DNA of 64,000 nucleotides from Myxococcota bacterium. GTDB taxonomy: Bacteria > Myxococcota > JACRCW01. This document shows, one piece after another, positions 1 through 64,000 of the stretch (the stretch's first letter is position 1; every line of letters starts with the position of its first letter). The stretch is from assembly GCA_040752415.1 (NCBI GenBank), contig JBFMGU010000012.1, positions 1 to 64,000 on the forward strand, written 5' to 3'. The translations under genes and the position numbers were made by a program. The notes beneath the pieces are model-generated. The model was not told the DNA's origin and ran no database searches. It worked only from the letters and a program-made list of their open reading frames with translations.

Positions 1-1
1 G

Positions 2-496
2 CCCCCGGCTCCGTCGCCGTCGGAGAGCGCCGCGGTGGCGGCGGTGGCGGAGGCGGAGTCGCGACTGTGGGCCGAGCGGGCGGTGCGCGCGGTGGAAGCG
101 TTGCGCATGCACAGCAGTCGACTGGCGGAGGAGGCGCGCGCCGACGCCGTGGAGATCGGCTTCCAGGTGGCGCAGCGCATCCTCGAGAAGGAGGTGGCCA
201 CCGACCTCTCCGCGCTCAATGCCCTGGTGCGCAGCGCGCTGCGACGCGTGGGGGAGAGCCGCGAGATCCGCGTGCACGTCAGCACCGAGGATCACGCCCG
301 GCTGGAAGGCGCGCTGCAGCACATGGACCTGGGGGAGCTGCAGGTGGCGCAGGTGACGCTGCTGCCGGACGCCGGCCTCAAGCGTGGTGACGTCGTGGTG
401 GAGACGGACTTCGGGACCATTGATGGTCGGCTGCAGACGCGCCTGGACGAGATGCGCTCGGCGGTGACCACGGCGCTGGGAGGACGCGCGGCATGA
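2..496 (+). CDS. fliH: Flagellar assembly protein FliH (5'-partial)
   Basis: FliH/SctL-type C-terminus (LPDAGLKRGDVVVETDFGTIDGRL); frame is open to the window edge; overlaps the fliI start. Confidence 0.85.
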   Translation, partial: PPAPSPSESAAVAAVAEAESRLWAERAVRAVEALRMHSSRLAEEARADAVEIGFQVAQRILEKEVATDLSALNALVRSALRRVGESREIRVHVSTEDHARLEGALQHMDLGELQVAQVTLLPDAGLKRGDVVVETDFGTIDGRLQTRLDEMRSAVTTALGGRAA

Positions 497-1821
497 GCCT
501 GGTGGATCTCTCCGTCGTGCAGGCGGCGCTGCGTGCCGTGGAGCCCGTGGTCAGCATGGGACGGGTGACGCGCGTGCAGGGCCTGCTGGTGGAGGCCACG
601 TTGCCCGAGGTTGCCGTGGGAACCACCTGCGACATCCGCATTCCGCACGGAAAAGCGGTGCGCGCCGACGTGGTGGGGTTCCAGGGAAGCCATGCGCTGC
701 TCATGTCGCAGGACGGGGTGCAGGGCATCCACGCCGGTTGTCCCGTGGTGGCGCGTCCCGACGGAGACGTGATTCCCGTGGGCGAGGAGCTCCTGGGACG
801 CATTGTGAACTCCCGCATGGAGCCCATGGATGGGAAGCCGCTGCCCGTCCTCAAGGAGCGCGCCCTGCTGCAGGGTCGGATCCCTCCCGCCATGTTGCGT
901 CGTCGGGTGGCCAAGCCGCTGTGCCTGGGAATCCGCGTCATCGACACGCTGCTGACCTGCGGAGAAGGCCAGCGCGTGGGCATCATGGCGGGTCCCGGCG
1001 TGGGCAAGAGCGTGCTGCTGGGAATGCTGGCCCGCAACGCGGACGCCGACGTCATTGTGATGGGCCTGGTGGGTGAGCGTGGGCGCGAGGTGCGCGAGTT
1101 CGTGGAGCGGGACCTGCGTGGTGGATTGGCGCGCTCCGTGGTGGTGGTGGCCACCGGCGACGAGGCGCCGCTGTTGCGCATCCGCGCCGCGTTGTGTGCC
1201 ACGGCCATTGCGGAGCACTTCCGCGCCAAGGGTCTGCGGGTGTTGCTGCTCGTCGACTCCCTGACGCGCGTGGCCATGGCGCAGCGTGAAATCGGGCTGG
1301 CCGCCGGGGAGCCGCCCACGTCCAAGGGTTATCCGCCCTCGGTGTTCGCGCTGCTGCCGCGTCTCCTGGAGCGCGCCGGGAATGACGACGGGAAAGGCGC
1401 CATCACCGCGCTGTACACCGTGCTGGCGGAAGGCGACGACCTCTCCGACCCGGTGGCCGACGCGGCGCGCGCCGCGCTGGACGGTCACATCGTGCTGAGT
1501 CGGGCGCTGGCGGGCGCGGGACACTTCCCCGCCGTGGACGTGCAGCAGAGCGTCAGCCGCGTGATGAATGACATCGTCGACAAGGAGCACCGGGAGCTGG
1601 CGCGCCAGGCCCGCGAGGTGATGTCCGCGTACCGCGAGGCGGCACCGCTCATCGACGTGGGGGCGTACGCCAAGGGAACCAATCCGCGCGTGGACCGCGC
1701 CCTGGAATGCATTGACGCGCTCAACGCCTTCACGCGCCAGGACTCCGCGGAGCGCACCACGTTGCTGGCGGCGCTGACCGGGTTGCGGCAGGCGCTGCAA
1801 GGAAGAGGTCACCATGGTTGA
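493..1821 (+). CDS. fliI: Flagellar export ATPase FliI
   Basis: Walker A AGPGVGKS, GERGREV, DSLTR, GYPPSVF, LDGHIVLSR motifs. Confidence 0.95.
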   Translation: MSLVDLSVVQAALRAVEPVVSMGRVTRVQGLLVEATLPEVAVGTTCDIRIPHGKAVRADVVGFQGSHALLMSQDGVQGIHAGCPVVARPDGDVIPVGEELLGRIVNSRMEPMDGKPLPVLKERALLQGRIPPAMLRRRVAKPLCLGIRVIDTLLTCGEGQRVGIMAGPGVGKSVLLGMLARNADADVIVMGLVGERGREVREFVERDLRGGLARSVVVVATGDEAPLLRIRAALCATAIAEHFRAKGLRVLLLVDSLTRVAMAQREIGLAAGEPPTSKGYPPSVFALLPRLLERAGNDDGKGAITALYTVLAEGDDLSDPVADAARAALDGHIVLSRALAGAGHFPAVDVQQSVSRVMNDIVDKEHRELARQAREVMSAYREAAPLIDVGAYAKGTNPRVDRALECIDALNAFTRQDSAERTTLLAALTGLRQALQGRGHHG

Positions 1822-2470
1822 GCTCATCCTCGTGCTGTCCCTGGCCCTCCCCGCCACGGCGACGACGGACGCCGCGCCGCCCCACCCTCCCGCCAAGGAG
1901 GAGGGAGAGGGAGCTCGTCCGCGCGCCCGGCCGGGATTGGTGGGGCAGGCGTTGCGGGAGGATCTGGACCGCACCGCGCGCGCCCAACGTGCCGAGCGCC
2001 AGAAGTTGGAGCAGGAGCGGGAAGCCCTGGTCGAGGAGCGCAAGCGGCTGGAGAAGATGTCGGCGGAGATCGAGGCGGCGCGCCAGCAGTTGAGGGCGGA
2101 GACCGCGCGACTGGAAGAGCTGCTGAAGACCGCGTCCGCCAGGCCGCCACCCGCACCGACGACAACCGGCGCGGATGCAGGTTCCGCCACCCCGGAGCCC
2201 GCACCGCACGTCGCGGAGCCGGCCCAGGCTGCGTCGTCGACGAGCACGGCGGCGGGCGCGGCGAACGTGGCGCAGGCGCTCAAGAAGATGAAGCCCAAGC
2301 AGGCCGCCGCAATCCTCGAGCGCATGGACAAGGACACCGCGGTGGCCGTGCTCATGCAGATGCCCGCGCGTGAGTCCGCCGCGGTCCTGGGGGTCATGCA
2401 ACCCAATCGCGCCGCGGCCATGGCGTCGGAAGCCGCGCAGCGGCGGGCTTCCCCGGAGGACCAGCGATGA
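1814..2470 (+). CDS. MotE/FlbB-like periplasmic protein (signal peptide, coiled coil, MgtE-N-like C-terminus)
   Basis: Signal peptide; coiled coil; KKMKPKQAAAILERMD...M..RESAAVL..M.P..AA pattern; lies between fliI and fliK. Confidence 0.7.
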   Translation: MVELILVLSLALPATATTDAAPPHPPAKEEGEGARPRARPGLVGQALREDLDRTARAQRAERQKLEQEREALVEERKRLEKMSAEIEAARQQLRAETARLEELLKTASARPPPAPTTTGADAGSATPEPAPHVAEPAQAASSTSTAAGAANVAQALKKMKPKQAAAILERMDKDTAVAVLMQMPARESAAVLGVMQPNRAAAMASEAAQRRASPEDQR

Positions 2471-3426
2471 CGACGAATCTGCTTGCCAGGCTTGATGCCC
2501 CGCCCACCGAACGCGGCCGCGTGGTCCCCGGTCAGCAGAAGGGTGGCGCGCCCCGTCGGAATGCGCGGACCCGCGACGACGACTTCGAGCTGGCATTGGC
2601 GAACCTGCTTGGCCCCGGGGAGAAGCCGCGCGTCGACGCGCTACCCACGACGACAAAAGCCACCGCGCTCAAGAACGCTCGCCCCATTCGCGTGGAGGGT
2701 GGCGAGCGCGTGGTGGATGGAGGGAAGGCGCCCACGTTGGAAAGCACGTCGTCACTCGTCGGGATGGTGGCCGCCGCGCTGCCTGCGCAGGTTCCGCTGC
2801 CCCATCCCGTGGCCGCCGTCGCGCCATCCCGGCAGCTCACGCCGGAGTCGCTCCCGCGACCGGACGCGCCATCGCCGGTTGAGCCGACGAAGGACGTGGA
2901 GCCCAAGGAGGATGTCATCCTCACCAACGTGGGCAGCGACCCCGTGGTGCGCGTGTCCTACGAGGGCGAGCTCCCTGCGGTGAACACCGTGGTGGTTCCT
3001 CCCAGCGGGAACGCCGCTCAGGTGACGACGGAAGTAGGGCTGGCCGCGGTGGTGGCGCCCGAGCCGGTGCCCGTGGCGCGCGAGCCCGACGCATGGGTCA
3101 ATCTCATGGCGCACGGCGCCACCATGCGCGTGGAGACGCCGCAGGACGGAACCGTGGCCATCCGGATGCATGTGCGCGCGGGTGTGGCCAATGTGCACTT
3201 CGCTGGTGGCATGGCCGAGACATTGGGGGCGCACGCATCCGACCTGCGCGTGGCGCTCACCGACGTGGGGCTGGGGCTGGGCGGCTTTGGCACCTCCGAC
3301 GGTCAACGCCAATCGCACCAGCGCGACCGGGATGAACCGGAGTTGGCACGTGGGTCGCAAACCATCTCCGAGGTGCGTCGGACCGCGTCACGTGGCCGTC
3401 GCACGGGTGTGCACGTGAAGGCGTGA
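2467..3426 (+). CDS. fliK: Flagellar hook-length control protein FliK
   Basis: Pro/Ala-rich low-complexity N-terminus; C-terminal T3S4-like domain (P..GTVAIRM...L..AL...GL); directly upstream of flgD. Confidence 0.7.
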
Positions 3427-3434
3427 GGTGGACC

Positions 3435-4097
3435 GTGAACATTGGTGCCGTGCAATCCGCAGACAACGCCGCCACGCCCAGCGCCACCGGCAGCAACCGG
3501 CTGGGGAAGGATGAGTTCCTCAAGCTGCTGATGGCCCAGCTGGGCAGCCAGGATCCCACCAGTCCCGTCGACAACCAGGCCTTCGTGGCGCAGCTGGCGC
3601 AGTTCGCCAACGTGGAGCTGCTGCAAGCCGCCAATGGTCGACTGGATGCGCTGCTGGTGGCGCAGGCGGCGGGAAACCAGGTGGCCGCGTCTTCGCTGCT
3701 GGGCAAGGACGTGACGCTCCGTGCCGATTCGCTGACGCACGTGGAGGGAGCGCAACACCCGCTGCAGGTCTCCGTGCCCTCCGCCGCCGAGCAGGTGACG
3801 GTGTCCATCAAGAATGAGCAGGGCGAGGTGGTGCGCACCATCCAGCTTGGTGGCGTCGCCGCGGGGCAGCGCGCGGTGTCGTGGGATGGCCTGGATGACG
3901 AGGGGCACCCCGTGCCGCCCGGAACCTACAAGATGAGCGCCACCGGTTCGGATGTCACCGGCAAGAGTGTGGCGGTGGACGTGTTCCTGCAGGCGCACGT
4001 CGACGGAATCTCGTACGCCAACGGCTACCCCGAGCTGATGGTGGACGGTCGGCGGTTCAAGCTCTCGGACGTGGTGGAAATCAAGGACGCGGCCTGA
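3435..4097 (+). CDS. flgD: Flagellar hook assembly protein FlgD
   Basis: [40 protein letters not shown]; start uncertain (3423 or 3435). Confidence 0.93.
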
Positions 4098-4125
4098 GCG
4101 GCCGGTTTTCCAGGAGGTAACGAAC

Positions 4126-5409
4126 ATGTCGCTGCTGTCGTCGCTGTTCTCAGGCTGGTCCGGGCTCCGCATCAACAGCCTCGAGCTCTCGGTGGTGGGA
4201 GACAACATTGCCAACGCGAACACCATTGGCTTCAAGGGAAGTCGCGCGGAGTTCGAGGAGGCGCTGGCGCAGACCGTGATCGGGTCGGGGCAGGTGGGCA
4301 TGGGCGCCGGTCTGCAGACGGTGCACCGCATCCTCTCGCAGGGAGCGCTGATGTCGACGGGGCAGCCCACCGACCTGGCGCTGCAGGGACCCGGCTTCTT
4401 CATGGTCAAGGGCGCGCACAACGGCGTTGACGGGACGTTTTACACGCGCGCCGGTCAGTTCACGCTGGACCAGGACGGCTACCTGGTGAACCACGACGGT
4501 CTGCGCGTGCAGGGCTACTCCGCCGACGGTGCGGGCAACGTGGCCTCGTCGCTGGGTGACCTCCACCTGGGCGACGCGCCTTCTCCCCCGCGCGCCACGT
4601 CGGAGATCACCTTGAAGGCCAACCTGCAGGCCGACGCCGCGCCGCCCACGCTTCCCTTTGATCCCAACGACCCGGAAGCCACCTCCAACTTCAACACCAG
4701 TGTCACGGTGTACGACTCGCTGGGGAAAGCGCACGACGTGCAGGTGTACTTCCGCAAGAACACCGACGGACAGTGGGAGTGGCACGCGCTCACCGACGGG
4801 GGCGGGTTGCAGGGTGGCGCCGCGGGAGTTGCCACCGAAATTGCCAGCGGAGCGTTGTCCTTCGACGGGGAAGGGCGCCTGGTCGACGCCACGCAGACGA
4901 GCAACTTCAATCCCGCGGGCGCCACGGGTCCGCAGCCGCTGAGCTTCAACTTCGGCGACCCGCTCAACGCCGGGGGCACGGGCCTGGAGGGCATCACGCA
5001 GTTCGCAGCCACCTCCGAGGTGCGCTTCATGGACCAGGACGGTTACACGTCGGGAACGTTGGCCATGGTGCAGATCAATGAGCAGGGCATGATCATGGGC
5101 ACCTTCTCCAACGGAGAGACGCGCGCGCTGGGCCAGGTGGCGGTGGCGGACTTCTCGGCGCCCGAGCAGCTCAGTCGCGCGGGTGGGAACCTGTACACGG
5201 TCACCGGCGGTTCGGGTGCGCCCACGGTGGGTGCACCGGGCTCCGGCGGACGGGGCAGCGTGGCGGCGGGTGCGCTGGAGCAGAGCAATGTGGACCTGGC
5301 CGCGGAGTTCATCCGCATGATCTCCGCGCAGCGCGGGTTCCAGGCCAACTCCAAGACCATCTCCACCGCCGACCAGCTTCTCGGCGAGCTGATGCAGCTC
5401 AAGCGGTGA
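4126..5409 (+). CDS. flgE: Flagellar hook protein FlgE
   Basis: GDNIANANTIGFK, YTRAGQF, LEQSNVDLA.E, QRGFQANSK; RBS AGGAGG. Confidence 0.95.
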   Translation: MSLLSSLFSGWSGLRINSLELSVVGDNIANANTIGFKGSRAEFEEALAQTVIGSGQVGMGAGLQTVHRILSQGALMSTGQPTDLALQGPGFFMVKGAHNGVDGTFYTRAGQFTLDQDGYLVNHDGLRVQGYSADGAGNVASSLGDLHLGDAPSPPRATSEITLKANLQADAAPPTLPFDPNDPEATSNFNTSVTVYDSLGKAHDVQVYFRKNTDGQWEWHALTDGGGLQGGAAGVATEIASGALSFDGEGRLVDATQTSNFNPAGATGPQPLSFNFGDPLNAGGTGLEGITQFAATSEVRFMDQDGYTSGTLAMVQINEQGMIMGTFSNGETRALGQVAVADFSAPEQLSRAGGNLYTVTGGSGAPTVGAPGSGGRGSVAAGALEQSNVDLAAEFIRMISAQRGFQANSKTISTADQLLGELMQLKR

Positions 5410-5463
5410 TTGCCTCAGGCGTGATTGAGGCGTGATTGCCTCAAGCGTGATTGCCCTCAAGCG
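5406..5463. repeat. Short imperfect tandem repeat: four copies of GTGATTG(CCTCA(A/G)GC) overlapping the flgE stop
   Basis: GTGATTG at 5406, 5421, 5432 and 5447. Confidence 0.7.
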
Positions 5464-5470
5464 CACTGAG

Positions 5471-5840
5471 CCTGCCAATGAGATTGGGCGCGGCTCTTTT
5501 GGGATGACGCCCTGGGCTCCCTGCCAATGAGATTGGCAGGCAACAAAACGACAAGTCCTGCTCACCACGAGACCGTGGGACCCGTTTCGCAGGACTGACG
5601 GTGAGTGGATCGGTGCACGGTCGTCTCTCGCCGCCCGCACGCCTCTTCCAGGGTCGTCCTGCGAATCGACACCGCCGCGAGAGGTGAGCAGGACTTGTCG
5701 TCTTGTTGCCTGCCAATCTCATTGGCAGGGAGTCCAGGGCGTCGTCCCAAAAGAGCCGCGCCCAATGAGATTGGCAGGCAACAGGAAGCGCCAAAGTCCT
5801 GCTCACCGCCATGCCGGGAGACGGGTCTCGCAGGACTGAC
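5471..5840. repeat. REP/BIME-like palindromic cluster with ~96-bp inverted arms (5471-5566 / 5683-5778)
   Basis: Core palindrome CCTGCCAAT(GAG/CTC)ATTGGCAGG and AGTCCTGCTCACC/GGTGAGCAGGACT units repeated in both orientations. Confidence 0.85.
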
Positions 5841-5887
5841 CCGGTGGCGCCTTGCGATGCGCGTTGGAACAGCGAGACGATGCCGGC

Positions 5888-6292
5888 ATGAAATCACGGA
5901 CATCCCTGGTGGCCCACGTTGTCTGGGCGACGAAGCACCGGCGTCCATTCCTCAGGCAAGAGGGTGATGGGTGGCTTCTGGGCCAATGCCGGCGTGCAGC
6001 GTTGGATACGCGCTCCAAGCTCCTGGCATTCGGTGCAGCGAGCGATCACGTGCACGTTGTGGTGGAGTTCGCCGCCGCGGTTCCGCTTGCCGAGGTGATC
6101 AAGACGAGGAAGGGGCGCACGAGCCGTCTTGGGAAGCAACTGGGAGAGACACTGGCGTGGCAAGAGGGCTATTGGGCTGAAACGTGGCGGCCAGGCGAGT
6201 TGGAGCCTCTCCTGCGCTACGTGGAGTCCCAGCGGACCCACCATGAGCGTTCCACCGCCTTGGAGCGGTGGCAGAGTGACCCAGGCGATTGA
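5888..6292 (+). mobile_element. tnpA: IS200/IS605-family HUH (Y1) transposase TnpA, flanked by REP-like repeats
   Basis: HVVWATKHR, HUH motif DHVH, WQEGY, catalytic YxxxQ (YVESQ). Confidence 0.85.
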
Positions 6293-6310
6293 CGTCGGCG
6301 GTCCCAACCG

Positions 6311-6389
6311 GACAGTCCTGCGAAACGCGCTTCCCTGCCCAGCGGTGAGCAGGACTTACACCCTGTTGCCTGCCAATCTCATTGGCAGG
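6311..6389. repeat. Inverted copy of the REP-like unit on the right of tnpA
   Basis: CAGTCCTGCGA...GGTGAGCAGGACTT...GTTGCCTGCCAATCTCATTGGCAGG mirrors 5761-5840. Confidence 0.85.
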
Positions 6390-6453
6390 AAAGACGGAAG
6401 AAAGACCCGGAAAAGAAAAGGAAGAAGAACCGGAAGAACAGCTTCCCGGAGCC

Positions 6454-6481
6454 TTAATGCGCTCTCCATCCGGGCCGATGA
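6454..6481 (+). promoter_or_regulatory. Sigma28 (FliA) promoter of flbD-motAB
   Basis: TTAAT-N15-GCCGATGA vs consensus TAAA-N15-GCCGATAA. Confidence 0.75.
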
Positions 6482-6500
6482 ACGGGTGAGGGCTACGCGC

Positions 6501-6719
6501 ATGATCCCCCTGACACGGCTCGACCGCTCCGAGGTCCTGGTCAATCCCGACCTCATCCTCACCGTGGAGAAGACCCCCGACACCCTCATCACCTTCAACA
6601 CCGGTGCCCACCTCATGGTCCGCGAGTCCATGGAGGACATCGTGGAGCGGGTGGTGCACTTCCGACGTCGCATCAACAACGCCATTCCCTTCCAGGCCAC
6701 CGCGCGTGAAGGAGATTGA
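6501..6719 (+). CDS. flbD: Flagellar protein FlbD (SwrD-like)
   Basis: MIPLTRLD...VNPDLI..VE.TPDTLIT...G....VRES. Confidence 0.9.
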   Translation: MIPLTRLDRSEVLVNPDLILTVEKTPDTLITFNTGAHLMVRESMEDIVERVVHFRRRINNAIPFQATAREGD

Positions 6720-6721
6720 CC

Positions 6722-7495
6722 ATGGACCTCGCCACCGTCGGGGGAATCGTCTTTGCCATTGCGTGCATCCTGGGCGGCCAGGCGCTGGAGGGCGGACACG
6801 CCGGCTCCCTGGTCCAGGCCACCGCGTTCATCATCGTGATTGGTGGCACCATTGGCGCGTGCCTGGTGGCCTTTCCCGGTCCCGTGTTCATGCACGGCGT
6901 GAAGCTGGGCAAGGCCGCCCTCACCACCACGAAGAACGACACCGGCGAGATCATCACCAAGCTGGTGGAGCTGGCGGGCGTGGCCCGTCGTGACGGCGTG
7001 CTGGCGCTGGAGCAGAAGCTGGGGGAGATCCCCGACCCGTTCATGAAGCGCGCGCTCGGCTTCGTCGTCGACGGCGTGGATGCACGGGTCACGCGTGACG
7101 CGCTGGAGGCGCAGATTGGCACGCAGTTCGAGGAGGACGTGCAGGCCGCCAAGGTGTTCGAGTCGGCGGGTGGCTACGCGCCCACGGTGGGGATTCTCGG
7201 CGCGGTGCTGGGGCTCATCCACGTCATGGAGAACCTCTCCGATCCCTCCAAGCTGGGCGGCGGTATTGCCACGGCGTTCGTGGCCACGGTGTACGGCGTG
7301 GGCGCGGCCAACCTGCTGTTCCTGCCGCTGGCCAACAAGCTGAAGGTGCGCATTGGTCAGGCGCGGGAGCGGCAGACGCTCATTGCCGAGGGCGTGCTGG
7401 CCATCCAGGAAGGCCTCAATCCGCGTGTGCTCGAGGAGAAGCTGCGTGCCTACGCCGGCAGCCACGCGCCACCGCCCGCCGCGACGGGCAAGTGA
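6722..7495 (+). CDS. motA: Flagellar stator MotA
   Basis: MDLATVGG, IVIGGT, ARRDGVLALE, GYAPTVGILGAVLGL, AFVATVYG. Confidence 0.95.
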   Translation: MDLATVGGIVFAIACILGGQALEGGHAGSLVQATAFIIVIGGTIGACLVAFPGPVFMHGVKLGKAALTTTKNDTGEIITKLVELAGVARRDGVLALEQKLGEIPDPFMKRALGFVVDGVDARVTRDALEAQIGTQFEEDVQAAKVFESAGGYAPTVGILGAVLGLIHVMENLSDPSKLGGGIATAFVATVYGVGAANLLFLPLANKLKVRIGQARERQTLIAEGVLAIQEGLNPRVLEEKLRAYAGSHAPPPAATGK

Positions 7496-7510
7496 CGGGC
7501 GGGAGCAGCC

Positions 7511-8281
7511 ATGGCCAGGAAGAAGCACCACGAAGAGCATGAGAACCACGAGCGCTGGCTGGTGTCCTACGCGGACTTCATCACGCTCCTGTTCGCGTTC
7601 TTCGTCGTCATGTACGCGGTCAGCAGCGTGGACCAGAAGCGCGTGGTGGCCGCGGAGAAGAGCGTGCGCTGGGCCATGCACTTCAAGGGCAACGGCGGCG
7701 CGGGCCAGATTCCGCTCTTCCCCGGCTCCGCGGGCGGCGCGGGCGTGACCGAGGGCGGGAGCACGCCGGCCACGCACGGACAGGGACGCAAGACGCGCCA
7801 GGTGGAAACGGTGCGACGTCGCCTGGAGACCGCCCTGCGCCAACATCTCGACGACGCTCCCAAGCCGCACCGCGTGGTGCTCGAGGTGGACGGCCGCAAG
7901 CTCATCATCCGCCTCAGCACCTCCCACTTCTTTGACCCCGCCGGCGCCGCGTTGCGCCCCGAGGTGTTCCCGGTCCTGGATGCGTTGGCCGAGGAGCTGG
8001 GACCGTTGCAGCGCCCCATCCGCGTCGACGGCCACACCGACGACCGGCCCCTCACCAACACCCGCTTCCGCAGCAACTGGGAGCTCTCGGCGTGTCGCGC
8101 CGCGGCGGTGGTGCAGTACCTGGAGCAGGTGCACAACATCCCACCCGCGCTCCTCTCGCTGGGTGGACATGGCGCGGCGCGTCCCGTCGTCAGCAATGAG
8201 TCCGCCGAGGGACGCGAGCGCAACCGTCGCATCGACATCGTGGTGGAGATGGACCCCGGGGGACCCCTGGCGGAATTGTGA
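7511..8281 (+). CDS. motB: Flagellar stator MotB
   Basis: WLVSYADFITLLFAFFV; OmpA-like GHTD, NWELS, NRRIDIV. Confidence 0.95.
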   Translation: MARKKHHEEHENHERWLVSYADFITLLFAFFVVMYAVSSVDQKRVVAAEKSVRWAMHFKGNGGAGQIPLFPGSAGGAGVTEGGSTPATHGQGRKTRQVETVRRRLETALRQHLDDAPKPHRVVLEVDGRKLIIRLSTSHFFDPAGAALRPEVFPVLDALAEELGPLQRPIRVDGHTDDRPLTNTRFRSNWELSACRAAAVVQYLEQVHNIPPALLSLGGHGAARPVVSNESAEGRERNRRIDIVVEMDPGGPLAEL

Positions 8282-8302
8282 CGCTGCCCTGACGCGGGTG
8301 GT

Positions 8303-8316
8303 GTCACGTTCCTGAC
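8303..8316. promoter_or_regulatory. Putative FleQ/FlrA-type activator box
   Basis: GTCA-CGTTCC-TGAC (GTCA-N6-TGAC); near-identical copy at 16119. Confidence 0.55.
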
Positions 8317-8366
8317 CCGCCCGGTGGGTGCACGTTCCCCCCGTCGTGACGACGCCACCCGAGGGC

Positions 8367-8382
8367 CGGCACGCGCGTTGCT
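8367..8382 (+). promoter_or_regulatory. Sigma54 promoter of the fliL operon
   Basis: CGGCACGCGCGTTGCT (GG-N10-GC). Confidence 0.75.
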
Positions 8383-8394
8383 CTGGCCGGGCGC

Positions 8395-8913
8395 ATGAAC
8401 GCCACCACCGCTCCCGCCGCCAAGGAAACCACGCCGCCCGCCAGCTCCAACGGTTCGGTCCGACTGCTGGCGCTGGGCCTCGTCCTCAACACGCTGCTCC
8501 TCGTGGGACTGATGGCCCTGCAGTTCCTGCGACCACCGCCCGCCGCGCCCGCGGCCGCCGCCCCGACGGAGGAGCACGCTCCCGCCGAGCACGCCGCCGC
8601 GCCCGCCAAGCGCGGACCCAACCTGAGCCTGGGCGAGTACGTGGTGCGCCTGCGCAATCCCGAGGCGGAGCGGTATGCGCGCTTCAGCTTCGAGGTGCAG
8701 CTGGGCAGTGAGCTCGACGTGGAGCCGGTCCGCGTGCTGATTCCCCAGATCCGCGACAGCTTCATCCTGTACCTCTCGAGCCGCTCGCTGGAGCAGGTGC
8801 AGGGCATGACGCAGCTGGAGGCCACCAAGGCGGAGCTGCTCAAGCGCCTGGACGAGATCGTGCCGCCCCGCAGCGTGCGTGCGCTCTACATGACCGACTT
8901 CGTGGTGCAGTGA
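8395..8913 (+). CDS. fliL: Flagellar basal-body protein FliL
   Basis: Single TM helix; YVVRL, PQIRDSFI..L, LYMTDFVVQ terminus. Confidence 0.9.
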   Translation: MNATTAPAAKETTPPASSNGSVRLLALGLVLNTLLLVGLMALQFLRPPPAAPAAAAPTEEHAPAEHAAAPAKRGPNLSLGEYVVRLRNPEAERYARFSFEVQLGSELDVEPVRVLIPQIRDSFILYLSSRSLEQVQGMTQLEATKAELLKRLDEIVPPRSVRALYMTDFVVQ

Positions 8914-8923
8914 CGGAGCGCCC

Positions 8924-9982
8924 ATGTCGCCCACGCTCAATCCCAACGAGATCGACGCGTTGATGCAGGCCATCCGCTCCGGGCCGCAGCCCGAGCCGGA
9001 GACCGCGGAGCGCGGCAAGGTGGTGTCGTACGACCTCACCAGCCAGGACCGCATCATCCGCGGCCAGATGCCCACGCTGGATGCCATCAATGACGTCGTG
9101 GCTTCGCGCCTGGCGGTGGGCCTGCAGGGCCGTCTGCGCACGCAGGTCCGCGCCTCCGCGCAGCCCGCCTCACTGCTCAAGTTTGCCGACTTCAACGCGC
9201 TGCTCGCGCCGCCGGCCACCGTCGCGGTGCTGACGCTGGGCTCGGGGCACGGCATGGCGTTGGCGGTGCTGGACGCGAACCTGACACGTGCGCTGCTGGT
9301 GGGCGCGCTGGGCGACAAGCGGCTGCGTCCCGACGGCGCCACCCCGCCGGTGCGTCGTGAGCTGACCGCGGTGGAGAAGCAGGTGCTGCGGCGGTTGCTT
9401 ACCCTGCTCACCGACGCCATGGAGGCGGCGTGGGGACCCATCCTGGCGCTCAAGCCCGACGTGGTGCGCTTTGAGTCCGACCCCCGTCTCGCCGTGATTG
9501 CCGCGCCCAACGACGTGGCCATCCTCTCCACCCTGGAGCTGGACATCGGCGGAGCGCTCAATGGCACGCTGCAGCTGGGGCTGCCCTACGCCAGCGTCGA
9601 GGCGGTGAAGAAGCAGCTCAGCTCTCCGCCGCGCTCCGGCGCCGGGAGCAACCAGCGCTTCGTGCAGGCGCTGGCCACGGAGCTGCAGGCGGTGGAGGTG
9701 CTGCTGGTGGCGGAGCTGGGGCGCGCGCGCCTGAACGTCTCCCGCATGATGGAGCTGCGCGTTGGCGACGTGCTCACGCTGGATACCTACGAGGGTGGCA
9801 AGCTGGGCCTGCGGGTGCAGGGACGACAGAAGTTCCTGGGCGAGCCCACGGTGCAGCATGGCCGCATGGCATTTGCCATCCAGCAAGACGCGCCCACGGA
9901 CCTGCCGCGCGACGACGCTGGCACGCCGGTGGCAAACAACGTGATCACCGAGCAGACCGCACCCCGCGCGACAGCCGCATGA
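8924..9982 (+). CDS. fliM: Motor switch protein FliM
   Basis: LNPNEIDALM, YDLTSQDRIIRGQMPTL, RELTAVE, C-terminal SpoA domain. Confidence 0.92.
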   Translation: MSPTLNPNEIDALMQAIRSGPQPEPETAERGKVVSYDLTSQDRIIRGQMPTLDAINDVVASRLAVGLQGRLRTQVRASAQPASLLKFADFNALLAPPATVAVLTLGSGHGMALAVLDANLTRALLVGALGDKRLRPDGATPPVRRELTAVEKQVLRRLLTLLTDAMEAAWGPILALKPDVVRFESDPRLAVIAAPNDVAILSTLELDIGGALNGTLQLGLPYASVEAVKKQLSSPPRSGAGSNQRFVQALATELQAVEVLLVAELGRARLNVSRMMELRVGDVLTLDTYEGGKLGLRVQGRQKFLGEPTVQHGRMAFAIQQDAPTDLPRDDAGTPVANNVITEQTAPRATAA

Positions 9983-9995
9983 CACGAGGCCAACC

Positions 9996-10334
9996 ATGAC
10001 CACTCCTCCGTCACCAAACCCCGGCGCCCTGGCGCATGAGCCCACCGAGCCGGGCGCGGCCACCACCGTCTCTCCGCAGCGGCTGGAGATGCTGATGGAC
10101 GTGCCGCTGGAGGTCTCCGTCGAGCTGGGGCGTTCGCGGCTGGCCATTCGTGAGCTGCTCTCGTTGGGGCCGGGCTCGGTGGTGGAGCTGGACAAGGATC
10201 CCAGCGAGCCGCTGGACATCCTGGTGAACGGCCGGCTGGTGGCGCGCGGTGAAGCTGTCGTCGTCAATGACCAGTTCGGGGTGCGCATCACGGACATTGT
10301 CAGCCCCGCGGAGCGGCTGGCGCGCCTGCGCTGA
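9996..10334 (+). CDS. fliN: Motor switch protein FliN
   Basis: LMDVPLEVSVELGR...GSVVELDK...EPLDILVNG..VARGEAVVVN..FGVRITDI. Confidence 0.95.
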   Translation: MTTPPSPNPGALAHEPTEPGAATTVSPQRLEMLMDVPLEVSVELGRSRLAIRELLSLGPGSVVELDKDPSEPLDILVNGRLVARGEAVVVNDQFGVRITDIVSPAERLARLR

Positions 10335-10344
10335 AGGAGGAACC

Positions 10345-11277
10345 ATGACGTCCACGTTTCCCTGGCTGGTTGCCGCGCTGCTGGTCTCCGACACCGGCGC
10401 CGACGTCCCGTCCATCACCGTGCAGGACGCGCGTGCCGAGCTGAAGGACGGACGCCTCTCGTTGTGGATCCGCACCAGTGGACCCCTGGAGCTGTCCGAC
10501 GCGCGGGCCCGTGTCGACGGACACATGCTGAAGGTGACGCTGGACGGAGCGCGCGTTCGTCGCAACCGCGCCTTTTCCGACGAGGGCTGGTCGGTGTGGG
10601 CCCAGCAGCGCAACAACCAGGTGGACCTGCAGGTGCCGCTGGTGGGCGGCGTGACCTGCGCGCGTGCGGTGCATCTCCGTCGGACGAGCATCGGCCTAGA
10701 GGCGCGCGCCAGCTGTTCCACCGCGGAAGCACCCGTCGAGGAACGCGCCGCGCCGTCCGCCCCCGCACCCACGGTGACGACGACAGCCACCCGCGCACCG
10801 CCCGCGCCGGTCGAGCTGGCACCGCCCGCGCCTCCCGCACCACAGCACCCAGCACCCGCGATGAAGCCGATGACACCGCTGTCCGAGCGCAGCGCGCTGG
10901 CACCGGGACCGGGCCTGGGCATGGCGGCGTTGCTGGGCCTGGGCGCCGTGGGATTCCTGCTCGCGCGACGTCGTCGTCAGGAAGGGCAGATGGTGGAGGT
11001 GCTGCAGACGCACGCCCTGGGGCCGCGTCGGTCCATCATGGTGGCGCGCGTGGCGGGACAGACGCTGGTGCTCTCCAACAGTGAAGCCGGCATCCAGCTG
11101 CTCACCAGCGTGGACGCCAAGGACGTTCCTCCGACGACAAAGAAGGAGTCTTCGCCGCTGGAGTCGTTGCTGGCTGGCCGGGACGTCCCCAGCTTTGATG
11201 ACCTCCTCGCGGAGTCCGACGAGGACCAGGCGCTCCGACGCAAGCTGGCCGCGGGCCGCACCGCGACGACGGGATGA
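10345..11277 (+). CDS. fliO: FliO with extended N-terminal periplasmic domain
   Basis: RBS AAGGAGG; TM followed by VL....LGPRRSIMVARVAGQTLVLS....I.LL; lies between fliN and fliP. Confidence 0.75.
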   Translation: MTSTFPWLVAALLVSDTGADVPSITVQDARAELKDGRLSLWIRTSGPLELSDARARVDGHMLKVTLDGARVRRNRAFSDEGWSVWAQQRNNQVDLQVPLVGGVTCARAVHLRRTSIGLEARASCSTAEAPVEERAAPSAPAPTVTTTATRAPPAPVELAPPAPPAPQHPAPAMKPMTPLSERSALAPGPGLGMAALLGLGAVGFLLARRRRQEGQMVEVLQTHALGPRRSIMVARVAGQTLVLSNSEAGIQLLTSVDAKDVPPTTKKESSPLESLLAGRDVPSFDDLLAESDEDQALRRKLAAGRTATTG

Positions 11278-11280
11278 GCC

Positions 11281-11958
11281 ATGGGTGCCGCGCAGGGACA
11301 GATCGAGCCGATGCTGGGACTGCTCGCGCAGGGAACCAGCACCACGGTGAAGCTGTTCCTCCTGCTGACGGTGCTCTCGTTCGCGTCGGCGGCGCTCATC
11401 TGCCTCACGTCGTTCACGCGCATCATCATCGTCCTCTCCTTCCTGCGACAGGCGCTGGGAACCCCGCAGCTCCCGCCGAACCAGGTGCTGATCGGCCTCT
11501 CGTTGTTCCTCACCATGTTCGTCATGGGGCCCACACTCACCGAGCTCAATGACCGCGCGCTGTCGCCATTCCTCGACGACAAGATCACGCACACCCAGGC
11601 CGCGAACGAGGCGGGAGAGGTGATTCGCGCCTTCCTGCTCTCACACACGCGGGAGGAGGACCTGCGCGTCTTCTACGAGGTCTCCAACACTCCGCGCCCC
11701 AGCCGTCACGACGAGATTCCACTCAAGATCGCCGCGCCGGCGTTCATGATCTCGGAGCTGACCACCGCGTTCCAGATGGGCCTGTACATCTTCATCCCGC
11801 TGCTGCTGGTGGACCTGCTCGTCTCGTCGGTGTTGATGGCGCTGGGCATGATGATGGTGCCCCCCATGGTGGTCTCGTTGCCGCTGAAGATCGCGGTGTT
11901 CCTGATGGCGGACGGTTGGCGCCTCATCATCACGGCGCTGGCGCAGAGCTTCGGCTGA
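11281..11958 (+). CDS. fliP: Export gate protein FliP
   Basis: TSFTRIIIVLSFLRQALG, PPNQVLIG, PAFMISEL, GMMMVPP..SLP.K. Confidence 0.95.
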   Translation: MGAAQGQIEPMLGLLAQGTSTTVKLFLLLTVLSFASAALICLTSFTRIIIVLSFLRQALGTPQLPPNQVLIGLSLFLTMFVMGPTLTELNDRALSPFLDDKITHTQAANEAGEVIRAFLLSHTREEDLRVFYEVSNTPRPSRHDEIPLKIAAPAFMISELTTAFQMGLYIFIPLLLVDLLVSSVLMALGMMMVPPMVVSLPLKIAVFLMADGWRLIITALAQSFG

Positions 11959-11971
11959 GAGGAGGCGCTCC

Positions 11972-12226
11972 ATGGGCAACCTGGTGCGGGAAGGTCTGGA
12001 CATGATGCTGAGCACGGGCGCGCCGATCATGAGCGTGCTGCTCGTCGTGGGGTTTGCGGTGGGCATCTTCCAGGCAGTCACGCAGATCAATGACCCCGCG
12101 GTGGGATTCGTGCCGCGACTGATTGCCGGTGGCGGCGTGGTCCTGTTGCTGGGACCGTGGATGCTCGAGCGGATGGCGGCGTTCCTCCTGGGGTGCATCC
12201 AGATGCTGCCCAACGCAGCGCGGTGA
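11972..12226 (+). CDS. fliQ: Export gate protein FliQ
   Basis: VGIFQAVTQIND...FVPRL, GPWML. Confidence 0.9.
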   Translation: MGNLVREGLDMMLSTGAPIMSVLLVVGFAVGIFQAVTQINDPAVGFVPRLIAGGGVVLLLGPWMLERMAAFLLGCIQMLPNAAR

Positions 12227-12229
12227 GGC

Positions 12230-12964
12230 ATGGAGCCGCTTCCGTCGTCACTGGTGTGGCTGCTGTTGTGCGTCATGCGCGCGCTGGGCCTGGTGCTCAC
12301 CGCGCCCATCCTCTCGGCGCGCACGGTTCCGGGCACGGTGCGACTGTGCGTCGGGTTGATGCTGGCGCTGGCCATGTTCACGTCGGCAACACCGGGGGCG
12401 CTGGACCCGGCGACTCCCTTGTGGGTTGCCGCGGCGCGGGACACGGCGCTGGGAGCGCTCACCGGTTTCTGCGCGCGCATGGCGCTGGAAGCGGCGCAGG
12501 TGGCCGGTCAACTCGTCGCGGCGGCCATGGGGATGAGCTACGGCGCCATGGTGAGCCCGGGCTCCGGCGCGGAGTCCACCGCGATTGGGGAGTTGTTGGG
12601 AATGGCTGCGCTCGGCGTGGGCGTGGCGCTGGGGTTGCACCGTGAGCTGGCAACCTGGCTGGTGTTGTCCGTGCAATCCCATCCGCCGGGCGGCGCGCTC
12701 GACGTCAGACAGGAGGCGGCTCACGCGTTGGAGCTGTCCGCGCACTCCCTGGCCATGGGCATCCGACTGGCGTTCCCCATGCTGACGGCGCTGACGCTGG
12801 CGCACATCTTCCTAGGTCTCGTCGGACGCACTGCCGCGCAGCTCAACCTCTCCAGCCTGGGCTTCTCGGTGACCATCCTCTGCGGCGGTGGCGTCCTGTA
12901 CGTCACCGCGCCGGAGATTGCCGCCGCGGCGGCGCACGCGGCCGTGGCGGTGGTGGCGCGTTGA
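12230..12964 (+). CDS. fliR: Export gate protein FliR
   Basis: Multiple TM helices; AGQLV...MG; GR...QLN....GF; lies between fliQ and flhB. Confidence 0.85.
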   Translation: MEPLPSSLVWLLLCVMRALGLVLTAPILSARTVPGTVRLCVGLMLALAMFTSATPGALDPATPLWVAAARDTALGALTGFCARMALEAAQVAGQLVAAAMGMSYGAMVSPGSGAESTAIGELLGMAALGVGVALGLHRELATWLVLSVQSHPPGGALDVRQEAAHALELSAHSLAMGIRLAFPMLTALTLAHIFLGLVGRTAAQLNLSSLGFSVTILCGGGVLYVTAPEIAAAAAHAAVAVVAR

Positions 12965-12969
12965 GACGT

Positions 12970-12985
12970 TGGCAATGCTCTTGCT
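12970..12985 (+). promoter_or_regulatory. Sigma54 promoter of flhB-flhA
   Basis: TGGCAATGCTCTTGCT. Confidence 0.65.
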
Positions 12986-12997
12986 CCGCGCACGGGC

Positions 12998-14041
12998 ATG
13001 TCCGAGTCCGAGGACAAAACAGAAGAACCCACCGCACGCGCCATCCAGCGCGCCTACGACGAAGGACAGCTCGCGCTCTCCCGTGACGTGGTGGCGGCGG
13101 CAGGCGCGGCGGGTGCGGCCGGTGTGTTGCTCATGGTGGGCCCGACGCTCACCGGTGAGCTGCGCAACACGTTCTCCGAGGCCATGCATGCGCTGCCGCG
13201 GCGCGCCGCGTTTCCCGTCGAGGCGTTGGCGCGCCCGGTGATGCTGGGGGTCCTCGTCGTGGGGGCCATTGCCTTGACGGCGGTGGCGGCCACCGTGGCG
13301 CAGACACGCGGCGGTTTGTGGTTGGACCTGGCGGGGTTCAAGCCTGAGCGCATCTTCAGCATGCAACGCGTGACGCGTTTGGTGACGCGGGAGGCGTGGG
13401 TGGACCTGGGTGCGCACACCGCCAAGGCGTTGACGCTGGTGGCGGTGGTCTGGCTCGTGGCGCGACAGGAGCTTGCCACGCTGCTCGCGGCTTCCGGCGC
13501 CACCCTGGATGCGCAGCTCTCCGTCCTGGGCGACGTGGCGCGCAAGATGCTGCTGCCCACGGTGGCGGCGATGGCGGTGCTGGGGCTGCTGGACTGGCTG
13601 CTGGTCCGTCGTCGGTTCCTGCAGAAGCTGCGCATGACCAAGGAGGAGGTCAAGCGTGAGCTCAAGGAAGATGAGGGCGACCCGCTGCTGCGCTCTCGTC
13701 GACGACGTCGTCACCGCGAGCTGGCCGCCAACCGCGCGCGCCAGGAGGTCCCCAAGGCCGACGCGGTGGTGGTCAACCCCACCCACATTGCCGTGGCCAT
13801 CCGTTACGACCGGCAGAAGGACAAGGCCCCGCGCGTCACCGCCAAGGGCAAGGGCGCGTTGGCCGAACACATCCGCAACCTGGCGCGTGAGAACGGTGTG
13901 CCGATTGTGCAGGACATTCCATTGGCGCGGCTGCTGCACAAGCGCGTGAAGGTCGGGCAGCAGATCCCGGCGGATACCTACAAGGCCGTGGCCGCGGTGC
14001 TGGCGTTCGTCTACCGCGTCGGCGGCAGGAGGCGGACGTAA
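12998..14041 (+). CDS. flhB: Export switch protein FlhB
   Basis: DKTEEPT, MTKEEVKRE.KEDEGDP, NPTH autocleavage motif. Confidence 0.95.
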   Translation: MSESEDKTEEPTARAIQRAYDEGQLALSRDVVAAAGAAGAAGVLLMVGPTLTGELRNTFSEAMHALPRRAAFPVEALARPVMLGVLVVGAIALTAVAATVAQTRGGLWLDLAGFKPERIFSMQRVTRLVTREAWVDLGAHTAKALTLVAVVWLVARQELATLLAASGATLDAQLSVLGDVARKMLLPTVAAMAVLGLLDWLLVRRRFLQKLRMTKEEVKRELKEDEGDPLLRSRRRRRHRELAANRARQEVPKADAVVVNPTHIAVAIRYDRQKDKAPRVTAKGKGALAEHIRNLARENGVPIVQDIPLARLLHKRVKVGQQIPADTYKAVAAVLAFVYRVGGRRRT

Positions 14042-16117
14042 GTGACCGCACCCGTTCCCGCTGGCAGCAGCACGCGCGCCGAGCAGGTGGTGGCCGCGTG
14101 TGTGCTCGCGGTGCTGGCCATCCTGGTCCTGCCCGTCCCACCCGCGGCGCTCGACGTGCTGCTGGCGCTCAACATCGGCGTGGCGGTGGTGATCCTGCTG
14201 GTGGCGCTGCGCGTGCGGCAGCCGCTGGAGTTCTCCGCGTTTCCCACGCTGCTCCTCATCGTCACGTTGTTCCGGTTGGGCCTCAACGTCGCCACCACGC
14301 GACTCATCCTCAGCCACGGCAGCCAGGGCGTGGAGTCCGCGGGCGCCGTCATCGCCACGTTCGGAAAGTTCGCGGTGGGGGGGAGCCTGGTGGTGGGGTT
14401 GGTGGTGTTCCTCATCCTCATCGTCGTGAACTTCACGGTGATCACCAAGGGCTCCAACCGCATCTCCGAGGTGGCGGCGCGCTTCACGCTGGACGCCATG
14501 CCCGGCAAGCAGATGGCCATCGACGCGGACCTGGCCGCCGGCATCATCAACGAGCAGCAGGCGCGCGAGCGGCGCACGACGCTGGAGCAGGAGGCGGAGT
14601 TCTTTGGTGCCATGGATGGCGCCAGCAAGTTCGTGCGTGGCGACGCCGTGGCGGGCCTCATCATCACCGCCATCAACATCGTCGGTGGCCTCGCCGCGGG
14701 ATTGCTGCGCGACCATCTCTCCCTGGCGCAGGCCTCCGCCACCTACACCATCCTCACCATTGGCGACGGGCTGGTCTCCCAGATTCCCGCGCTGCTCATC
14801 TCCACCGCCGCCGGCATTGTCACCACGCGGAGTGGTGAGCGCACCGGGCTCGGCGTGCAGGTGGGACGACAGGTGCTGGGTGAGCCGCAGGTCATGCAGA
14901 GCACCGCCGCGGTGCTGCTGGGCATGGGGCTGTTGCCGGGGATGCCGCTGCTCGCCTTCGCGGGGCTCGCCGGTGCCGCGCTGCTTGCCGCACGTCGCAC
15001 GCCCGCCGACAAGGCCGCCGCGGTGCAGGCCGAGGCGCGCGCGGCGCGCGGCAAGGATGAACCGGAACGCATCCAGGACCTGCTCGCGCTGGACACGCTG
15101 GAGGTGCAGGTGGGCGCGGGCCTGCTCTCGCTCATCGACGTCGACCGGGGCGGTGAGCTGCCCGGCCGCATCACGTCGTTGCGCAAGCAGGTGGCGCAGG
15201 AGACCGGCGTGGTGCTGCCGTCGGTGCATCTCAAGGACAACCTGGCGCTGGATTCCACCACCTACCGCGTGCTCTTGCGTGGCCAGGAGCTGGGGCGTGG
15301 CGTGGTGCATGCCGACCGGCTCATGGCGCTCGACGGCGGTGCGGGCGCTCCGGACATCGACGGGATTGCGGCGGTGGAGCCCGCGTTTGGCCTGCCCGCG
15401 CGGTGGATCACGCGTCAACAGCGTGTCGCGGCGGAAGCCAAGGGGTTGACGGTGGTGGACCCCGCTTCCGTCCTCACCACGCACCTGGGTGAGCTGCTGC
15501 GTCACAACGCGCACGAGCTGGTGGGTCGGCAGGAGGTGCAGGAGCTGGTGGCGCAGTGCTCACGGGAGGCCCCCAAGCTCGTCGAGGCCACCGTGCCCTC
15601 CGTCGTCACGTTGGGCGAGCTGGTGGCGGTGGTGCGTGGCCTGTTGCGGGAAGGCATCAGTGTGCGTGACTTCCGCACCATCCTGGAGGCGGTGGCCGAC
15701 GCGGCAGTGAAGAGCAAGGACCCCGCGCACCTGGTGGAGCACACCCGTCGTCGCCTCGCGCGCCAGATCACCTCGCGACTCAAAAATGACAGTGGCCGGA
15801 TCAAGGTCCTGACGCTCTCCCGCAAGGTGGAGGAGTCATTGCGAGGGTCCCTGGTGGCCGCCGACGGAGAATTGACGCTGGCGCCGGACGTGGAGACCGC
15901 GCGCTCGCTCCTGGCCCAGCTTGAGCGTGCCTCGGCGCAGCTCGCCGCGCAGGGACTGCCCACCGTGGTGCTGGCGCCCGCCGACCTGCGCCGGCCGTTC
16001 TTCGAGTTCGCCGCGCGTTTCCACAGTGAGCTGTGGGTCATCTGCGCGCGTGAGCTGCTGCCCGGCACCGCGCTGGATCCCGCCGCCGTCCTCGAGCCGG
16101 AGCTCGCACTGCGCTGA
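14042..16117 (+). CDS. flhA: Export apparatus protein FlhA
   Basis: EVAARFTLDAMPGKQMAIDADL, FFGAMDGASKFVRGDA, TIGDGLVSQIPAL. Confidence 0.96.
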   Translation: MTAPVPAGSSTRAEQVVAACVLAVLAILVLPVPPAALDVLLALNIGVAVVILLVALRVRQPLEFSAFPTLLLIVTLFRLGLNVATTRLILSHGSQGVESAGAVIATFGKFAVGGSLVVGLVVFLILIVVNFTVITKGSNRISEVAARFTLDAMPGKQMAIDADLAAGIINEQQARERRTTLEQEAEFFGAMDGASKFVRGDAVAGLIITAINIVGGLAAGLLRDHLSLAQASATYTILTIGDGLVSQIPALLISTAAGIVTTRSGERTGLGVQVGRQVLGEPQVMQSTAAVLLGMGLLPGMPLLAFAGLAGAALLAARRTPADKAAAVQAEARAARGKDEPERIQDLLALDTLEVQVGAGLLSLIDVDRGGELPGRITSLRKQVAQETGVVLPSVHLKDNLALDSTTYRVLLRGQELGRGVVHADRLMALDGGAGAPDIDGIAAVEPAFGLPARWITRQQRVAAEAKGLTVVDPASVLTTHLGELLRHNAHELVGRQEVQELVAQCSREAPKLVEATVPSVVTLGELVAVVRGLLREGISVRDFRTILEAVADAAVKSKDPAHLVEHTRRRLARQITSRLKNDSGRIKVLTLSRKVEESLRGSLVAADGELTLAPDVETARSLLAQLERASAQLAAQGLPTVVLAPADLRRPFFEFAARFHSELWVICARELLPGTALDPAAVLEPELALR

Positions 16118-16118
16118 G

Positions 16119-16158
16119 GTCACGTTCCCGACGTGGAATGGCTGGCCTGCGTCTTGCT
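16119..16158 (+). promoter_or_regulatory. FleQ-like box (16119-16132) and sigma54 promoter (16143-16158) of flhF-flhG-fliA
   Basis: GTCACGTTCCCGAC; TGGCCTGCGTCTTGCT. Confidence 0.6.
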
Positions 16159-16190
16159 CCTGGGTGGTGCGGTGAGAACGCGGGAGATGC

Positions 16191-17249
16191 GTGATGCAGA
16201 CATCGGTCAGGACCTTCCGAGCCAGCGACGCGCGCAGTGCGCTGCAGGCGGTCAAGGCCGCCCTCGGCGCGCAGGCGGTGATCCTCTCGACGAGAGAGGT
16301 GAAGTCGGGCCTGTTCCAGCCGCCGGAGGTGGAGATCACCGCCGCGCTCCACGTCGACACACCGCAGATCGCGCCGCCGCCCGCCACGGTGACGCGCGCG
16401 TACCGCCAGGCCGCGAGCAGCGCGCCCACCAGCTGGCCCGGTGAGGGCAATTCCCGTGGTGGCGACGTGTGGCCGGAGGCCGGCTGGCCCGCGCACGCGC
16501 GCACGTTGTGGCGCACCCTCACCGAGCAGGGCGTCCCCGACGACGTGGCCCACGCCGCGGTCCTGGCCGGTCGCGACCGCGATCCCTGGCCGGGACCCCA
16601 TGTGCTGCAGGAAGGCGCGCGGCAGTTCCTCCATTCCCGCCTCCACTGCGCGCCCGCGCCGTGGCTCGACGCCAACCGCCGCATCATGGCGCTGGTGGGA
16701 CCCACCGGGGTGGGCAAGACCACCACCGTGGCCAAGATGGCGGCGCGCGCCATGTTGGATGGGCGGCTCAAGGTTGGCCTGATCAGTGTCGATACGTGGC
16801 GGGTGGGCGCCTGGCAGCAGCTGGCGAAGTACGGGGAGATCCTCGGCGTCCCCACGTTGGTGGCGCGGACGCGTGAGGAGCTGTGCAGCGCCGCGGCGCG
16901 GTTGCGCGGTTGCCAGCTGGTGCTCGTGGACACCGCGGGCCGCTCCGAGGAGGACGCCATCCTGCGCCAGGCCGAGCTGCTGCGCTCCGTCGACGCCATG
17001 GAGATGTACCTCACCGTCAGCGCCACCAACGGGACACGGGATGTGGCGGCGTGCGCCCGTCGCTACCGCGCGCTGGATCCCCACGGGATCGTCGTCACCA
17101 AGCTGGATGAAGCGGTGGCGCCGGGCTGCGTGCTGGCCACCGACCTCTCACCCGCACAGCCGCTGGTGGCGCTCACCGACGGACAATCCATCCCCGAGGA
17201 CCTGCACGCCGCCACCGCCGAGAAGTTCCTCCCCCGCATCATCGGCTGA
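16191..17249 (+). CDS. flhF: SRP-type GTPase FlhF
   Basis: GPTGVGKTTT, DTAGR, TKLDE, GQSIPED. Confidence 0.92.
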   Translation: MMQTSVRTFRASDARSALQAVKAALGAQAVILSTREVKSGLFQPPEVEITAALHVDTPQIAPPPATVTRAYRQAASSAPTSWPGEGNSRGGDVWPEAGWPAHARTLWRTLTEQGVPDDVAHAAVLAGRDRDPWPGPHVLQEGARQFLHSRLHCAPAPWLDANRRIMALVGPTGVGKTTTVAKMAARAMLDGRLKVGLISVDTWRVGAWQQLAKYGEILGVPTLVARTREELCSAAARLRGCQLVLVDTAGRSEEDAILRQAELLRSVDAMEMYLTVSATNGTRDVAACARRYRALDPHGIVVTKLDEAVAPGCVLATDLSPAQPLVALTDGQSIPEDLHAATAEKFLPRIIG

Positions 17250-17278
17250 CCTGCGCAGCCGCATCCCAGGAGCACCCC

Positions 17279-18136
17279 ATGCTCGAGACTGAATCCACGC
17301 CCACGCCGCGCCCCAACCGACTCCGCGTCATTGCCACCACCAGCGGGAAGGGTGGCGTGGGCAAGACCACCATGTCCTGCAACCTGGCCGCGTTGTGCGC
17401 CATCAACGGGCAGCGCGTGCTGCTGCTGGACGCGGACCTGGGTCTGGCCAACGTGGAGATCATCTTTGACGTCCACCCGCGCTACCACATGGGTGACCTC
17501 CTGGACCGCCAGATCCCCATGGACCAGGTGCTGTGCGACGGACCGCGCGGCATCAAGATCCTCTCCGCCGGCACCGGCGTGCAGCGGCTCACGCGCCTGG
17601 ATGAAGCCCAGAAGCTGCGGCTCATCAGCGCGCTGGACCCGCTGGAGGACCTGTTTGACGTCGTCATTGTCGACACCGGCAGCGGCATTGGTGACAACGT
17701 GCTGTTCTTTGCCGGCGCCAGCCAGGAGGTGCTGCTGGTGGTGTCGCCGGAGCCCACCTCGCTCACGGATGCGTACGCCACGGTGAAGGTGCTCTCCCAG
17801 CAGGCGGGTGTGCGGCAGTTCAACGTGGTCATCAATCCCGCCCCCAATGACGCCGTGGCGCGGGGCATCTTCGAGAAGCTGGTGAACGTCACCAACCGCT
17901 TCCTCAACGCGCGCGTGAGCTACGTGGGCTACGTCCCGCGCGACGAGAACATCCACCGCGCCGTGATGAGCCAGCGCCCGGTGGTGGACATCTTCCCGCA
18001 GTCGCCGGCCTCGCGCGCGCTGGCGCACGTCCACGCGCGTCTCTTCGAGAACACCACGTCCACGATCCTCGACGGCGGCCTGAAGTTCCTGTGGCAGCGC
18101 GTGATGCGTGAGTCGCAGGCGGCGGCACAGGGGTGA
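17279..18136 (+). CDS. flhG: MinD-like ATPase FlhG/FleN
   Basis: SGKGGVGKT, DADLGLAN, PEPTSLTDAYA. Confidence 0.92.
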   Translation: MLETESTPTPRPNRLRVIATTSGKGGVGKTTMSCNLAALCAINGQRVLLLDADLGLANVEIIFDVHPRYHMGDLLDRQIPMDQVLCDGPRGIKILSAGTGVQRLTRLDEAQKLRLISALDPLEDLFDVVIVDTGSGIGDNVLFFAGASQEVLLVVSPEPTSLTDAYATVKVLSQQAGVRQFNVVINPAPNDAVARGIFEKLVNVTNRFLNARVSYVGYVPRDENIHRAVMSQRPVVDIFPQSPASRALAHVHARLFENTTSTILDGGLKFLWQRVMRESQAAAQG

Positions 18137-18139
18137 GCC

Positions 18140-18829
18140 ATGCACCGCGCCGTGCAGAGCTATTCCGCACCACCACAGCCGGACGCCAAGGAGCTGATCC
18201 GTCGTCACTCCGCGGTGATTGACGGTTGCGCGCGACGGTTGGCGCTGCGCCTGGGGGCCATGGACCGGTTTGATGACCTCTGGGCAGCGGGCGCGGCGGC
18301 CCTGGTGGCGGCGGCGTCACGCTTTGATCCCTCCCGCGGCGCGCGCTTCGAGACGTTCGCGGAACACCGCGTGCGGGGCGCCATGCTCGACGAGGTGCGC
18401 CGCCAGGACCACCTGCCACGAAGGCTGCGCGCCAGCGGCGCATCCATCCAGGCGGCGCGTCGTCGTCTGGGACAGCAGCTCTCGCGCGAGCCCACGCGGG
18501 AGGAGGTGGGCGAGGAACTGGGCGTCGACCCGGAGGATGTGGGCGACGTGGAGATGCTGCAGCAGCCACACGTACCGCTGGAGCTGGCCGAGGATCCCGC
18601 CGCCAACATCACTTCCGCCGACGAGCTGGTAAGCAACGCGCAGTTGCGCGGGCGGATGCGGGAGGCGGTGGCGCTGCTCCCGGAACGGCTGCAACTCGTC
18701 ATCTCGCTCCACTACGTGGAGTCCCTGACCTACCGCGAGATTGCGGAGATCCTGAAGGTCAGCGAGCCGCGTGTCTGTCAGCTGCACGCGCAGGCCATCC
18801 AGGAGATCCGTAAGCGCCTGGAAGGATGA
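18140..18829 (+). CDS. fliA: Flagellar sigma factor FliA (sigma28)
   Basis: FDPSRG..FETFA..RVRGAMLDEVR, LT..EI..IL.VSE.RVCQLH. Confidence 0.92.
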   Translation: MHRAVQSYSAPPQPDAKELIRRHSAVIDGCARRLALRLGAMDRFDDLWAAGAAALVAAASRFDPSRGARFETFAEHRVRGAMLDEVRRQDHLPRRLRASGASIQAARRRLGQQLSREPTREEVGEELGVDPEDVGDVEMLQQPHVPLELAEDPAANITSADELVSNAQLRGRMREAVALLPERLQLVISLHYVESLTYREIAEILKVSEPRVCQLHAQAIQEIRKRLEG

Positions 18830-18863
18830 GCGCGCGGGAAGCTCCCACACCGGGCACCTGTAA

Positions 18864-19156
18864 GCAGGTGGCCAGGGGTCTATCACTCGTCGAGAAGCTC
18901 CGTTGAAGCCGGGAGAACCGAATCCAAAGCGGTATTTCAGACCGCACTCCCAGAGTGCCGGGCGCGCGCGTGTCGTTGGTCACCTTGGCCGGCACGCAGC
19001 ATTTCCCCACGTGCATCCGCGGTGCGGGCATCCGACGGAAAAGCGGTCCGAGCGGCGCCCGCACCTTTGGGAGTGCGGTCTGAAATACCGCTTTGGATTC
19101 GGTTCTCCCGGCTTCAGCGGAGCTTCTCCGCGAGTGAAGCACGTCTGGCCACCTGC
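18864..19156. repeat. Long inverted repeat (89-bp arms 18864-18952 / 19068-19156) between convergent fliA and fliJ
   Basis: Inner ~60 bp of the arms are reverse complements with one mismatch; core CCAAAGCGGTATTTCAGACCGCACTCCCA. Confidence 0.9.
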
Positions 19157-19227
19157 TCAAGCGTCTGAACCAAGCCGAGCGGCGCTCCAAGCGCGTGTGG
19201 TGCCGACGGTACTCGCTGAGCAAGGGA

Positions 19228-19644
19228 TCAGCCGCGACGCGCGCGCAGCATCAGGGCTGCTTCATCCATCTGCCGCTGCTCCCGACGCGCGAGCTCCCGC
19301 TGTTCCCGCTCCTCTTCCAGCGAGTAGACGTGCTCCACCGCGCGCAGGCGCGTGACGGCGTGGAGATGACCGTGCTGCGCGGCACGGAGCTTCTCCTCGG
19401 CCTCATTGAGCCTGGCGTTGGCTGCCTGGATGCGATGACGCAGGTGCAGCGACGCCACGTCGGCGAGCTGGGCCAGAGACGCATCCTCCAGCGCGGGACG
19501 GTGCGCGGCCTGCGCGGTGAGCTCATGGACGGACGCGTGGTGCTCACGCACGGCGTCCAAGGCGCGCGCCACCATCCGACGCGCGCGCTCCTCCTCCACG
19601 TTGCGCAACCACACCACCTTTGCCAATGCACTCTCGGTCGCCAT
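19228..19644 (-). CDS. fliJ: Probable FliJ export escort protein
   Basis: 138-aa coiled coil; L.KV..LR..EE..A at the N-terminus and REQRQMDEAA at the C-terminus; GAGGAC before ATG. Confidence 0.7.
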   Translation of the reverse strand: MATESALAKVVWLRNVEEERARRMVARALDAVREHHASVHELTAQAAHRPALEDASLAQLADVASLHLRHRIQAANARLNEAEEKLRAAQHGHLHAVTRLRAVEHVYSLEEEREQRELARREQRQMDEAALMLRARRG

Positions 19645-19760
19645 GTCCTCGTTTTCGGCACACCCCTGGCGGAACCTGAGGGCGTGATCCCGCGGTGCCA
19701 CGTTTCCGTCGCGTGACAGCGCTTTGACCCGGCACAAGCCCGTCTCCCTCGAGGAACCGC

Positions 19761-19776
19761 TGGCGCGGGCCTTGCT
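19761..19776 (+). promoter_or_regulatory. Sigma54 promoter of the flgF operon
   Basis: TGGCGCGGGCCTTGCT. Confidence 0.7.
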
Positions 19777-19799
19777 CTCCGCACCCCCTGGAGGCTCCC

Positions 19800-20507
19800 A
19801 TGACGGACGGCTTGTACGTGGGCATGACGGCGGCAACGGCACGGGCCCAACAACTCGAGGCCGTGGCCGACAACCTGGCCAACGCACAGACACCGGGCTT
19901 CAAGGCCACCACGCCCACGTTCGAGACCTACATGGTCGGCGACGGATCCTCGCAGGCGCCGTACGTCGTCGCCTCCTCCACCAACGTGGACCGACGAGAG
20001 GGCACCACGGTCATCAGCGGAAATCCCCTGGACGTGGTGCCGGAAGGGGACCTCTTCCTGGCGGTCTCCATGCCGGGCGGACAACGCGGCTTCACGCGCG
20101 CGGGCCGCCTCTCCGTCGACGCGAGTGGCATGCTCTCCGCGGCGGGGCATCCGCTGCTCGGCGCCAGCGGCGGGCCCATCCTGGTGCCACCGGGGGCCGC
20201 GCCCACCATCCGGGAAAACGGTGAGGTCGTCGTCGCGGGCAGCGTCGTCGACAGCATCTCCCTGTTCAAGCTCGAAGGAGAGCTGCAGCGCGTGGGCCCC
20301 AGCCTCCTGCTGCCGCAGGGCAAGGCCGTGCCGCAGGGCGAAACGCGCCTCCGCGTGGGTGAGCTGGAGATGGGCAACGGCAACATGCTCGACGCCGCGG
20401 TGCAGCTCGTGGCGGTGCAACGTCACTTCGACAACGCCATCCAGGCCATCCAGACCTACCGCAAGATGGATTCGCAGGCGGTGGAGCTGGGCCGCGTCCG
20501 CGGTTGA
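19800..20507 (+). CDS. flgF: Basal-body rod protein FlgF
   Basis: VADNLANAQTPGFK, GNPLDV, FTRAG; upstream of flgG. Confidence 0.85.
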   Translation: MTDGLYVGMTAATARAQQLEAVADNLANAQTPGFKATTPTFETYMVGDGSSQAPYVVASSTNVDRREGTTVISGNPLDVVPEGDLFLAVSMPGGQRGFTRAGRLSVDASGMLSAAGHPLLGASGGPILVPPGAAPTIRENGEVVVAGSVVDSISLFKLEGELQRVGPSLLLPQGKAVPQGETRLRVGELEMGNGNMLDAAVQLVAVQRHFDNAIQAIQTYRKMDSQAVELGRVRG

Positions 20508-20531
20508 TCACGACGAGAAAGGAACCGTTCC

Positions 20532-21317
20532 ATGCTCCGCTCCCTCTACACCGCCGCCACCGGCATGCAGGCCCAGCAGCTCCGCCTGGACATCACCGCG
20601 CACAACCTGGCCAACGCGAGCACCACCGGTTTCAAGAAAGGTCGTGCGGATTTCGAGGACCTGCTCTCGGAGACCATCCGGCCCGCCACCGGCCCGCAAG
20701 CCGGCAACGGTGGTTCACCCACGCCGCTGGAGGTGGGGCTGGGAACGCGCCTCAGCTCGACGACACGCTTCCTGGCCCAGGGCGACATGGTGGCCACCAA
20801 CAATCCGCTCGACGTGTCCATTGAGGGCAACGGCTTCTTCGCTGTGCAGCGACCCAATGGCGATGCGGCCTTCACCCGCGCGGGCAACTTCCGCGTCGAC
20901 GCCACGGGCCGGCTGGTGACCGCGCACGGGGACCTGGTGGAGCCCGGCATCACGGTGCCGCAGGAGGCGCTGTCCGTGGCCATCAAGCCGGATGGCGTCG
21001 TGCAGGCGCAGGTGCCGGGCCGCGGCGAGCCGGTGCAGCTGGGGGTGCTGGAGCTGGTGACGTTCACCAATCCCGGCGGCCTGGAGAGCATGGGCAACAA
21101 CCTGCTGCGCGCCACCGAGGCCAGCGGCGAGCCCCAACGCGTGCGCCCCGGTGAAGACGGCACCGGCGCGCTGGCGCAGGGCTACCTGGAAGGCTCCAAC
21201 GTCGAGGCGGCCACCGAGATGATCGACATGATCGTCACGCAGCGCGCGTTCGAGATGAGCTCCAAGGTCATCCAGACCACCGACCAGATGCTGCAGAAGC
21301 TGACGAACCTGCGGTGA
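20532..21317 (+). CDS. flgG: Distal rod protein FlgG
   Basis: MLRSLYTAATGMQAQQ..LD..AHNLAN, QGYLEGSNV, QRAFE. Confidence 0.95.
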   Translation: MLRSLYTAATGMQAQQLRLDITAHNLANASTTGFKKGRADFEDLLSETIRPATGPQAGNGGSPTPLEVGLGTRLSSTTRFLAQGDMVATNNPLDVSIEGNGFFAVQRPNGDAAFTRAGNFRVDATGRLVTAHGDLVEPGITVPQEALSVAIKPDGVVQAQVPGRGEPVQLGVLELVTFTNPGGLESMGNNLLRATEASGEPQRVRPGEDGTGALAQGYLEGSNVEAATEMIDMIVTQRAFEMSSKVIQTTDQMLQKLTNLR

Positions 21318-21321
21318 TGCC

Positions 21322-21954
21322 ATGACGCGCGCGCTCGCCCTTCTCGTGTTCGTGTGGTCGGCGGGAGCTGCCGGTGCGCCGGACCCTGCGCGTGCGCTCG
21401 TCGTGGAGACGCTGCGGTCCAGGGCCGAGGTGGTGGGAAGCCGCGTGGAGGTGTCGTCGGTGCGGTGGCATCTCCCGCGTGGATGCGCGCCGGAGCGCGT
21501 CAACCCGCAGGCGCCGCTGCGCACGTCGGGAAGGGTGTCGCTCGTCGTGGAGGGAGCGGGTTGTCGCGGCGTGGCCACGGCAGTGGTGAAGGTGTTTGCA
21601 CCGGTGTGGGTGAGCACTGCGCCCGTCGAGGCCGGGGGGCGGATGGAGGGACGCGTCACGCGCAAGGAACGAGAGCTCCGTCCGGGCATGCAACCCTGGT
21701 TGAGCGAGGCGCCTCCGCAGGTGGCCGCGCGCGCGCTGGGGGTTGGCGTCGTCGTCGAGGAGAAACACGTGCGTGCCGTGGGTCCCGCGGCGGGTGAGTC
21801 GGTGCGCGTGGTGGCGCAGGTGGGCGCGGTCCGGATTGCCCAGGTGGGTCGAGTCACGCCGTGCGCCGGTCCGTGGATCTGCGCGCAGCTCCCCGGCGGT
21901 CGTCGCGTGGAAGGACGCATGCGCGAGGGCGAGCTGGTGGTGGAGGTGCCATGA
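21322..21954 (+). CDS. flgA: P-ring chaperone FlgA (divergent)
   Basis: Signal peptide; SAF-like C-terminus; lies between flgG and flgH. Confidence 0.65.
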   Translation: MTRALALLVFVWSAGAAGAPDPARALVVETLRSRAEVVGSRVEVSSVRWHLPRGCAPERVNPQAPLRTSGRVSLVVEGAGCRGVATAVVKVFAPVWVSTAPVEAGGRMEGRVTRKERELRPGMQPWLSEAPPQVAARALGVGVVVEEKHVRAVGPAAGESVRVVAQVGAVRIAQVGRVTPCAGPWICAQLPGGRRVEGRMREGELVVEVP

Positions 21955-22646
21955 GCACGCGTTGGTGGTGGGGATGGATGTTTGCCGTGGTGATGGGCTG
22001 TGGTCCGGCCCATATTGCTCCCTACACGCCCAAGGAGCGGGCCTACCCGCCACCGCCGCCGCCACCGTCGGGTGAGACGGCCTCGGAGGGAAGCCTGCTC
22101 AAGCCCGGCAGCACCGGCTCCTTGTACACCGACGCGCGCGCGTTCCGGGAGAACGACATCGTCATCGTCAAGGTGGTGGAAGAGGCGGATGCGCAGCGTC
22201 GGGCGGACACGGAGCTGGGCAAGCGCTCGTCGGTCAGCTCGGTGCTCAACGCATTGCCGTTCCTGGACCGCTTCATCAATCCCAATCCCGCCCTGGACCT
22301 GCCGCGGGAGTCGCGCATGGATGGCCAGCACGACATGTCCTTCGAGGGAAAGGGTGCCACCGGCCGCAGTGAGCGCTTTGTGGCCACCGTGCCCGTGGTG
22401 GTCCGACGCGTGCTGCCCAATGGCAACCTCTTCGTCGAGGGACACCGCGTCATCCTGGTCAACAACGAGGAGCACCACTTCTACGTCTCGGGCGTGATCC
22501 GTCCCATCGACATCGAGCAGGACAACACCATCCGCAGCTCGCAGGTTGCCGACGCGGAGATCGAGTTCGTGGGGCGTGGTCGCATGAGCGACGCGCAGGA
22601 GCAGGGCTGGTTCAGCCGGTTCATCTCCTGGCTCTCGCCCTTCTGA
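21951..22646 (+). CDS. flgH: L-ring lipoprotein FlgH
   Basis: Lipobox VMGC; LYTD.RA...DIV.V, VLPNGNL.VEG, SGVIRP.DI..DN.I.S..VADA. Confidence 0.93.
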   Translation: MSTRWWWGWMFAVVMGCGPAHIAPYTPKERAYPPPPPPPSGETASEGSLLKPGSTGSLYTDARAFRENDIVIVKVVEEADAQRRADTELGKRSSVSSVLNALPFLDRFINPNPALDLPRESRMDGQHDMSFEGKGATGRSERFVATVPVVVRRVLPNGNLFVEGHRVILVNNEEHHFYVSGVIRPIDIEQDNTIRSSQVADAEIEFVGRGRMSDAQEQGWFSRFISWLSPF

Positions 22647-22658
22647 GAGGAGGACGCC

Positions 22659-23753
22659 ATGTGGCGACGCAACCTGTTGCTCACCTTGCTGCTGGCCCTG
22701 CTCCCGACGACGGGACACGCGGGCGCGCGGCTCAAGGAGCTGGCGGACGTTCGCGGGGTGCGCGACAACATGCTGCTGGGATACGGGCTTGTCGTCGGGC
22801 TTTCCGGAACGGGCGACTCCGAGCAGGTGCTCTTCACCGTGCAATCCCTCAGCGGCATGCTGGGCCGCCTGGGCGTGCGGGTGAGTCCGCAGGACATCCG
22901 CATGCGCAACGTGGCGGCCGTCATGGTCACCGCGCGGCTGCCCGCGTTCATGCGCCCCGGCTCGAGCATCGACGTGCACGTCTCCTCCCTGGGCAACGCG
23001 CGCTCCCTCTCCGGCGGCGTGCTGCTCCTCACCCCGCTGCAGGGTCCCGACGGAAACGTGTACGCGCTCTCGCAGGGACCGGTGCAGGTGGGCGGGTTTG
23101 ACGCTTCCACGCCCGGCGGCGCGGTGCGCAAGAACCAGGCAACCACGGGACACATTCCCGGCGGTGGCGTCGTCGAGAAAGCGGTGATGCCCGCGCTGGA
23201 AGGCGCTCCGCTGGTGCTGGATCTCAAGAAGCCCGACTTCACCACCGCGGAACGCGTGGCCCGCGCCATCAATGAGAGCCAGGGCATGAACGTGGCCACC
23301 GCCCTCGACGCTGCCGCGGTGGAGGTGCGCTTCCCGCCGGAACACGTCGGTCAGACCGTGGCGTTCATCTCGCGCCTGGAGCAGTTGGAGGTGGAGCCGG
23401 ATCGACGTGCGCGCGTGGTCATCAGCGAGCGCACCGGTACCGTCGTGGCGGGGGAGGGCGTGCGCATCCGCGCGGTGGCCATTGCGCACGGTGGGCTGCA
23501 GGTCACCGTGGCGTCCCGTCCCGTCATCTCGCAACCGGGTCCGTTCTCGAGCGGAAAGACGGTGGCCGCGCAGCAGGACCAGGTGGACGCGCGCGAGGAG
23601 CGCAACGCGGTGGTGGCACTTCCCGCCACGGCCACGGTGCAGGAGCTGGTGCAGGCCCTCAACGCACTGGGTGTCACGCCGCGCGACCTCATCTCCATCC
23701 TGCAAGCCATCAAGGCCGCGGGTGCGCTCGACGCCGAGCTGGAGGTCCTATGA
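22659..23753 (+). CDS. flgI: P-ring protein FlgI
   Basis: RLKELADV.GVRDN.L.GYGLVVGL.GTGD, ERTGTVV, LQAIKAAGAL.AEL. Confidence 0.96.
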   Translation: MWRRNLLLTLLLALLPTTGHAGARLKELADVRGVRDNMLLGYGLVVGLSGTGDSEQVLFTVQSLSGMLGRLGVRVSPQDIRMRNVAAVMVTARLPAFMRPGSSIDVHVSSLGNARSLSGGVLLLTPLQGPDGNVYALSQGPVQVGGFDASTPGGAVRKNQATTGHIPGGGVVEKAVMPALEGAPLVLDLKKPDFTTAERVARAINESQGMNVATALDAAAVEVRFPPEHVGQTVAFISRLEQLEVEPDRRARVVISERTGTVVAGEGVRIRAVAIAHGGLQVTVASRPVISQPGPFSSGKTVAAQQDQVDAREERNAVVALPATATVQELVQALNALGVTPRDLISILQAIKAAGALDAELEVL

Positions 23754-24376
23754 GCCAACCCGTCATCCCCGCCGGCGGTCCCAACGCCATGCTCGAGGAA
23801 GCACTGGTGAAACAGCTGCTGCGCACCAGCGGCGCGTTCGGCACCGGCTCGTCGGGAACGCTGTACGCGGACATGTTCGTCGACGCGTTGGCGCAGGCCC
23901 TGGCGCAGAACGGCGGACTGGGAATCATGGAGCGACCCGGAACACGCGCGGGTGGTGCGGTGCTGCCAGCGTCGACGGGGTTGACCAGCGGATTTGGCCC
24001 GCGTGCCGACCCGCTGACGGGCCAGGCGTCGGAGCACCACGGCTGGGACCTGGCGGCGCCCACCGGCAGCCCGTTCCACACCGCCAGCGACGGAATCGTG
24101 ACGCGGGTGGGACGGGACGAGGGTTACGGCAATTTCGTGGAAGTGTCCCACCCGGATGGCACGCACACCTTGTACGCACATGCGGAAGAGGTGACGGTGC
24201 GCGCCGGGCAGGCGGTGCGTCGGGGGGAGCAGCTGGGACGGGTGGGACAGACGGGGCGCGCCACCGGGCCGCACCTGCACCTGGAGGTCCGCGTGGCGGG
24301 GCGACCGGTGGATCCGGGGCGTGCGCTTATCGCCTACCGGACCCGTGCCGAAGAGCTGGTTGCAGGGAAGCGTTGA
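23750..24376 (+). CDS. flgJ: FlgJ-like rod-binding stub fused to an M23 peptidase
   Basis: N-terminal E..LVKQLL...YADMF..ALAQ..A..GGLGI; M23 motifs HHGWD, YAH, TGPHLHLE. Confidence 0.75.
   Translation: MSQPVIPAGGPNAMLEEALVKQLLRTSGAFGTGSSGTLYADMFVDALAQALAQNGGLGIMERPGTRAGGAVLPASTGLTSGFGPRADPLTGQASEHHGWDLAAPTGSPFHTASDGIVTRVGRDEGYGNFVEVSHPDGTHTLYAHAEEVTVRAGQAVRRGEQLGRVGQTGRATGPHLHLEVRVAGRPVDPGRALIAYRTRAEELVAGKR
24327..24354 (+). promoter_or_regulatory. Putative sigma28 promoter of flgM-flgN
   Basis: TTATC-N15-GCCGAAGA. Confidence 0.5.
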
Positions 24377-24393
24377 CTTCCGGAGGTGATGCC

Positions 24394-24681
24394 ATGCGCA
24401 TCAAGGAAACAACCGAAGTCGGAGCGCTGCGCCCGGAAACCCCGGTGGAGAGCCGTGGCCCGCCGCAGAAGACCGAGACGACGGCGCCACCGGCCGCCCA
24501 GGTGGCCATCTCCATTGCAAATGCTCGCGCCGCCGCCGACGCCGCCCGCAGCGCCCGTCTGCAGGAGATTCGCGCCGCGGTGGAGCGCGGGACCTACAAG
24601 CCGGACCCCGGCCGCATTGCCGACCAGATCCTGGAAGCCGCGGAGATCAATGCCCGGCTGCGCACACTGCTGATTCCGTGA
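24394..24681 (+). CDS. flgM: Anti-sigma28 factor FlgM
   Basis: R.ARLQEIRAAVERGTYKPD..RIA..IL; RBS GGAGG. Confidence 0.88.
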   Translation: MRIKETTEVGALRPETPVESRGPPQKTETTAPPAAQVAISIANARAAADAARSARLQEIRAAVERGTYKPDPGRIADQILEAAEINARLRTLLIP

Positions 24682-24692
24682 AGGAGAACACC

Positions 24693-25121
24693 ATGCTCGC
24701 GGGCCACGCTCGGGAATGCCTGGATGCACTGGAGGGCGAGCTGCGCCGGGAGCTGGAAGCGGTGCAGCGTTGGCCCGCGCTGCTGGGCCGGATGGACGCA
24801 CCGGGGTTGCACGCGCTGGCCGCGGAGCGCACGCAGCGTCAGGAAAATGTCACGGCGCTGCAGCGCGCGCTGCAGGAGGCGCTGGACACGCTGTCCGCCG
24901 AGGAGCGCGCGTCTCCCGAGGTGACCGCAGCGCTCGCCCGCACGCGCGCCCTGGCGCGACGACTGCATCAGGCAGATGCACAACATCACGCGCTGGCCTC
25001 GTCGGCGTTGCGGCTGGTGCGGCAGTACGTGGGCGCGCTGGCCCCGCCACCGGCGGCCTACACCCGGCAGGGACGCGCGCTGCCCACGTCGGTGCCCTCC
25101 GCCCTCCGACGTCGCGCCTGA
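24693..25121 (+). CDS. flgN: Export chaperone FlgN
   Basis: Helical ~140-aa protein with terminal Y...G motif; lies between flgM and flgK. Confidence 0.7.
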   Translation: MLAGHARECLDALEGELRRELEAVQRWPALLGRMDAPGLHALAAERTQRQENVTALQRALQEALDTLSAEERASPEVTAALARTRALARRLHQADAQHHALASSALRLVRQYVGALAPPPAAYTRQGRALPTSVPSALRRRA

Positions 25122-25130
25122 GGAGATCCC

Positions 25131-26507
25131 ATGAGCAGCCTCCTGGGTTTGTTGGCGCAGAGCGGGATGAGCCTGGGTGCGCACAGCGCGGCATCCGCCA
25201 CCGCCAGCCACAACCTGCAGAACGCCAACACCCCCGGCTACGCGCGCCAGCGTGAGGCGCTTTCCGCCGTCATCCCGTCGGAGCTGGTGGGGGGCGCGTT
25301 CGTGGGACGTGGCGTGGAGCTGCTCACCATTGCCCAGGCGCGCGACCGTTTCCTGGAAGCACAGATCCCCGGAGCTTTGGCCGCGGCGGCCAGCTCGTCG
25401 GCGGAAGCGGAGGCGCTGCGCTCGGTGGCCGCGCTGGATCCCGACGCCGCGGGTGGCATGGTGGACGCGCTGGGAGCGTTCTTCTCGTCGCTGCGCCAGC
25501 TCTCGCAGGATCCCGGCAACACCAGCCTGCGCACCGCCGTGATTGCTTCCGCGCAGGGGCTTGGCCACGCGTTCAACCGCACCGCGCAGGAGCTCGACGA
25601 CGCACGGGTGGCGCTGGACCGCAGCGCGGAGGGCCGGGTGGCCAGCATCAACGCCGCGTCCGCCGCCATGGCCGAGCTGAACCGTTCCATCCGCGTGGCG
25701 CGCGCCTCGGGTGCCGAGCCCAATGACCTGCTGGATGCGCGCTTGCGCCTGCGCGACGAGCTGGCTGCGCTCACCGGCGCCAGCGCCGTTCCCGACGGAG
25801 ACGGCAACATCAACATGGTCCTTCCCGGGGGCGGCTCGCTGGTGGGCGGGGACCGCGCGGCGCAGCTGGGCACCACGCCTAACGCCGCCAACGGTGGGCA
25901 CGTGGCCATCACGCTGCGCTCCGCCGACGGACAGACGCGCACCCTCACCTCGGGATCGCTCGGCGGCACGCTGGGCGGAGAGCTGGCCGCGCGCGACGGT
26001 GCGCTGGCGCAGGCACAGGCGGCGCTGGATGCGTTGGCCTTTGACGTCGGTGGCGCGCTCAACGCGGTGCACCGTGGGGGCGTGGGGCTCGACGGGAGCA
26101 CGGGTCGGGACCTCTTCTCCGTCGGGGCCACCGCTGCCGGCGCGGCGCGGCGCATCCAGGTTGACCCCGCGGTGCTCGCCGACTCACGGGCGTTCGCCGC
26201 CTCCAGCTCGGGTGCCACGGGCGACGGCGCCAACCTCGCCGCGTTGCTCTCCGTCGAGCAGCAGGCGGGTGAGGGCCTGGGCCGCATCCTCTCCGACTAC
26301 GGCGTGGCGGCGCAGGGCGCGGACATCCGTCGTCAACACGGTGAAGCCCAACGCGATCACCTGCAGGCCCTGCGCGAGTCCGCCTCCGGCGTTTCCATTG
26401 ACGAGGAGCTGATCCACATGACGCAGGCCCAGCGCGCGTACGAGGCGGTGATGCGCGTCATCAAGACCGCCGACGAGATGCTGGGCACATTGATGGAGCT
26501 GAAGTGA
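25131..26507 (+). CDS. flgK: Hook-associated protein FlgK
   Basis: SHNLQNANTPGYARQ, PNDLLD.R, SGVSIDEE...Q.AY.A. Confidence 0.95.
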   Translation: MSSLLGLLAQSGMSLGAHSAASATASHNLQNANTPGYARQREALSAVIPSELVGGAFVGRGVELLTIAQARDRFLEAQIPGALAAAASSSAEAEALRSVAALDPDAAGGMVDALGAFFSSLRQLSQDPGNTSLRTAVIASAQGLGHAFNRTAQELDDARVALDRSAEGRVASINAASAAMAELNRSIRVARASGAEPNDLLDARLRLRDELAALTGASAVPDGDGNINMVLPGGGSLVGGDRAAQLGTTPNAANGGHVAITLRSADGQTRTLTSGSLGGTLGGELAARDGALAQAQAALDALAFDVGGALNAVHRGGVGLDGSTGRDLFSVGATAAGAARRIQVDPAVLADSRAFAASSSGATGDGANLAALLSVEQQAGEGLGRILSDYGVAAQGADIRRQHGEAQRDHLQALRESASGVSIDEELIHMTQAQRAYEAVMRVIKTADEMLGTLMELK

Positions 26508-26517
26508 GGGAGGCGCC

Positions 26518-27402
26518 ATGCGGGTGACCGATCGCATGATCTTCGAGAACGCGCGCCGCGACACGATGGCGGCACGTCAGCGCCTGGAGGACGCCACGCG
26601 TGAGGCCAGCACCGGGATGCGCGTGACCCATCCCTGGGATGACCCGGCGGCAACGGGGCTCCTGGTGCAGCGTCGCCTGGCCGGTGCGCGCTGGGACGCG
26701 CAGCGGACTTCCGTGGAGCGCGCGGCCGACGAGCTTTCCGTGGCCGACTCCGCGCTGGATTCCGTGGCCAACGCGGTCTCCCGCGCGCAGCAGCTGGCCG
26801 TGCAGCTTTCCAACGCCACCTACTCGGCGGGCGACCGCGCCGGCGCCGCGCGCGAGGTGCAGGGCCTGATCTCCGACGTCATCGGGACGCTGAACCGCCA
26901 GGTGGGCAACCGCTACATCTTCGGTGGAACCGCCGACGGGGCGCCGCCGTTCGACGCCACCGGTGCCTACCAGGGCGACGCCAACGTGCGCAGCGTGGAG
27001 GTGATGCCCGGTGTCAACGTGAACACCAGCGTGCGCGCGGATGTGTATCTCCAGGGTTCCGGCGGCGGTGTCGACGTGCTGGACACGCTGCGGACACTCC
27101 AGGCCGCCCTGGAGAACAACGACCCGGCCGCCATCTCCGGCACGCTTGATGACCTGGCGACGGGCGTGGACCAGGTGGCGCGGGCGCGCGCGGAGGCGGG
27201 GGCGAACACGCTTCTGCTGGATTCCGCGGCGGCGGCCGCGCGGGTGGCGTCGGACCAGGAGGTGGTGGCAGGCGCCGCGCTCAGCGAGGTGGATGTCATT
27301 GATGCCGCCACGCGGCTGGCCCACGCCGAGCGCGCCCTGGAGGCGGCGTTGGCGGCGACGTCGCGCAGCTTCGCCAAGACGCTCCTGGACACGTTGAGAT
27401 GA
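26518..27402 (+). CDS. flgL: Hook-associated protein FlgL
   Basis: MRVTD, STG.RV..P.DDP, N....RYIFGG. Confidence 0.92.
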   Translation: MRVTDRMIFENARRDTMAARQRLEDATREASTGMRVTHPWDDPAATGLLVQRRLAGARWDAQRTSVERAADELSVADSALDSVANAVSRAQQLAVQLSNATYSAGDRAGAAREVQGLISDVIGTLNRQVGNRYIFGGTADGAPPFDATGAYQGDANVRSVEVMPGVNVNTSVRADVYLQGSGGGVDVLDTLRTLQAALENNDPAAISGTLDDLATGVDQVARARAEAGANTLLLDSAAAAARVASDQEVVAGAALSEVDVIDAATRLAHAERALEAALAATSRSFAKTLLDTLR

Positions 27403-27405
27403 CGC

Positions 27406-29592
27406 ATGTTGTCTCCCGTCCTCGACCTCGGCTTCCGTCCCTCCACGAGCCCGCAGGCGAGCGCTGAGCGGAAGCTGGCAGCGGCGGTGCGTTGGCGCAT
27501 GCGGCTCCAGCGCCGTGTCATGGGCGAGCCCGTGGCGACGGCGTTGTCCTGCGTGGCCACGTTGCTCAGCGTGGCGGTGGGGCTCCCGGACCTGGATGAT
27601 CGTCCGCCGGGAATTGCCGGCTTCTTTCCGCGGCAGCGTTCCCTGCGAATGCTGCAGCAGTGGGGCCTGCGCGTGCTTCCCGGCCTGGTCCTCCGCCGCA
27701 ACAGCATCTCCGCGCTCCTCGCTTTTCCCGACGAGCGGAGCTGGCGGGTGGTGCTCCTGTTGGATCCGGGCATGGCGCCGGGGACGCGGGACGCGCTGCA
27801 GCGACGCGTCGACGCGATCCGCGCGCTGGTGGCGCGTCACGGCGTGTCGTTGCGACTGGAGCTGGTGGACGCGCTCTCCCACGCCGACGTGATGGAGCTG
27901 GCGCTGAATGGTGTGTGCGTGGCGGGTCGTGTGCCGGAGAGCGCCTGGCGTGTGGCCGCGCCCGGCGCCTGGAACGTGGTGGGCTTCCGCGCGTTGCTGC
28001 GCCGGATGACGTCGGATTTCCGGTGGTTGGCCACGCTGATGGCGCACTCCTCGAGCCCACGCGCCTGGGTGGACTCGGTGTTGGCGGAGTGTGCTGCCCT
28101 CTCCGGCGTCCTGCTCGCGGATCCCGACGTGGTGGCGTGGGCCGCGCTGCGTGGTCGCGCGGAGCAGGTGCTGATGCGCCAGGTGCTGAGGCAGTCCACC
28201 ACCGTCGACCGCACCGCCCGCTGGGCCCTGGGCAACGCCGCGCCGCGCGTGTCCTGGTTCGCGCCGCCGGGCGCGCTCCTCGGCGACACCACCACCGCGG
28301 AGCTGCTGGCGTTGGGACGTGAGCTGCGCGGCAGCGTCGTGGTTCACGCGCGCCGTCCTCCCCTGGCCGAGCGCGTGGCGACGCGCGCCGAGGTCCGCGA
28401 GCGCGTGGGCTGGGGCATGCCACGACTGCTGTGGCGGACCCTGGCGTCCCAGCTTCCCGTCGGGAGCGGCGAGGCGCCGTGGTTCCTGCAGGCGCGTTGG
28501 GATGTGCGGGGACGTGCGGTGGTGCACCATCCCGACGGCGCGGTGTTCACGCGCGGGCTCACGCCGCTGCAGGCGCAGGCCCGGGCGGTCTGGTTGGTGC
28601 TGCAGTGCCATGGCGACCGCGCGATCCGCCCGCTGCTCCCCGAGCCGTGGCGTCGTCTGGCGGACGCGCGCGCTCCGTCCTCGCTTGCCCTGGCGCAGGC
28701 CACTGGCGCCGAGCACGAGGTGTTGTGCGTGGACCTCCCGCGCGCCGGTCCCATCGCGGCGCACCGCATGTCCGTGACGGGCGCGCTGCGCTGGATGGCG
28801 CCCCTGGAACGACGTCGTCGGCTCAGCGTGGAGGCGGTGTCTCCCGCGGCCTCGCCGCTGGTGGCAACGCTGAAGCAGGTGCTGCAACACGAGGGCGACG
28901 CGCGCGAAGCGCCACGCCTCCTCCAGCTGGGTGAGCAGCTGCACGTCTTGACGGGGCGGGGTGCTCGCGCCGTGCCCCTGCGCCGTGCGTTACGCCGTCC
29001 GCTCGTCGTGGATGAGCTGCGCTCTTACCCGGGCGCGCTGACCGCCGGACTGGTTGCCGGGGCCCTGCCCGGGGTGCATCACAGCGCGGTGCATTGTCAT
29101 ATCTCCGTCGACGCGGAAGGAGCGGCGCGCCTCACCTACCGGGACACGCTGGGCACGTGGATGACCGAGCCGGTGCGCATGTCCGTTCTCGAGCTGCACC
29201 TGCGCGCCACGCGCGAGATGCTGCAGAACGCTCGCAACCCGGTGGCGCTGCTGCTCACCGCGGACCCGCTGGCCGCCCGACAGGTCCAGCGCGCCGCGCC
29301 GCCGCCGTCGTTGGTGACACGTGTGGAGGTGTGGGGAACGCTGCCGTGGGGCCTGGTGCTCAACGTCGACGGCGAGCTGTTCTCCGGTGGGGATGGCTGG
29401 CACGCCGCTGCGCTGGCGGTGAGCTCGCGCTGGCCCCTGACCGAGCGCGCCGCGCTGGATGTCCGCGCGCAGGCCAACGCACCGGGAATGACCACGGCCA
29501 TGGCCTGCCTGTGGGCGCGCTCCCTGGTGATCCGGCGCATGGAAAACCGCCTGCGCCTGCTGGGCGCCACTTATCAGCTCCCCGGGCGGTGA
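27406..29592 (+). CDS. Hypothetical 728-aa protein resembling a degenerate class I adenylate cyclase
   Basis: Long ORF tightly packed between flgL and fliC; N-terminal blocks resemble CyaA by eye but lack the GS...DxD motif. Confidence 0.55.
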   Translation: MLSPVLDLGFRPSTSPQASAERKLAAAVRWRMRLQRRVMGEPVATALSCVATLLSVAVGLPDLDDRPPGIAGFFPRQRSLRMLQQWGLRVLPGLVLRRNSISALLAFPDERSWRVVLLLDPGMAPGTRDALQRRVDAIRALVARHGVSLRLELVDALSHADVMELALNGVCVAGRVPESAWRVAAPGAWNVVGFRALLRRMTSDFRWLATLMAHSSSPRAWVDSVLAECAALSGVLLADPDVVAWAALRGRAEQVLMRQVLRQSTTVDRTARWALGNAAPRVSWFAPPGALLGDTTTAELLALGRELRGSVVVHARRPPLAERVATRAEVRERVGWGMPRLLWRTLASQLPVGSGEAPWFLQARWDVRGRAVVHHPDGAVFTRGLTPLQAQARAVWLVLQCHGDRAIRPLLPEPWRRLADARAPSSLALAQATGAEHEVLCVDLPRAGPIAAHRMSVTGALRWMAPLERRRRLSVEAVSPAASPLVATLKQVLQHEGDAREAPRLLQLGEQLHVLTGRGARAVPLRRALRRPLVVDELRSYPGALTAGLVAGALPGVHHSAVHCHISVDAEGAARLTYRDTLGTWMTEPVRMSVLELHLRATREMLQNARNPVALLLTADPLAARQVQRAAPPPSLVTRVEVWGTLPWGLVLNVDGELFSGGDGWHAAALAVSSRWPLTERAALDVRAQANAPGMTTAMACLWARSLVIRRMENRLRLLGATYQLPGR

Positions 29593-29598
29593 CGAGAA
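29571..29598 (+). promoter_or_regulatory. Putative sigma28 promoter of fliC
   Basis: TTATC-N15-GACGAGAA; same -35 element as the flgM candidate. Confidence 0.5.
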
Positions 29599-29682
29599 GC
29601 ATGCAGGAACGGGCGGCAAGCCCAACGGAGCCTGGCGGCCAGTGACCATCCTGGACACGCGCCATGGCGCAAGGAGACCACC

Positions 29683-30513
29683 ATGGTCATGTCCATCCAG
29701 ACCAACGTCAGCTCCCTCAACGCACAGCGCAACCTCTCGCAGACGCAGATGCGCCTGGATTCCTCGCTCTCCAAGCTGTCCTCGGGTTACCGCATCACCA
29801 AGGCCGGCGACGACGCCGCGGGCCTGGGCGTGAGCAGCAACCTGGTGGCCCAGGTGCGCAGCCTCAACCAGGCCGCGCGCAACGCCGGGGACGGAATCTC
29901 GGTGATCCAGACGGCGGAAGGCGCGCTCAATGAGACCGGCAACATCCTGACCCGCCTGCGTGAGCTGGCCATGCAGAGCGCTTCCGACGGCATCACCGAC
30001 ACCGAGCGCGCCTACATCCAGTCGGAAGGCACCGCGCTCATCAACGAGCTGGACCGCATTGCGCAGGTGACCGAGTTCAACGGTACCAAGCTGCTCGACG
30101 GCGGCGCGGCCACCCTGGACTTCCAGGTGGGCATCCGCGACAGCGCCAATGACCGCATCAGCGTCACCACCGCCGACGCCACCAGTGCCACCCTCGGCGT
30201 GGACACCGCGTCCATTGACCTGTCCACCAAGGCGGGTGCGCAGGCGGCGCTGACCTCGGTGGACTCCGCCATCAATGACGTCTCGGACATCCGCGCCACC
30301 TTCGGTGCGGTGGGCAACCGGCTGCAGTCCGTGGTGGCCACCATCCAGAACGCGTCCGAGAACCTCTCCGCCGCCAACAGCCGCATCCGCGACGTGGACG
30401 TGGCGGAGGAGACCAGCCAGATGAGCCGCGCGCAGGTGCTGATGCAGGCCGGTGTCTCGGTGCTGGCGCAGGCCAACCAGATGCCGCAGGTGGCCCTCAA
30501 GCTCCTGGGTTGA
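29683..30513 (+). CDS. fliC: Flagellin (short, D0/D1 only)
   Basis: IQTNVSSLNAQRNL, LSSGYRI..A.DDAAGL, SRIRDVD.A.E, QAGVSVLAQANQ.PQ. Confidence 0.97.
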   Translation: MVMSIQTNVSSLNAQRNLSQTQMRLDSSLSKLSSGYRITKAGDDAAGLGVSSNLVAQVRSLNQAARNAGDGISVIQTAEGALNETGNILTRLRELAMQSASDGITDTERAYIQSEGTALINELDRIAQVTEFNGTKLLDGGAATLDFQVGIRDSANDRISVTTADATSATLGVDTASIDLSTKAGAQAALTSVDSAINDVSDIRATFGAVGNRLQSVVATIQNASENLSAANSRIRDVDVAEETSQMSRAQVLMQAGVSVLAQANQMPQVALKLLG

Positions 30514-30529
30514 TGCACGTTCCCTGGGC

Positions 30530-30567
30530 CCGGCGCCGTTCCTTCCTGGATGAAGGGACGGCGTCGG
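30530..30567 (+). terminator. 16-bp stem-loop between fliC and fliD (partial terminator or mRNA stabiliser)
   Basis: CCGGCGCCGTTCCTTC-loop-GAAGGGACGGCGTCGG with two G-U pairs; no U-tract. Confidence 0.55.
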
Positions 30568-30587
30568 CCTCGCTTGAGGAGTAGGTC

Positions 30588-31940
30588 ATGGCTGCTTCCT
30601 TCCGCGCGAGCGGGCTGGCCTCCGGGCTGGACACCGCCACGCTCATTGAAGGGCTGGTCAAGCTGGAAGCGCGACCCATTGACCTCGTCAAGGGTCGCCA
30701 GAAGGCGGCGGAGGCGCAGCTCAGCGCGCTGGGCGACCTCATCTCCAAGCTGCAGGCGTTGCAGAGCGCGGCACGCGCGCTGGGCGACCACGGTCCCCTG
30801 GCGCTCAAGGCCACCACCTCCGCCACCGGTTTCACCGCCGTGGCCGCGCCCGGTGCGCAGGCCGGCACGTATGACATCTCGGTGGGAACGCTGGCCGTGG
30901 CCGCCAAGGCGCGCTCGCAGACCTTTGCCAGCGCCACCTCGGCGGTGACCGGCGGAACGCTGACCCTGGGCGTGCAGGGGCAGAGCTACAACATCACCAT
31001 CTCCGACGGCGCCGCGCTCTCCGACGTGGCCACCGCCATCAACGCCTCCGGCGCGCCCATCAGCGCCACCGTGCTCACCACCTCCAACGGCGCCGTGCTC
31101 TCGCTGGTCAACCGCAACACCGGTCACCCGGTGGGGCAGGACCCGTCCACCGCGCTCACCATCTCCGAGGTCAGCACCGGGATGGCGGGCCAGTCGCTGG
31201 GCCTTTCCGTCACGCAACCGGCGGTGAATGCCACCTTCCAGATCGACGGGATGCCGTTCGAGCGCACCACCAACGAGGTCACCGACGCGCTTCCCAACGT
31301 CACCCTCAGCCTCAAGAAGGGCGGAACGGCCGCGGAGCCACTCTCGTTGGCGCAGGACGTGGAAGGCACGGCGCAGTCGCTGCAGAAGTTCGTGGACGCG
31401 TACAACGCGGTGGCCAAGCTGGTGCACACCGCGATGAACACCACCGCCAGCACCAACCGCGGCACCACGCTGGCCGGCGACGCGGGCGTGCGCAGCGTGC
31501 AGCGCCATCTCCACAAGCTGGTCTCCGGCGACGTGGCGGGGCTGACCGGCACCGTGCGCGCCCTGGCCGACCTGGGCATCGAGACGGCGCGCGACGGCAC
31601 CATCTCGCTGGACCGCGCCACGCTGGAGAAGGCCCTGGCGCGCGACCCCGACGGCGTCACCCGCGTGTTCACCCAGGGCAGCACCGGCGTGGGGGACGCC
31701 GTGGACGCGCTGGTGGACGTGTTCACCGCCTCCGGCGACGGCGTCCTCGTCAGCGCCAGGAAATCCATGCAGGACCGCATCGCCCAGCTCCAGGATGACG
31801 TGGAGCGCATGCAGCTGAGGGTGGACCAGTTCCAGGAGAACCTGGTGCGCCAGTTCGCGGCCATGGAGAAGGTGGTCAGCGGGCTGCGCAGCATCAGCGA
31901 CTTCCTGGTCAACCAGTCCAACCAGGAGAACAAGTCATGA
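30588..31940 (+). CDS. fliD: Filament cap protein FliD
   Basis: SGLASGLDT..LI..L..LE..P, FVDAYN, L..QF.AME. Confidence 0.93.
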   Translation: MAASFRASGLASGLDTATLIEGLVKLEARPIDLVKGRQKAAEAQLSALGDLISKLQALQSAARALGDHGPLALKATTSATGFTAVAAPGAQAGTYDISVGTLAVAAKARSQTFASATSAVTGGTLTLGVQGQSYNITISDGAALSDVATAINASGAPISATVLTTSNGAVLSLVNRNTGHPVGQDPSTALTISEVSTGMAGQSLGLSVTQPAVNATFQIDGMPFERTTNEVTDALPNVTLSLKKGGTAAEPLSLAQDVEGTAQSLQKFVDAYNAVAKLVHTAMNTTASTNRGTTLAGDAGVRSVQRHLHKLVSGDVAGLTGTVRALADLGIETARDGTISLDRATLEKALARDPDGVTRVFTQGSTGVGDAVDALVDVFTASGDGVLVSARKSMQDRIAQLQDDVERMQLRVDQFQENLVRQFAAMEKVVSGLRSISDFLVNQSNQENKS

Positions 31941-32314
31941 ATGCCGCGCGTCGTTACGTCGTCACGCAGAGCCAGACCGCGTCACGGGAGCGCTTGCTGG
32001 TGATGCTGCTGCACGCCGCGCAACGCAACCTGCGCGCCGCGGCCACCGCGCTGGAGTCCGGTCCCCACGGCGTGGCGGCGCCCGCGCTGGAGAGGTCCTC
32101 CGCCATCATCCAGGAGCTGCTCTCCACGCTGGATCACCGCACCGCCCCCGAGCTGAGCGCGGGCTTGGCGGCGGTGTATGAGTTCATCCTGCAACGCATC
32201 ACGCTGGCCATGGCCAGTCGCAACGTGTGCTACGTGCACGAGGCGGAGCGCGCCTTCAATCCCATTGCCGCGGGTTTTGAAGAGGCGGTGGAGAAGCTGG
32301 GGAGCGCGGGATGA
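31937..32314 (+). CDS. fliS: Flagellin chaperone FliS
   Basis: Y.....TAS.E.LLVML, II.EL..TLD, L..VYEF. Confidence 0.88.
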   Translation: MNAARRYVVTQSQTASRERLLVMLLHAAQRNLRAAATALESGPHGVAAPALERSSAIIQELLSTLDHRTAPELSAGLAAVYEFILQRITLAMASRNVCYVHEAERAFNPIAAGFEEAVEKLGSAG

Positions 32315-32559
32315 GCGCCTGGCACGACGAGATGGCGGCCGGCCTCCGCCAGGTGCGCGCCCACCTGGAGCACGGCGAGGCCGAGGCCGCGGCGGCAATC
32401 ATTGCACGCTTGACCGCGCTGTGCGCCACCGGACCTCGGCGGGGCAGTGGCGAGCTGGTGGCGCTGGCGGCGCAGTGCCTCTCCGACGCCACCGTCCACC
32501 ACGACGCGCTGGCGCAGGAGATGGCGCGCTCCCGCAAGGTGGGACGTTACCGGCGCTGA
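32311..32559 (+). CDS. Small helical protein, possible FliT
   Basis: Overlaps the fliS stop; 82-aa helical protein ending in a basic/Tyr tail. Confidence 0.45.
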   Translation: MSAWHDEMAAGLRQVRAHLEHGEAEAAAAIIARLTALCATGPRRGSGELVALAAQCLSDATVHHDALAQEMARSRKVGRYRR

Positions 32560-32570
32560 GGCGGGGCGCC

Positions 32571-32598
32571 TCAGGATTCCCGGGATGCGTGCCGATGT
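32571..32598 (+). promoter_or_regulatory. Putative sigma28 promoter
   Basis: TCAGG-N15-GCCGATGT. Confidence 0.6.
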
Positions 32599-32622
32599 CG
32601 CCCCTCGTGGAGGATCGGCCAA

Positions 32623-33744
32623 ATGGAGCGGTTGGCAGCAGTGCCCGGGGATGGACCGCTGACGCGTCTCTGGCGGCGCCTGCTGGGACGGGAGGCCGCC
32701 ACGCGCCCAGCTCCGCGAGCACGTCCCGTCTCCGTGCTGGTGGCCCGGTCGCACAAGGAGAGCGTGGTCCCCGCGGATTCCGGGTCGGACCGGCCCGCGC
32801 TCCTCAGCGCCGACTGGTTGGCCACGGTGAAACCGCAGACGCCGCCGCTGGAGCCGTGGGAAGAGGCGCAGCTGGACCCGGTGTACGCGCTGGTGGTGGA
32901 GCGTTTCCCCGACGCCGTCCGCGCCCTGCCGCCGCTCTCGCCGCTGGCGGCGCAATGCGCGGGCCTGATCCAGAACCCCAACACTTCCGTGCAGGAGGTG
33001 GTGCGCTTCGTGAGTCGCGACCCGCTGGTGGCCGCGCAGGTGCTCCGGCTGGCCAACAGCGCGCACTACTCCCGTGGCGAGACCGTGGTGGGCGTGCGCG
33101 ACGCGGTGGTGCGCCTGGGTTTCCGGGAGGTCTACTCGCTGGTGATGGCGCTCTCCTGCGTGGGTGCCGCGTCTGGCGACGGAAGTGGCCCGGTGGAGCA
33201 CGCCAACATCCGCGGCAACCTGTGGCGGCATGCCCTGACCAGCGCGTTTGCCGCGGGACAGCTCAGCATGGTCATCCGACGAGGAGACCTGGACGTGGTC
33301 TTCCTGGGCGGCCTGTTGCACGACGTGGGCAAGGTGGTGGGGCTGCGCATCCTGGCCCAGCTGGCGCAGGAGGAGGCGCTCCCGGTTCCGCTGGGCATGG
33401 CGTTCACCTTGCGCATGCTGGAGGCCGTCCACGTGCGGGTGGGCGCGGACCTGTTGGCCCACTGGCGCCTGCCGCCGGAGATCCAGCGCGTGTGCGTGGA
33501 CCATCACCGTCGGGAAGACGTGAATGGCGCGGAGCACGCCAGCACCCACGTGGTCCGCGTGGTCTCCGGCGCGCATGAGCTGCTGACCAGCGCGTACTGC
33601 TCGGAGCGGGTCCCCCAGGAGGTGCTGCAGAGCGCGTTGGCGCTGGACATGGACGACGCCCAGCTGCGCCTGGTGGCCAACCACGTCCAGGAGGCCGGGC
33701 TGAAGGCGGAGCTGGTGCTGGGCTCGTCGGGCCGTGTCTCCTGA
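32623..33744 (+). CDS. HDOD-domain protein
   Basis: LPPL, DP.VAAQVLRLANS, LWRH, GLLHDVGK, W.LP. Confidence 0.88.
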   Translation: MERLAAVPGDGPLTRLWRRLLGREAATRPAPRARPVSVLVARSHKESVVPADSGSDRPALLSADWLATVKPQTPPLEPWEEAQLDPVYALVVERFPDAVRALPPLSPLAAQCAGLIQNPNTSVQEVVRFVSRDPLVAAQVLRLANSAHYSRGETVVGVRDAVVRLGFREVYSLVMALSCVGAASGDGSGPVEHANIRGNLWRHALTSAFAAGQLSMVIRRGDLDVVFLGGLLHDVGKVVGLRILAQLAQEEALPVPLGMAFTLRMLEAVHVRVGADLLAHWRLPPEIQRVCVDHHRREDVNGAEHASTHVVRVVSGAHELLTSAYCSERVPQEVLQSALALDMDDAQLRLVANHVQEAGLKAELVLGSSGRVS

Positions 33745-33769
33745 GCGTGCTCGTCGGGCGATCCGCCCC

Positions 33770-33797
33770 TCAAGACTCCGCCACCCGGTGACGATGT
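33770..33797 (+). promoter_or_regulatory. Putative sigma28 promoter
   Basis: TCAAG-N15-GACGATGT. Confidence 0.6.
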
Positions 33798-33865
33798 GCA
33801 GGTGTGGAGGAAGCCGCGCGCTTCCCGGGCCGCCCGACCCATGCGGCCCCGCGCGGGGGTGAGGC

Positions 33866-35512
33866 ATGGCTGACGGCACACGCGCCACCGGAGATGCGGC
33901 ACCGCGGAGCAGGGCGCAGGGCGTCCCCGTGCGTCGCCCCGGTCCCACCACGCGCGAGACGCTCACCCTGCTGGCCGACGCCGCGGACGGCCTTGCGTTC
34001 ACCGCGGACTCCGCCATGCGCTTCACCGGGATGTACGGTGCGTGGCTGACGCGGCACGGGGTTGTCGTCGAGGACGTGGTGGGCCGCTCCCTGGGAGAGC
34101 TGGTCTCCCCCGCGGACCGCGGGGCCACCGAGGCGGAGTGGCGTCGGGCGCTGGAGGGGGAGCGGCGCACCTACCTGTGGTCGGACCCGGCGCGCTTCGA
34201 GGGGCGCACGTTCCGCGTGGTGGTCAGCCCGCTGCATGACGACGAGGGATGCATCACCGGCATCATGGGCGTGGTGCAGGACGTCACCGACGCACGCACG
34301 GCGAGAGCGGAGTGGGAACAGTTCTTCTCCCTCTCCGCCGATCTCCTGTGCGTCCTCCACGTCCAGGACTGGACCTTTGAGCGTGTGAACTCCGCGTGGG
34401 GCCCGGCGCTGGGGCTGGAGCCGCAGGTGCTCCTGGGCCGCTCGTTGCAGGAGCGCGTGCATCCCAAGGACTGCGACGCCGCCGCGCGGGCGCTGCGTTC
34501 CCTGCTCCAGGGCGAGAGCCGGTCCTCCTTCGAGACGCGCTTCCAGGACGGCGACGGTGAATACCGCTGGCTGGTGTGGAGCTGCACCGCGCCCGTTCCC
34601 GGCACCGCGCACGTGCTGGCCATGGCCCGCGACGTCACCCAGGAACGGCGCGCCGAGCTGGAGCACCGTCAGGCGCAGAAGCTGGAGGCCGTGGGACGCC
34701 TGGCCGCGGGCATTGCACACGAGATCAACACACCCGTGCAGTTCATTGGCGACAGCGTCCACTTCCTGCGCGGCGCCGCCGACGAGTTGCTGGGCTTGCT
34801 GGAGCACTACGACGCGCTGCACGCCGCGGCCATCACCGGTCGGATCCCGGAAGAGCTCCTGGCGGCCATCCCCCGCGCGCGGGAAGACGCCGACGTGGAC
34901 TACCTGCGTGAGCACATTCCACAGGCCATCAACCGCGCGCTCGACGGCGTGGGCCGCGTGGCCTCCATTGTGCGCGCCATGAAGGACTTCGCGCATCCCG
35001 ACCAGCGCGAGAAGACCCTGGCCGACCTCAACAAGGCGCTGCAGAGCACGCTCACCGTGGCGCGCAACGAGCTGAAGTACGTGGCCGAGGTGTCCGTGGA
35101 CCTGGGTGAGCTGCCGCTGGTGTATTGCCACATTGGAGACCTCAACCAGGTCTTCCTCAACCTGCTGGTCAATGCCGCGCATGCCATCTCCGACGTGGTG
35201 AAGGGCACCGACGACAAGGGCCTCATCCGCGTGCGCACCATGGTGGAGGGAAGCTCCGTGGTCATTGCCATCAGCGACACCGGCGCGGGCATCCCGGAGG
35301 CGGTCCGCTCACGCATCTTCGAGCCGTTCTTCACCACCAAGGAGGTGGGTCGCGGGACGGGGCAGGGACTGGCCATTGCCCGCAGCATCGTGGTGGAGCG
35401 GCACAAGGGCTCCCTCACGTTCGACACCGAGCTGGGCGTGGGCACCACGTTCTACATCCGCCTGCCGGTGGAAGGCGCGCCCGAGAATGTCGCCAGTGCG
35501 GGGGAATCATGA
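33866..35512 (+). CDS. Cytoplasmic PAS-PAS sensor histidine kinase
   Basis: Two PAS/PAC domains; H-box AHEINTP; N, G1, F, G2 boxes (DTGAGI, PFFTTK, GTGQGL). Confidence 0.92.
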   Translation: MADGTRATGDAAPRSRAQGVPVRRPGPTTRETLTLLADAADGLAFTADSAMRFTGMYGAWLTRHGVVVEDVVGRSLGELVSPADRGATEAEWRRALEGERRTYLWSDPARFEGRTFRVVVSPLHDDEGCITGIMGVVQDVTDARTARAEWEQFFSLSADLLCVLHVQDWTFERVNSAWGPALGLEPQVLLGRSLQERVHPKDCDAAARALRSLLQGESRSSFETRFQDGDGEYRWLVWSCTAPVPGTAHVLAMARDVTQERRAELEHRQAQKLEAVGRLAAGIAHEINTPVQFIGDSVHFLRGAADELLGLLEHYDALHAAAITGRIPEELLAAIPRAREDADVDYLREHIPQAINRALDGVGRVASIVRAMKDFAHPDQREKTLADLNKALQSTLTVARNELKYVAEVSVDLGELPLVYCHIGDLNQVFLNLLVNAAHAISDVVKGTDDKGLIRVRTMVEGSSVVIAISDTGAGIPEAVRSRIFEPFFTTKEVGRGTGQGLAIARSIVVERHKGSLTFDTELGVGTTFYIRLPVEGAPENVASAGES

Positions 35513-36735
35513 ACATGCCAGCAGCGGTGGTGAAGAAGCGCATCCTGTTTGTCGACGACGAGCCCATGATCCTGGCGGGCCTGCAGAACACGCTGCGCCC
35601 GTTGCGGCGGGAGTGGGACACGGTCTTTGTGGACAGCGGCGCCGCCGCGCTGGACCAGCTGGCCGCCGCGCCGTTTGACGTCATCGTCTCGGACATGCGC
35701 ATGCCCCGGATGGACGGCGCCACGCTGTTGCAGCAGGTGCACCAACGCCATCCCCAGGTGGTCCGCATTGTGCTCTCCGGCTACACGGAGATGGAGGCGG
35801 CGCTGCGCGCGGTGCCCATTGCCCACCAGTTCCTCACCAAGCCGTGCGAGCCCACGCTCCTGCGCAGCGTCATCGAGCGCGCGTGCAGCCTGCAGAAGCT
35901 GATGGGGGACGTGGCGGTGCGCGACATCGTGGGGAGCGTGCGGTCCCTGCCCTCGACACCGCGCGTGTACCTGGCGCTCACCCGCGCGCTGGAGAATCCC
36001 AACACCAGCGTGAGGGAGCTGGCAGGAATCGTGGAGACGGACGTGGCCATGAGCGCCAAGATCCTGCAGCTGGTCAACAGCGCGTTCTTCGGCCTGGCGC
36101 GACGCTTCACCAGCATCCAGGAGGCGGTGGCCTACCTGGGCACCAACATGATGAAGAGCCTGACGCTCTCCGTGGAGACGTTCCAGAGCTTCCCGGAGCT
36201 GCGCGTCAAGGGCTTTGACCCCGACGGGCTGCAGCGCCACTCCGTGCTCACCGCGCGCATCGCGCGGCAGATGTTCAAGGACAAGCGCCAGGCGGAGGAC
36301 GCCTTCACCGCGGCCATGCTGCATGACGTGGGAAAGCTCATTGCCGTCACGCACTACCCGGAGAGGTTCTGCAAGGCGTTGGATGCGGCGCGCGAGCAGG
36401 CGCGTCCGCTGGTGGACGTGGAGTACGAGACCGCGGGTGCCTCCCACGCGGAGGCGGGTGCCTACCTGCTGGGCATCTGGGGCCTGCCCTATCCCGTGGT
36501 GGAAGCGGTGGCGCACCACCACCACCCGCAAGCGGTTCCGCATACCGGCTTCGATCTCGTCGACGCGGTGTATGTGGCCGACGTGCTGGCCGAGGAGGCC
36601 GCGGGAGGCGGGCCCCCTGAGACCGCGTGCAACGGTCATCCCCTGGACGAGGTGCACCTCGCGCGCCTGGGGATGCTGAACCAGCTCTCCGCGTGGCGCG
36701 AGTTGGCCGCGCGCGCCGCGCAGAAGGAGGCGTGA
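35509..36735 (+). CDS. Response regulator REC-HDOD
   Basis: ILFVDDE, SDMRMP, LTKP; HDOD motifs LVNSAFFG, LHDVGK, WGLP. Confidence 0.9.
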   Translation: MNMPAAVVKKRILFVDDEPMILAGLQNTLRPLRREWDTVFVDSGAAALDQLAAAPFDVIVSDMRMPRMDGATLLQQVHQRHPQVVRIVLSGYTEMEAALRAVPIAHQFLTKPCEPTLLRSVIERACSLQKLMGDVAVRDIVGSVRSLPSTPRVYLALTRALENPNTSVRELAGIVETDVAMSAKILQLVNSAFFGLARRFTSIQEAVAYLGTNMMKSLTLSVETFQSFPELRVKGFDPDGLQRHSVLTARIARQMFKDKRQAEDAFTAAMLHDVGKLIAVTHYPERFCKALDAAREQARPLVDVEYETAGASHAEAGAYLLGIWGLPYPVVEAVAHHHHPQAVPHTGFDLVDAVYVADVLAEEAAGGGPPETACNGHPLDEVHLARLGMLNQLSAWRELAARAAQKEA

Positions 36736-37913
36736 TGGCCACCGCCGTGATGACGTCCGTACCCGCCCCCAAGCCGCGGATCCTGCTGGTCGACGACGAG
36801 CCCAACGTGCTGGACGCGCTCAAGCTCAACCTGCGCCGCGAGTTCGACGTGGCCACGGCCACCAGCGGCGCCGCCGCGCTGGACCGCGTGCAGGCGGGTG
36901 AGCAGTTTGTTGTCGCGGTGTCCGACATGCGCATGCCGGGAATGGACGGCGCCACCTTGGTCACGCGGTTGCGCCAGGTTGCCCCGGACACCGTGCGCAT
37001 GATGCTGAGCGGACAGTCCGACCTCAACGCCGCCATTGCCGCCGTGAATGAAGGACAGATCTTCCGCTTCCTCACCAAGCCGTGTGCGCCGGACGTGTTG
37101 CTCCAGACGCTGCGCACCGCCGTGGAGCAGCACCGGCTCATCACCGCGGAGCGCGTGCTGCTGGAGGACACGCTGCGCGGCGCCATCAAGGCGCTCACCG
37201 ACGTGTTGGGGCTCACCAGTCCGGCGGCGTTTGGACGTGGCACCCGCGCGCGCCAGCTGGTGGCGGAGCTGTGCGGCGTGTTGAAACTGGCGGAAGCCTG
37301 GCAGATCGAGGTGGCGGCCATGCTCTCCCAGGTGGGTTGCGTGACGCTGCCGTCGGAGACGGTGGACCGCCTCTACCTGGGTCAGCCGCTCAACAACGAG
37401 GAGCGGGCCATGGTGGCGCGGTTGCCCGCCGTGGCGGAGCAGCTCATTGGCAGCATCCCGCGGTTGGAGAAGGTGCGGGAGATGCTGCGCCACATGGACC
37501 GTCCCTACGACGCGGGCGACGCCACCGGCGCCACGCTCCGGCGGGAGAACCTGCCCCTCGGCTCCCGCATGCTGAAGGTGGTGTTGGACTATGACGTGCT
37601 GCGCGCGCAGGGCTGCAAGCCGCCGGAGTGCGTGGACATCATGCTCGGGCGACGCGGCCAGTATGACCCCGCCATCCTGGACGGCCTCACGCGCCTGGTG
37701 GGCGCCACCGGTGCGCATGAGCACGTGCGGGAGCTGGGACTGGGGGAGCTGGGCCCGGGCATGGTGCTGGCGGAGGACGTCAAGACCCTCGACGGTCGAC
37801 TGCTGATTGCCCGCGGCTACCAGGTGACGCCCAACCTGCTGGAGCGCATCCGGAACATTGGCCCCACCGTCGGCGTGCGACAGCCCATTCGCGTGGTGGT
37901 GCCCGCGCGCTGA
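36735..37913 (+). CDS. Response regulator with degenerate HD(-GYP)-like domain
   Basis: REC domain (LVDDE, SDMRMP); HD-like region has LSQVG and HMDRPYD in place of LHDIG and HHE..DG.GYP. Confidence 0.85.
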   Translation: MATAVMTSVPAPKPRILLVDDEPNVLDALKLNLRREFDVATATSGAAALDRVQAGEQFVVAVSDMRMPGMDGATLVTRLRQVAPDTVRMMLSGQSDLNAAIAAVNEGQIFRFLTKPCAPDVLLQTLRTAVEQHRLITAERVLLEDTLRGAIKALTDVLGLTSPAAFGRGTRARQLVAELCGVLKLAEAWQIEVAAMLSQVGCVTLPSETVDRLYLGQPLNNEERAMVARLPAVAEQLIGSIPRLEKVREMLRHMDRPYDAGDATGATLRRENLPLGSRMLKVVLDYDVLRAQGCKPPECVDIMLGRRGQYDPAILDGLTRLVGATGAHEHVRELGLGELGPGMVLAEDVKTLDGRLLIARGYQVTPNLLERIRNIGPTVGVRQPIRVVVPAR

Positions 37914-37919
37914 CCGGCA

Positions 37920-39323
37920 TCACGCCGCGGCGTCCTGCTCCTGTGGCGCGCCGGCAATGGGCAGGTGCAGGTGGAAGGAGGTTCCGCGGCCCACCTCGGT
38001 CTCCAGCGTGATCTTCCCGTGGTGACGGTCCACCACCCGTCGCACCAACGTGAGACCCTGGCCGGTGCCGCGCCCCACTTCCTTCGTCGTGAAGAACGGG
38101 TCGAAGATGCGGTCGCGGATCTGCGCGGGGATGCCGCAGCCGGTGTCGGAGATGGAGATGATCACCGTGTCCCCGGCCACGCGGGTGGCCACGCGGATGA
38201 CCCCGCGCTGGTCTGGGCCGGGATGCGCGTCCTGGATGGCGTGCGCGGCGTTGACAATGAGGTTGAGGAATGCCTGGTTCAGGTCGCCCACGTGACAGAG
38301 CACCGGCGGCAGCTCACCCAGCTCCATCCGCACGTCGGCAACCTCCTTGTACTCGTTGCGCGCGATGGTGACCGTGGTGGTGAGCGCCTTGTTGAGGTCG
38401 GCGGGCTGCATCTCGCGGGAGTCGGGATGGGCGAACTCCTTCATGGCGCGCACAATGGTGGCCACGCGCGAGGTGCCGTCGAAGATGCGGTCAAACGCGC
38501 GTGGAATCTCCGTCAGCAGGTACTGCAGGTCCGCCGTGTCCTCCGCCTGCGTCACCCACTGCCCCACCTCCTCGGCGGAGATGCCCGCGCGGAGGCGCGC
38601 CAGGCCCTCGCGGTAGGCGTCCAGGACGGTGCGGATGTCGTCGAACGCGGTGCGGAGGAAGTGCGCGGTGTCGCCCACGTATTGCACCGGCGTGTTGATC
38701 TCGTGGGCAATTCCCGCGGCAAGCTGGCCCACCGCTTCCAGCTTCTGGCTCAGCCTCAGGTCCGCCTCGATGCGCGCCTGCTCCGCCATGCTCCGCTGCA
38801 GCTTCTGGTGGGTCTCCTCCAGCGAGTTGAACAGCCGCATGTTCTCCAGCGCCAGGCGCGCAAATCCGGCAAACACCGACATCTGCTCGACGTCACCGCG
38901 GGAGAACGGCGGGAGCCCGGCGTCGCGGTTGGCGGAGAGGACGCCCAGCACCACCTCGTCGCGCAGCACCGGGAACACCACGGAGGAGCCGCCCCGGCGA
39001 CGGCGCGTCAGGCCTTCCAGCCACTCGTCATCGTCACGGGTGCCGGTGATGAGGGCCGGTTTCCGTCGCTGCGCCACCCGGACCGCCACGCCGTCCGAGA
39101 TGATGACCCGGTTGGGAGCGCCCCCCTCCTCGGTCTGGACGCTGGTGAACGCCACGTAGAGCTGGCCTTGCGGGTTGGGCAGGATGAGGGAGGCCGTGCT
39201 GGCGCCCAGCACCGTCTGGACCGCCTGGACCATGCGCGGGAGCAGCTCGTCCTGACGGATGGTCTCGAAGATCATCCGCACGCCGTCATAGAACGCTCCC
39301 TGCGGGCTTGCTGCGGATTCCAC
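37920..39323 (-). CDS. Cytoplasmic GAF sensor histidine kinase
   Basis: GAF domain (FPV...GVL.., F...D); AHEINTP; PFFTTKEVGRGTGQGL. Confidence 0.92.
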   Translation of the reverse strand: MESAASPQGAFYDGVRMIFETIRQDELLPRMVQAVQTVLGASTASLILPNPQGQLYVAFTSVQTEEGGAPNRVIISDGVAVRVAQRRKPALITGTRDDDEWLEGLTRRRRGGSSVVFPVLRDEVVLGVLSANRDAGLPPFSRGDVEQMSVFAGFARLALENMRLFNSLEETHQKLQRSMAEQARIEADLRLSQKLEAVGQLAAGIAHEINTPVQYVGDTAHFLRTAFDDIRTVLDAYREGLARLRAGISAEEVGQWVTQAEDTADLQYLLTEIPRAFDRIFDGTSRVATIVRAMKEFAHPDSREMQPADLNKALTTTVTIARNEYKEVADVRMELGELPPVLCHVGDLNQAFLNLIVNAAHAIQDAHPGPDQRGVIRVATRVAGDTVIISISDTGCGIPAQIRDRIFDPFFTTKEVGRGTGQGLTLVRRVVDRHHGKITLETEVGRGTSFHLHLPIAGAPQEQDAAA

Positions 39324-39353
39324 GTCGGGGCTCCTCTCGTGTGTCTCCCGGTT

Positions 39354-39381
39354 TGAGCGTCACGGCGCCGGGGATTCTTGA
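39354..39381 (-). promoter_or_regulatory. Putative sigma28 promoter of the GAF kinase
   Basis: Minus strand TCAAG-N15-GACGCTCA. Confidence 0.45.
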
Positions 39382-39570
39382 GCGGTTTCCTCTCGTCCAG
39401 GGCCCACGCCCGTTCCTCGTTTGGAGCGCACGTGGGGTGGTGACCGCTCACGGCAGTCAGTTCGTGGCGCACGCTGCGGCGGGAGCCTGGGCGCGTGCGG
39501 TCGCCACGCCGCTGCGCGGGGCCGGTGTGCGTCGTCGACCAGCGGAGGGGTGAGCAGTTGCGTCGCGTGG

Positions 39571-40689
39571 TCAGGGCATGGCGCCGGTGCCGTGCCAGTG
39601 GCTCACGCCGTTGGGCTCCTCACCCACCGGGATGGTCCGCACCACGCTGCGAGATTGCGTGTCCACCACGGAAACGCTGTTGTCATGGATGTTCGTCACG
39701 TAGGCCTTGGTCCCGTCGTCGCTGACCACCACGCCGTGCGCACCGCTGCCAACCTCGATGGTGGCCGCAACGGTGGCCTCCTCCACGTTGACCTCATAGA
39801 GGCGGTTGGAGGCCGGGCGGTCGAGCAGCAGTCCCTGGTCGCACACGTACAGCCGCGTGCTGTCCGGCGTGGGATAGAGCTGGATGGGCCCCTGCGACCC
39901 TGCCGGCAAGGCAATACGGGTCACCGCGCGCGTCGTGGTGTGGAGGCGCACCACCTCCAGGGTGTCGTAGAGCGAGACGAACACGTACCGCCCGTCCGGC
40001 GTGCACGCGGTCTGCACCGCCATGCCGCCCAGCGGCACTTCATCCACGGTGCCACCCGCGGGATCGACAATGGAGATGCTCTTGCCCGTGATGTTGGCAA
40101 CGTAGAGGAGCCCGCCACATTCGCGCATCCCGTGGGGCTGTCGGTCCGCACCCAACTCGAAACGTCGCACCACCTGGCGCGTGCCCACGTCGACCTGCAG
40201 CACCTGGTTGGCTTCGTTGGCGGTGACGTACGCATGGCGGGATGCGGAGTCGATGATCACGTGGGCCACGTGCAGCTCGCGCCCCAGGTTGACCCGACCG
40301 ACGACGGTGTCCGTGGTGGGGTCGATGATGATGGCCTGCTCGTCCATCTCCGCGGTGTGCCCATGCTGATCGGGCTCGGCGCGTGGTGGGGCCGTGACCC
40401 AGACAGAGCGGCCGTCCGGCGCGCCCTGCACGTTGTGGGGCGTGAACGCCACGCCGTTGTCCGTCAGGTCAATCACCGTCAGGACCGTTCCCGTGTGCTC
40501 GTCCAGGACGGAGATGGAGCCCTGCGCCTCATTGGCCACGTAGACCTTGGCCACATGGGTTGAACCGCCCGAGCTCGTGGAGCCGTTGCTGTTGTTTCCC
40601 GACGGGGAACCGCCGCCAAACCCTGCTCCCGCACCACAACCAGCAACCCATCCCAGGATTCCCATCGCCACCAGACCGCGTGCTTGCAT
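39571..40689 (-). CDS. YVTN/YncE beta-propeller lipoprotein
   Basis: Lipobox VAGC; repeated YV.N..S.SV.D and PHG/PHN motifs. Confidence 0.85.
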   Translation of the reverse strand: MQARGLVAMGILGWVAGCGAGAGFGGGSPSGNNSNGSTSSGGSTHVAKVYVANEAQGSISVLDEHTGTVLTVIDLTDNGVAFTPHNVQGAPDGRSVWVTAPPRAEPDQHGHTAEMDEQAIIIDPTTDTVVGRVNLGRELHVAHVIIDSASRHAYVTANEANQVLQVDVGTRQVVRRFELGADRQPHGMRECGGLLYVANITGKSISIVDPAGGTVDEVPLGGMAVQTACTPDGRYVFVSLYDTLEVVRLHTTTRAVTRIALPAGSQGPIQLYPTPDSTRLYVCDQGLLLDRPASNRLYEVNVEEATVAATIEVGSGAHGVVVSDDGTKAYVTNIHDNSVSVVDTQSRSVVRTIPVGEEPNGVSHWHGTGAMP

Positions 40690-40734
40690 CTCCTCACTCC
40701 TTCCACGGCGCCACGCCGCGTTCCGCGCGCCACC

Positions 40735-40750
40735 TGCGAACCTCGGGCCA
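40735..40750 (-). promoter_or_regulatory. Putative sigma54 promoter of the YVTN gene
   Basis: TGGCCCGAGGTTCGCA. Confidence 0.5.
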
Positions 40751-40889
40751 GAGGAGCCCCGGCACGAACGCAACGTGTGCATCCGCACGCCGGGCCGCCC
40801 GCACCGTCGCGCGAGAAACCATCACGCAATCCGCGCGCGCCTTCGCGCAATGTCGTCGCGGTTTCTCGTGCACCCCGCGCCACGACGGG

Positions 40890-40925
40890 TGGCGAGTATT
40901 CATCACTGTTGAGGACTATTCTCCG
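40890..40925. promoter_or_regulatory. Paired palindromic operator/enhancer sites
   Basis: TGGCGAGTATTCATCA and TGAGGACTATTCTCCG, each 12/16 to TGGAGAATATTCTCCA. Confidence 0.6.
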
Positions 40926-41025
40926 CGCCATCTCCGGCGGGGCCATGCGCGCCACGGGGGCGTTTGCGGTGTGCCCCCAACCGTCGACGAGGCTTGCAGC
41001 AGTTCTCAGAAAGTGCCCAGGAGGC

Positions 41026-41378
41026 GCTGGGGTGAGGCGTTGGTGGCGCAAGAGGGAGTGCAGATTCGGCCCCCCCACCCCGCCGCCTCACTGCGTTCAC
41101 CGTTTTCACGACGACGGCGGCGGGCCTCCCCCACGGCGTGGGGAGGCGTAGATGTGCCGCGCCGCTGTTATTGCTCTGCCCATTGCGCGGCACGAGAACA
41201 ATGAGGCCTTGTGCCGCGATTTGGCGGAATGAACGCACTGGTCGCGGCACATCTACGCCGCCCCACGCCGTGGGGGAGGTCCGCCGCCGTCGTCATGAAA
41301 GCGGTGAACGCAGTGAGGCGGCGGGGTGGGGGGGCCGAATCTGCACTCCCTCTTGCGCCACCAACGCCTCACCCCAGC
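41026..41378. repeat. Long inverted repeat (~136-bp arms 41026-41161 / 41243-41378)
   Basis: Arms are near-perfect reverse complements; the ~81-bp spacer has its own hairpin. Confidence 0.92.
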
Positions 41379-41505
41379 TCATCTCATGGGGCCAAGAGCG
41401 TCGCTTCAATGAGCCGCGCCAACCTGACCGGGGACCGCAGCAACGCATGGGACCCCGTTGTGCGCGGCCTTCCTGCCGGAAGTCGACGCAGCGCACACGC
41501 AGCGC

Positions 41506-42882
41506 TCACGGTGCCGCAACCACAACTTCACCCATCATCCCGTTCTCGGCGTGTTGGAGGATATGACAGTGGTACATCCACCGGCCTGCCTCGCCGTCGA
41601 AAGGGATCAACAGCTGCACGGTGCGGCCCGCCGGGACATTGACGGTGTCCTTCCAGGCCCGCAGCCCGTCGACACCGCCCACCACCTGGAAACGGAAGCC
41701 GTGGAGGTGGAACGGGTGGTCCATGAAGGTGTCGTTGACCACGTCCCATTGCTGCAGCACGCCCACCCGCGCCTGCAGGGGCGTGATGTCCGGGTATACC
41801 TCGTCGTTGATGCGGAAGGTGCCGCCCATGCCGTGGCCCATGTCCTCGGTGAGCCGAAGGCGCTGCACCACGGACGGCGTACCGGGGTCCTCAACCACGT
41901 CGAGCTGCTGCGGCACCGCGGGAGGGTTCACCGGCGGAGCAAGGCTGTAGTGGACACGCATGAGAGGAAGGTCAACGCGCTCCATGTTCATGTGGCCCTG
42001 GTTGTAGGGCCGCGCCACCAGCTCGAACTGCTGCCCGGGCAGCGCATCCGCGGCCACCACCACGTCCAGCCTCTCCCCAGGGACCAGCAGCATCTCCTCC
42101 CGCTCCTGCGGCGTCTCCAGGAAACCAGAGTCCAATCCCAGCACGGTGAAGGGATGCTCCGGCAGCGTGAGGCGGAAATAGCGTGCATTCGCAACGTTGA
42201 TGATGCGCCAACGCTCGCGCTCGCCGGCACGCACCTCCGCAATGGGACGCGCCCTGCCGTTGACCAGCATGAGGTTCCCCACCTGCTCGCCCATGCCCAT
42301 TCCACCCATGCCCATCCCAAGGCCCGACGAGGTGCGGATGTCGTCGAGCATGAGGATGCGTTCCCGGGTCAGTGTGGGCTCCTGGGGCCCGCGCACGACG
42401 ATGGGGCCGTACAGGCCGCGTTCCACCTGCACATCGGAGCGCACGTGCGGGTGGTACCAATACGTCCCCGCATCCTTCACCGTGAACCGGTAATCAAACG
42501 TGCCTCCCGGTGGAACAGGCGTCTGCATCGTCGGCACGCCATCCATCTCGGCGGAGACGCGCAATCCGTGCCAATGGATCGTGGTTTCTTCCGGCAGGTT
42601 GTTCCGGAAGTGGACCACCACCTCGTCCCCGACGTTGGCTTCCAGGGCTGGGCCGGGCACCGTGCCGTTGTACGTCCAGGCTTCCGTCGGCTGACCGGGA
42701 AGGTATTCCAGCGTGGCAACCCGCGCTTCCAGCTCCACCTCGACGACGCCGGGTTCCGGATTCAAGTCGTCCAACCGCTTCACGTCGAAGTCACCCGGAG
42801 AAGGCGGCGGTGTGAACACGCTTCCGCCCATCCCGCACGCTGCTCCCAGCAACCCGAGACCCAACACAACAACGTGGCGCAT
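41506..42882 (-). CDS. Multicopper oxidase lipoprotein
   Basis: HWHG, WYHPH, HPFHLHG, HCHILQHAENGMM; lipobox GAAC. Confidence 0.95.
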   Translation of the reverse strand: MRHVVVLGLGLLGAACGMGGSVFTPPPSPGDFDVKRLDDLNPEPGVVEVELEARVATLEYLPGQPTEAWTYNGTVPGPALEANVGDEVVVHFRNNLPEETTIHWHGLRVSAEMDGVPTMQTPVPPGGTFDYRFTVKDAGTYWYHPHVRSDVQVERGLYGPIVVRGPQEPTLTRERILMLDDIRTSSGLGMGMGGMGMGEQVGNLMLVNGRARPIAEVRAGERERWRIINVANARYFRLTLPEHPFTVLGLDSGFLETPQEREEMLLVPGERLDVVVAADALPGQQFELVARPYNQGHMNMERVDLPLMRVHYSLAPPVNPPAVPQQLDVVEDPGTPSVVQRLRLTEDMGHGMGGTFRINDEVYPDITPLQARVGVLQQWDVVNDTFMDHPFHLHGFRFQVVGGVDGLRAWKDTVNVPAGRTVQLLIPFDGEAGRWMYHCHILQHAENGMMGEVVVAAP

Positions 42883-42907
42883 GGTTTTCTCCTCCGCCGC
42901 ACGGCGC

Positions 42908-42923
42908 AGCAACGCGCATGCCA
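42908..42923 (-). promoter_or_regulatory. Sigma54 promoter of the multicopper oxidase
   Basis: TGGCATGCGCGTTGCT. Confidence 0.7.
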
Positions 42924-42932
42924 CGGTGGGCC

Positions 42933-45302
42933 TCATGACAACCGCGTCCGTTGCAGGCGCAGCGCATTTCCCACGACGGAGACGGAGCTGAGGCTCATGG
43001 CCGCGGCGGCGATCATGGGACTGAGCAACAACCCGAAGAAGGGATAGAGCACGCCCGCCGCCACCGGGACGCCCAGCGTGTTGTAGATGAACGCGAGGAA
43101 GAGGTTCTCGCGAATGTTGCGCATGGTGGCGCGGCTGAGCCGACGGGCGCGCACGATCCCCAGCAGGTCGCCCTTCACCAACGTCACCCCGGCGCTTTCC
43201 ATGGCCACGTCCGTCCCGGTACCCATGGCAATTCCCACGTCGGCGGCGGCGAGCGCGGGAGCGTCGTTGATGCCATCGCCGGCCATGGCCACCACGCGGC
43301 CCTCCGCCCGGAGCTGGCGGATGACCTCACCTTTCCCGTCGGGAAGGACCTCCGCCTCCACACGCTCGATCTCCAGGCGGGCCGCCACCGCTCGCGCGGT
43401 GCGTGTGTTGTCGCCGGTCAGCATCACCACCTCGATGCCCTCGCGCTCCAGCGCCTGGATGGCTTCCGGCGTCGTCGCCTTGATCGGGTCGGCCACGCCC
43501 ACCAGCCCGGCGGGCTGCCCATCCACCGCCACCAGCATCACGGTCTGGCCTTCACCACGGAGCGTGTCCGCGCGCGCCTCCAGGTCGGTGAACGGAATGC
43601 CCAGCTCCTCCATCAGGCGTGCATTCCCCAGGGCCACCTGGCGCCCGTCGACTTCACCGGTCACGCCCCTGCCCGTGAGCGAGCGGAACGCGCGCGTCTC
43701 CGTGACCGCCACCCCACGCTCCCTGGCCCCGCCAACAATCGCACTGGCCAGCGGGTGCTCACTGCCGCGCTCCAGGCTGGCCACCAGGCGCAACAGCGTC
43801 CGCTCGTCCAGGTTGCCGGCGGGCACCACCGAGGTCAGCGCCGGCCGCCCCTCCGTGAGCGTCCCGGTCTTGTCGATGACCAGCGTGTCGACGCGCTCCA
43901 TCACCTCCAGCGCCTCGGCATTCTTGATGAGGACACCGGCGGTGGCTCCGCGACCGGTTCCCACCATGATGCTCAACGGCGTGGCGAGGCCCAGCGCACA
44001 CGGACACGCGATCACCAGCACCGCCACGGCATTGACGATGGCGTACGCGAGCGCGGGCTCCGGCCCCAGCAGCCACCACACCCCGAACGTCACGACGGAA
44101 ACCAGGACCACGGCGGGCACGAACCAGGACGAGACCACGTCGGCGAGGCGCTGGATGGGCGCGCGGCTGCGTTGCGCTTCTCCCACCATCTTCACGATCT
44201 GCGCCAGCAGCGTGTCCGCGCCAACCCGCTCCGCGAGCATGACCAACGAGCCGGTGCCATTGATGGTGGCGCCAGTGACCTTGTCGCCGGGTCCCTTCTC
44301 GACGGGGACGGGCTCGCCGGTGACCATGGACTCATCCACGCTGGAGGTGCCTTCCAACACCACGCCGTCGACCGGCACCTTCTCGCCCGGTCGCACGCGC
44401 AGGCGGTGGCCCACGGCCACGTCGGCGAGAGGGAGGTCTCCCTCGGTGCCGTCGTCACGGAGCACGCGCGCGGTCTTGGGGACCATGCCCAGCAACGCCT
44501 TGATGGCGCCGCTGGTCCGACTGCGCGCACGCAGCTCCAGGATCTGCCCGAGAAGCACGAGGATGGTGATGACCGCCGCGGCCTCGAAGTAGACATCGAC
44601 CTCGCCGTGGCGACGCGCGGATGGCGGGATGATGGAGGGGAGGAGCGTGGCCACCAGGCTGTACAGGTACGCCACGCCGGTGCCCATCCCGATCAACGTG
44701 AACATGTTGAGGCTGCGGTTCACGACGGAGAACCAGGCACGGTGGAAGAACGGCCAGCCGCTCCAGAGCACCACCGGCGTGGCCAGGACAAGCTGCACCC
44801 AGTTCCGCGCGCCCGCGGGCAACCGGGGCGCACGCGGGAACATCTCCGCCATGGCCATGAGCACCAGCGGCACGGTCAACGCCACCCCGACCTTGAAGCG
44901 CCGCGTGAAGTCCACCAGCTCCGGGCTGGGACCCTCCTCCGTCGCCATGCGCGGCTCCAGGGCCATGCCGCATTTCGGACAGGTTCCCGGTCCCGGCCGC
45001 ACCACCTCCGGGTGCATGGGACAGGTGTACTCCGCCGACGTGACGGGAGGAGGAACCTCCGCCGTCGTCGACGGTGGCGTGGGCTCAGCGGGACCGTCGT
45101 ACCTCGCCGGGTCCCGAAGGTATTCCTGCGCGCAGTGCTCGGAGCAGAAGAATCGCTCCCCACCTCCCGCCGCAGCACCCGCGACCTTCACCGCCGCGGC
45201 GGGATCCACGTCCATGCCGCACACGGGGTCACGTTCGGTCCTCGGTGGCGTCGGAGCGCGCCGCTGCGGGTGTTGATGACGATGATGTGGCGAAGGTTCC
45301 AT
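42933..45302 (-). CDS. copA: Cu(I)/Ag(I)-transporting P1B ATPase with YHS and CPMHP domains
   Basis: DPVCGM...[42 protein letters not shown] and MSLSS. Confidence 0.95.
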
Positions 45303-45385
45303 GGATGCTGCTCCTGGAGTGGAGGTCACGTCCTGGGCCGCGCTTGCGTGCAAGCAGGTGCGGTGACCTGCCTGGGTTTCCCGAC

Positions 45386-45544
45386 TCAAGACCCTGGGCG
45401 CCACCCTCCCTCGCTCCGCTTGTCCACGTGGCGACAAGAGTGCGGGCTCACCCATTCGATCACGGCGGTCTTGTCCGCGCCCGGGCCGCCGGTTGGCACG
45501 ACGCGATTGAGCGGATGCGCCCGGTCACCACGACGGGAAACCAT
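45386..45544 (-). pseudogene. Remnant of a P-loop (AAA_28-like) ATPase
   Basis: [17 protein letters not shown] resembles V.TGGPGAGKT..E with a damaged Walker A; terminates after ~50 aa. Confidence 0.5.
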
Positions 45545-45556
45545 GGCGCCTGTTGC

Positions 45557-45572
45557 TGCATTGCACATGCCA
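45557..45572 (-). promoter_or_regulatory. Sigma54 promoter upstream of the ATPase remnant and copA
   Basis: TGGCATGTGCAATGCA. Confidence 0.65.
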
Positions 45573-45607
45573 CGGAAGTGGCGGTGGAACCGGACCCGAA
45601 GCGGGGG

Positions 45608-47011
45608 CTATTCCACGCGAAGCTCACCCATCATCCCGGCTTCCGCGTGCTCGAGGATGTGGCAGTGGTACATCCACGACCCTGGCTCATCCAGGCGGGA
45701 CACGAGGTGGAGCGTGCTCTCGGCGGGGACGATGATGGTGTCCTTGTTGGCGCGCCGCTCCGGCGGGATGGCCACGCCGTTGGAGGCGAGAACCTGGAAG
45801 AAGAACCCGTGCAGGTGGAACGGATGGTCCATCTCACTGGTGTTGCGCACATCAAACGCCGCCACCGTGCCGTTGACGACGGAGATGGCGGGGACGTCCG
45901 GGTAGGTCTCGCCATTGACGGTGAAGATGGTCTGACCGTCGCGGATGCCCTCGTCGAGCGTGATGGTGAACGCGTTCTCTCCATCCGGCAGCAGCTCGAC
46001 GGTGTTCTGCACCGCGGGCAGCACGCGCCCGGACAACGCGGTCCCGTCCTGCACCTGGAATCTCGCCACCTCCAGCGCGCCGTGGGCCGACGTGCCGTGT
46101 CCGCGCTCATAGGGATCACTCACCACGGGCAACTCCATGCCCACCGTCGTCGGCGCAACGAACACGAGGTCGGCGCGCTCCCCGGGGCTGAGCAGCACGT
46201 GCTCGGCATCCAGGGACTCGGGCAACAGGCCGCCGTCGCCACCAATCACGCGCCAGGAGAGGCCATCCAGCCGCAGGTTGAAGAACCTTCCATTGGCCAC
46301 GTTGACCACGCGCAGCCGCACCAGCGCGCCCGGGGTCAACGCAATGAGTGGTGAAACCACGCCATTGACCAGCAGCGTGTTCCCTTCCCGGCCCAGCATC
46401 AGGCCATTGTCGTCGAGGTATTCGTTCAGCGTTCCGTCGGGGCGCAGGCGGATGTCATCCAGCATCAGGATGAGCTCCTGGTCCACCGTCGGCTCGTCGG
46501 GGCCGCGGACGCGGATGGCTCCGTACAGTCCCTTCTGCACCTGGATGTCCGAGCGCATGTGCGGGTGGTACCAGAACAGCCCCGCGTCCCTCGCCACGAA
46601 GTCGTACGTGAAGGTTCCCCCGGACGGGATGGGGCTCTGCATCGCCAGGGTGCCATCCATCGTCGCGGGGACGCGGACGCCGTGCCAGTGGATGGTGGTC
46701 TCCTCCGGCAGGTGGTTGGTGAAGTGGATGATCAGCCGGTCGCCCACGGCGACGTCGAGGAGCGGCCCCGGGACCGAGCCGTTGTAGGCCCAGACGTTGG
46801 TGGCCGGCGCATCTCCGTACTGCTTGGTGGCCTCCCCAGCCTCGAGCTCGATCTCCAGGATCCTGGGATCGGCGTTGCGGTCGGGGGCGGAGGGAAGCGT
46901 CATGTCGACGGGCTGGCGTGGCGGCGGTGGCGGCGGAGGACCATTCGTCCCCGTCGTGCACGCGCCAGGTCCCAGCATCAGCAGCAGCAACCAGCGGACG
47001 CGCATGGACAT
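45608..47011 (-). CDS. Second multicopper oxidase lipoprotein
   Basis: HWHG, WYHPH, HPFHLHG, HCHILEHAEAGMM; lipobox PGAC. Confidence 0.95.
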   Translation of the reverse strand: MSMRVRWLLLLMLGPGACTTGTNGPPPPPPPRQPVDMTLPSAPDRNADPRILEIELEAGEATKQYGDAPATNVWAYNGSVPGPLLDVAVGDRLIIHFTNHLPEETTIHWHGVRVPATMDGTLAMQSPIPSGGTFTYDFVARDAGLFWYHPHMRSDIQVQKGLYGAIRVRGPDEPTVDQELILMLDDIRLRPDGTLNEYLDDNGLMLGREGNTLLVNGVVSPLIALTPGALVRLRVVNVANGRFFNLRLDGLSWRVIGGDGGLLPESLDAEHVLLSPGERADLVFVAPTTVGMELPVVSDPYERGHGTSAHGALEVARFQVQDGTALSGRVLPAVQNTVELLPDGENAFTITLDEGIRDGQTIFTVNGETYPDVPAISVVNGTVAAFDVRNTSEMDHPFHLHGFFFQVLASNGVAIPPERRANKDTIIVPAESTLHLVSRLDEPGSWMYHCHILEHAEAGMMGELRVE

Positions 47012-47012
47012 C

Positions 47013-47402
47013 TCACCGCACCGGGTTGGCGGACATCTCGTTGGAGTAGGGCGAGTAGTCGCTGCCCATCTTGCAGCGCAGACGATAGGTGTAGGTGGTG
47101 TCCGCGGTGGCCGTGCCGTCCATCTTGTTGTCGACGTCACCCGGTACGCTGAAGGCGGCCGTGAAGTCGGCGCCGTCCTGCTTGCGCTCGCCCTCGACGG
47201 CGTCACAGCCGGTGGTGTTGTTGGTCCACTGCACGTGGAGCGCGCCGCCCATCTTGGCAATGCTGGTGATGGTGGGTGCGTCCATCTGGTGCCCGCCGCC
47301 GCTGGTGTTGGTGTGCGAAGAGCCGTCCGAGCCCTCCATCCCGCATGCGGCCAACGCCGCGGTCAGCACGACTGCAATTCCGACGAGAGTGGACTTCTTC
47401 AT
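47013..47402 (-). CDS. Small lipoprotein with FN3-like fold
   Basis: MKK...LAAC lipobox; W...., D.TA...TTYTYRL..., S.YSNE FN3-like pattern; RBS AGGAG. Confidence 0.75.
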   Translation of the reverse strand: MKKSTLVGIAVVLTAALAACGMEGSDGSSHTNTSGGGHQMDAPTITSIAKMGGALHVQWTNNTTGCDAVEGERKQDGADFTAAFSVPGDVDNKMDGTATADTTYTYRLRCKMGSDYSPYSNEMSANPVR

Positions 47403-47523
47403 GGCAGGTTCTCCTGAGTCAGGGGACGCCCGCCGGGAAGCGCCCATCCCCGCCAGGCTTCGACGCTGGCGCGGCCGGGTCACCTTGGCAGGCCTCCGCA
47501 TTACGCGCAGACGCAGCGCGAAA

Positions 47524-47539
47524 AGCAAGCGCGGTGCCA
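47524..47539 (-). promoter_or_regulatory. Sigma54 promoter of the lipoprotein-MCO-copA unit
   Basis: TGGCACCGCGCTTGCT, a consensus match. Confidence 0.8.
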
Positions 47540-47590
47540 CCGCCCGGCCGCACGGAGAGGGCCATCCGGTCGACACTTGTCGACACCGAT

Positions 47591-47606
47591 TGAAGACTAT
47601 TCTCTA
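47591..47606. promoter_or_regulatory. Palindromic operator/enhancer site
   Basis: TGAAGACTATTCTCTA, 13/16 to the consensus palindrome. Confidence 0.6.
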
Positions 47607-47680
47607 TGGGCGCGGCTCTTTTGGGACGACGCCCTGGGCTCCCTGCCAATCTCATTGGGTGCGGTTCTTTTGAAACGACG
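47607..47680. repeat. Dispersed copy of the tnpA-flanking repeat
   Basis: 47607-47650 matches 5485-5528 at 43/44 nt, followed by a degenerate second unit. Confidence 0.9.
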
Positions 47681-47707
47681 CTTCGCCGCAGGCGTAAGCA
47701 CATCCGC

Positions 47708-48080
47708 AGGTGGCCGGCAATGGTCAGCCCGGGGCCGCGCCGTCATGACGACGGAAAACGGCACGCGATGCGACCGGACCGACCGACTCAGCGCGCTGGA
47801 GAACCGGCCTGCAATGTAGGGGCTGCCCGTTGCCGGTATCGCGTGAACGGCGAAGGTGGCCGGCAATGGTCAGCCCCGGGCCGCGCTGTCATGACGACGA
47901 CGAATGCCCAGCGCCGCCATGGACGCCCCATTCAACGCGACGGAGAAGGAGCCAGCAATGTAGGGGCTGACCATTGCCGGCCACCTTCACCGTTCACGCG
48001 TTACCGGCAACGGGCAGCCCCTACATTGCAGGCCGGCCCTCCGTCGCGTTGAATCGATCGTCCGGTCGCATCGCGTGCCG
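47708..48080. repeat. REP/BIME-like cluster of GTAG-type palindromes
   Basis: GCAATGTAGGGGCTG(C/A)CC(G/A)TTGCCGG units; direct repeat 47708/47854; inverted arms ~47759-47877 / 47963-48080. Confidence 0.85.
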
Positions 48081-48260
48081 ATTGATGTCGAGCCCGTCGT
48101 CGCGGCCTGGTCGCGGCTTCCGGGTTGGTGCGGGATGAATGACACGGAAACGCCCTGAATTTATCGTCCGCGGGGTCGGCGAGGAGCATCGGCGGCGGAC
48201 GCCCGCAAACACCGGCGACACGGCGCGCAGCGGTGGCGCCGTCATCACGGGACGGGACCC

Positions 48261-49337
48261 ATGGCAAACGCATCCGAACTTTCCGAGAGCATCGACCGGA
48301 TCAACGCGGCCCTGGAGCGGGGCGCCCACGAGGAAGCGCGCCGCCTCATCACCGCGATCCTCGACGAGGATCCCACGCAGCGCGACGGGCTCTTGTGCCA
48401 CGCGGTGTTGGAGGTGCAGGAGGGAAATGGCCGCGCGGCACTCGAGGTGCTGGACCAGGCGCTGGACCACCATCCCGACGACATCAGCCTCTTGATGCTG
48501 CGCGCCGCGGTGCTGATGGACTTCTACGACGATCACGCCGAGGCGCGCCTCCTGCTCGAGGACGTGCTGGACGGGCTGCGTGGCTGGCTCCCCGCCAACG
48601 ACGACGAAGTGGCCGCGCAGAAGCACGCCAAGGCGGAGACGCTGCGCCTGCTCAGCCGCTGTCACCTGGACGCGGGCAACGCCGAGGAGGGCCTGGAGGC
48701 CGCGGAAGAGGCGCTGCGGATGGCGCCCCACGACGCGGCCGTCCTCCTCGCCGTGGCCGAGGCGAACTACGAGGCTGGGAATCTCGACGAGGCGCGCGAT
48801 CTCGCAGGTCGCAGCATGGAGCAGGCGCCCACGGCGGATGCGGATTGGCTCCTGGGTCGCGTGCATTCCGCGCTGGGCGACCACGCCGCGGCCGACGAGC
48901 TCCTCCACCGCGCCGCCGAGAAGGAGCCGGCGCGCTTCCATCACCCCACGCGCACGACGGAGGCGGCGTTCCAGCAAGCTTTGGCCCAGGCCATGGAGGC
49001 GCTGCCGTCGGCGTTGCGGGAGTACCTGAAGCGCGCACGGATCCGCGTGGCGGAGACGCCCTCGGGACAACCACGGCCTTCCGCGCGCCGGATCGGGCCG
49101 GGAGCGCTGAGCTCGTGTCCCACGCCGCTGCCTGACCTCTCGGAAGCCAGGGATCTCTTCGCGGTCGCCCCCGAGGAGATCGTGCTGTACCGGCGCAACC
49201 TGGAGATCGCCGCGGCCACGCCGGAGGCGCTGGTCGAGCTCATGGCCACCTGCCTGACCCACGAGGTGGCGCGGTTCGTGGGTCTGGACGCGGCGGGATT
49301 CGAGGAGCCCCAACCGCCGGGTGACGCCGAATCCTGA
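48261..49337 (+). CDS. TPR-repeat protein with C-terminal zincin-like domain (degenerate HExxH)
   Basis: TPR helices; I.LYRRNLE...THEVARFVGLD. Confidence 0.8.
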   Translation: MANASELSESIDRINAALERGAHEEARRLITAILDEDPTQRDGLLCHAVLEVQEGNGRAALEVLDQALDHHPDDISLLMLRAAVLMDFYDDHAEARLLLEDVLDGLRGWLPANDDEVAAQKHAKAETLRLLSRCHLDAGNAEEGLEAAEEALRMAPHDAAVLLAVAEANYEAGNLDEARDLAGRSMEQAPTADADWLLGRVHSALGDHAAADELLHRAAEKEPARFHHPTRTTEAAFQQALAQAMEALPSALREYLKRARIRVAETPSGQPRPSARRIGPGALSSCPTPLPDLSEARDLFAVAPEEIVLYRRNLEIAAATPEALVELMATCLTHEVARFVGLDAAGFEEPQPPGDAES

Positions 49338-49428
49338 GCTCCGACGGTTGGCGGATGGGTCGCACCCAATACCCGCCGCCACCCGATTCTTCCTTCACCG
49401 ACGCCTGATCCGCTCCCGGAGACCGCCC

Positions 49429-51447
49429 ATGTCCAGCAACGTGAAGAGCACCGGCACCACCCGCTCCGCGCCCAAGGCCGCTCCCCGTCCGTCGGAAGCG
49501 CCGCAGGCTCCCAAGGCGGGCAGCACGTACACCGTGCGCAAGGGCGACACCCTCTGGGACATCTCCCGCAAGGCCTATGGCGACGGAAACCGCTGGCGTG
49601 AGATCGCCGACGCCAACAAGGCGAAGGTGGGCGCCAAGGGACTCATCCAGCCCGGTGAGCGGCTGCGCATCCCGCAGGACCGCGGCGCGGACCAGTTCAG
49701 CACCCGGGCGCCTTCCGCGGGTCGTGCGACGACGGGAGGCAGCCGCCGCGGCCAGAGCGCGCTGCCCGTGGCGGAGCGCACCGAGCTCAAGGGCGACGTC
49801 AGCCGGCGCATGCACGCCGTCAACACGGCAAGCACGGCGGCTCCCCGCCAGAGCGGTCGTGCGCTGCGCGAGGAGACGCCCACCCGGCGCGCTTCCCCGA
49901 CGACGACGCCAACCGCGCCCGGCGGCGGCACCGCGGTGGCCCGGCCGCAGGCCCGCACCACGCGCGTGGACGGACCGGCTCCCGCGGGCACCACTCCGCC
50001 GCCCAGCGACGGCACGACGACACCGACCGAGCCGCAGACGCCTCCCGGGCTGGGCGTGGGGGCGCGCGGGAAGCTGGTGGAACGCGCCGAGCAGCGGCTC
50101 AAGCGCGCCGGGTTCAGCCCCGGAAAAGTCGACAAGACCTTCACCACGAAGACCGAGGAGGCGGTGCGTCGCTTCCAGGAATCCACCGGCCTCGAGGCCA
50201 CGGGGCGCCTGGATGACCGCACGCTGCGCCGGCTGCAGGGTGTGGACCGACGGATCCGTCGTCACGGTGGCGCGCTGGTGGGCCCCGGCCAGAACAGCGG
50301 CCGCATCCACGACGTGGAGAAGCGGCTCCGCCGGCTGGGCTACGCGCCGGGCAAGGTCGACGGCGTCTATGACCACGAGACCGCCGCGGCGGTGCGGGCG
50401 TTCCGCAAGGACCAGGGCATCAAGAGCGAGTCCAACCTCATGGGCAAGCGCGCGCAGGAGCAGCTGCGCCACGAGGTCAGCCGGTTCCAGCACGAGCCGT
50501 TCCACAGCCGCGTGAAGGCCAGCCGTGAACGTCGCCGCATGGATGACCGCGTGGAGCGGGCGGCAGCCACCGAGCACGCCGACGGGACCCAGGGACTGGG
50601 CCGCGGCTCGTCGCGCAGCGCAGCGGTGAAATACGTCCAGGGGCACCTCAAGGCGGCGGGGTATGATCCCAAGCGCACCGACGGCGTCTTCGACGAGCGT
50701 ACCGAGGGAGCGCTGAAGGAGTACCAGCGTCGCGAGGGGCTGCCGACCAGCGGGCGCGTGGACAGCCGGACGTGGAAGCACCTGCGCAAGGCCACGCTGG
50801 AGGCGCGCGACGGCACCAGCCCGCCGCAGACGGTGGGAGAACGCTCCCGCGCCGTGCTGAAGACGGAGCGCATGCTGAAGAAGCTGGGCTACAAGACCGG
50901 CGACGTCGACGGGCGCTACACCGAGGCCACGCAGCGCGCCGTGGACCGCTTCCGTCGTCGCAAGCGGCTGGGCAACGTGGGCAAGGGCGTGGGAAGCGGG
51001 ACGGTCAAGGCGCTCCAGAAGGCCATCCGCCAGAAGAACAACCCCTTCGGCAAGCCCGTCACCATGACCGGCTATCGCAACGGCGTTCCCTATCCCGTGA
51101 AGGTGGTGAAGGTGGACGGCTACTACACCGGCGTGGCCACGGCGAAAGCGTACAAGCGCATGGAGGCGGCGGCGCGTCGGGACGGCATCGACCTCGACAT
51201 CGTCTCGGGCTTCCGCACCATGGCCAAGCAGCGCGAGCTCTACAACCTCTACGGCCCGAGTCGCGCGGCCTATCCGGGCTATTCCAACCACCAGAACGGC
51301 AGCGCGCTGGACCTCAACGTGCAGACCGCGCCGGGCAACATGGCCGTCGGCGTGGGTTCCGTCTACAACTGGCTCGCCCGCAACGCGCATCGTTTTGGTT
51401 TCAGCCGCATTGCCAGCGAGGCGTGGCACTGGGAATACCGTCGTTGA
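49429..51447 (+). CDS. LysM + multiple peptidoglycan-binding domains + M15B (VanY-like) peptidase
   Basis: YTVRKGDTLWDIS; repeated L...GY.PG.VDG....T..AV..F; SGFRT, SNHQNG.A.D, EAWHWEY. Confidence 0.9.
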   Translation: MSSNVKSTGTTRSAPKAAPRPSEAPQAPKAGSTYTVRKGDTLWDISRKAYGDGNRWREIADANKAKVGAKGLIQPGERLRIPQDRGADQFSTRAPSAGRATTGGSRRGQSALPVAERTELKGDVSRRMHAVNTASTAAPRQSGRALREETPTRRASPTTTPTAPGGGTAVARPQARTTRVDGPAPAGTTPPPSDGTTTPTEPQTPPGLGVGARGKLVERAEQRLKRAGFSPGKVDKTFTTKTEEAVRRFQESTGLEATGRLDDRTLRRLQGVDRRIRRHGGALVGPGQNSGRIHDVEKRLRRLGYAPGKVDGVYDHETAAAVRAFRKDQGIKSESNLMGKRAQEQLRHEVSRFQHEPFHSRVKASRERRRMDDRVERAAATEHADGTQGLGRGSSRSAAVKYVQGHLKAAGYDPKRTDGVFDERTEGALKEYQRREGLPTSGRVDSRTWKHLRKATLEARDGTSPPQTVGERSRAVLKTERMLKKLGYKTGDVDGRYTEATQRAVDRFRRRKRLGNVGKGVGSGTVKALQKAIRQKNNPFGKPVTMTGYRNGVPYPVKVVKVDGYYTGVATAKAYKRMEAAARRDGIDLDIVSGFRTMAKQRELYNLYGPSRAAYPGYSNHQNGSALDLNVQTAPGNMAVGVGSVYNWLARNAHRFGFSRIASEAWHWEYRR

Positions 51448-51477
51448 CGACGAAGCGGCTCCAACGCGGTGCTACGC

Positions 51478-52179
51478 TTAGCCCTCCGTGGCGAGCCATC
51501 CTCCAAACAAGCCGGCCAGGGTGAGCATCCCGAGCAGGAGCCCTGCCGCAATCCGCCGCACCGCGCGTCCGGGCGGTCGTGGCAGCAGGAAGAGCCCCGC
51601 CACGACGACGTTGAGAACCGCGTTCGCCACGCCCAGCCAGCGATGCACCTCGAGCACGCGGGAGAGCTCCGGCGCGCCCGCCGCAAAGTCGCGGCCCTGA
51701 CTCCAACCCGTCACGGCGGCCGCCACCGCGCCCAGTGCGCCGCCCAGCGCCATCAGGCGTTGCGCCGTCCCGTCGTCCGCGGTGGGCCGCCACAACAGCA
51801 GCAGCATGAGCGCCAGCGCAAAGCCGATGGGCACGTGGACCAGCTTGTTGTGGGGATGCCCGGCAGCGTGCTCGACCATCGCCTCCAGCGTGATGGGGGC
51901 CGGCTCCACGCGCCGCTCGTCGGCCGCTGGAAGGGGCGCCTGCGAAGGTTGCGCGGGAGGTGGGGCCGCCGCCTCCCTGGCTCCGTCGGTGGTGGCAGCG
52001 GGCGACGGCGCGGGTTCGACGGCGGGGGCCGGCGCCATCTCCCCAGCGTCACCGGCGGTGCCCGGAGTCTTCTTGTGGCCACGATGGGCCTCTGCCATGT
52101 CGGGCGCCAGGAAGAACGCCGCGGCCATCACGAGGCAGCACGCTTGCACCAGGGCTTGGAAACGTGTGCACGTACGCAT
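51478..52179 (-). CDS. DUF2231-like membrane protein with His-containing N-terminus
   Basis: Signal peptide followed by HRGH; HPHNKLVHVPIG; four TM helices; H..LG; G..GG.L. Confidence 0.7.
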   Translation of the reverse strand: MRTCTRFQALVQACCLVMAAAFFLAPDMAEAHRGHKKTPGTAGDAGEMAPAPAVEPAPSPAATTDGAREAAAPPPAQPSQAPLPAADERRVEPAPITLEAMVEHAAGHPHNKLVHVPIGFALALMLLLLWRPTADDGTAQRLMALGGALGAVAAAVTGWSQGRDFAAGAPELSRVLEVHRWLGVANAVLNVVVAGLFLLPRPPGRAVRRIAAGLLLGMLTLAGLFGGWLATEG

Positions 52180-52183
52180 GATG

Positions 52184-52335
52184 TCAGTGGGGCTCCCTCA
52201 CTTCGCCGGTGGCACAGCCCAGGTCGAGGACACGCGCACCCGTCGTCACCGCGGCCTGCGACACCAGCGCCTGCTTGAACTCGCGCTCACGCAAGGTGAT
52301 GGCCATCAGCGGGTCCCCGAGGCCACGGAGCGCCG
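52184..52335 (-). pseudogene. Remnant of a class I SAM-dependent methyltransferase
   Basis: DPLMAITLREREFK.AL...RVLDLGCATG followed by an almost immediate stop. Confidence 0.6.
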
Positions 52336-52346
52336 CCTCCCGGGGA

Positions 52347-52554
52347 AGCAATGGCCACGCCACGTCGCGGACGGCCGGAGGCAGGACCGCACTCGCCCTT
52401 TGGACCCGTGCTGACGTGAGGAGCGTCGAGAATATTACACAGCGCATTCTGGAGAATACTCTCCACGCCGGGACCGCACCGTGGCGGCAGCTCGAGGCGT
52501 GATCCGGTCACGGAAGGGAGGCTTAGGTGAAAGCCCAGTGGCATGCATCTGGCA
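52347..52554. promoter_or_regulatory. Divergent sigma54 promoters (52347-52362 minus; 52539-52554 plus) flanking paired palindromes (52426-52441, 52450-52465)
   Basis: TGGCGTGGCCATTGCT; TGGCATGCATCTGGCA; TCGAGAATATTACACA; TGGAGAATACTCTCCA. Confidence 0.7.
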
Positions 52555-52599
52555 CACGCGCAGGCGGCACGCCCCACCTTGAGCACGTCGCCTTCGACC

Positions 52600-53832
52600 A
52601 TGTTCGCGCCCACCGAGGCCACCGCCGTGGCGCTTGAGCTCCCGTTCTCCGCGGGCGGACGGCCGCCCCTCGTCGGCAACCGCCTGTGGATTGCCGCGCT
52701 GTTGATGGCCCTGGCCATCACCGTGGCGCACTACGGCACGTCCATGGAGCTGATCACGCTGCACAACATCCTGCGGCGCCTCTACTACCTGCCCATTGTC
52801 ATGGCGGCGGTGGGTTACGGGGTGAAGGGAGGCCTCCTCGCCGCCGCGGGATGTGCCCTGGGCTATGTGCCGCACGCGTTCCTGGTGGATCACCACATGG
52901 TCGCGTCGCTGCCCCACGAGGGGCACAACGTGGGTCCACACGCCGGTCACGTGATGGGCGTGCCGCTCTCGGGAGATCCCTCTCCCACCGCGGAGAAGGT
53001 GCTGGAGATCGTGCTCTTCCACGGCGTGGGCTGGGTGACCGGTGTGCTCTCGGAGCGGTGGGCCCGGGCGCTCGAGGAGTCGCAGGCCCTGACCCGTCGA
53101 CTGCACCTCGCGCTGCAGGAGCGCGACCGCATGCGCGAACAGCTGGTGCGGAGCGAGAAGCTTGGGGCGCTGGGGCAACTTAGCGCCGGGCTGGCCCACG
53201 AGATTCGCAATCCGCTCAGCGCCATTCGCGGCAGCGCGGAGGTGTTGGCGGAGGATTTCCGTGCCGGGCATCCCAAGGCGCAGCTCGCCGGCATCCTGCT
53301 CAAGGAGCTCACGCGACTGGACCGCGTGCTCACGGACTTCCTCCAGTTCGCGCGACCACCCGCTCCCAACACCCACCCCTTTGCCCTGGACAAGCTCATC
53401 GACGAGGTGGCGACGATGACCGTGGCCCGTCGTCAAGAGGCTCACATCTCGTACCGCGCGGAGATTGCCACCGGTCTGCCACCGTGCCTGGCGGACCCGG
53501 ATCACATCCGGCAGATCCTGTTGAACCTGGTGCTCAACGCCATCCAGGCCATGCCCCACGGCGGGACCCTCACCTTCCGCTGCCATCTGCTCCAGCCGTC
53601 GGATGCGCCCGCGCTGCGGTTGGAGGTGCAGGACACCGGCTCTGGCATCCCCACCGGTGAGCTGCACCGGATCTTCGAGCCGTACTTCACCACGCGCGCC
53701 GAGGGGACCGGTCTGGGGCTCTCCATCAGCCACGCGCTCGCGGAAGCCAACGGCGCCGTGCTCGACGTGCGCAGCACCGAGGGAAGAGGCTCCACGTTCG
53801 GCCTCACGCTGCGTTGCCAGGAGGCGGCATGA
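52600..53832 (+). CDS. Membrane sensor histidine kinase with His/Met-rich loop
   Basis: TM segments; DHHMVASLPHEGHNVGPHAGHVMG loop; AHEIRNPL; GTGLGL. Confidence 0.9.
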   Translation: MFAPTEATAVALELPFSAGGRPPLVGNRLWIAALLMALAITVAHYGTSMELITLHNILRRLYYLPIVMAAVGYGVKGGLLAAAGCALGYVPHAFLVDHHMVASLPHEGHNVGPHAGHVMGVPLSGDPSPTAEKVLEIVLFHGVGWVTGVLSERWARALEESQALTRRLHLALQERDRMREQLVRSEKLGALGQLSAGLAHEIRNPLSAIRGSAEVLAEDFRAGHPKAQLAGILLKELTRLDRVLTDFLQFARPPAPNTHPFALDKLIDEVATMTVARRQEAHISYRAEIATGLPPCLADPDHIRQILLNLVLNAIQAMPHGGTLTFRCHLLQPSDAPALRLEVQDTGSGIPTGELHRIFEPYFTTRAEGTGLGLSISHALAEANGAVLDVRSTEGRGSTFGLTLRCQEAA

Positions 53833-55193
53833 CCCGGGAGACCGTGCTGCTCGTCGAGGATGATGCCAGCCTGCGCGAGGTGATGGCCTTCCAGCTGCAG
53901 TCGGAGGGGTACCGCGTCATCAAGTCCGCCAGCGGCGCGGAGGCCCTCACCCACCTTGAGCATGAAGCTCCGCCCGCCGTGGTGATCACGGACCTCAAGA
54001 TGCCGCACATGGATGGCTTCCAGGTGCTGGCGGAGGTCCGCAAGCGTGCGCCGCTGACGCCGGTGTTGGTGGTCACGGCGTTCGGCAACGTGGAGACGGC
54101 GGTGCAGGCCATGCGCGGCGGCGCCTTCGACTTCGTGAGCAAGCCATTCCACAAGGACCAGTTCCTGCTCACGGTCCAGAAGGCGGTGGCCCAGTGGCGT
54201 CTCCTCGACGAGAACGAACGCCTCAAGGAGGACAGCCGCCGCGAGGGGGAATGCGTGGCGGTCTCCCCGGCCATGCGCGAGGTGCTGGCGCAGGCGCGTC
54301 AGGTGGCCAACACCACGGCCACCGTGTTGCTGCTGGGCGAAAGCGGGGCCGGCAAGGAGGTGCTGGCGCGGGAGATCCATCGCGCGAGCGACCGGCGGGA
54401 CAAGCCGTTCGTGGCCATCAATTGCGCGGCCATTCCCAAGGACCTGCTGGAGGCGGAGCTGTTCGGCTTTGCGCGGGGAGCGTTCACCGGCGCGCACAAG
54501 GAGCGCGTGGGCAAGTTCCAGGCGGCGGACGGAGGCACGCTGTTTCTCGACGAGATCGGCGACCTTGACGATGCGCTGCAGGCCAAGATCCTGCGCGTGC
54601 TGGAGAACCGCACGGTCGACGTGATTGGCGGAGGGACCGTGCCCGTCAACGTGCGCATCATCGCCGCCACGCACCGGGACCTGGCCGCGGAGGTGGCTGC
54701 CAAGCGGTTCCGCCAGGATCTCTTCTTCCGCCTGGCGGTCATTCCCCTGCGCATTCCGCCGCTGCGCTCGCGCCCGGAGGATGCCAGCGTCCTGTTTGCC
54801 CGCTTCATCCGCCGCTTCTCCGGGGATGCCAACATCACCATGAGCGACGCACTCTTGCGTGCCGTCGAGCGTCGCGCGTGGCCGGGGAACGTGCGTGAGC
54901 TGCGCAACGTGGCCGAGCGCATGGTGGCGCTGCGCAAGTCCGACTCGCTCGACGTTGGCGACCTGCCGCCCGAGGACGCTCCCGGTGCGGCCGCCGCCGC
55001 GCAGACGTGGAACCTCCGTCCCGGCAACATCGAGCTGCCCCCGGAGGGCGTGGGCCTCGAGGAGCTGGAGCGCGCGGTGATCGAGTATGCCCTGGAGAAG
55101 AACGCGGGAAACGTCTCCGCCGCCGCGCGCTTCCTGAAGGTGCCGCGACACATCCTGGTCTATCGAATCGAGAAGTTCGGCATCAGCCCCTAA
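53829..55193 (+). CDS. Sigma54-dependent NtrC-family response regulator
   Basis: REC domain; GESGAGKE; GAFTGA; LFLDEIG; WPGNVREL; Fis-type HTH. Confidence 0.95.
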   Translation: MTRETVLLVEDDASLREVMAFQLQSEGYRVIKSASGAEALTHLEHEAPPAVVITDLKMPHMDGFQVLAEVRKRAPLTPVLVVTAFGNVETAVQAMRGGAFDFVSKPFHKDQFLLTVQKAVAQWRLLDENERLKEDSRREGECVAVSPAMREVLAQARQVANTTATVLLLGESGAGKEVLAREIHRASDRRDKPFVAINCAAIPKDLLEAELFGFARGAFTGAHKERVGKFQAADGGTLFLDEIGDLDDALQAKILRVLENRTVDVIGGGTVPVNVRIIAATHRDLAAEVAAKRFRQDLFFRLAVIPLRIPPLRSRPEDASVLFARFIRRFSGDANITMSDALLRAVERRAWPGNVRELRNVAERMVALRKSDSLDVGDLPPEDAPGAAAAAQTWNLRPGNIELPPEGVGLEELERAVIEYALEKNAGNVSAAARFLKVPRHILVYRIEKFGISP

Positions 55194-55226
55194 CCCGCGC
55201 CCGGGACGCGCGGTTGGTCGTGGCGG

Positions 55227-55274
55227 TGCAGACTATTCTTCGTTTTGGCCACCGGCGGTGACGAATATTCTCCA
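55227..55274. promoter_or_regulatory. Paired palindromic operator/enhancer sites
   Basis: TGCAGACTATTCTTCG (55227) and TGACGAATATTCTCCA (55259). Confidence 0.65.
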
Positions 55275-56699
55275 TTGCGACTCCACCACGTGGTGACCCG
55301 CGCAGACCCTACGCCTTCCACGGTGCGGAGCATCCAACATCGTGGAGGGCGTTCGGCGACGCTGCGCGACGAAGCTTGAACAATGGCACCGCGGCCGGTA
55401 CAGGACGGCCGCCAAGGAGGCTTTCCATGCACAAGGTCCTTTCTCGCAAGCTGAAGAACGTGAAGGTGGAGGCGCCCAAGCCGAAGCTCGGCGTGCGCTG
55501 CTGCGGCAACGTGAACTGCTGTGGCAACATCCGCTGCTGCGGCAACTGAGTCCGTCGCGCATCACGCCAACGCCCCGTCGCTCCACGCGGATCGACGGGG
55601 CGTTGTGTTTCGACGGATGGGAGGACGAGCCTCCGGAACACCGTTGTGATCCCGGACTGGAATCCCGGTGCTGGCCAGCGGCGGGCCGACGCCCAGACGT
55701 CTTGGTGCGCAGCTCCAGACGTCTTGTTGCGCACACCCAGACGCCTTGGTGCGCGTGTTCAGACGCGTTGTGGGGGGCCGGCGTCGTCGTGGCGCGGCCC
55801 GGGGTGTCCTCCCACGTCCCGGTCTCCGTCTCTCCCGCGCGAGGACGCGGTTGCGCCTCCTGCGCGGGCCGCGCGGGGCCAGGCCACCACTGCGCTGCAG
55901 GCGTCAACAAACCGGCCACTGGAGGCAGCGGCTCGTCCAGGGGCGCCACCGGGATGTCCGACCAGCGCTCCCAGCCCAGCATCCCTGCTTCAGTCTCCCG
56001 CTTGGCCTCGCGAGCGAACCTCTCCACCTTGGCAAGCCCCTGCGGGAGCGTCACGCGCGTCACCAGGCGGGAGAGGGCGGGGGGAATGCGTCCGCCTGGG
56101 GCCAGCTCTCCCCGGAAGACAAGGATGCTCCTACCTCCTCCGTCGGTGGCCAAGAGCGTCATCTCCCCCCGATCCACGGGAACACGCACCACTCCGGGTC
56201 GCCGCGGCGGTCCGGCGGCTTCATCCAGATCCCACGTCAAGCGAAGGGCTCCCGTGCCGTCGGGATTGAGGTCCTGGTGGAGCGTTCGCCGGATGGCGTA
56301 GTCACGCGGGGCGGTGAGCGGGACCTGGACCACTCCGTAGACCCACAGCTCACTCCCCTCGCGGCGGAAGACGCGGCAGTAGCGCATCTCGGGGTAGTGC
56401 GGCTTGTGCTCGCAGAAGTGGAAGAGCACGTGCCGGACGTAGCGCGGCTCCACCTCGAGGATGACGGCGGCGTCAAAGGTGTACGCACCGCGGTGGTCCG
56501 GCGGCGCAACCCGCAGGTGGTGGACCTCCGCGGCGAGCGCCACGGCCGGCGCAACGAGGAGCACGCTGATCAAACCGGTGCGTCCGCGTGGCACGAGCGC
56601 CTCCTGACCCGCATCCCCCGCCGCGTCGCCTTTCGGCCCACGCGGTATACGTCCACGCCGTGCCCCCATCAGGCCGCCCCCCAGCGCGAGCGGGGACAC
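55233..56699 (-). CDS. START/SRPBCC-domain protein; true boundaries uncertain, C-terminal half probably read-through
   Basis: Y....VP...PRDY, W......P...GVVRV....G..., PGG.IP..L START-like pattern over ~55990-56530. Confidence 0.55.
   Translation of the reverse strand: MSPLALGGGLMGARRGRIPRGPKGDAAGDAGQEALVPRGRTGLISVLLVAPAVALAAEVHHLRVAPPDHRGAYTFDAAVILEVEPRYVRHVLFHFCEHKPHYPEMRYCRVFRREGSELWVYGVVQVPLTAPRDYAIRRTLHQDLNPDGTGALRLTWDLDEAAGPPRRPGVVRVPVDRGEMTLLATDGGGRSILVFRGELAPGGRIPPALSRLVTRVTLPQGLAKVERFAREAKRETEAGMLGWERWSDIPVAPLDEPLPPVAGLLTPAAQWWPGPARPAQEAQPRPRAGETETGTWEDTPGRATTTPAPHNASEHAHQGVWVCATRRLELRTKTSGRRPAAGQHRDSSPGSQRCSGGSSSHPSKHNAPSIRVERRGVGVMRDGLSCRSSGCCHSSSRCRSSARRASAWAPPPSRSSACEKGPCAWKASLAAVLYRPRCHCSSFVAQRRRTPSTMLDAPHRGRRRVCAGHHVVESQWRIFVTAGGQNEE
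55427..55549 (+). CDS. 40-aa Cys-rich peptide MHKVLSRKLKNVKVEAPKPKLGVRCCGNVNCCGNIRCCGN
   Basis: AAGGAGG 6 nt before ATG; mostly G/C third codon positions; three xxCCGN repeats; followed by a terminator hairpin; absent from the ORF track. Confidence 0.85.
   Translation: MHKVLSRKLKNVKVEAPKPKLGVRCCGNVNCCGNIRCCGN
55568..55610 (+). terminator. Intrinsic terminator-like hairpin after the Cys peptide
   Basis: 13-bp perfect stem CAACGCCCCGTCG/CGACGGGGCGTTG followed by TGTTT. Confidence 0.75.
55693..55770. repeat. 22-bp tandem repeat, ~3.5 copies
   Basis: CCAGACG(T/C)CTTG(G/T)TGCGC units at 55693, 55715, 55737 and partial 55759. Confidence 0.8.
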
Positions 56700-56807
56700 G
56701 AGGTCATCCCCGGGCGGAGGCCGATGCTCGGGCGCAGGTCCCGCCGCGACACCCCGTTACGTCTGCATCAGCGGGCTCGCGCGTCCCGCGCACCCAGGGA
56801 GGAAGAC

Positions 56808-57155
56808 ATGCTGCATGCACGACTCATCCTTGTACTCGGACTGGCGGCCTCGTCGGTGGCGTGGGCCCAGGAGCAACCCCAGCAGCAGGCGCCCTGCCCA
56901 TGCCCCATGATGGGCGGTGACAACACGATGAGCTCCATGATGCAGGCCTGCATGGACCACAACCGGATGACCACCCAGGCCATCGACGAGATGACAGCCA
57001 CCATGGCGCAGGCCCGGAAGTCGGGCGACGCTGCCAAGATGCGCAGCGCGCTCGAGTCCGCGGAGCGAACCCTCCGCGACATGCGTCAGCACACCGGAGC
57101 CTGCATGAGAGCCATGGAGCAGATGCCTGCGCCGGGGAGCGGGGCGCCGCGTTGA
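56808..57155 (+). CDS. Secreted Met-rich helical protein (possible copper binder)
   Basis: RBS GGAGG; signal peptide AWA-Q; CPCPMM, MMQACMDH, HTGACM. Confidence 0.7.
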   Translation: MLHARLILVLGLAASSVAWAQEQPQQQAPCPCPMMGGDNTMSSMMQACMDHNRMTTQAIDEMTATMAQARKSGDAAKMRSALESAERTLRDMRQHTGACMRAMEQMPAPGSGAPR

Positions 57156-57200
57156 GGGCGGCATGGCATCCCAGGACCAGGAGATGAAGGGAGAGGCAGG

Positions 57201-57569
57201 GTGGAGGGCTCGGATCCTGGGGAGATGCTGCTGCGTCACATCGCTTCCCACCTTGGCACCCTCGCCGAGGCCATTGCGATCGTGATCATTGGCGTGGCCG
57301 TTGTTCGCGCCGCGTGGGAGTTGTGTCGGACCGTAAGAAAGGCAACACGCCATCCCTGGTCCAACGTTCGCCTCGACCTGGGACGTTCACTGGCGCTGGC
57401 GTTGGAGTTCATGCTGGCTGGCGACGTTGCCCGAACCGCCGTGGCGCCTTCGTGGAACGACATCGCTCAGCTCGCGGCAATCGCCGTGATCCGCACCGGG
57501 CTCAACGTCTTCCTGCATCGCGACATCAACGTGGTGCAGGCGCGACACGAAACCACCGCCGATGCGTGA
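57201..57569 (+). CDS. DUF1622 family membrane protein
   Basis: R..LGRSLALALEF.LA.DV..T..AP.W..I..L..IA.IRT.L..FL..DI. Confidence 0.85.
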   Translation: MEGSDPGEMLLRHIASHLGTLAEAIAIVIIGVAVVRAAWELCRTVRKATRHPWSNVRLDLGRSLALALEFMLAGDVARTAVAPSWNDIAQLAAIAVIRTGLNVFLHRDINVVQARHETTADA

Positions 57570-57616
57570 AGTTCTCCACCCCGGGCAGCGGACGCCTGGC
57601 CGCGAGAGGTGACAAC

Positions 57617-58168
57617 ATGACAACTCACGATGCATCGGGCGCCCACCTGCCGCACATTCCAGCACAGCACCGCGCCGACGCTTCTTGGCGGCTCCCCCGG
57701 CGGGGACGGCCCGGTCACCGGTTGCTCGCCTTCGTTGCCAGCTTCGCGTTCGGTGGATGCGACGTCCTCCTCGGGTCCTTCGACGCGGCCCACAACGGTG
57801 CCCGCATCTTCTACACCGGCGCGAACAGCGCAGGCGAAACCATCGCCTACGCGGGCGGGCCCGGGCCGGAGGACGGCGTCGCGCATGGCGTCCTGACGTG
57901 CGCGCTGTGTCATGGAAGGCGCGCGCGGGGCGGCAGCTACCGCGTGCACGGTGTGCTGGTGCGTGCCCCGGACATCCGCTGGAGCACCCTGGAGCAGCGC
58001 GGGGAAGGTCTCGGCGCTCCGGAGGGCTACACGTTGGACGCGTTTCGGATGGCGGTGGTCGATGGCCGGCACCCGGATGGCACGCCGCTCGACGGAGACA
58101 TGCCGCGGTACGAGCTGGGTGACGAGGACCTGTCAGACCTGGCGTCCTTCCTGCAGTCCATCCCCTGA
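57617..58168 (+). CDS. Monoheme c-type cytochrome (probable lipoprotein)
   Basis: CALCH heme motif; distal MPRY...D..DL..FL. Confidence 0.8.
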   Translation: MTTHDASGAHLPHIPAQHRADASWRLPRRGRPGHRLLAFVASFAFGGCDVLLGSFDAAHNGARIFYTGANSAGETIAYAGGPGPEDGVAHGVLTCALCHGRRARGGSYRVHGVLVRAPDIRWSTLEQRGEGLGAPEGYTLDAFRMAVVDGRHPDGTPLDGDMPRYELGDEDLSDLASFLQSIP

Positions 58169-58236
58169 CCCATCTGCACGACGTCAGCGCTCCCACTTCG
58201 TGTCCCGCCGAGGCGGCCCGGACACCACGCGGAACG

Positions 58237-58728
58237 TCACTGCTTCCCAATGGGCGCCGGTAGCTCCGGGAGGTGCGCGCCAATGGCAACGTCGGGGCGA
58301 TTGAGGTTTGCCACCAGCGTGCGGGCGCACAGCCACGAGAGGAACGCGTAGGTCGGCAACGCGGTGACCCACCCGATCACGGGCACCAGCGCCAAAGCCA
58401 TGAGGATGGCGCACCCGGCCTGGGGCAGCACCAGCGGCAGGGACCAGTCCAACGTCAGCTCCTGTCCCAGGATCAACATGGGGCCCCAGAGCGCGCCGAA
58501 CGGAAGGAACGAGGCCACGGCGAGCTCTTCCTTGTACTGTTGCAGCTCCGGCTTGAGCACGGAGGGAAGAGAGAACGACAGCCAGACCCGCGGGGTCGCG
58601 TTGGCGCCCGGCTGCGGCACGCCGGCGACGGATGACGGGTCGTGGGCGTGCGCGGGCGCAGGCTGCAGGAGGGTGACGGTGACGGCGCACGCCCCCACCA
58701 AGGCAAGGCTCTTGATCCGGTGACGCAT
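58237..58728 (-). CDS. Hypothetical membrane protein
   Basis: RBS GGAGG; signal peptide ending AHA-H; hydrophobic segments. Confidence 0.55.
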   Translation of the reverse strand: MRHRIKSLALVGACAVTVTLLQPAPAHAHDPSSVAGVPQPGANATPRVWLSFSLPSVLKPELQQYKEELAVASFLPFGALWGPMLILGQELTLDWSLPLVLPQAGCAILMALALVPVIGWVTALPTYAFLSWLCARTLVANLNRPDVAIGAHLPELPAPIGKQ

Positions 58729-59012
58729 CTGAAACCTCCCTGTCCGTTACGAGTTCCCCCTGGCACCTGCAGCGGAGCTACCCGTTCCCGGACGCGGCAG
58801 CAGCCACCCCATGTCACGCGCTCCATGCCTGCGCGGTCACGCCCTGGAGTGCTCTGCCAGACGGTCGGGGCTGATCGGAACGGGCACCCTGGTTAGGGTC
58901 CCGGCGTCCACTTGTGAGCGTTCCGGCCAGCTCTCGCGCACCGGATTCGGAGCCGTGCGCACCAGCTGATGCTGCGTCGCGCAGCACGAGGCGAGTTGGC
59001 GCACGTGTCAAT

Positions 59013-59028
59013 TGGCGCGTGGGTTGCG
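59013..59028 (+). promoter_or_regulatory. Putative sigma54 promoter
   Basis: TGGCGCGTGGGTTGCG. Confidence 0.55.
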
Positions 59029-59061
59029 GCCTTGGCGAGCAGGCCAGGAAAGGAGTGTCCG

Positions 59062-59832
59062 ATGTCACCCAGACTTCCATCCGCCGTGATGGCGAGCTTG
59101 CTGACTGCCGCGTGCGCGGCAACGGCGCCGGGAACCAGGCCGCACGAGATGAGCGCCGCCGAGCATGAGCGCGAAGCGGAACAACATGCCCGCACGGCCG
59201 AGCAGCACGCCGCCCAGTACGATCCGACCGCAACGGCAGGAAGCGGCGAATGCGTGACGTCGTCCGGTCGGCGCCTTGACGTGGACGAGGGCATTTGCTG
59301 GTCCGCAAGACAGAATCCCACCTCGGGGCACCTGCGTGCGGCCAAGGAGCACCGGCGCATCGCCGAGCAGCACCGGATGGCGTCGCAGGTACTCCGGGAT
59401 GCGGAAGCGCAGGCGTGCGCGGGCATCGCGCCGGATGACCGCGACATGAGCCCGTTCGACAACACCGAGGACATCGTGAGCGTGGCCAAGCTCACCGAGA
59501 CCCGGTTGCGCGGCGAGAATCCCTACGAGGAGGTGGTTGGCGCCGTGGTGGTGTTCCGCGCTGTTCGCGGCCTCACCGCCGAGTGGCTGCAGCGGGTCGT
59601 CGACTGTCACCTCGCCCGGAACGCAGCCCTGGGACACGTGGCGCCGGACATGCCGGACTGTCCCCTGGTACCCCGCGGCGTGGAGGCCAGGGTGTGGTCG
59701 ACGGGGAACGGCTTCGCGGTGGGCCTCCGTTCAGATGACCCCAAGGTCGTGCGCGAGATTCTCGACCGGACCCAGCGACTCCGCGGGCGCGCGGTGAGCA
59801 CGACCTCTCGCGGGCGGCGGGGGCCGGCATGA
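59062..59832 (+). CDS. His/Cys-containing lipoprotein of unknown function
   Basis: RBS AAGGAG; lipobox TAAC; PHEMSAAEHE..A..H..A..H helices; six Cys including the lipobox Cys. Confidence 0.7.
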   Translation: MSPRLPSAVMASLLTAACAATAPGTRPHEMSAAEHEREAEQHARTAEQHAAQYDPTATAGSGECVTSSGRRLDVDEGICWSARQNPTSGHLRAAKEHRRIAEQHRMASQVLRDAEAQACAGIAPDDRDMSPFDNTEDIVSVAKLTETRLRGENPYEEVVGAVVVFRAVRGLTAEWLQRVVDCHLARNAALGHVAPDMPDCPLVPRGVEARVWSTGNGFAVGLRSDDPKVVREILDRTQRLRGRAVSTTSRGRRGPA

Positions 59833-61310
59833 TGCCTACGCGCTCCCACCAGCGACGAGCCGTGGGGCTGCGCACCGTGTTGGCCGCGTTGGCGTTGGCG
59901 TTGGCGCTGGCGTCAGGCGCGTGCGCGGGAGGCTCCGCCAACGGGCCCGCGCGACCCCAGGATCTCCGCATTGCGGTCATCGGCGCGGGAGCGTCGGGCC
60001 TGACGGCGGCGTACACCCTCAAGAAGCTCGGCTACGACAACGTCACCGTGTACGAGGCGCTGCCGCAGGTGGGCGGGAAGGTCAGCTCCTACGCCCACGA
60101 CAAACACGTCTTCGAGCTCGGCGCGGTGATGGCCATGGCGGACTACACCACCGTCCTTGGTCTGGCCCACGAGCTTGGTATCCGCCTCCAAGACTTCCAA
60201 CAGGAATGGACCATCCACGGGCGCGACGGCCAACACCATGACGTGAAGAGCTACCTGTCCGCCAAGCACGGCCTGCGACACTCACTTGAAGCGCTACACC
60301 GGATGGAGCACCTGGCGCTCAAGTATCCGCACCTGCACCACGCCAACCTGGGAGCGGACCCGGACCTGTACCTGCCCTTTGCAGCCTATGCCCGGAAGCA
60401 CGGGCTCGAGGCCCTCACCGACGGGTTCAAGCCTTTCATCGTCGGGTGTGGGTACGGCTACTACGAGGAAGTTCCGGCGCTGTACGTCATCAAGCTTGCG
60501 CGCATGATGGAAAACACCGCCGTGCGGAGCGCGCTCGCGGGCATCTCCCCGGGCGCCGCGCCGTTCACTCGCGTCTTTCCCGAAGGCTTCCAGAAGCTGT
60601 GGGAAGCCGTGGCGGCGCGCCTCCACGTGCGGCTCAACCACCGGGTGACGCGCATCGTGCGCAAGCCGTTGGGGCCGGATCAATGGAACATCTTCATCAC
60701 CGCGGCTGGTTCCACCGCGGCCTACGACGCGGTCGTCATTTCGTCGCCCCTCGACAAGGCCCTGCAGTTCCTGGACGCCAGTCCCGAGGAGCGCGACCTC
60801 TTTTCGCGAATCCAGACCTACCAGTACTTCGTCACCGTGTTCGAGGGCGACGGCCTCCCCACGAAGGAGGCAGTGGTCTACGAAACCGCAACCGCTCCTG
60901 AGTCCATCGGTCACGTCATCGTCCTGCACCACAAGTACGAGGACGCACGGATCTGGACCGCGTATCAGCTCGCCCGCAAGGCCCAGGGGCCGGAGGAGGT
61001 GACGCGGATCCTGCGTGACGACGTCATGAGCCTGGGCGGCCGCGTGGACACGGTGATCCGTCAGCAGGCCTGGTCCTATTTCCCGCACGTCAAGACGGAG
61101 GACCTCCAGGCGGGCTTCTATGAGCGCATGGAGGCCCTGCAGGGCAGCCAGGGAACGTACTACGTGGGCGCCATCATGAACTTCGAGACCGTCGAGCACA
61201 CCGCGGCGTACGCCCAGCGGCTGATGCTCAAACACTTCCAGGCGCGCGCGCCTGCGGCTGGCCGGGCGCCGCCCGACGTCCCTGGAAACGCGGTGAGTGC
61301 GCGCCGGTGA
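59829..61310 (+). CDS. FAD-dependent oxidoreductase (amine oxidase-like), exported
   Basis: IAVIGAGASGL, YE....VGGK, FELGA, W.YFPHV, FET.E. Confidence 0.85.
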   Translation: MMPTRSHQRRAVGLRTVLAALALALALASGACAGGSANGPARPQDLRIAVIGAGASGLTAAYTLKKLGYDNVTVYEALPQVGGKVSSYAHDKHVFELGAVMAMADYTTVLGLAHELGIRLQDFQQEWTIHGRDGQHHDVKSYLSAKHGLRHSLEALHRMEHLALKYPHLHHANLGADPDLYLPFAAYARKHGLEALTDGFKPFIVGCGYGYYEEVPALYVIKLARMMENTAVRSALAGISPGAAPFTRVFPEGFQKLWEAVAARLHVRLNHRVTRIVRKPLGPDQWNIFITAAGSTAAYDAVVISSPLDKALQFLDASPEERDLFSRIQTYQYFVTVFEGDGLPTKEAVVYETATAPESIGHVIVLHHKYEDARIWTAYQLARKAQGPEEVTRILRDDVMSLGGRVDTVIRQQAWSYFPHVKTEDLQAGFYERMEALQGSQGTYYVGAIMNFETVEHTAAYAQRLMLKHFQARAPAAGRAPPDVPGNAVSARR

Positions 61311-61389
61311 TGCCCCTGGAGCCGTTGCCGCGGTGTGGAATGCCCCTCACGTGCGTGCTAATCGACGATCCGCAACGGAGCATGCCACC

Positions 61390-61998
61390 ATGCGCGTTCT
61401 CGGCCTTGCCCTGTTTGTCCTGATGGTGCCGCCGGCGTGTACGGGCCACCGCAGCACGCACAGCGCGGCGGTGCGGGACCTGCCAACCCCACCGGCTCGG
61501 GCGCTCCGCGTCGCGGTCACGGACTTCACGGATGCCACGCCCGGCGGCGGGGTCCACGCGCACGGAGACTCGCAGCCGGTCGCGCATGCCCACGGCGTGG
61601 TCTTTGCGGACGCCTTTTCCCGCGCGCTGCTGGAGCTTCCGGGATATGAGGTCGTCGAGCGCCGGGAGCTGGCTCGCGTGCTGGCGCAGCACGAGAACCT
61701 GCAGCTCATTGGCGAGGCCACCGGCGAGCTGAAGAAGCTGATGGACCTTGACGGCCTGGTCTTCGGGACGGTCACCGGCTTCGCCGAGGATCGCGAGCTG
61801 GGCCACAACCATGGCGACGTGCGTGCCAACGCGCGCCTCGTGGACCTTGCCACGGGGCGGATCGTGTGGAGCGCGGAGAGCCAGGTCCGGGTCATGGGAA
61901 CGCCCGAGGACGCCGCCGCCGAAGCCGCGCGTGGGATGGTCGCCGAGCTTGCGCGCAAGCACCCAGCGGGATGGTCCTCCGTCACCACCGCGCGATGA
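61390..61998 (+). CDS. CsgG/LpoB-like lipoprotein with His-rich insert
   Basis: RVAVTDF, Y.VVER..L..VL, DGLV.G.V, ARLVD..TG.IVW. Confidence 0.7.
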   Translation: MRVLGLALFVLMVPPACTGHRSTHSAAVRDLPTPPARALRVAVTDFTDATPGGGVHAHGDSQPVAHAHGVVFADAFSRALLELPGYEVVERRELARVLAQHENLQLIGEATGELKKLMDLDGLVFGTVTGFAEDRELGHNHGDVRANARLVDLATGRIVWSAESQVRVMGTPEDAAAEAARGMVAELARKHPAGWSSVTTAR

Positions 61999-62013
61999 GC
62001 CGGCTGCGGCACG

Positions 62014-62506
62014 TCACGCCAGGTCGCGCGCCACCGCTTCAATCGCCTTGAGTCCCTGTCCGAAGCGCGCCATCGCCTCGCGGTTCTGCTCCAGCTCTCC
62101 GTAGGGCAGGTAGCGCACGCGCAGGTCGGCGACTCGCTGGAACGCAGGTCGCGCAAGCTGGGCCCGCACGTCCTTCTCCCGCTCGTCGGGCGCCACCAGG
62201 AACAGCCCACGTGCGGCGCCCTGCTGCGCCCCAGCGCCAGGTCCAGCAGATGAACAATCCCCGAATAAATCGACGTCGTGTGTTCGACCTCGAATGCCGC
62301 GCCGACATTGTCCGCGCCACACTCCAGCCACAGCACGTCGACAAGCCGGATGGCGTGTCTCCGGGCGCTTCCGCCAGCTCTCCTGGCAACTCCTCCAGGC
62401 ATCCGTCGCCCAGGCGTCTTCCGTCGAGCATTCGACCGCGCTGCCGGTAGGAGCCCGCGGGGTCGTCGCGCCAGCGGGTGATGAGGGTGCGGACCAGATC
62501 GGTCAT
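62014..62506 (-). pseudogene. Deleted, frameshifted PD-(D/E)xK restriction-endonuclease-like gene
   Basis: Pieces in three frames: MTDLVRTLITRWRDDP..., IRLVDVLW...AAFEVEHTTSIYSGIV.LLDL, LFLVAPD.RE..VR.QL.RPAF. Confidence 0.65.
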
Positions 62507-62777
62507 GTGCTGAACCTCGAACGGGGTTTCCGGCGTCGTGGTGGTGCCCCTGGTTGACGTCACACGGTGCCCATGAGCCGGAACGCCGCGCAACGGCTCG
62601 GCCCTCCGTTGTTGGAGGATGGTCTCCACAGCTCTGGCAACGCTTCGGCCCGCGGACGACACACGACGCAGCGGTCCCTCCCCCGCGCCGCACCGGAACG
62701 CGCAAGACCTGCGAGAGCGCGGGTTCAGGCGAAAATCCCCGAAGCTCACCCTCGAGCGTGAAGCGCGCACATCCGCG

Positions 62778-62793
62778 TGGCATTGCGCATGCA
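62778..62793 (+). promoter_or_regulatory. Putative sigma54 promoter
   Basis: TGGCATTGCGCATGCA. Confidence 0.55.
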
Positions 62794-62805
62794 GCGGCAC
62801 CGAGC

Positions 62806-63117
62806 ATGGAGCCGGACGCTCACACCAGCACTTCGCCTCCGACGATCCGACGAGATCGGCTGCTGTTCGTGGTTGCGGTTGCGGTCGCGGTTGTCCTCCA
62901 GTGGCCAAACCTCTCCACCCTCGTCATGTTCCCCTTGCTCGTCGTGATGTACGTGCGTCTCGCCTTCCGTGAAGTAGCGGACATGGAGAAGGAGCTCGGG
63001 GGGGAGTACCGCGCCTACCGACGGCGCACGTCGGCCTTCATTCCACGCCTCAAGCGCGCCCGCGCCACGCCGCCCATGACCGGGCCGGCGGTCGCGGGTG
63101 GTGCTCACGGAGCATGA
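62806..63117 (+). pseudogene. Truncated isoprenylcysteine/PEMT-type membrane methyltransferase (C-terminal part)
   Basis: LQWP.L.TLVMFP.LVVMYVRLA.RE...G.EY..Y......FIP; lacks the upstream TM helices and RHP motif. Confidence 0.6.
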
Positions 63118-63118
63118 C

Positions 63119-64000
63119 ATGGAGATCACCTTCTGCGGTGCCGCGGGCACCGTCACCGGCTCGAAGTACCTTGTCACGTCGGGGAAGCGGCGGCTCCTGG
63201 TGGATTGCGGCTTGTTCCAGGGGCTGAAGGAGCTGCGGCTGCGCAACTGGTCACCATTTCCGTTCCAGGCGGTGGGGATCGACGCCGTGTTGCTCACGCA
63301 CGCCCACCTCGATCACAGCGGTGCCATTCCGTTGCTGGTGAAGGCGGGATTCCGCGGCCGGGTCCACTGCACCCGTCCCACACGGGACCTGTGCGAGATC
63401 CTGCTCACCGACTCGGGCCGACTGCTCGAGGAGGAAGCCGCCTACGCGGAGCGCAAGGGCTACTCCAAGCACAAGCCTCCCCAGCCGCTCTACACCGCGG
63501 ACGACGCCAAGGCCGCGCTCACCCATCTCCGCCCCTGGGACATGTTCGAGCCGGTGGATCTCGGCGACGGTCTGCGCGCCACCTTCCTGCGGGCCGGGCA
63601 CATCCTCGGCGCATCCATGATCCTCCTCGAGGACGAGCATCACCGCGTGCTCTTCACCGGGGACCTGGGTCGTCCGCGGGACCCCCTCATGTTCCCGCCC
63701 ACAACGGTGAAGCACGCTGACTGCGTCGTCGTGGAGTCGACGTACGGCAACCGGAAACATCCCGACGTCGATCCGGCGGGGGAGCTGGCCGCGGTCATCA
63801 ACCGGACCATCAACCGCGGAGGCACCGTCGTGGTTCCGAGCTTCTGCGTGGGACGCGCACAGGAGTTGCTGCACTACGTGGCCCACCTCAAGGCGGCCCG
63901 GAGGATTCCCGACGTTCCCGTGTTCCTGAACAGCCCCATGGCCCAGGACACCACGGACCTCTACTGCCGGCACGCGCAGTACCACCGCTGCACGCCGGAA
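63119..64000 (+). CDS. MBL-fold beta-CASP metallo-hydrolase (3'-partial)
   Basis: MEITFCGAAGTVTGSKYL, VDCGLFQG, THAHLDH, AGHILG, FTGDLG, VESTYG; runs off the window. Confidence 0.92.
   Translation, partial: MEITFCGAAGTVTGSKYLVTSGKRRLLVDCGLFQGLKELRLRNWSPFPFQAVGIDAVLLTHAHLDHSGAIPLLVKAGFRGRVHCTRPTRDLCEILLTDSGRLLEEEAAYAERKGYSKHKPPQPLYTADDAKAALTHLRPWDMFEPVDLGDGLRATFLRAGHILGASMILLEDEHHRVLFTGDLGRPRDPLMFPPTTVKHADCVVVESTYGNRKHPDVDPAGELAAVINRTINRGGTVVVPSFCVGRAQELLHYVAHLKAARRIPDVPVFLNSPMAQDTTDLYCRHAQYHRCTPE

Follow-up and report, generated by a model that had tools for sequence, protein, structure and literature searches.

The peptide gene and its copper-related surroundings

The window, by which we mean the whole 64,000-nucleotide stretch of DNA analyzed here, carries a 40-aa peptide gene directly behind a two-component system, together with a copper operon on the opposite strand and several copies of a rare operator motif. 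The earlier note had placed the peptide gene in this position from the sequence alone, and the adjoining two-component system is of the sigma54 NtrC type. The relevant features are as follows.

39574-40788 (-): beta-propeller gene
40890..40921 (+): operator motif pair TGGCGAGTATTC, TGAGGACTATTC before the beta-propeller gene
41509..47260 (-): copper operon, two genes for multicopper oxidases and one for a Cu P1B-ATPase (Pfam)
41509-42936 (-): second multicopper oxidase
42936-45455 (-): Cu P1B-ATPase with YHS and HMBD domains
45611-47260 (-): multicopper oxidase, first in the operon
47524..47539 (-): near-consensus sigma54 promoter TGGCACCGCGCTTGCT, score 20/21
47591..47602 (+): operator motif TGAAGACTATTC, upstream of the copper-operon promoter
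52454..52465 (-): operator motif TGGAGAGTATTC, intergenic, 5' of the kinase gene
52543..53832 (+): sensor histidine kinase (HisKA and HATPase_c), membrane domain with a His/Met-rich loop
53814..55193 (+): NtrC-type sigma54-dependent response regulator (REC, AAA+ and Fis HTH), directly 5' of the peptide gene
55227..55274 (no strand): upstream activator-type site pair, TGCAGACTATTC and TGACGAATATTCTCCA (motif counts; other MAGs)
55384..55399 (+): candidate sigma54 promoter TGGCACCGCGGCCGGT, score 15/21, 43 nt before the ATG
55414..55420 (+): Shine-Dalgarno sequence AAGGAGG, 6 nt 5' of the ATG
55427..55549 (+): 40-aa putative precursor-peptide gene, ATG 55427, TGA 55549 (ORF, GC3, paralog)
55569..55612 (+): terminator-like hairpin with a 12-bp GC-rich stem, then GTGTTTCG (folding; stem kept in the paralog)

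The claim that the ORF track had missed a complete small gene with its own ribosome-binding site proved right. The product, MHKVLSRKLKNVKVEAPKPKLGVRCCGNVNCCGNIRCCGN, is laid out as a leader of approximately residues 1-22 followed by the core VRCCGN-VNCCGN-IRCCGN, and GC3 of the ORF is 0.90 against a GC content of 0.69 for the window. A second copy lies in the same genome (G000, contig C334:79195-79317) and encodes a peptide 95% identical to that of the window; 9 of the 123 nt differ between the copies, with 7 synonymous changes and 2 conservative ones (H2N, V4I). The flanks of the two copies are no more alike than background (identity of 0.60-0.64, where random 100-mers give 0.60 +/- 0.03), with the exception of the 20 nt that hold the ribosome-binding site (0.90) and the terminator (0.74). 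Because the paralog differs mostly by synonymous changes within unrelated flanks, the ORF goes beyond chance, and this substitution pattern indicates that 55427-55549(+) is a real gene under selection. Downstream, the stem halves AACGCCCCGTCG and CGACGGGGCGTT (55569-55604) form a hairpin that is conserved in the C334 paralog with one G-U change, and the region 55550-55620 folds at -44.3 kcal/mol (z -5.4), with none of 200 shuffles as stable. The earlier note had described this hairpin together with a T-tract; the hairpin stands, and the T-tract 3' of it is weak (GTGTTTCG).

Upstream of the gene lie site 1, TGCAGACTATTC (55227-55238), and site 2, TGACGAATATTC/TGGAGAATATTC (55259-55274), the latter with the palindromic core GAATATTC. 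These paired palindromic sites, already recognized before, are not random, as the 12-nt motif TGnnGAMTATTC (TGNNGAMTATTC) has 5 matches in the window where 0.01 would be expected, and 5 matches are reached in 0/100 shuffles. A looser form of the motif has 11 matches genome-wide, 7 of them inside 14.4 kb (C24:40890-55274); the four outside contig C24 were treated as chance, all being single and one, on C140, falling inside a called long ORF. The paired motif also stands upstream of family peptides in the MAGs L006 and L044. Since one motif stands before the genes for the peptide and the kinase and also before the copper operon with its two multicopper oxidases and Cu P1B-ATPase, the window itself supports the link to copper suggested previously. 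The candidate promoter of the peptide gene has a perfect -24 half (TGGCAC, 55384-55389) and GG instead of GC in the -12 half, so that the earlier failure to find a clean sigma54 -24/-12 motif is borne out for the -12 element and overturned for the -24 element. Its first 10 nt are those of the copper-operon promoter TGGCACCGCGCTTGCT, and better sigma54 sites, scoring 19/21, are found at the relatives L006 and L045. The promoter is nevertheless kept as a candidate, since TGGCAC alone is not enriched: TGGCAC-N7-GS, taken as a sigma54 marker, has 17 matches in the window against 15.5 expected.

The kinase has neither a HAMP domain nor a periplasmic sensor, and its true start may be later than annotated because a sigma54-like site, TGGCATGCATCTGGCA (52538-52553), overlaps its ATG. 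Orthologs of the kinase (51% identical) and regulator (67% identical) lie beside a family peptide in genome G001, and regulator relatives 41-43% identical adjoin the peptide-GMC pairs L045 and L048, so that orthologous or related sigma54 systems accompany family peptides in three other MAGs. The peptide gene has kept its place next to the orthologous kinase and regulator genes in two genera, although gene orientation has changed. In the copper operon, the sigma54 promoter is separated from the first oxidase gene by an ORF for a small lipoprotein that contains His, and genes for a Cu-ATPase, a multicopper oxidase, Cus-type efflux or BIM1-like proteins are found beside relatives of the peptide. 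When the flanking genes were compared with the relatives' loci (tblastn, E up to 1e-4), no match was obtained for the 232-aa membrane protein, orf87, the 349-aa ORF(-), the Met-rich protein, the DUF1622 protein, the beta-propeller or orf163; orf287 was the sole flanking unknown gene to be matched, in L046. A short C-terminal likeness seen by eye in G001:C43 was not borne out.

The peptide family and its flavoenzyme clade

The homolog search proposed in the earlier note yielded a rare family of 13 distinct peptides, with leader and dyads conserved and every member from uncultured Myxococcota. A word-indexed search of 5.8 billion proteins reduced 49 candidates to 4 proteins, a scan of species genomes with the peptide returned 56 stretches of which 6 were confirmed, and a search of the phylum gave matches in 22/401 genomes at E up to 0.1, where inspection found real family ORFs only in G000, G001 and G039. 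Four of the 6 confirmed stretches, L034-L037 (Steroidobacteraceae, Ruminococcus, Ruaniaceae and Saccharothrix), were discarded as repeat or out-of-frame artifacts within long frames. The 40-aa peptide itself had no match in Pfam (E up to 0.01) or NCBIfam (E up to 0.1), the metallothionein families included, and no description of the family was found among the papers searched.

In an alignment of 11 family peptides, the leader follows the pattern M-K-x-L..K-N-V-x-V-E and is conserved across genera from M1 to V14/E15. The cores hold 2-4 Cys-Cys or His-Cys dyads, mostly spaced by 6 residues, with the number and spacing of dyads varying; the residue after the dyad is Gly, Lys, Asn, His or Gln. Cys and His are both Cu ligands. 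The vicinal Cys pairs of period 6 noted earlier are a true property of the window peptide, and the family trait is a dyad in which the first Cys may be His. Relatives in 10 further MAGs retain the leader, the dyads and a stop shortly after the last dyad. With a variable core and a conserved leader that an enzyme is predicted to bind, judging from a modeled interface, the family has the general organization of RiPP precursors.

The earlier note had suggested that a maturase might be sought among MNIO, radical-SAM or YcaO genes. The candidate that emerged is instead a GMC-family FAD oxidoreductase, encoded beside the C334 paralog. Genes of one distinct GMC clade lie within 1.5 kb of 10 of the 13 family peptides, often with an adjoining MFS or EamA exporter, and at five loci (L042, L043, L044, L045 and L048) the peptide gene is immediately 5' of the enzyme gene on the same strand. 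In a scan of 185,579 species genomes, a small Cys-rich ORF adjoined all 11 GMC-clade loci returned. No such peptide was seen near the GMC-clade loci G001:C43, G026, G262 and G390 (2 loci) or near 10 lower-scoring loci, and G267 was ambiguous. The source genome has a single GMC-clade enzyme, of 447 aa, encoded at G000:C334:77395-78735 next to the paralogous peptide copy; the window copy and that on G001:C146 have no adjoining enzyme and lie instead beside the orthologous sigma54 two-component system. Two alphaproteobacterial members of the clade are encoded directly 3' of a precursor that ends in CCSGCHCSMA and a complete LanB dehydratase, which is an unambiguous RiPP setting. The MNIO alternative was dropped, as the one PF05114 gene of the genome (C98:7593-8375) has an adjacent precursor of its own, a signal-peptide-bearing substrate with EKSCGG repeats, and none of the Pfam-scanned neighbors of family loci belonged to PF05114 (the MbnB/TglH/ChrH family). 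YcaO (PF02624) was likewise rejected, with 0 matches in G000 (96.8% complete).

Complex prediction pairs the window peptide with the C334 enzyme at a score of 0.73, against 0.00 for the best of 3 controls; this mark is reached by 116/157 solved complexes and 2/215 mismatched pairs, counts that hold only roughly here because custom alignments were used and FAD was included. At least 62% of contacts were common to the runs, with a partner pLDDT of at least 59. The predicted interface joins peptide residues 1-7 and 9-22, that is, the leader and not the Cys core, to enzyme residues 350-377, a segment among the most conserved stretches of the clade, and the model gives no confident placement of the core relative to FAD.

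Wiederkehr, Paoli, Richter et al. (Nature 2026, PMC13083261) describe the GMC-family enzymes ThaO and TheO, which form thiazoles from Cys residues of RiPP precursors and need no ATP for this, with TheO requiring Gly on either side of the Cys (G-1, G+2; Extended Data Fig. 9 legend). GMC oxidases are able to convert thiols to thioaldehydes, according to PMC13638132. Literature searches on GMC enzymes with RiPPs (copper, leader peptide) and on myxobacterial copper-binding RiPPs returned only the former paper and this mechanistic comment in the latter. Over the whole of its length, the G000 enzyme can be aligned with TheO, at 25% identity (E 4e-23). In all-against-all BLAST, members of the clade share 37-63% identity (266-384 bits), and the clade scores 89 bits against TheO, the enzyme covered by this orthology comparison, and 81-87 bits against ordinary sugar-dehydrogenase-type GMCs; its best solved relatives are subunits of FAD-glucose and fructose dehydrogenases. 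With TheO standing no nearer to the clade than generic GMCs do, thiazole chemistry is not transferable by orthology.

Possible roles of the peptide

Between the two readings offered previously, a RiPP precursor or a metallothionein-like buffer, a RiPP precursor with its maturase elsewhere fits best. We consider it somewhat probable that the gene encodes a copper-induced RiPP precursor matured in trans by a GMC flavoenzyme whose gene lies elsewhere in the genome; we assume the trans arrangement because no maturase gene adjoins the window copy, the nearest GMC-clade enzyme being on contig C334. The kinase would sense copper, and the NtrC-type regulator would bind the GACTATTC/GAATATTC pair and fire the sigma54 promoter 43 nt 5' of the ATG. 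The leader (residues 1-22) would then dock on the single GMC-clade flavoenzyme of the genome, which would oxidize one Cys per dyad. By the ThaO/TheO precedent, the thiol may pass through a thioaldehyde to a thiazole, with a thio-oxazole or other oxidation product equally open. The remaining Cys or His side chain of each dyad would stay free, giving repeated two-ligand Cu(I) units, and relatives would use an MFS or EamA transporter for its export as a finished product.

More tentatively, as a proposal that we hold possible rather than probable, the family may represent a new class of copper-inducible metallophore-type RiPP. Here a leader-binding GMC flavoenzyme would work without ATP, iron or radical SAM and would turn each Cys-Cys or His-Cys dyad into a heterocycle plus a free thiol or imidazole. 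The product, with 2-4 bidentate Cu(I) sites, would be exported by MFS or EamA proteins as part of a sigma54 copper-defense regulon, and extra precursor copies of the window type would be kept next to the regulator gene so that supply is rapid.

The main rival takes the peptide as a cytoplasmic buffer or chaperone for Cu(I) that stays unmodified, in the manner of a metallothionein. Its CC or HC dyads would bind copper directly, and the genes for the flavoenzyme and transporters would be copper-stress genes linked to it by co-regulation only. We regard this reading as less likely but as a serious contender. The peptide gene does appear to lie within a copper regulon, Cys and His interchange at dyad position 1 as expected of a ligand, several GMC-clade genes have no adjacent peptide, and the window and G001:C146 copies adjoin a regulator only. 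Yet the conserved, Lys-rich N-terminal half of 22 residues would have no role in a simple thiolate cluster, and it is this leader, not the Cys core, that the flavoenzyme is predicted to contact. The five loci at which the enzyme gene directly follows the peptide gene in the same orientation, and the partnership of the same enzyme clade with LanB, also argue against mere co-regulation. Classical metallothioneins are richer in Cys than the 6 in 40 residues found here, and the family models were not matched.

That the peptide instead modulates the adjacent two-component system by feedback, as some small proteins do with sensor kinases, its Cys dyads sensing copper or redox state, would agree with its short, basic sequence and with the kinase/regulator adjacency kept in two genera despite changed orientation. 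We judge this improbable, as most family members adjoin a flavoenzyme and an exporter with no regulator near, the peptide has no transmembrane segment and the docking prediction favors the enzyme. Least plausible, and in our view very improbable, is a nonfunctional chance ORF or tandem 18-nt repeat in GC-rich DNA. The frame is very short, open frames are abundant in high-GC DNA and out-of-frame CC-repeat artifacts do exist (L034-L037), but the preponderance of synonymous over conservative changes within unrelated flanks, the dedicated ribosome-binding site and terminator, the relatives in 10 further MAGs and the GC3 all speak against it.

Returning to the RiPP precursor, GMC flavoenzymes have been known in RiPP biosynthesis only since 2026, through two lanthipeptide-linked enzymes, and the present data point to another GMC clade, separate from these, that has its own kind of leader, a core of repeated dyads and a setting in copper homeostasis. 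If true, this would add a route based on flavin to those by which iron-dependent MNIO enzymes yield copper-binding peptides (methanobactins, bufferins and oxazolins), and would provide a compact two-gene system (40-aa substrate and 447-aa enzyme) for ATP-free Cys modification. It would also be an example of small unannotated genes hidden in the metal regulons of uncultured Myxococcota.

Relation to known systems

As described in PMC3707914, CorSR of Myxococcus xanthus is a sigma54-dependent two-component system that acts through several sigma54 promoters on the curA operon, whose genes encode a multicopper oxidase, a Cu P1B-ATPase and a lipoprotein rich in His. The window appears to hold the same parts (lipoprotein ORF, multicopper oxidase, Cu P1B-ATPase and sigma54 system), joined by a shared operator. 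It differs in that its kinase lacks HAMP and periplasmic sensor domains and its regulators lie outside the oxidase operon, and in having a small Cys peptide, which, like a GMC enzyme, does not figure in the curA operon as described there.

With metallothioneins the peptide shares small size, vicinal Cys pairs, plausible thiolate binding of Cu(I) and putative metal-responsive control; the conserved non-Cys leader half, the His that replaces Cys in dyads and the tight flavoenzyme synteny set it apart. Methanobactins, bufferins and HvfA/oxazolins are copper-binding RiPPs made by iron-dependent MNIO enzymes. Like these, the family comprises short ribosomal peptides linked to copper stress, and the conversion of Cys to heterocycle-plus-sulfur Cu ligands is proposed here as well; the repeated short Cys motifs recall HvfA. 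The comparison with methanobactin MbnA made in the earlier note holds for a leader plus Cys core and not beyond that level. In contrast to the MNIO systems, the family members have neither an MNIO nor a partner protein among the neighbors scanned with Pfam, the peptides lack a Sec signal and the candidate enzyme is a flavoprotein.

ThaA/ThaO and TheA/TheO offer the closest precedent for this peptide-enzyme family, as judged from gene content and an identity of only 25% (TheO). In both cases, here at the level of the family and not in the window, the gene of a GMC-family FAD enzyme accompanies that of a short precursor bearing a Cys-rich C-terminal core, and no YcaO or ATP-dependent enzyme is present. 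The clade falls, like TheO, in the sugar-dehydrogenase-like GMC branch, and a subset of it is likewise coupled to a lanthipeptide dehydratase. It is nonetheless distinct from TheO rather than orthologous to it, its enzyme being approximately 100 residues shorter. The leader (M-K-x-L..K-N-V-x-V-E) is unrelated to the mersacidin-type leaders of ThaA and TheA, no LanM occurs at family loci, and the single Gly-Cys-Gly site is replaced by 2-4 repeated (C/H)-C-(G/K/N/H/Q) dyads, in which Cys is not flanked by Gly on both sides. Finally, where ThaA and TheA belong to lanthipeptide clusters, the present family appears to be set in a copper/sigma54 regulon.

The peptide gene and its relatives

The 40-codon reading frame in the window is, judged by its sequence features, a gene. 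The small-gene layout described in the earlier note (ribosome-binding site, reading frame, upstream palindromes and hairpin) is present in full in the window sequence, with a weak T-tract:

55227: upstream palindrome TGCAGACTATTC
55259-55274: upstream palindrome TGACGAATATTC/TGGAGAATATTC
55414-55420, forward strand: Shine-Dalgarno sequence AAGGAGG
55427 (ATG) to 55547-55549 (TGA), forward strand: peptide ORF, product MHKVLSRKLKNVKVEAPKPKLGVRCCGNVNCCGNIRCCGN

The ORF has a GC3 of 0.90, compared to 69% GC for the window, and is followed at 55550-55620 by a 12-bp GC-rich hairpin (-44.3 kcal/mol, z -5.4; none of 200 shuffles was as stable) and then by a weak GTGTTTCG. The source genome (11.0 Mb in 520 contigs, of which C24 carries the window) encodes a second copy on contig C334 (79195-79317), and a permissive regular expression describing the leader and the dyads matched only these two ORFs genome-wide. 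Of the 123 nt, nine are changed between the copies, seven of them synonymously and two conservatively (H2N, V4I). In the flanks, conservation is limited to the terminator (0.74) and the 20 nt with the ribosome-binding site (0.90); further out, at 21-320 nt upstream and at 71-270 nt downstream, identity is 0.60-0.64, equal to background (0.60 ± 0.03 for random 100-mers). On the opposite strand, a 488-aa open frame (55233-56699) crosses the peptide gene. Its upstream part (approximately 55650-56696) looks like a real gene, without a Pfam match, and its overlap with the peptide gene is probably merely an open GC-rich frame.

Searches with the peptide and a five-sequence profile covered 401 genomes of the phylum, 185,579 species genomes and 5.8 billion proteins, the GTDB order and class of the source genome comprising two and four genomes, respectively. 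Relatives were few, all in uncultured "Deltaproteobacteria/Myxococcales/Polyangia" MAGs; four of six matches in the species-genome scan were artefacts. Further members lay beside homologs of a neighboring GMC-type enzyme, bringing the family to 13 distinct peptides:

Source genome, C24: the window sequence, MHKVLSRKLKNVKVEAPKPKLGVRCCGNVNCCGNIRCCGN
Source genome, C334: the window sequence with H2N and V4I
Phylum genome G039: MKLLQTKKLKNVKVEKKSRKGEVRCCGVIRCCGVIRCCGVIRQ
Phylum genome G001, C163: MNSVLNHKPKNVQVQQPTPAPQGTGCCKISCCK
Phylum genome G001, C146: MKILKRPLSNVTVEPAQPTPAGGKTGCCKISCCK
Protein match P0004: MNSVLNHKPKNVHVEQPAPAPSGEGTRCCKISCCK
Relative's locus L042: MKLLKSTKCKNVEVAPLRRAARPGHCRIQARVVRCCKIHCCK
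Relative's locus L044: MKLLVRKQTRNVTLTQAPARTSVRSHCNRHCHAPRHCNRA
Relative's locus L045: MKMLETKTRLRIRVEKGTLRAKAARHRGGRGHCGGPKHCGGPSHCGGIRHCGG
Relative's locus L048: MKILSKKSARKVVVSSIAARLGARHRGHVRHCGVLRHCGAVRHCGQLG
Relative's locus L049: MKALLAKKPRNVKLERSAKATGRVRCCGQLRHCGAPPTIRHCGAPPTR
Phylum genome G037: MKKLFPKPVTTPVEAPRPVPESTCCKISCCK
Phylum genome G085: MKLLQKVRLKNIKVMTALNKSLKVRHCQIRCCK

In an alignment of 11 of the 13, the N-terminal half is conserved (M1, L5, K8, N11, V12, V14, E15 region), and the C-terminal half carries two to four dyads, mostly six residues apart, in which the first position is Cys or His and the second always Cys. In the window type each dyad is followed by Gly; elsewhere in the family Lys, Asn, His or Gln takes that position.

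A flavoenzyme clade beside the peptides

Pfam scans of flanking genes placed a GMC-type FAD oxidoreductase (440-480 aa) within 1.5 kb of 10 of the 13 peptides; in five loci (L042, G039, L044, L045, L048) its gene is directly 3' of the peptide gene on the same strand. Transporters of the MFS or EamA type adjoin in G039, G001 C163, L045, L046 and L052. In all-against-all BLAST the enzymes form one clade (37-63% mutual identity), with a single gene in the source genome, on C334. Approached from the enzyme, all 11 clade loci returned by the species-genome scan adjoin a small Cys-rich ORF. In two Polyangiales loci the neighboring peptide is of a different type (MKFRIRIRETQCKFCGGFCGGPDCRC): the 26-aa MKFRIRIRETQCKFCGGFCGGPDCRC and a variant (L046:1151-1231 and L052:3477-3557, both reverse strand, Polyangiales MAG), encoded directly 3' of the MFS gene and divergent from the GMC-clade gene. 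In two alphaproteobacterial loci the enzyme, 44% identical to that of the source genome, lies behind a precursor with the ending GCCSGCHCSMA and a LanB dehydratase of full length. The order precursor (ending (A)GCCSGCHCSMA), LanB, enzyme runs through L047:1057-6341 and L051:409-5485 (Alphaproteobacteria/Rhizobiaceae MAGs), and no description of such a class-I-lanthipeptide-type cluster with a GMC partner was found in the literature searched.

Clade matches at E up to 1e-50 occur in 19 of the 401 phylum genomes. Among the six best-scoring loci a family peptide lies beside four; G267 is ambiguous, and G001:C43 has no family peptide beside the enzyme. One also adjoins the G037 enzyme; none lies beside those of G026, G262 and G390 (two loci), or within 1.5 kb of the 10 loci with E values of 1e-69 to 1e-79. 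At the G267 locus (L196, contig C939) the enzyme frame is open for about 40 codons further upstream, reading MKGLLHRKLSGLRGRTRC..., which resembles a family leader and could be a fused or frameshifted precursor.

Complex prediction with the window peptide, the source-genome enzyme, clade and peptide alignments and FAD gave a score of 0.73 (runs 0.71, 0.73, 0.74), compared to 0.00 for the best of three controls. Of 157 solved complexes, 116 attain the score mark, as do 2 of the 215 mismatched pairs; these counts are only a rough guide given our own alignments and ligand. The runs had at least 62% of predicted contacts in common, with a partner pLDDT of at least 59. Confident predicted contacts on the peptide side are confined to the leader (residues 1-7 and 9-22), the core being placed without confidence; on the enzyme they would involve residues 350-377, plus 127-129, 228-231, 254-255, 261-263 and 286-290. 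Many columns of enzyme residues 347-369 are invariant or nearly so across the clade.

A probable copper regulon around the peptide gene

Two regulatory genes and a recurrent operator motif precede the peptide gene or its neighbors:

40890 and 40910: operator motif, before a beta-propeller gene
47591: operator motif, 52 nt upstream of sigma54 promoter TGGCACCGCGCTTGCT
52454: operator motif, before the kinase gene
52543-53832: histidine kinase, membrane domain with a His/Met-rich loop, preceding the peptide gene
53814-55193: NtrC-type sigma54 activator, preceding the peptide gene
55227-55274 region: operator motif, two sites, before the peptide gene

The motif, TGNNGAMTATTC, occurs five times in the window against 0.01 expected, which is highly non-random. 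A slightly looser form has 11 matches in the 11-Mb genome, seven of them at four places within 40890-55274 of C24; the other four are single sites, one (C140) inside a called ORF. TGGCACCGCGCTTGCT is a near-consensus sigma54 promoter (20/21), and the operon behind it starts with a small His-containing lipoprotein ORF, followed by two multicopper oxidases with a Cu P1B-ATPase between them. The peptide gene has a candidate sigma54 site, TGGCACCGCGGCCGGT, 43 nt 5' of its ATG; the -12 half is off consensus, and the first ten bases are those of TGGCACCGCGCTTGCT. Relatives have better sites at similar distances (19/21 in L006 and L045), and the paired sites of the GACTATTC type recur in L006 and L044, 140-180 nt 5' of a family peptide, those of L044 in an intergenic region common to a divergent Cu-ATPase. 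An orthologous pair lies beside the G001 C146 peptide in convergent orientation (kinase 51%, regulator 67% identity), and related regulators occur beside the L045 peptide (43%) and in L048 (41%), where the order is kinase, regulator, peptide, GMC enzyme. The kinase ORF is overlapped at its first ATG by a sigma54-like site, TGGCATGCATCTGGCA (19/21, 52538-52553), so that a later Met may be the true start and the kinase may be under its own control via the operator at 52454.

Copper genes also lie near relatives and the paralog: a multicopper oxidase and a BIM1-like/LPMO_10 protein in G039, Cu P1B-ATPases with YHS and HMBD domains in L044 and L046, and a CusB-type fusion protein, an outer-membrane factor and a large RND ORF on C334. 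The C334 locus (L032) has this Cus-type RND efflux set upstream of the GMC gene and, downstream of the paralog, a very His-rich ORF with runs of H and D (L032:10381-10848), then a TonB-dependent receptor (11422-14112) whose N-terminus is fused to a TonB_C domain. In the window, a secreted Met/Cys-rich 115-aa protein (56808-57152, forward) is encoded just 3' of the peptide gene, and a homolog of a 287-aa lipoprotein-like ORF (58969-59829, forward), at 46% identity, adjoins the L046 Cu-ATPase.

Proposed maturation, competing readings and known systems

A precursor matured by the GMC flavoenzyme is suggested by the division of the peptide into leader and core, by strict synteny with an exporter and a single clade of enzymes, by the related enzymes that are coupled to LanB and by the predicted docking through the leader alone. 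That the system serves copper is suggested by the operator regulon, by the copper genes nearby and by the exchange of Cys and His in the dyads. The window and G001 C146 copies adjoin the regulator, not the enzyme, and both genera of this GTDB family have one copy by the regulator and one by the enzyme. An unmodified, metallothionein-like peptide is a less likely but live alternative, partly because some GMC-clade enzymes have no peptide nearby. The earlier note had also entertained a maturase elsewhere in the genome, of the MNIO or YcaO type. No YcaO was found in the source genome, and the MNIO route is not supported: the sole MNIO (PF05114; within the locus C98:7243-9103, with a partner-like ORF downstream) has its own substrate, a 71-aa ORF before it that begins like a signal peptide and carries three EKSCGG repeats in a tail rich in Lys and Glu. 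We take this locus to resemble an HvfA/oxazolin- or bufferin-type copper RiPP cluster, and the genome may therefore carry two different copper-peptide systems.

One paper was found that places a GMC enzyme in RiPP biosynthesis. According to that paper (PMC13083261; Nature 2026), ThaO and TheO need no ATP to turn the Cys of a Gly-Cys(-Gly) motif into thiazole (-20 Da), TheO is active without the lanthionine synthetase, and G-1A and G+2A impair the reaction. PMC13638132 states that thioaldehydes can be formed from thiols by GMC oxidases, and that those of Cys can give thiazoles or the 5-thio-oxazoles of copper-binding RiPPs. We took TheO from a contig located by motif scan, its start agreeing with the supplement of PMC13083261. 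The source-genome enzyme aligns with it end to end (25% identity, E 4e-23). In all-against-all BLAST, TheO is no nearer to the clade than ordinary GMCs are (89 bits against 81-87, with 266-384 internally), and the clade's best solved relatives are the catalytic subunits of FAD-glucose and fructose dehydrogenases. By sequence, kinship with TheO is therefore at the level of a superfamily branch, and its chemistry is not transferable by orthology.

No description of these peptides or this enzyme clade was found in the literature searched, which leaves out some 1.7 million articles of PubMed Central and the majority of subscription journals. GMC-dependent RiPP chemistry is known; the enzyme clade, leader, repeat-dyad core and copper-regulon setting appear to be new. 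By gene layout, the putative copper/sigma54 regulon of the window parallels the curA operon of Myxococcus xanthus, which is induced by copper and controlled by CorSR (PMC3707914). The lipoprotein-like ORF that follows the sigma54 promoter and precedes the first multicopper oxidase (47260-47524, reverse strand; MKKSTLVGIAVVLTAALAACGMEGSDGSSHTNTSGGGHQMD...) is reminiscent of the His-rich first gene of that operon.
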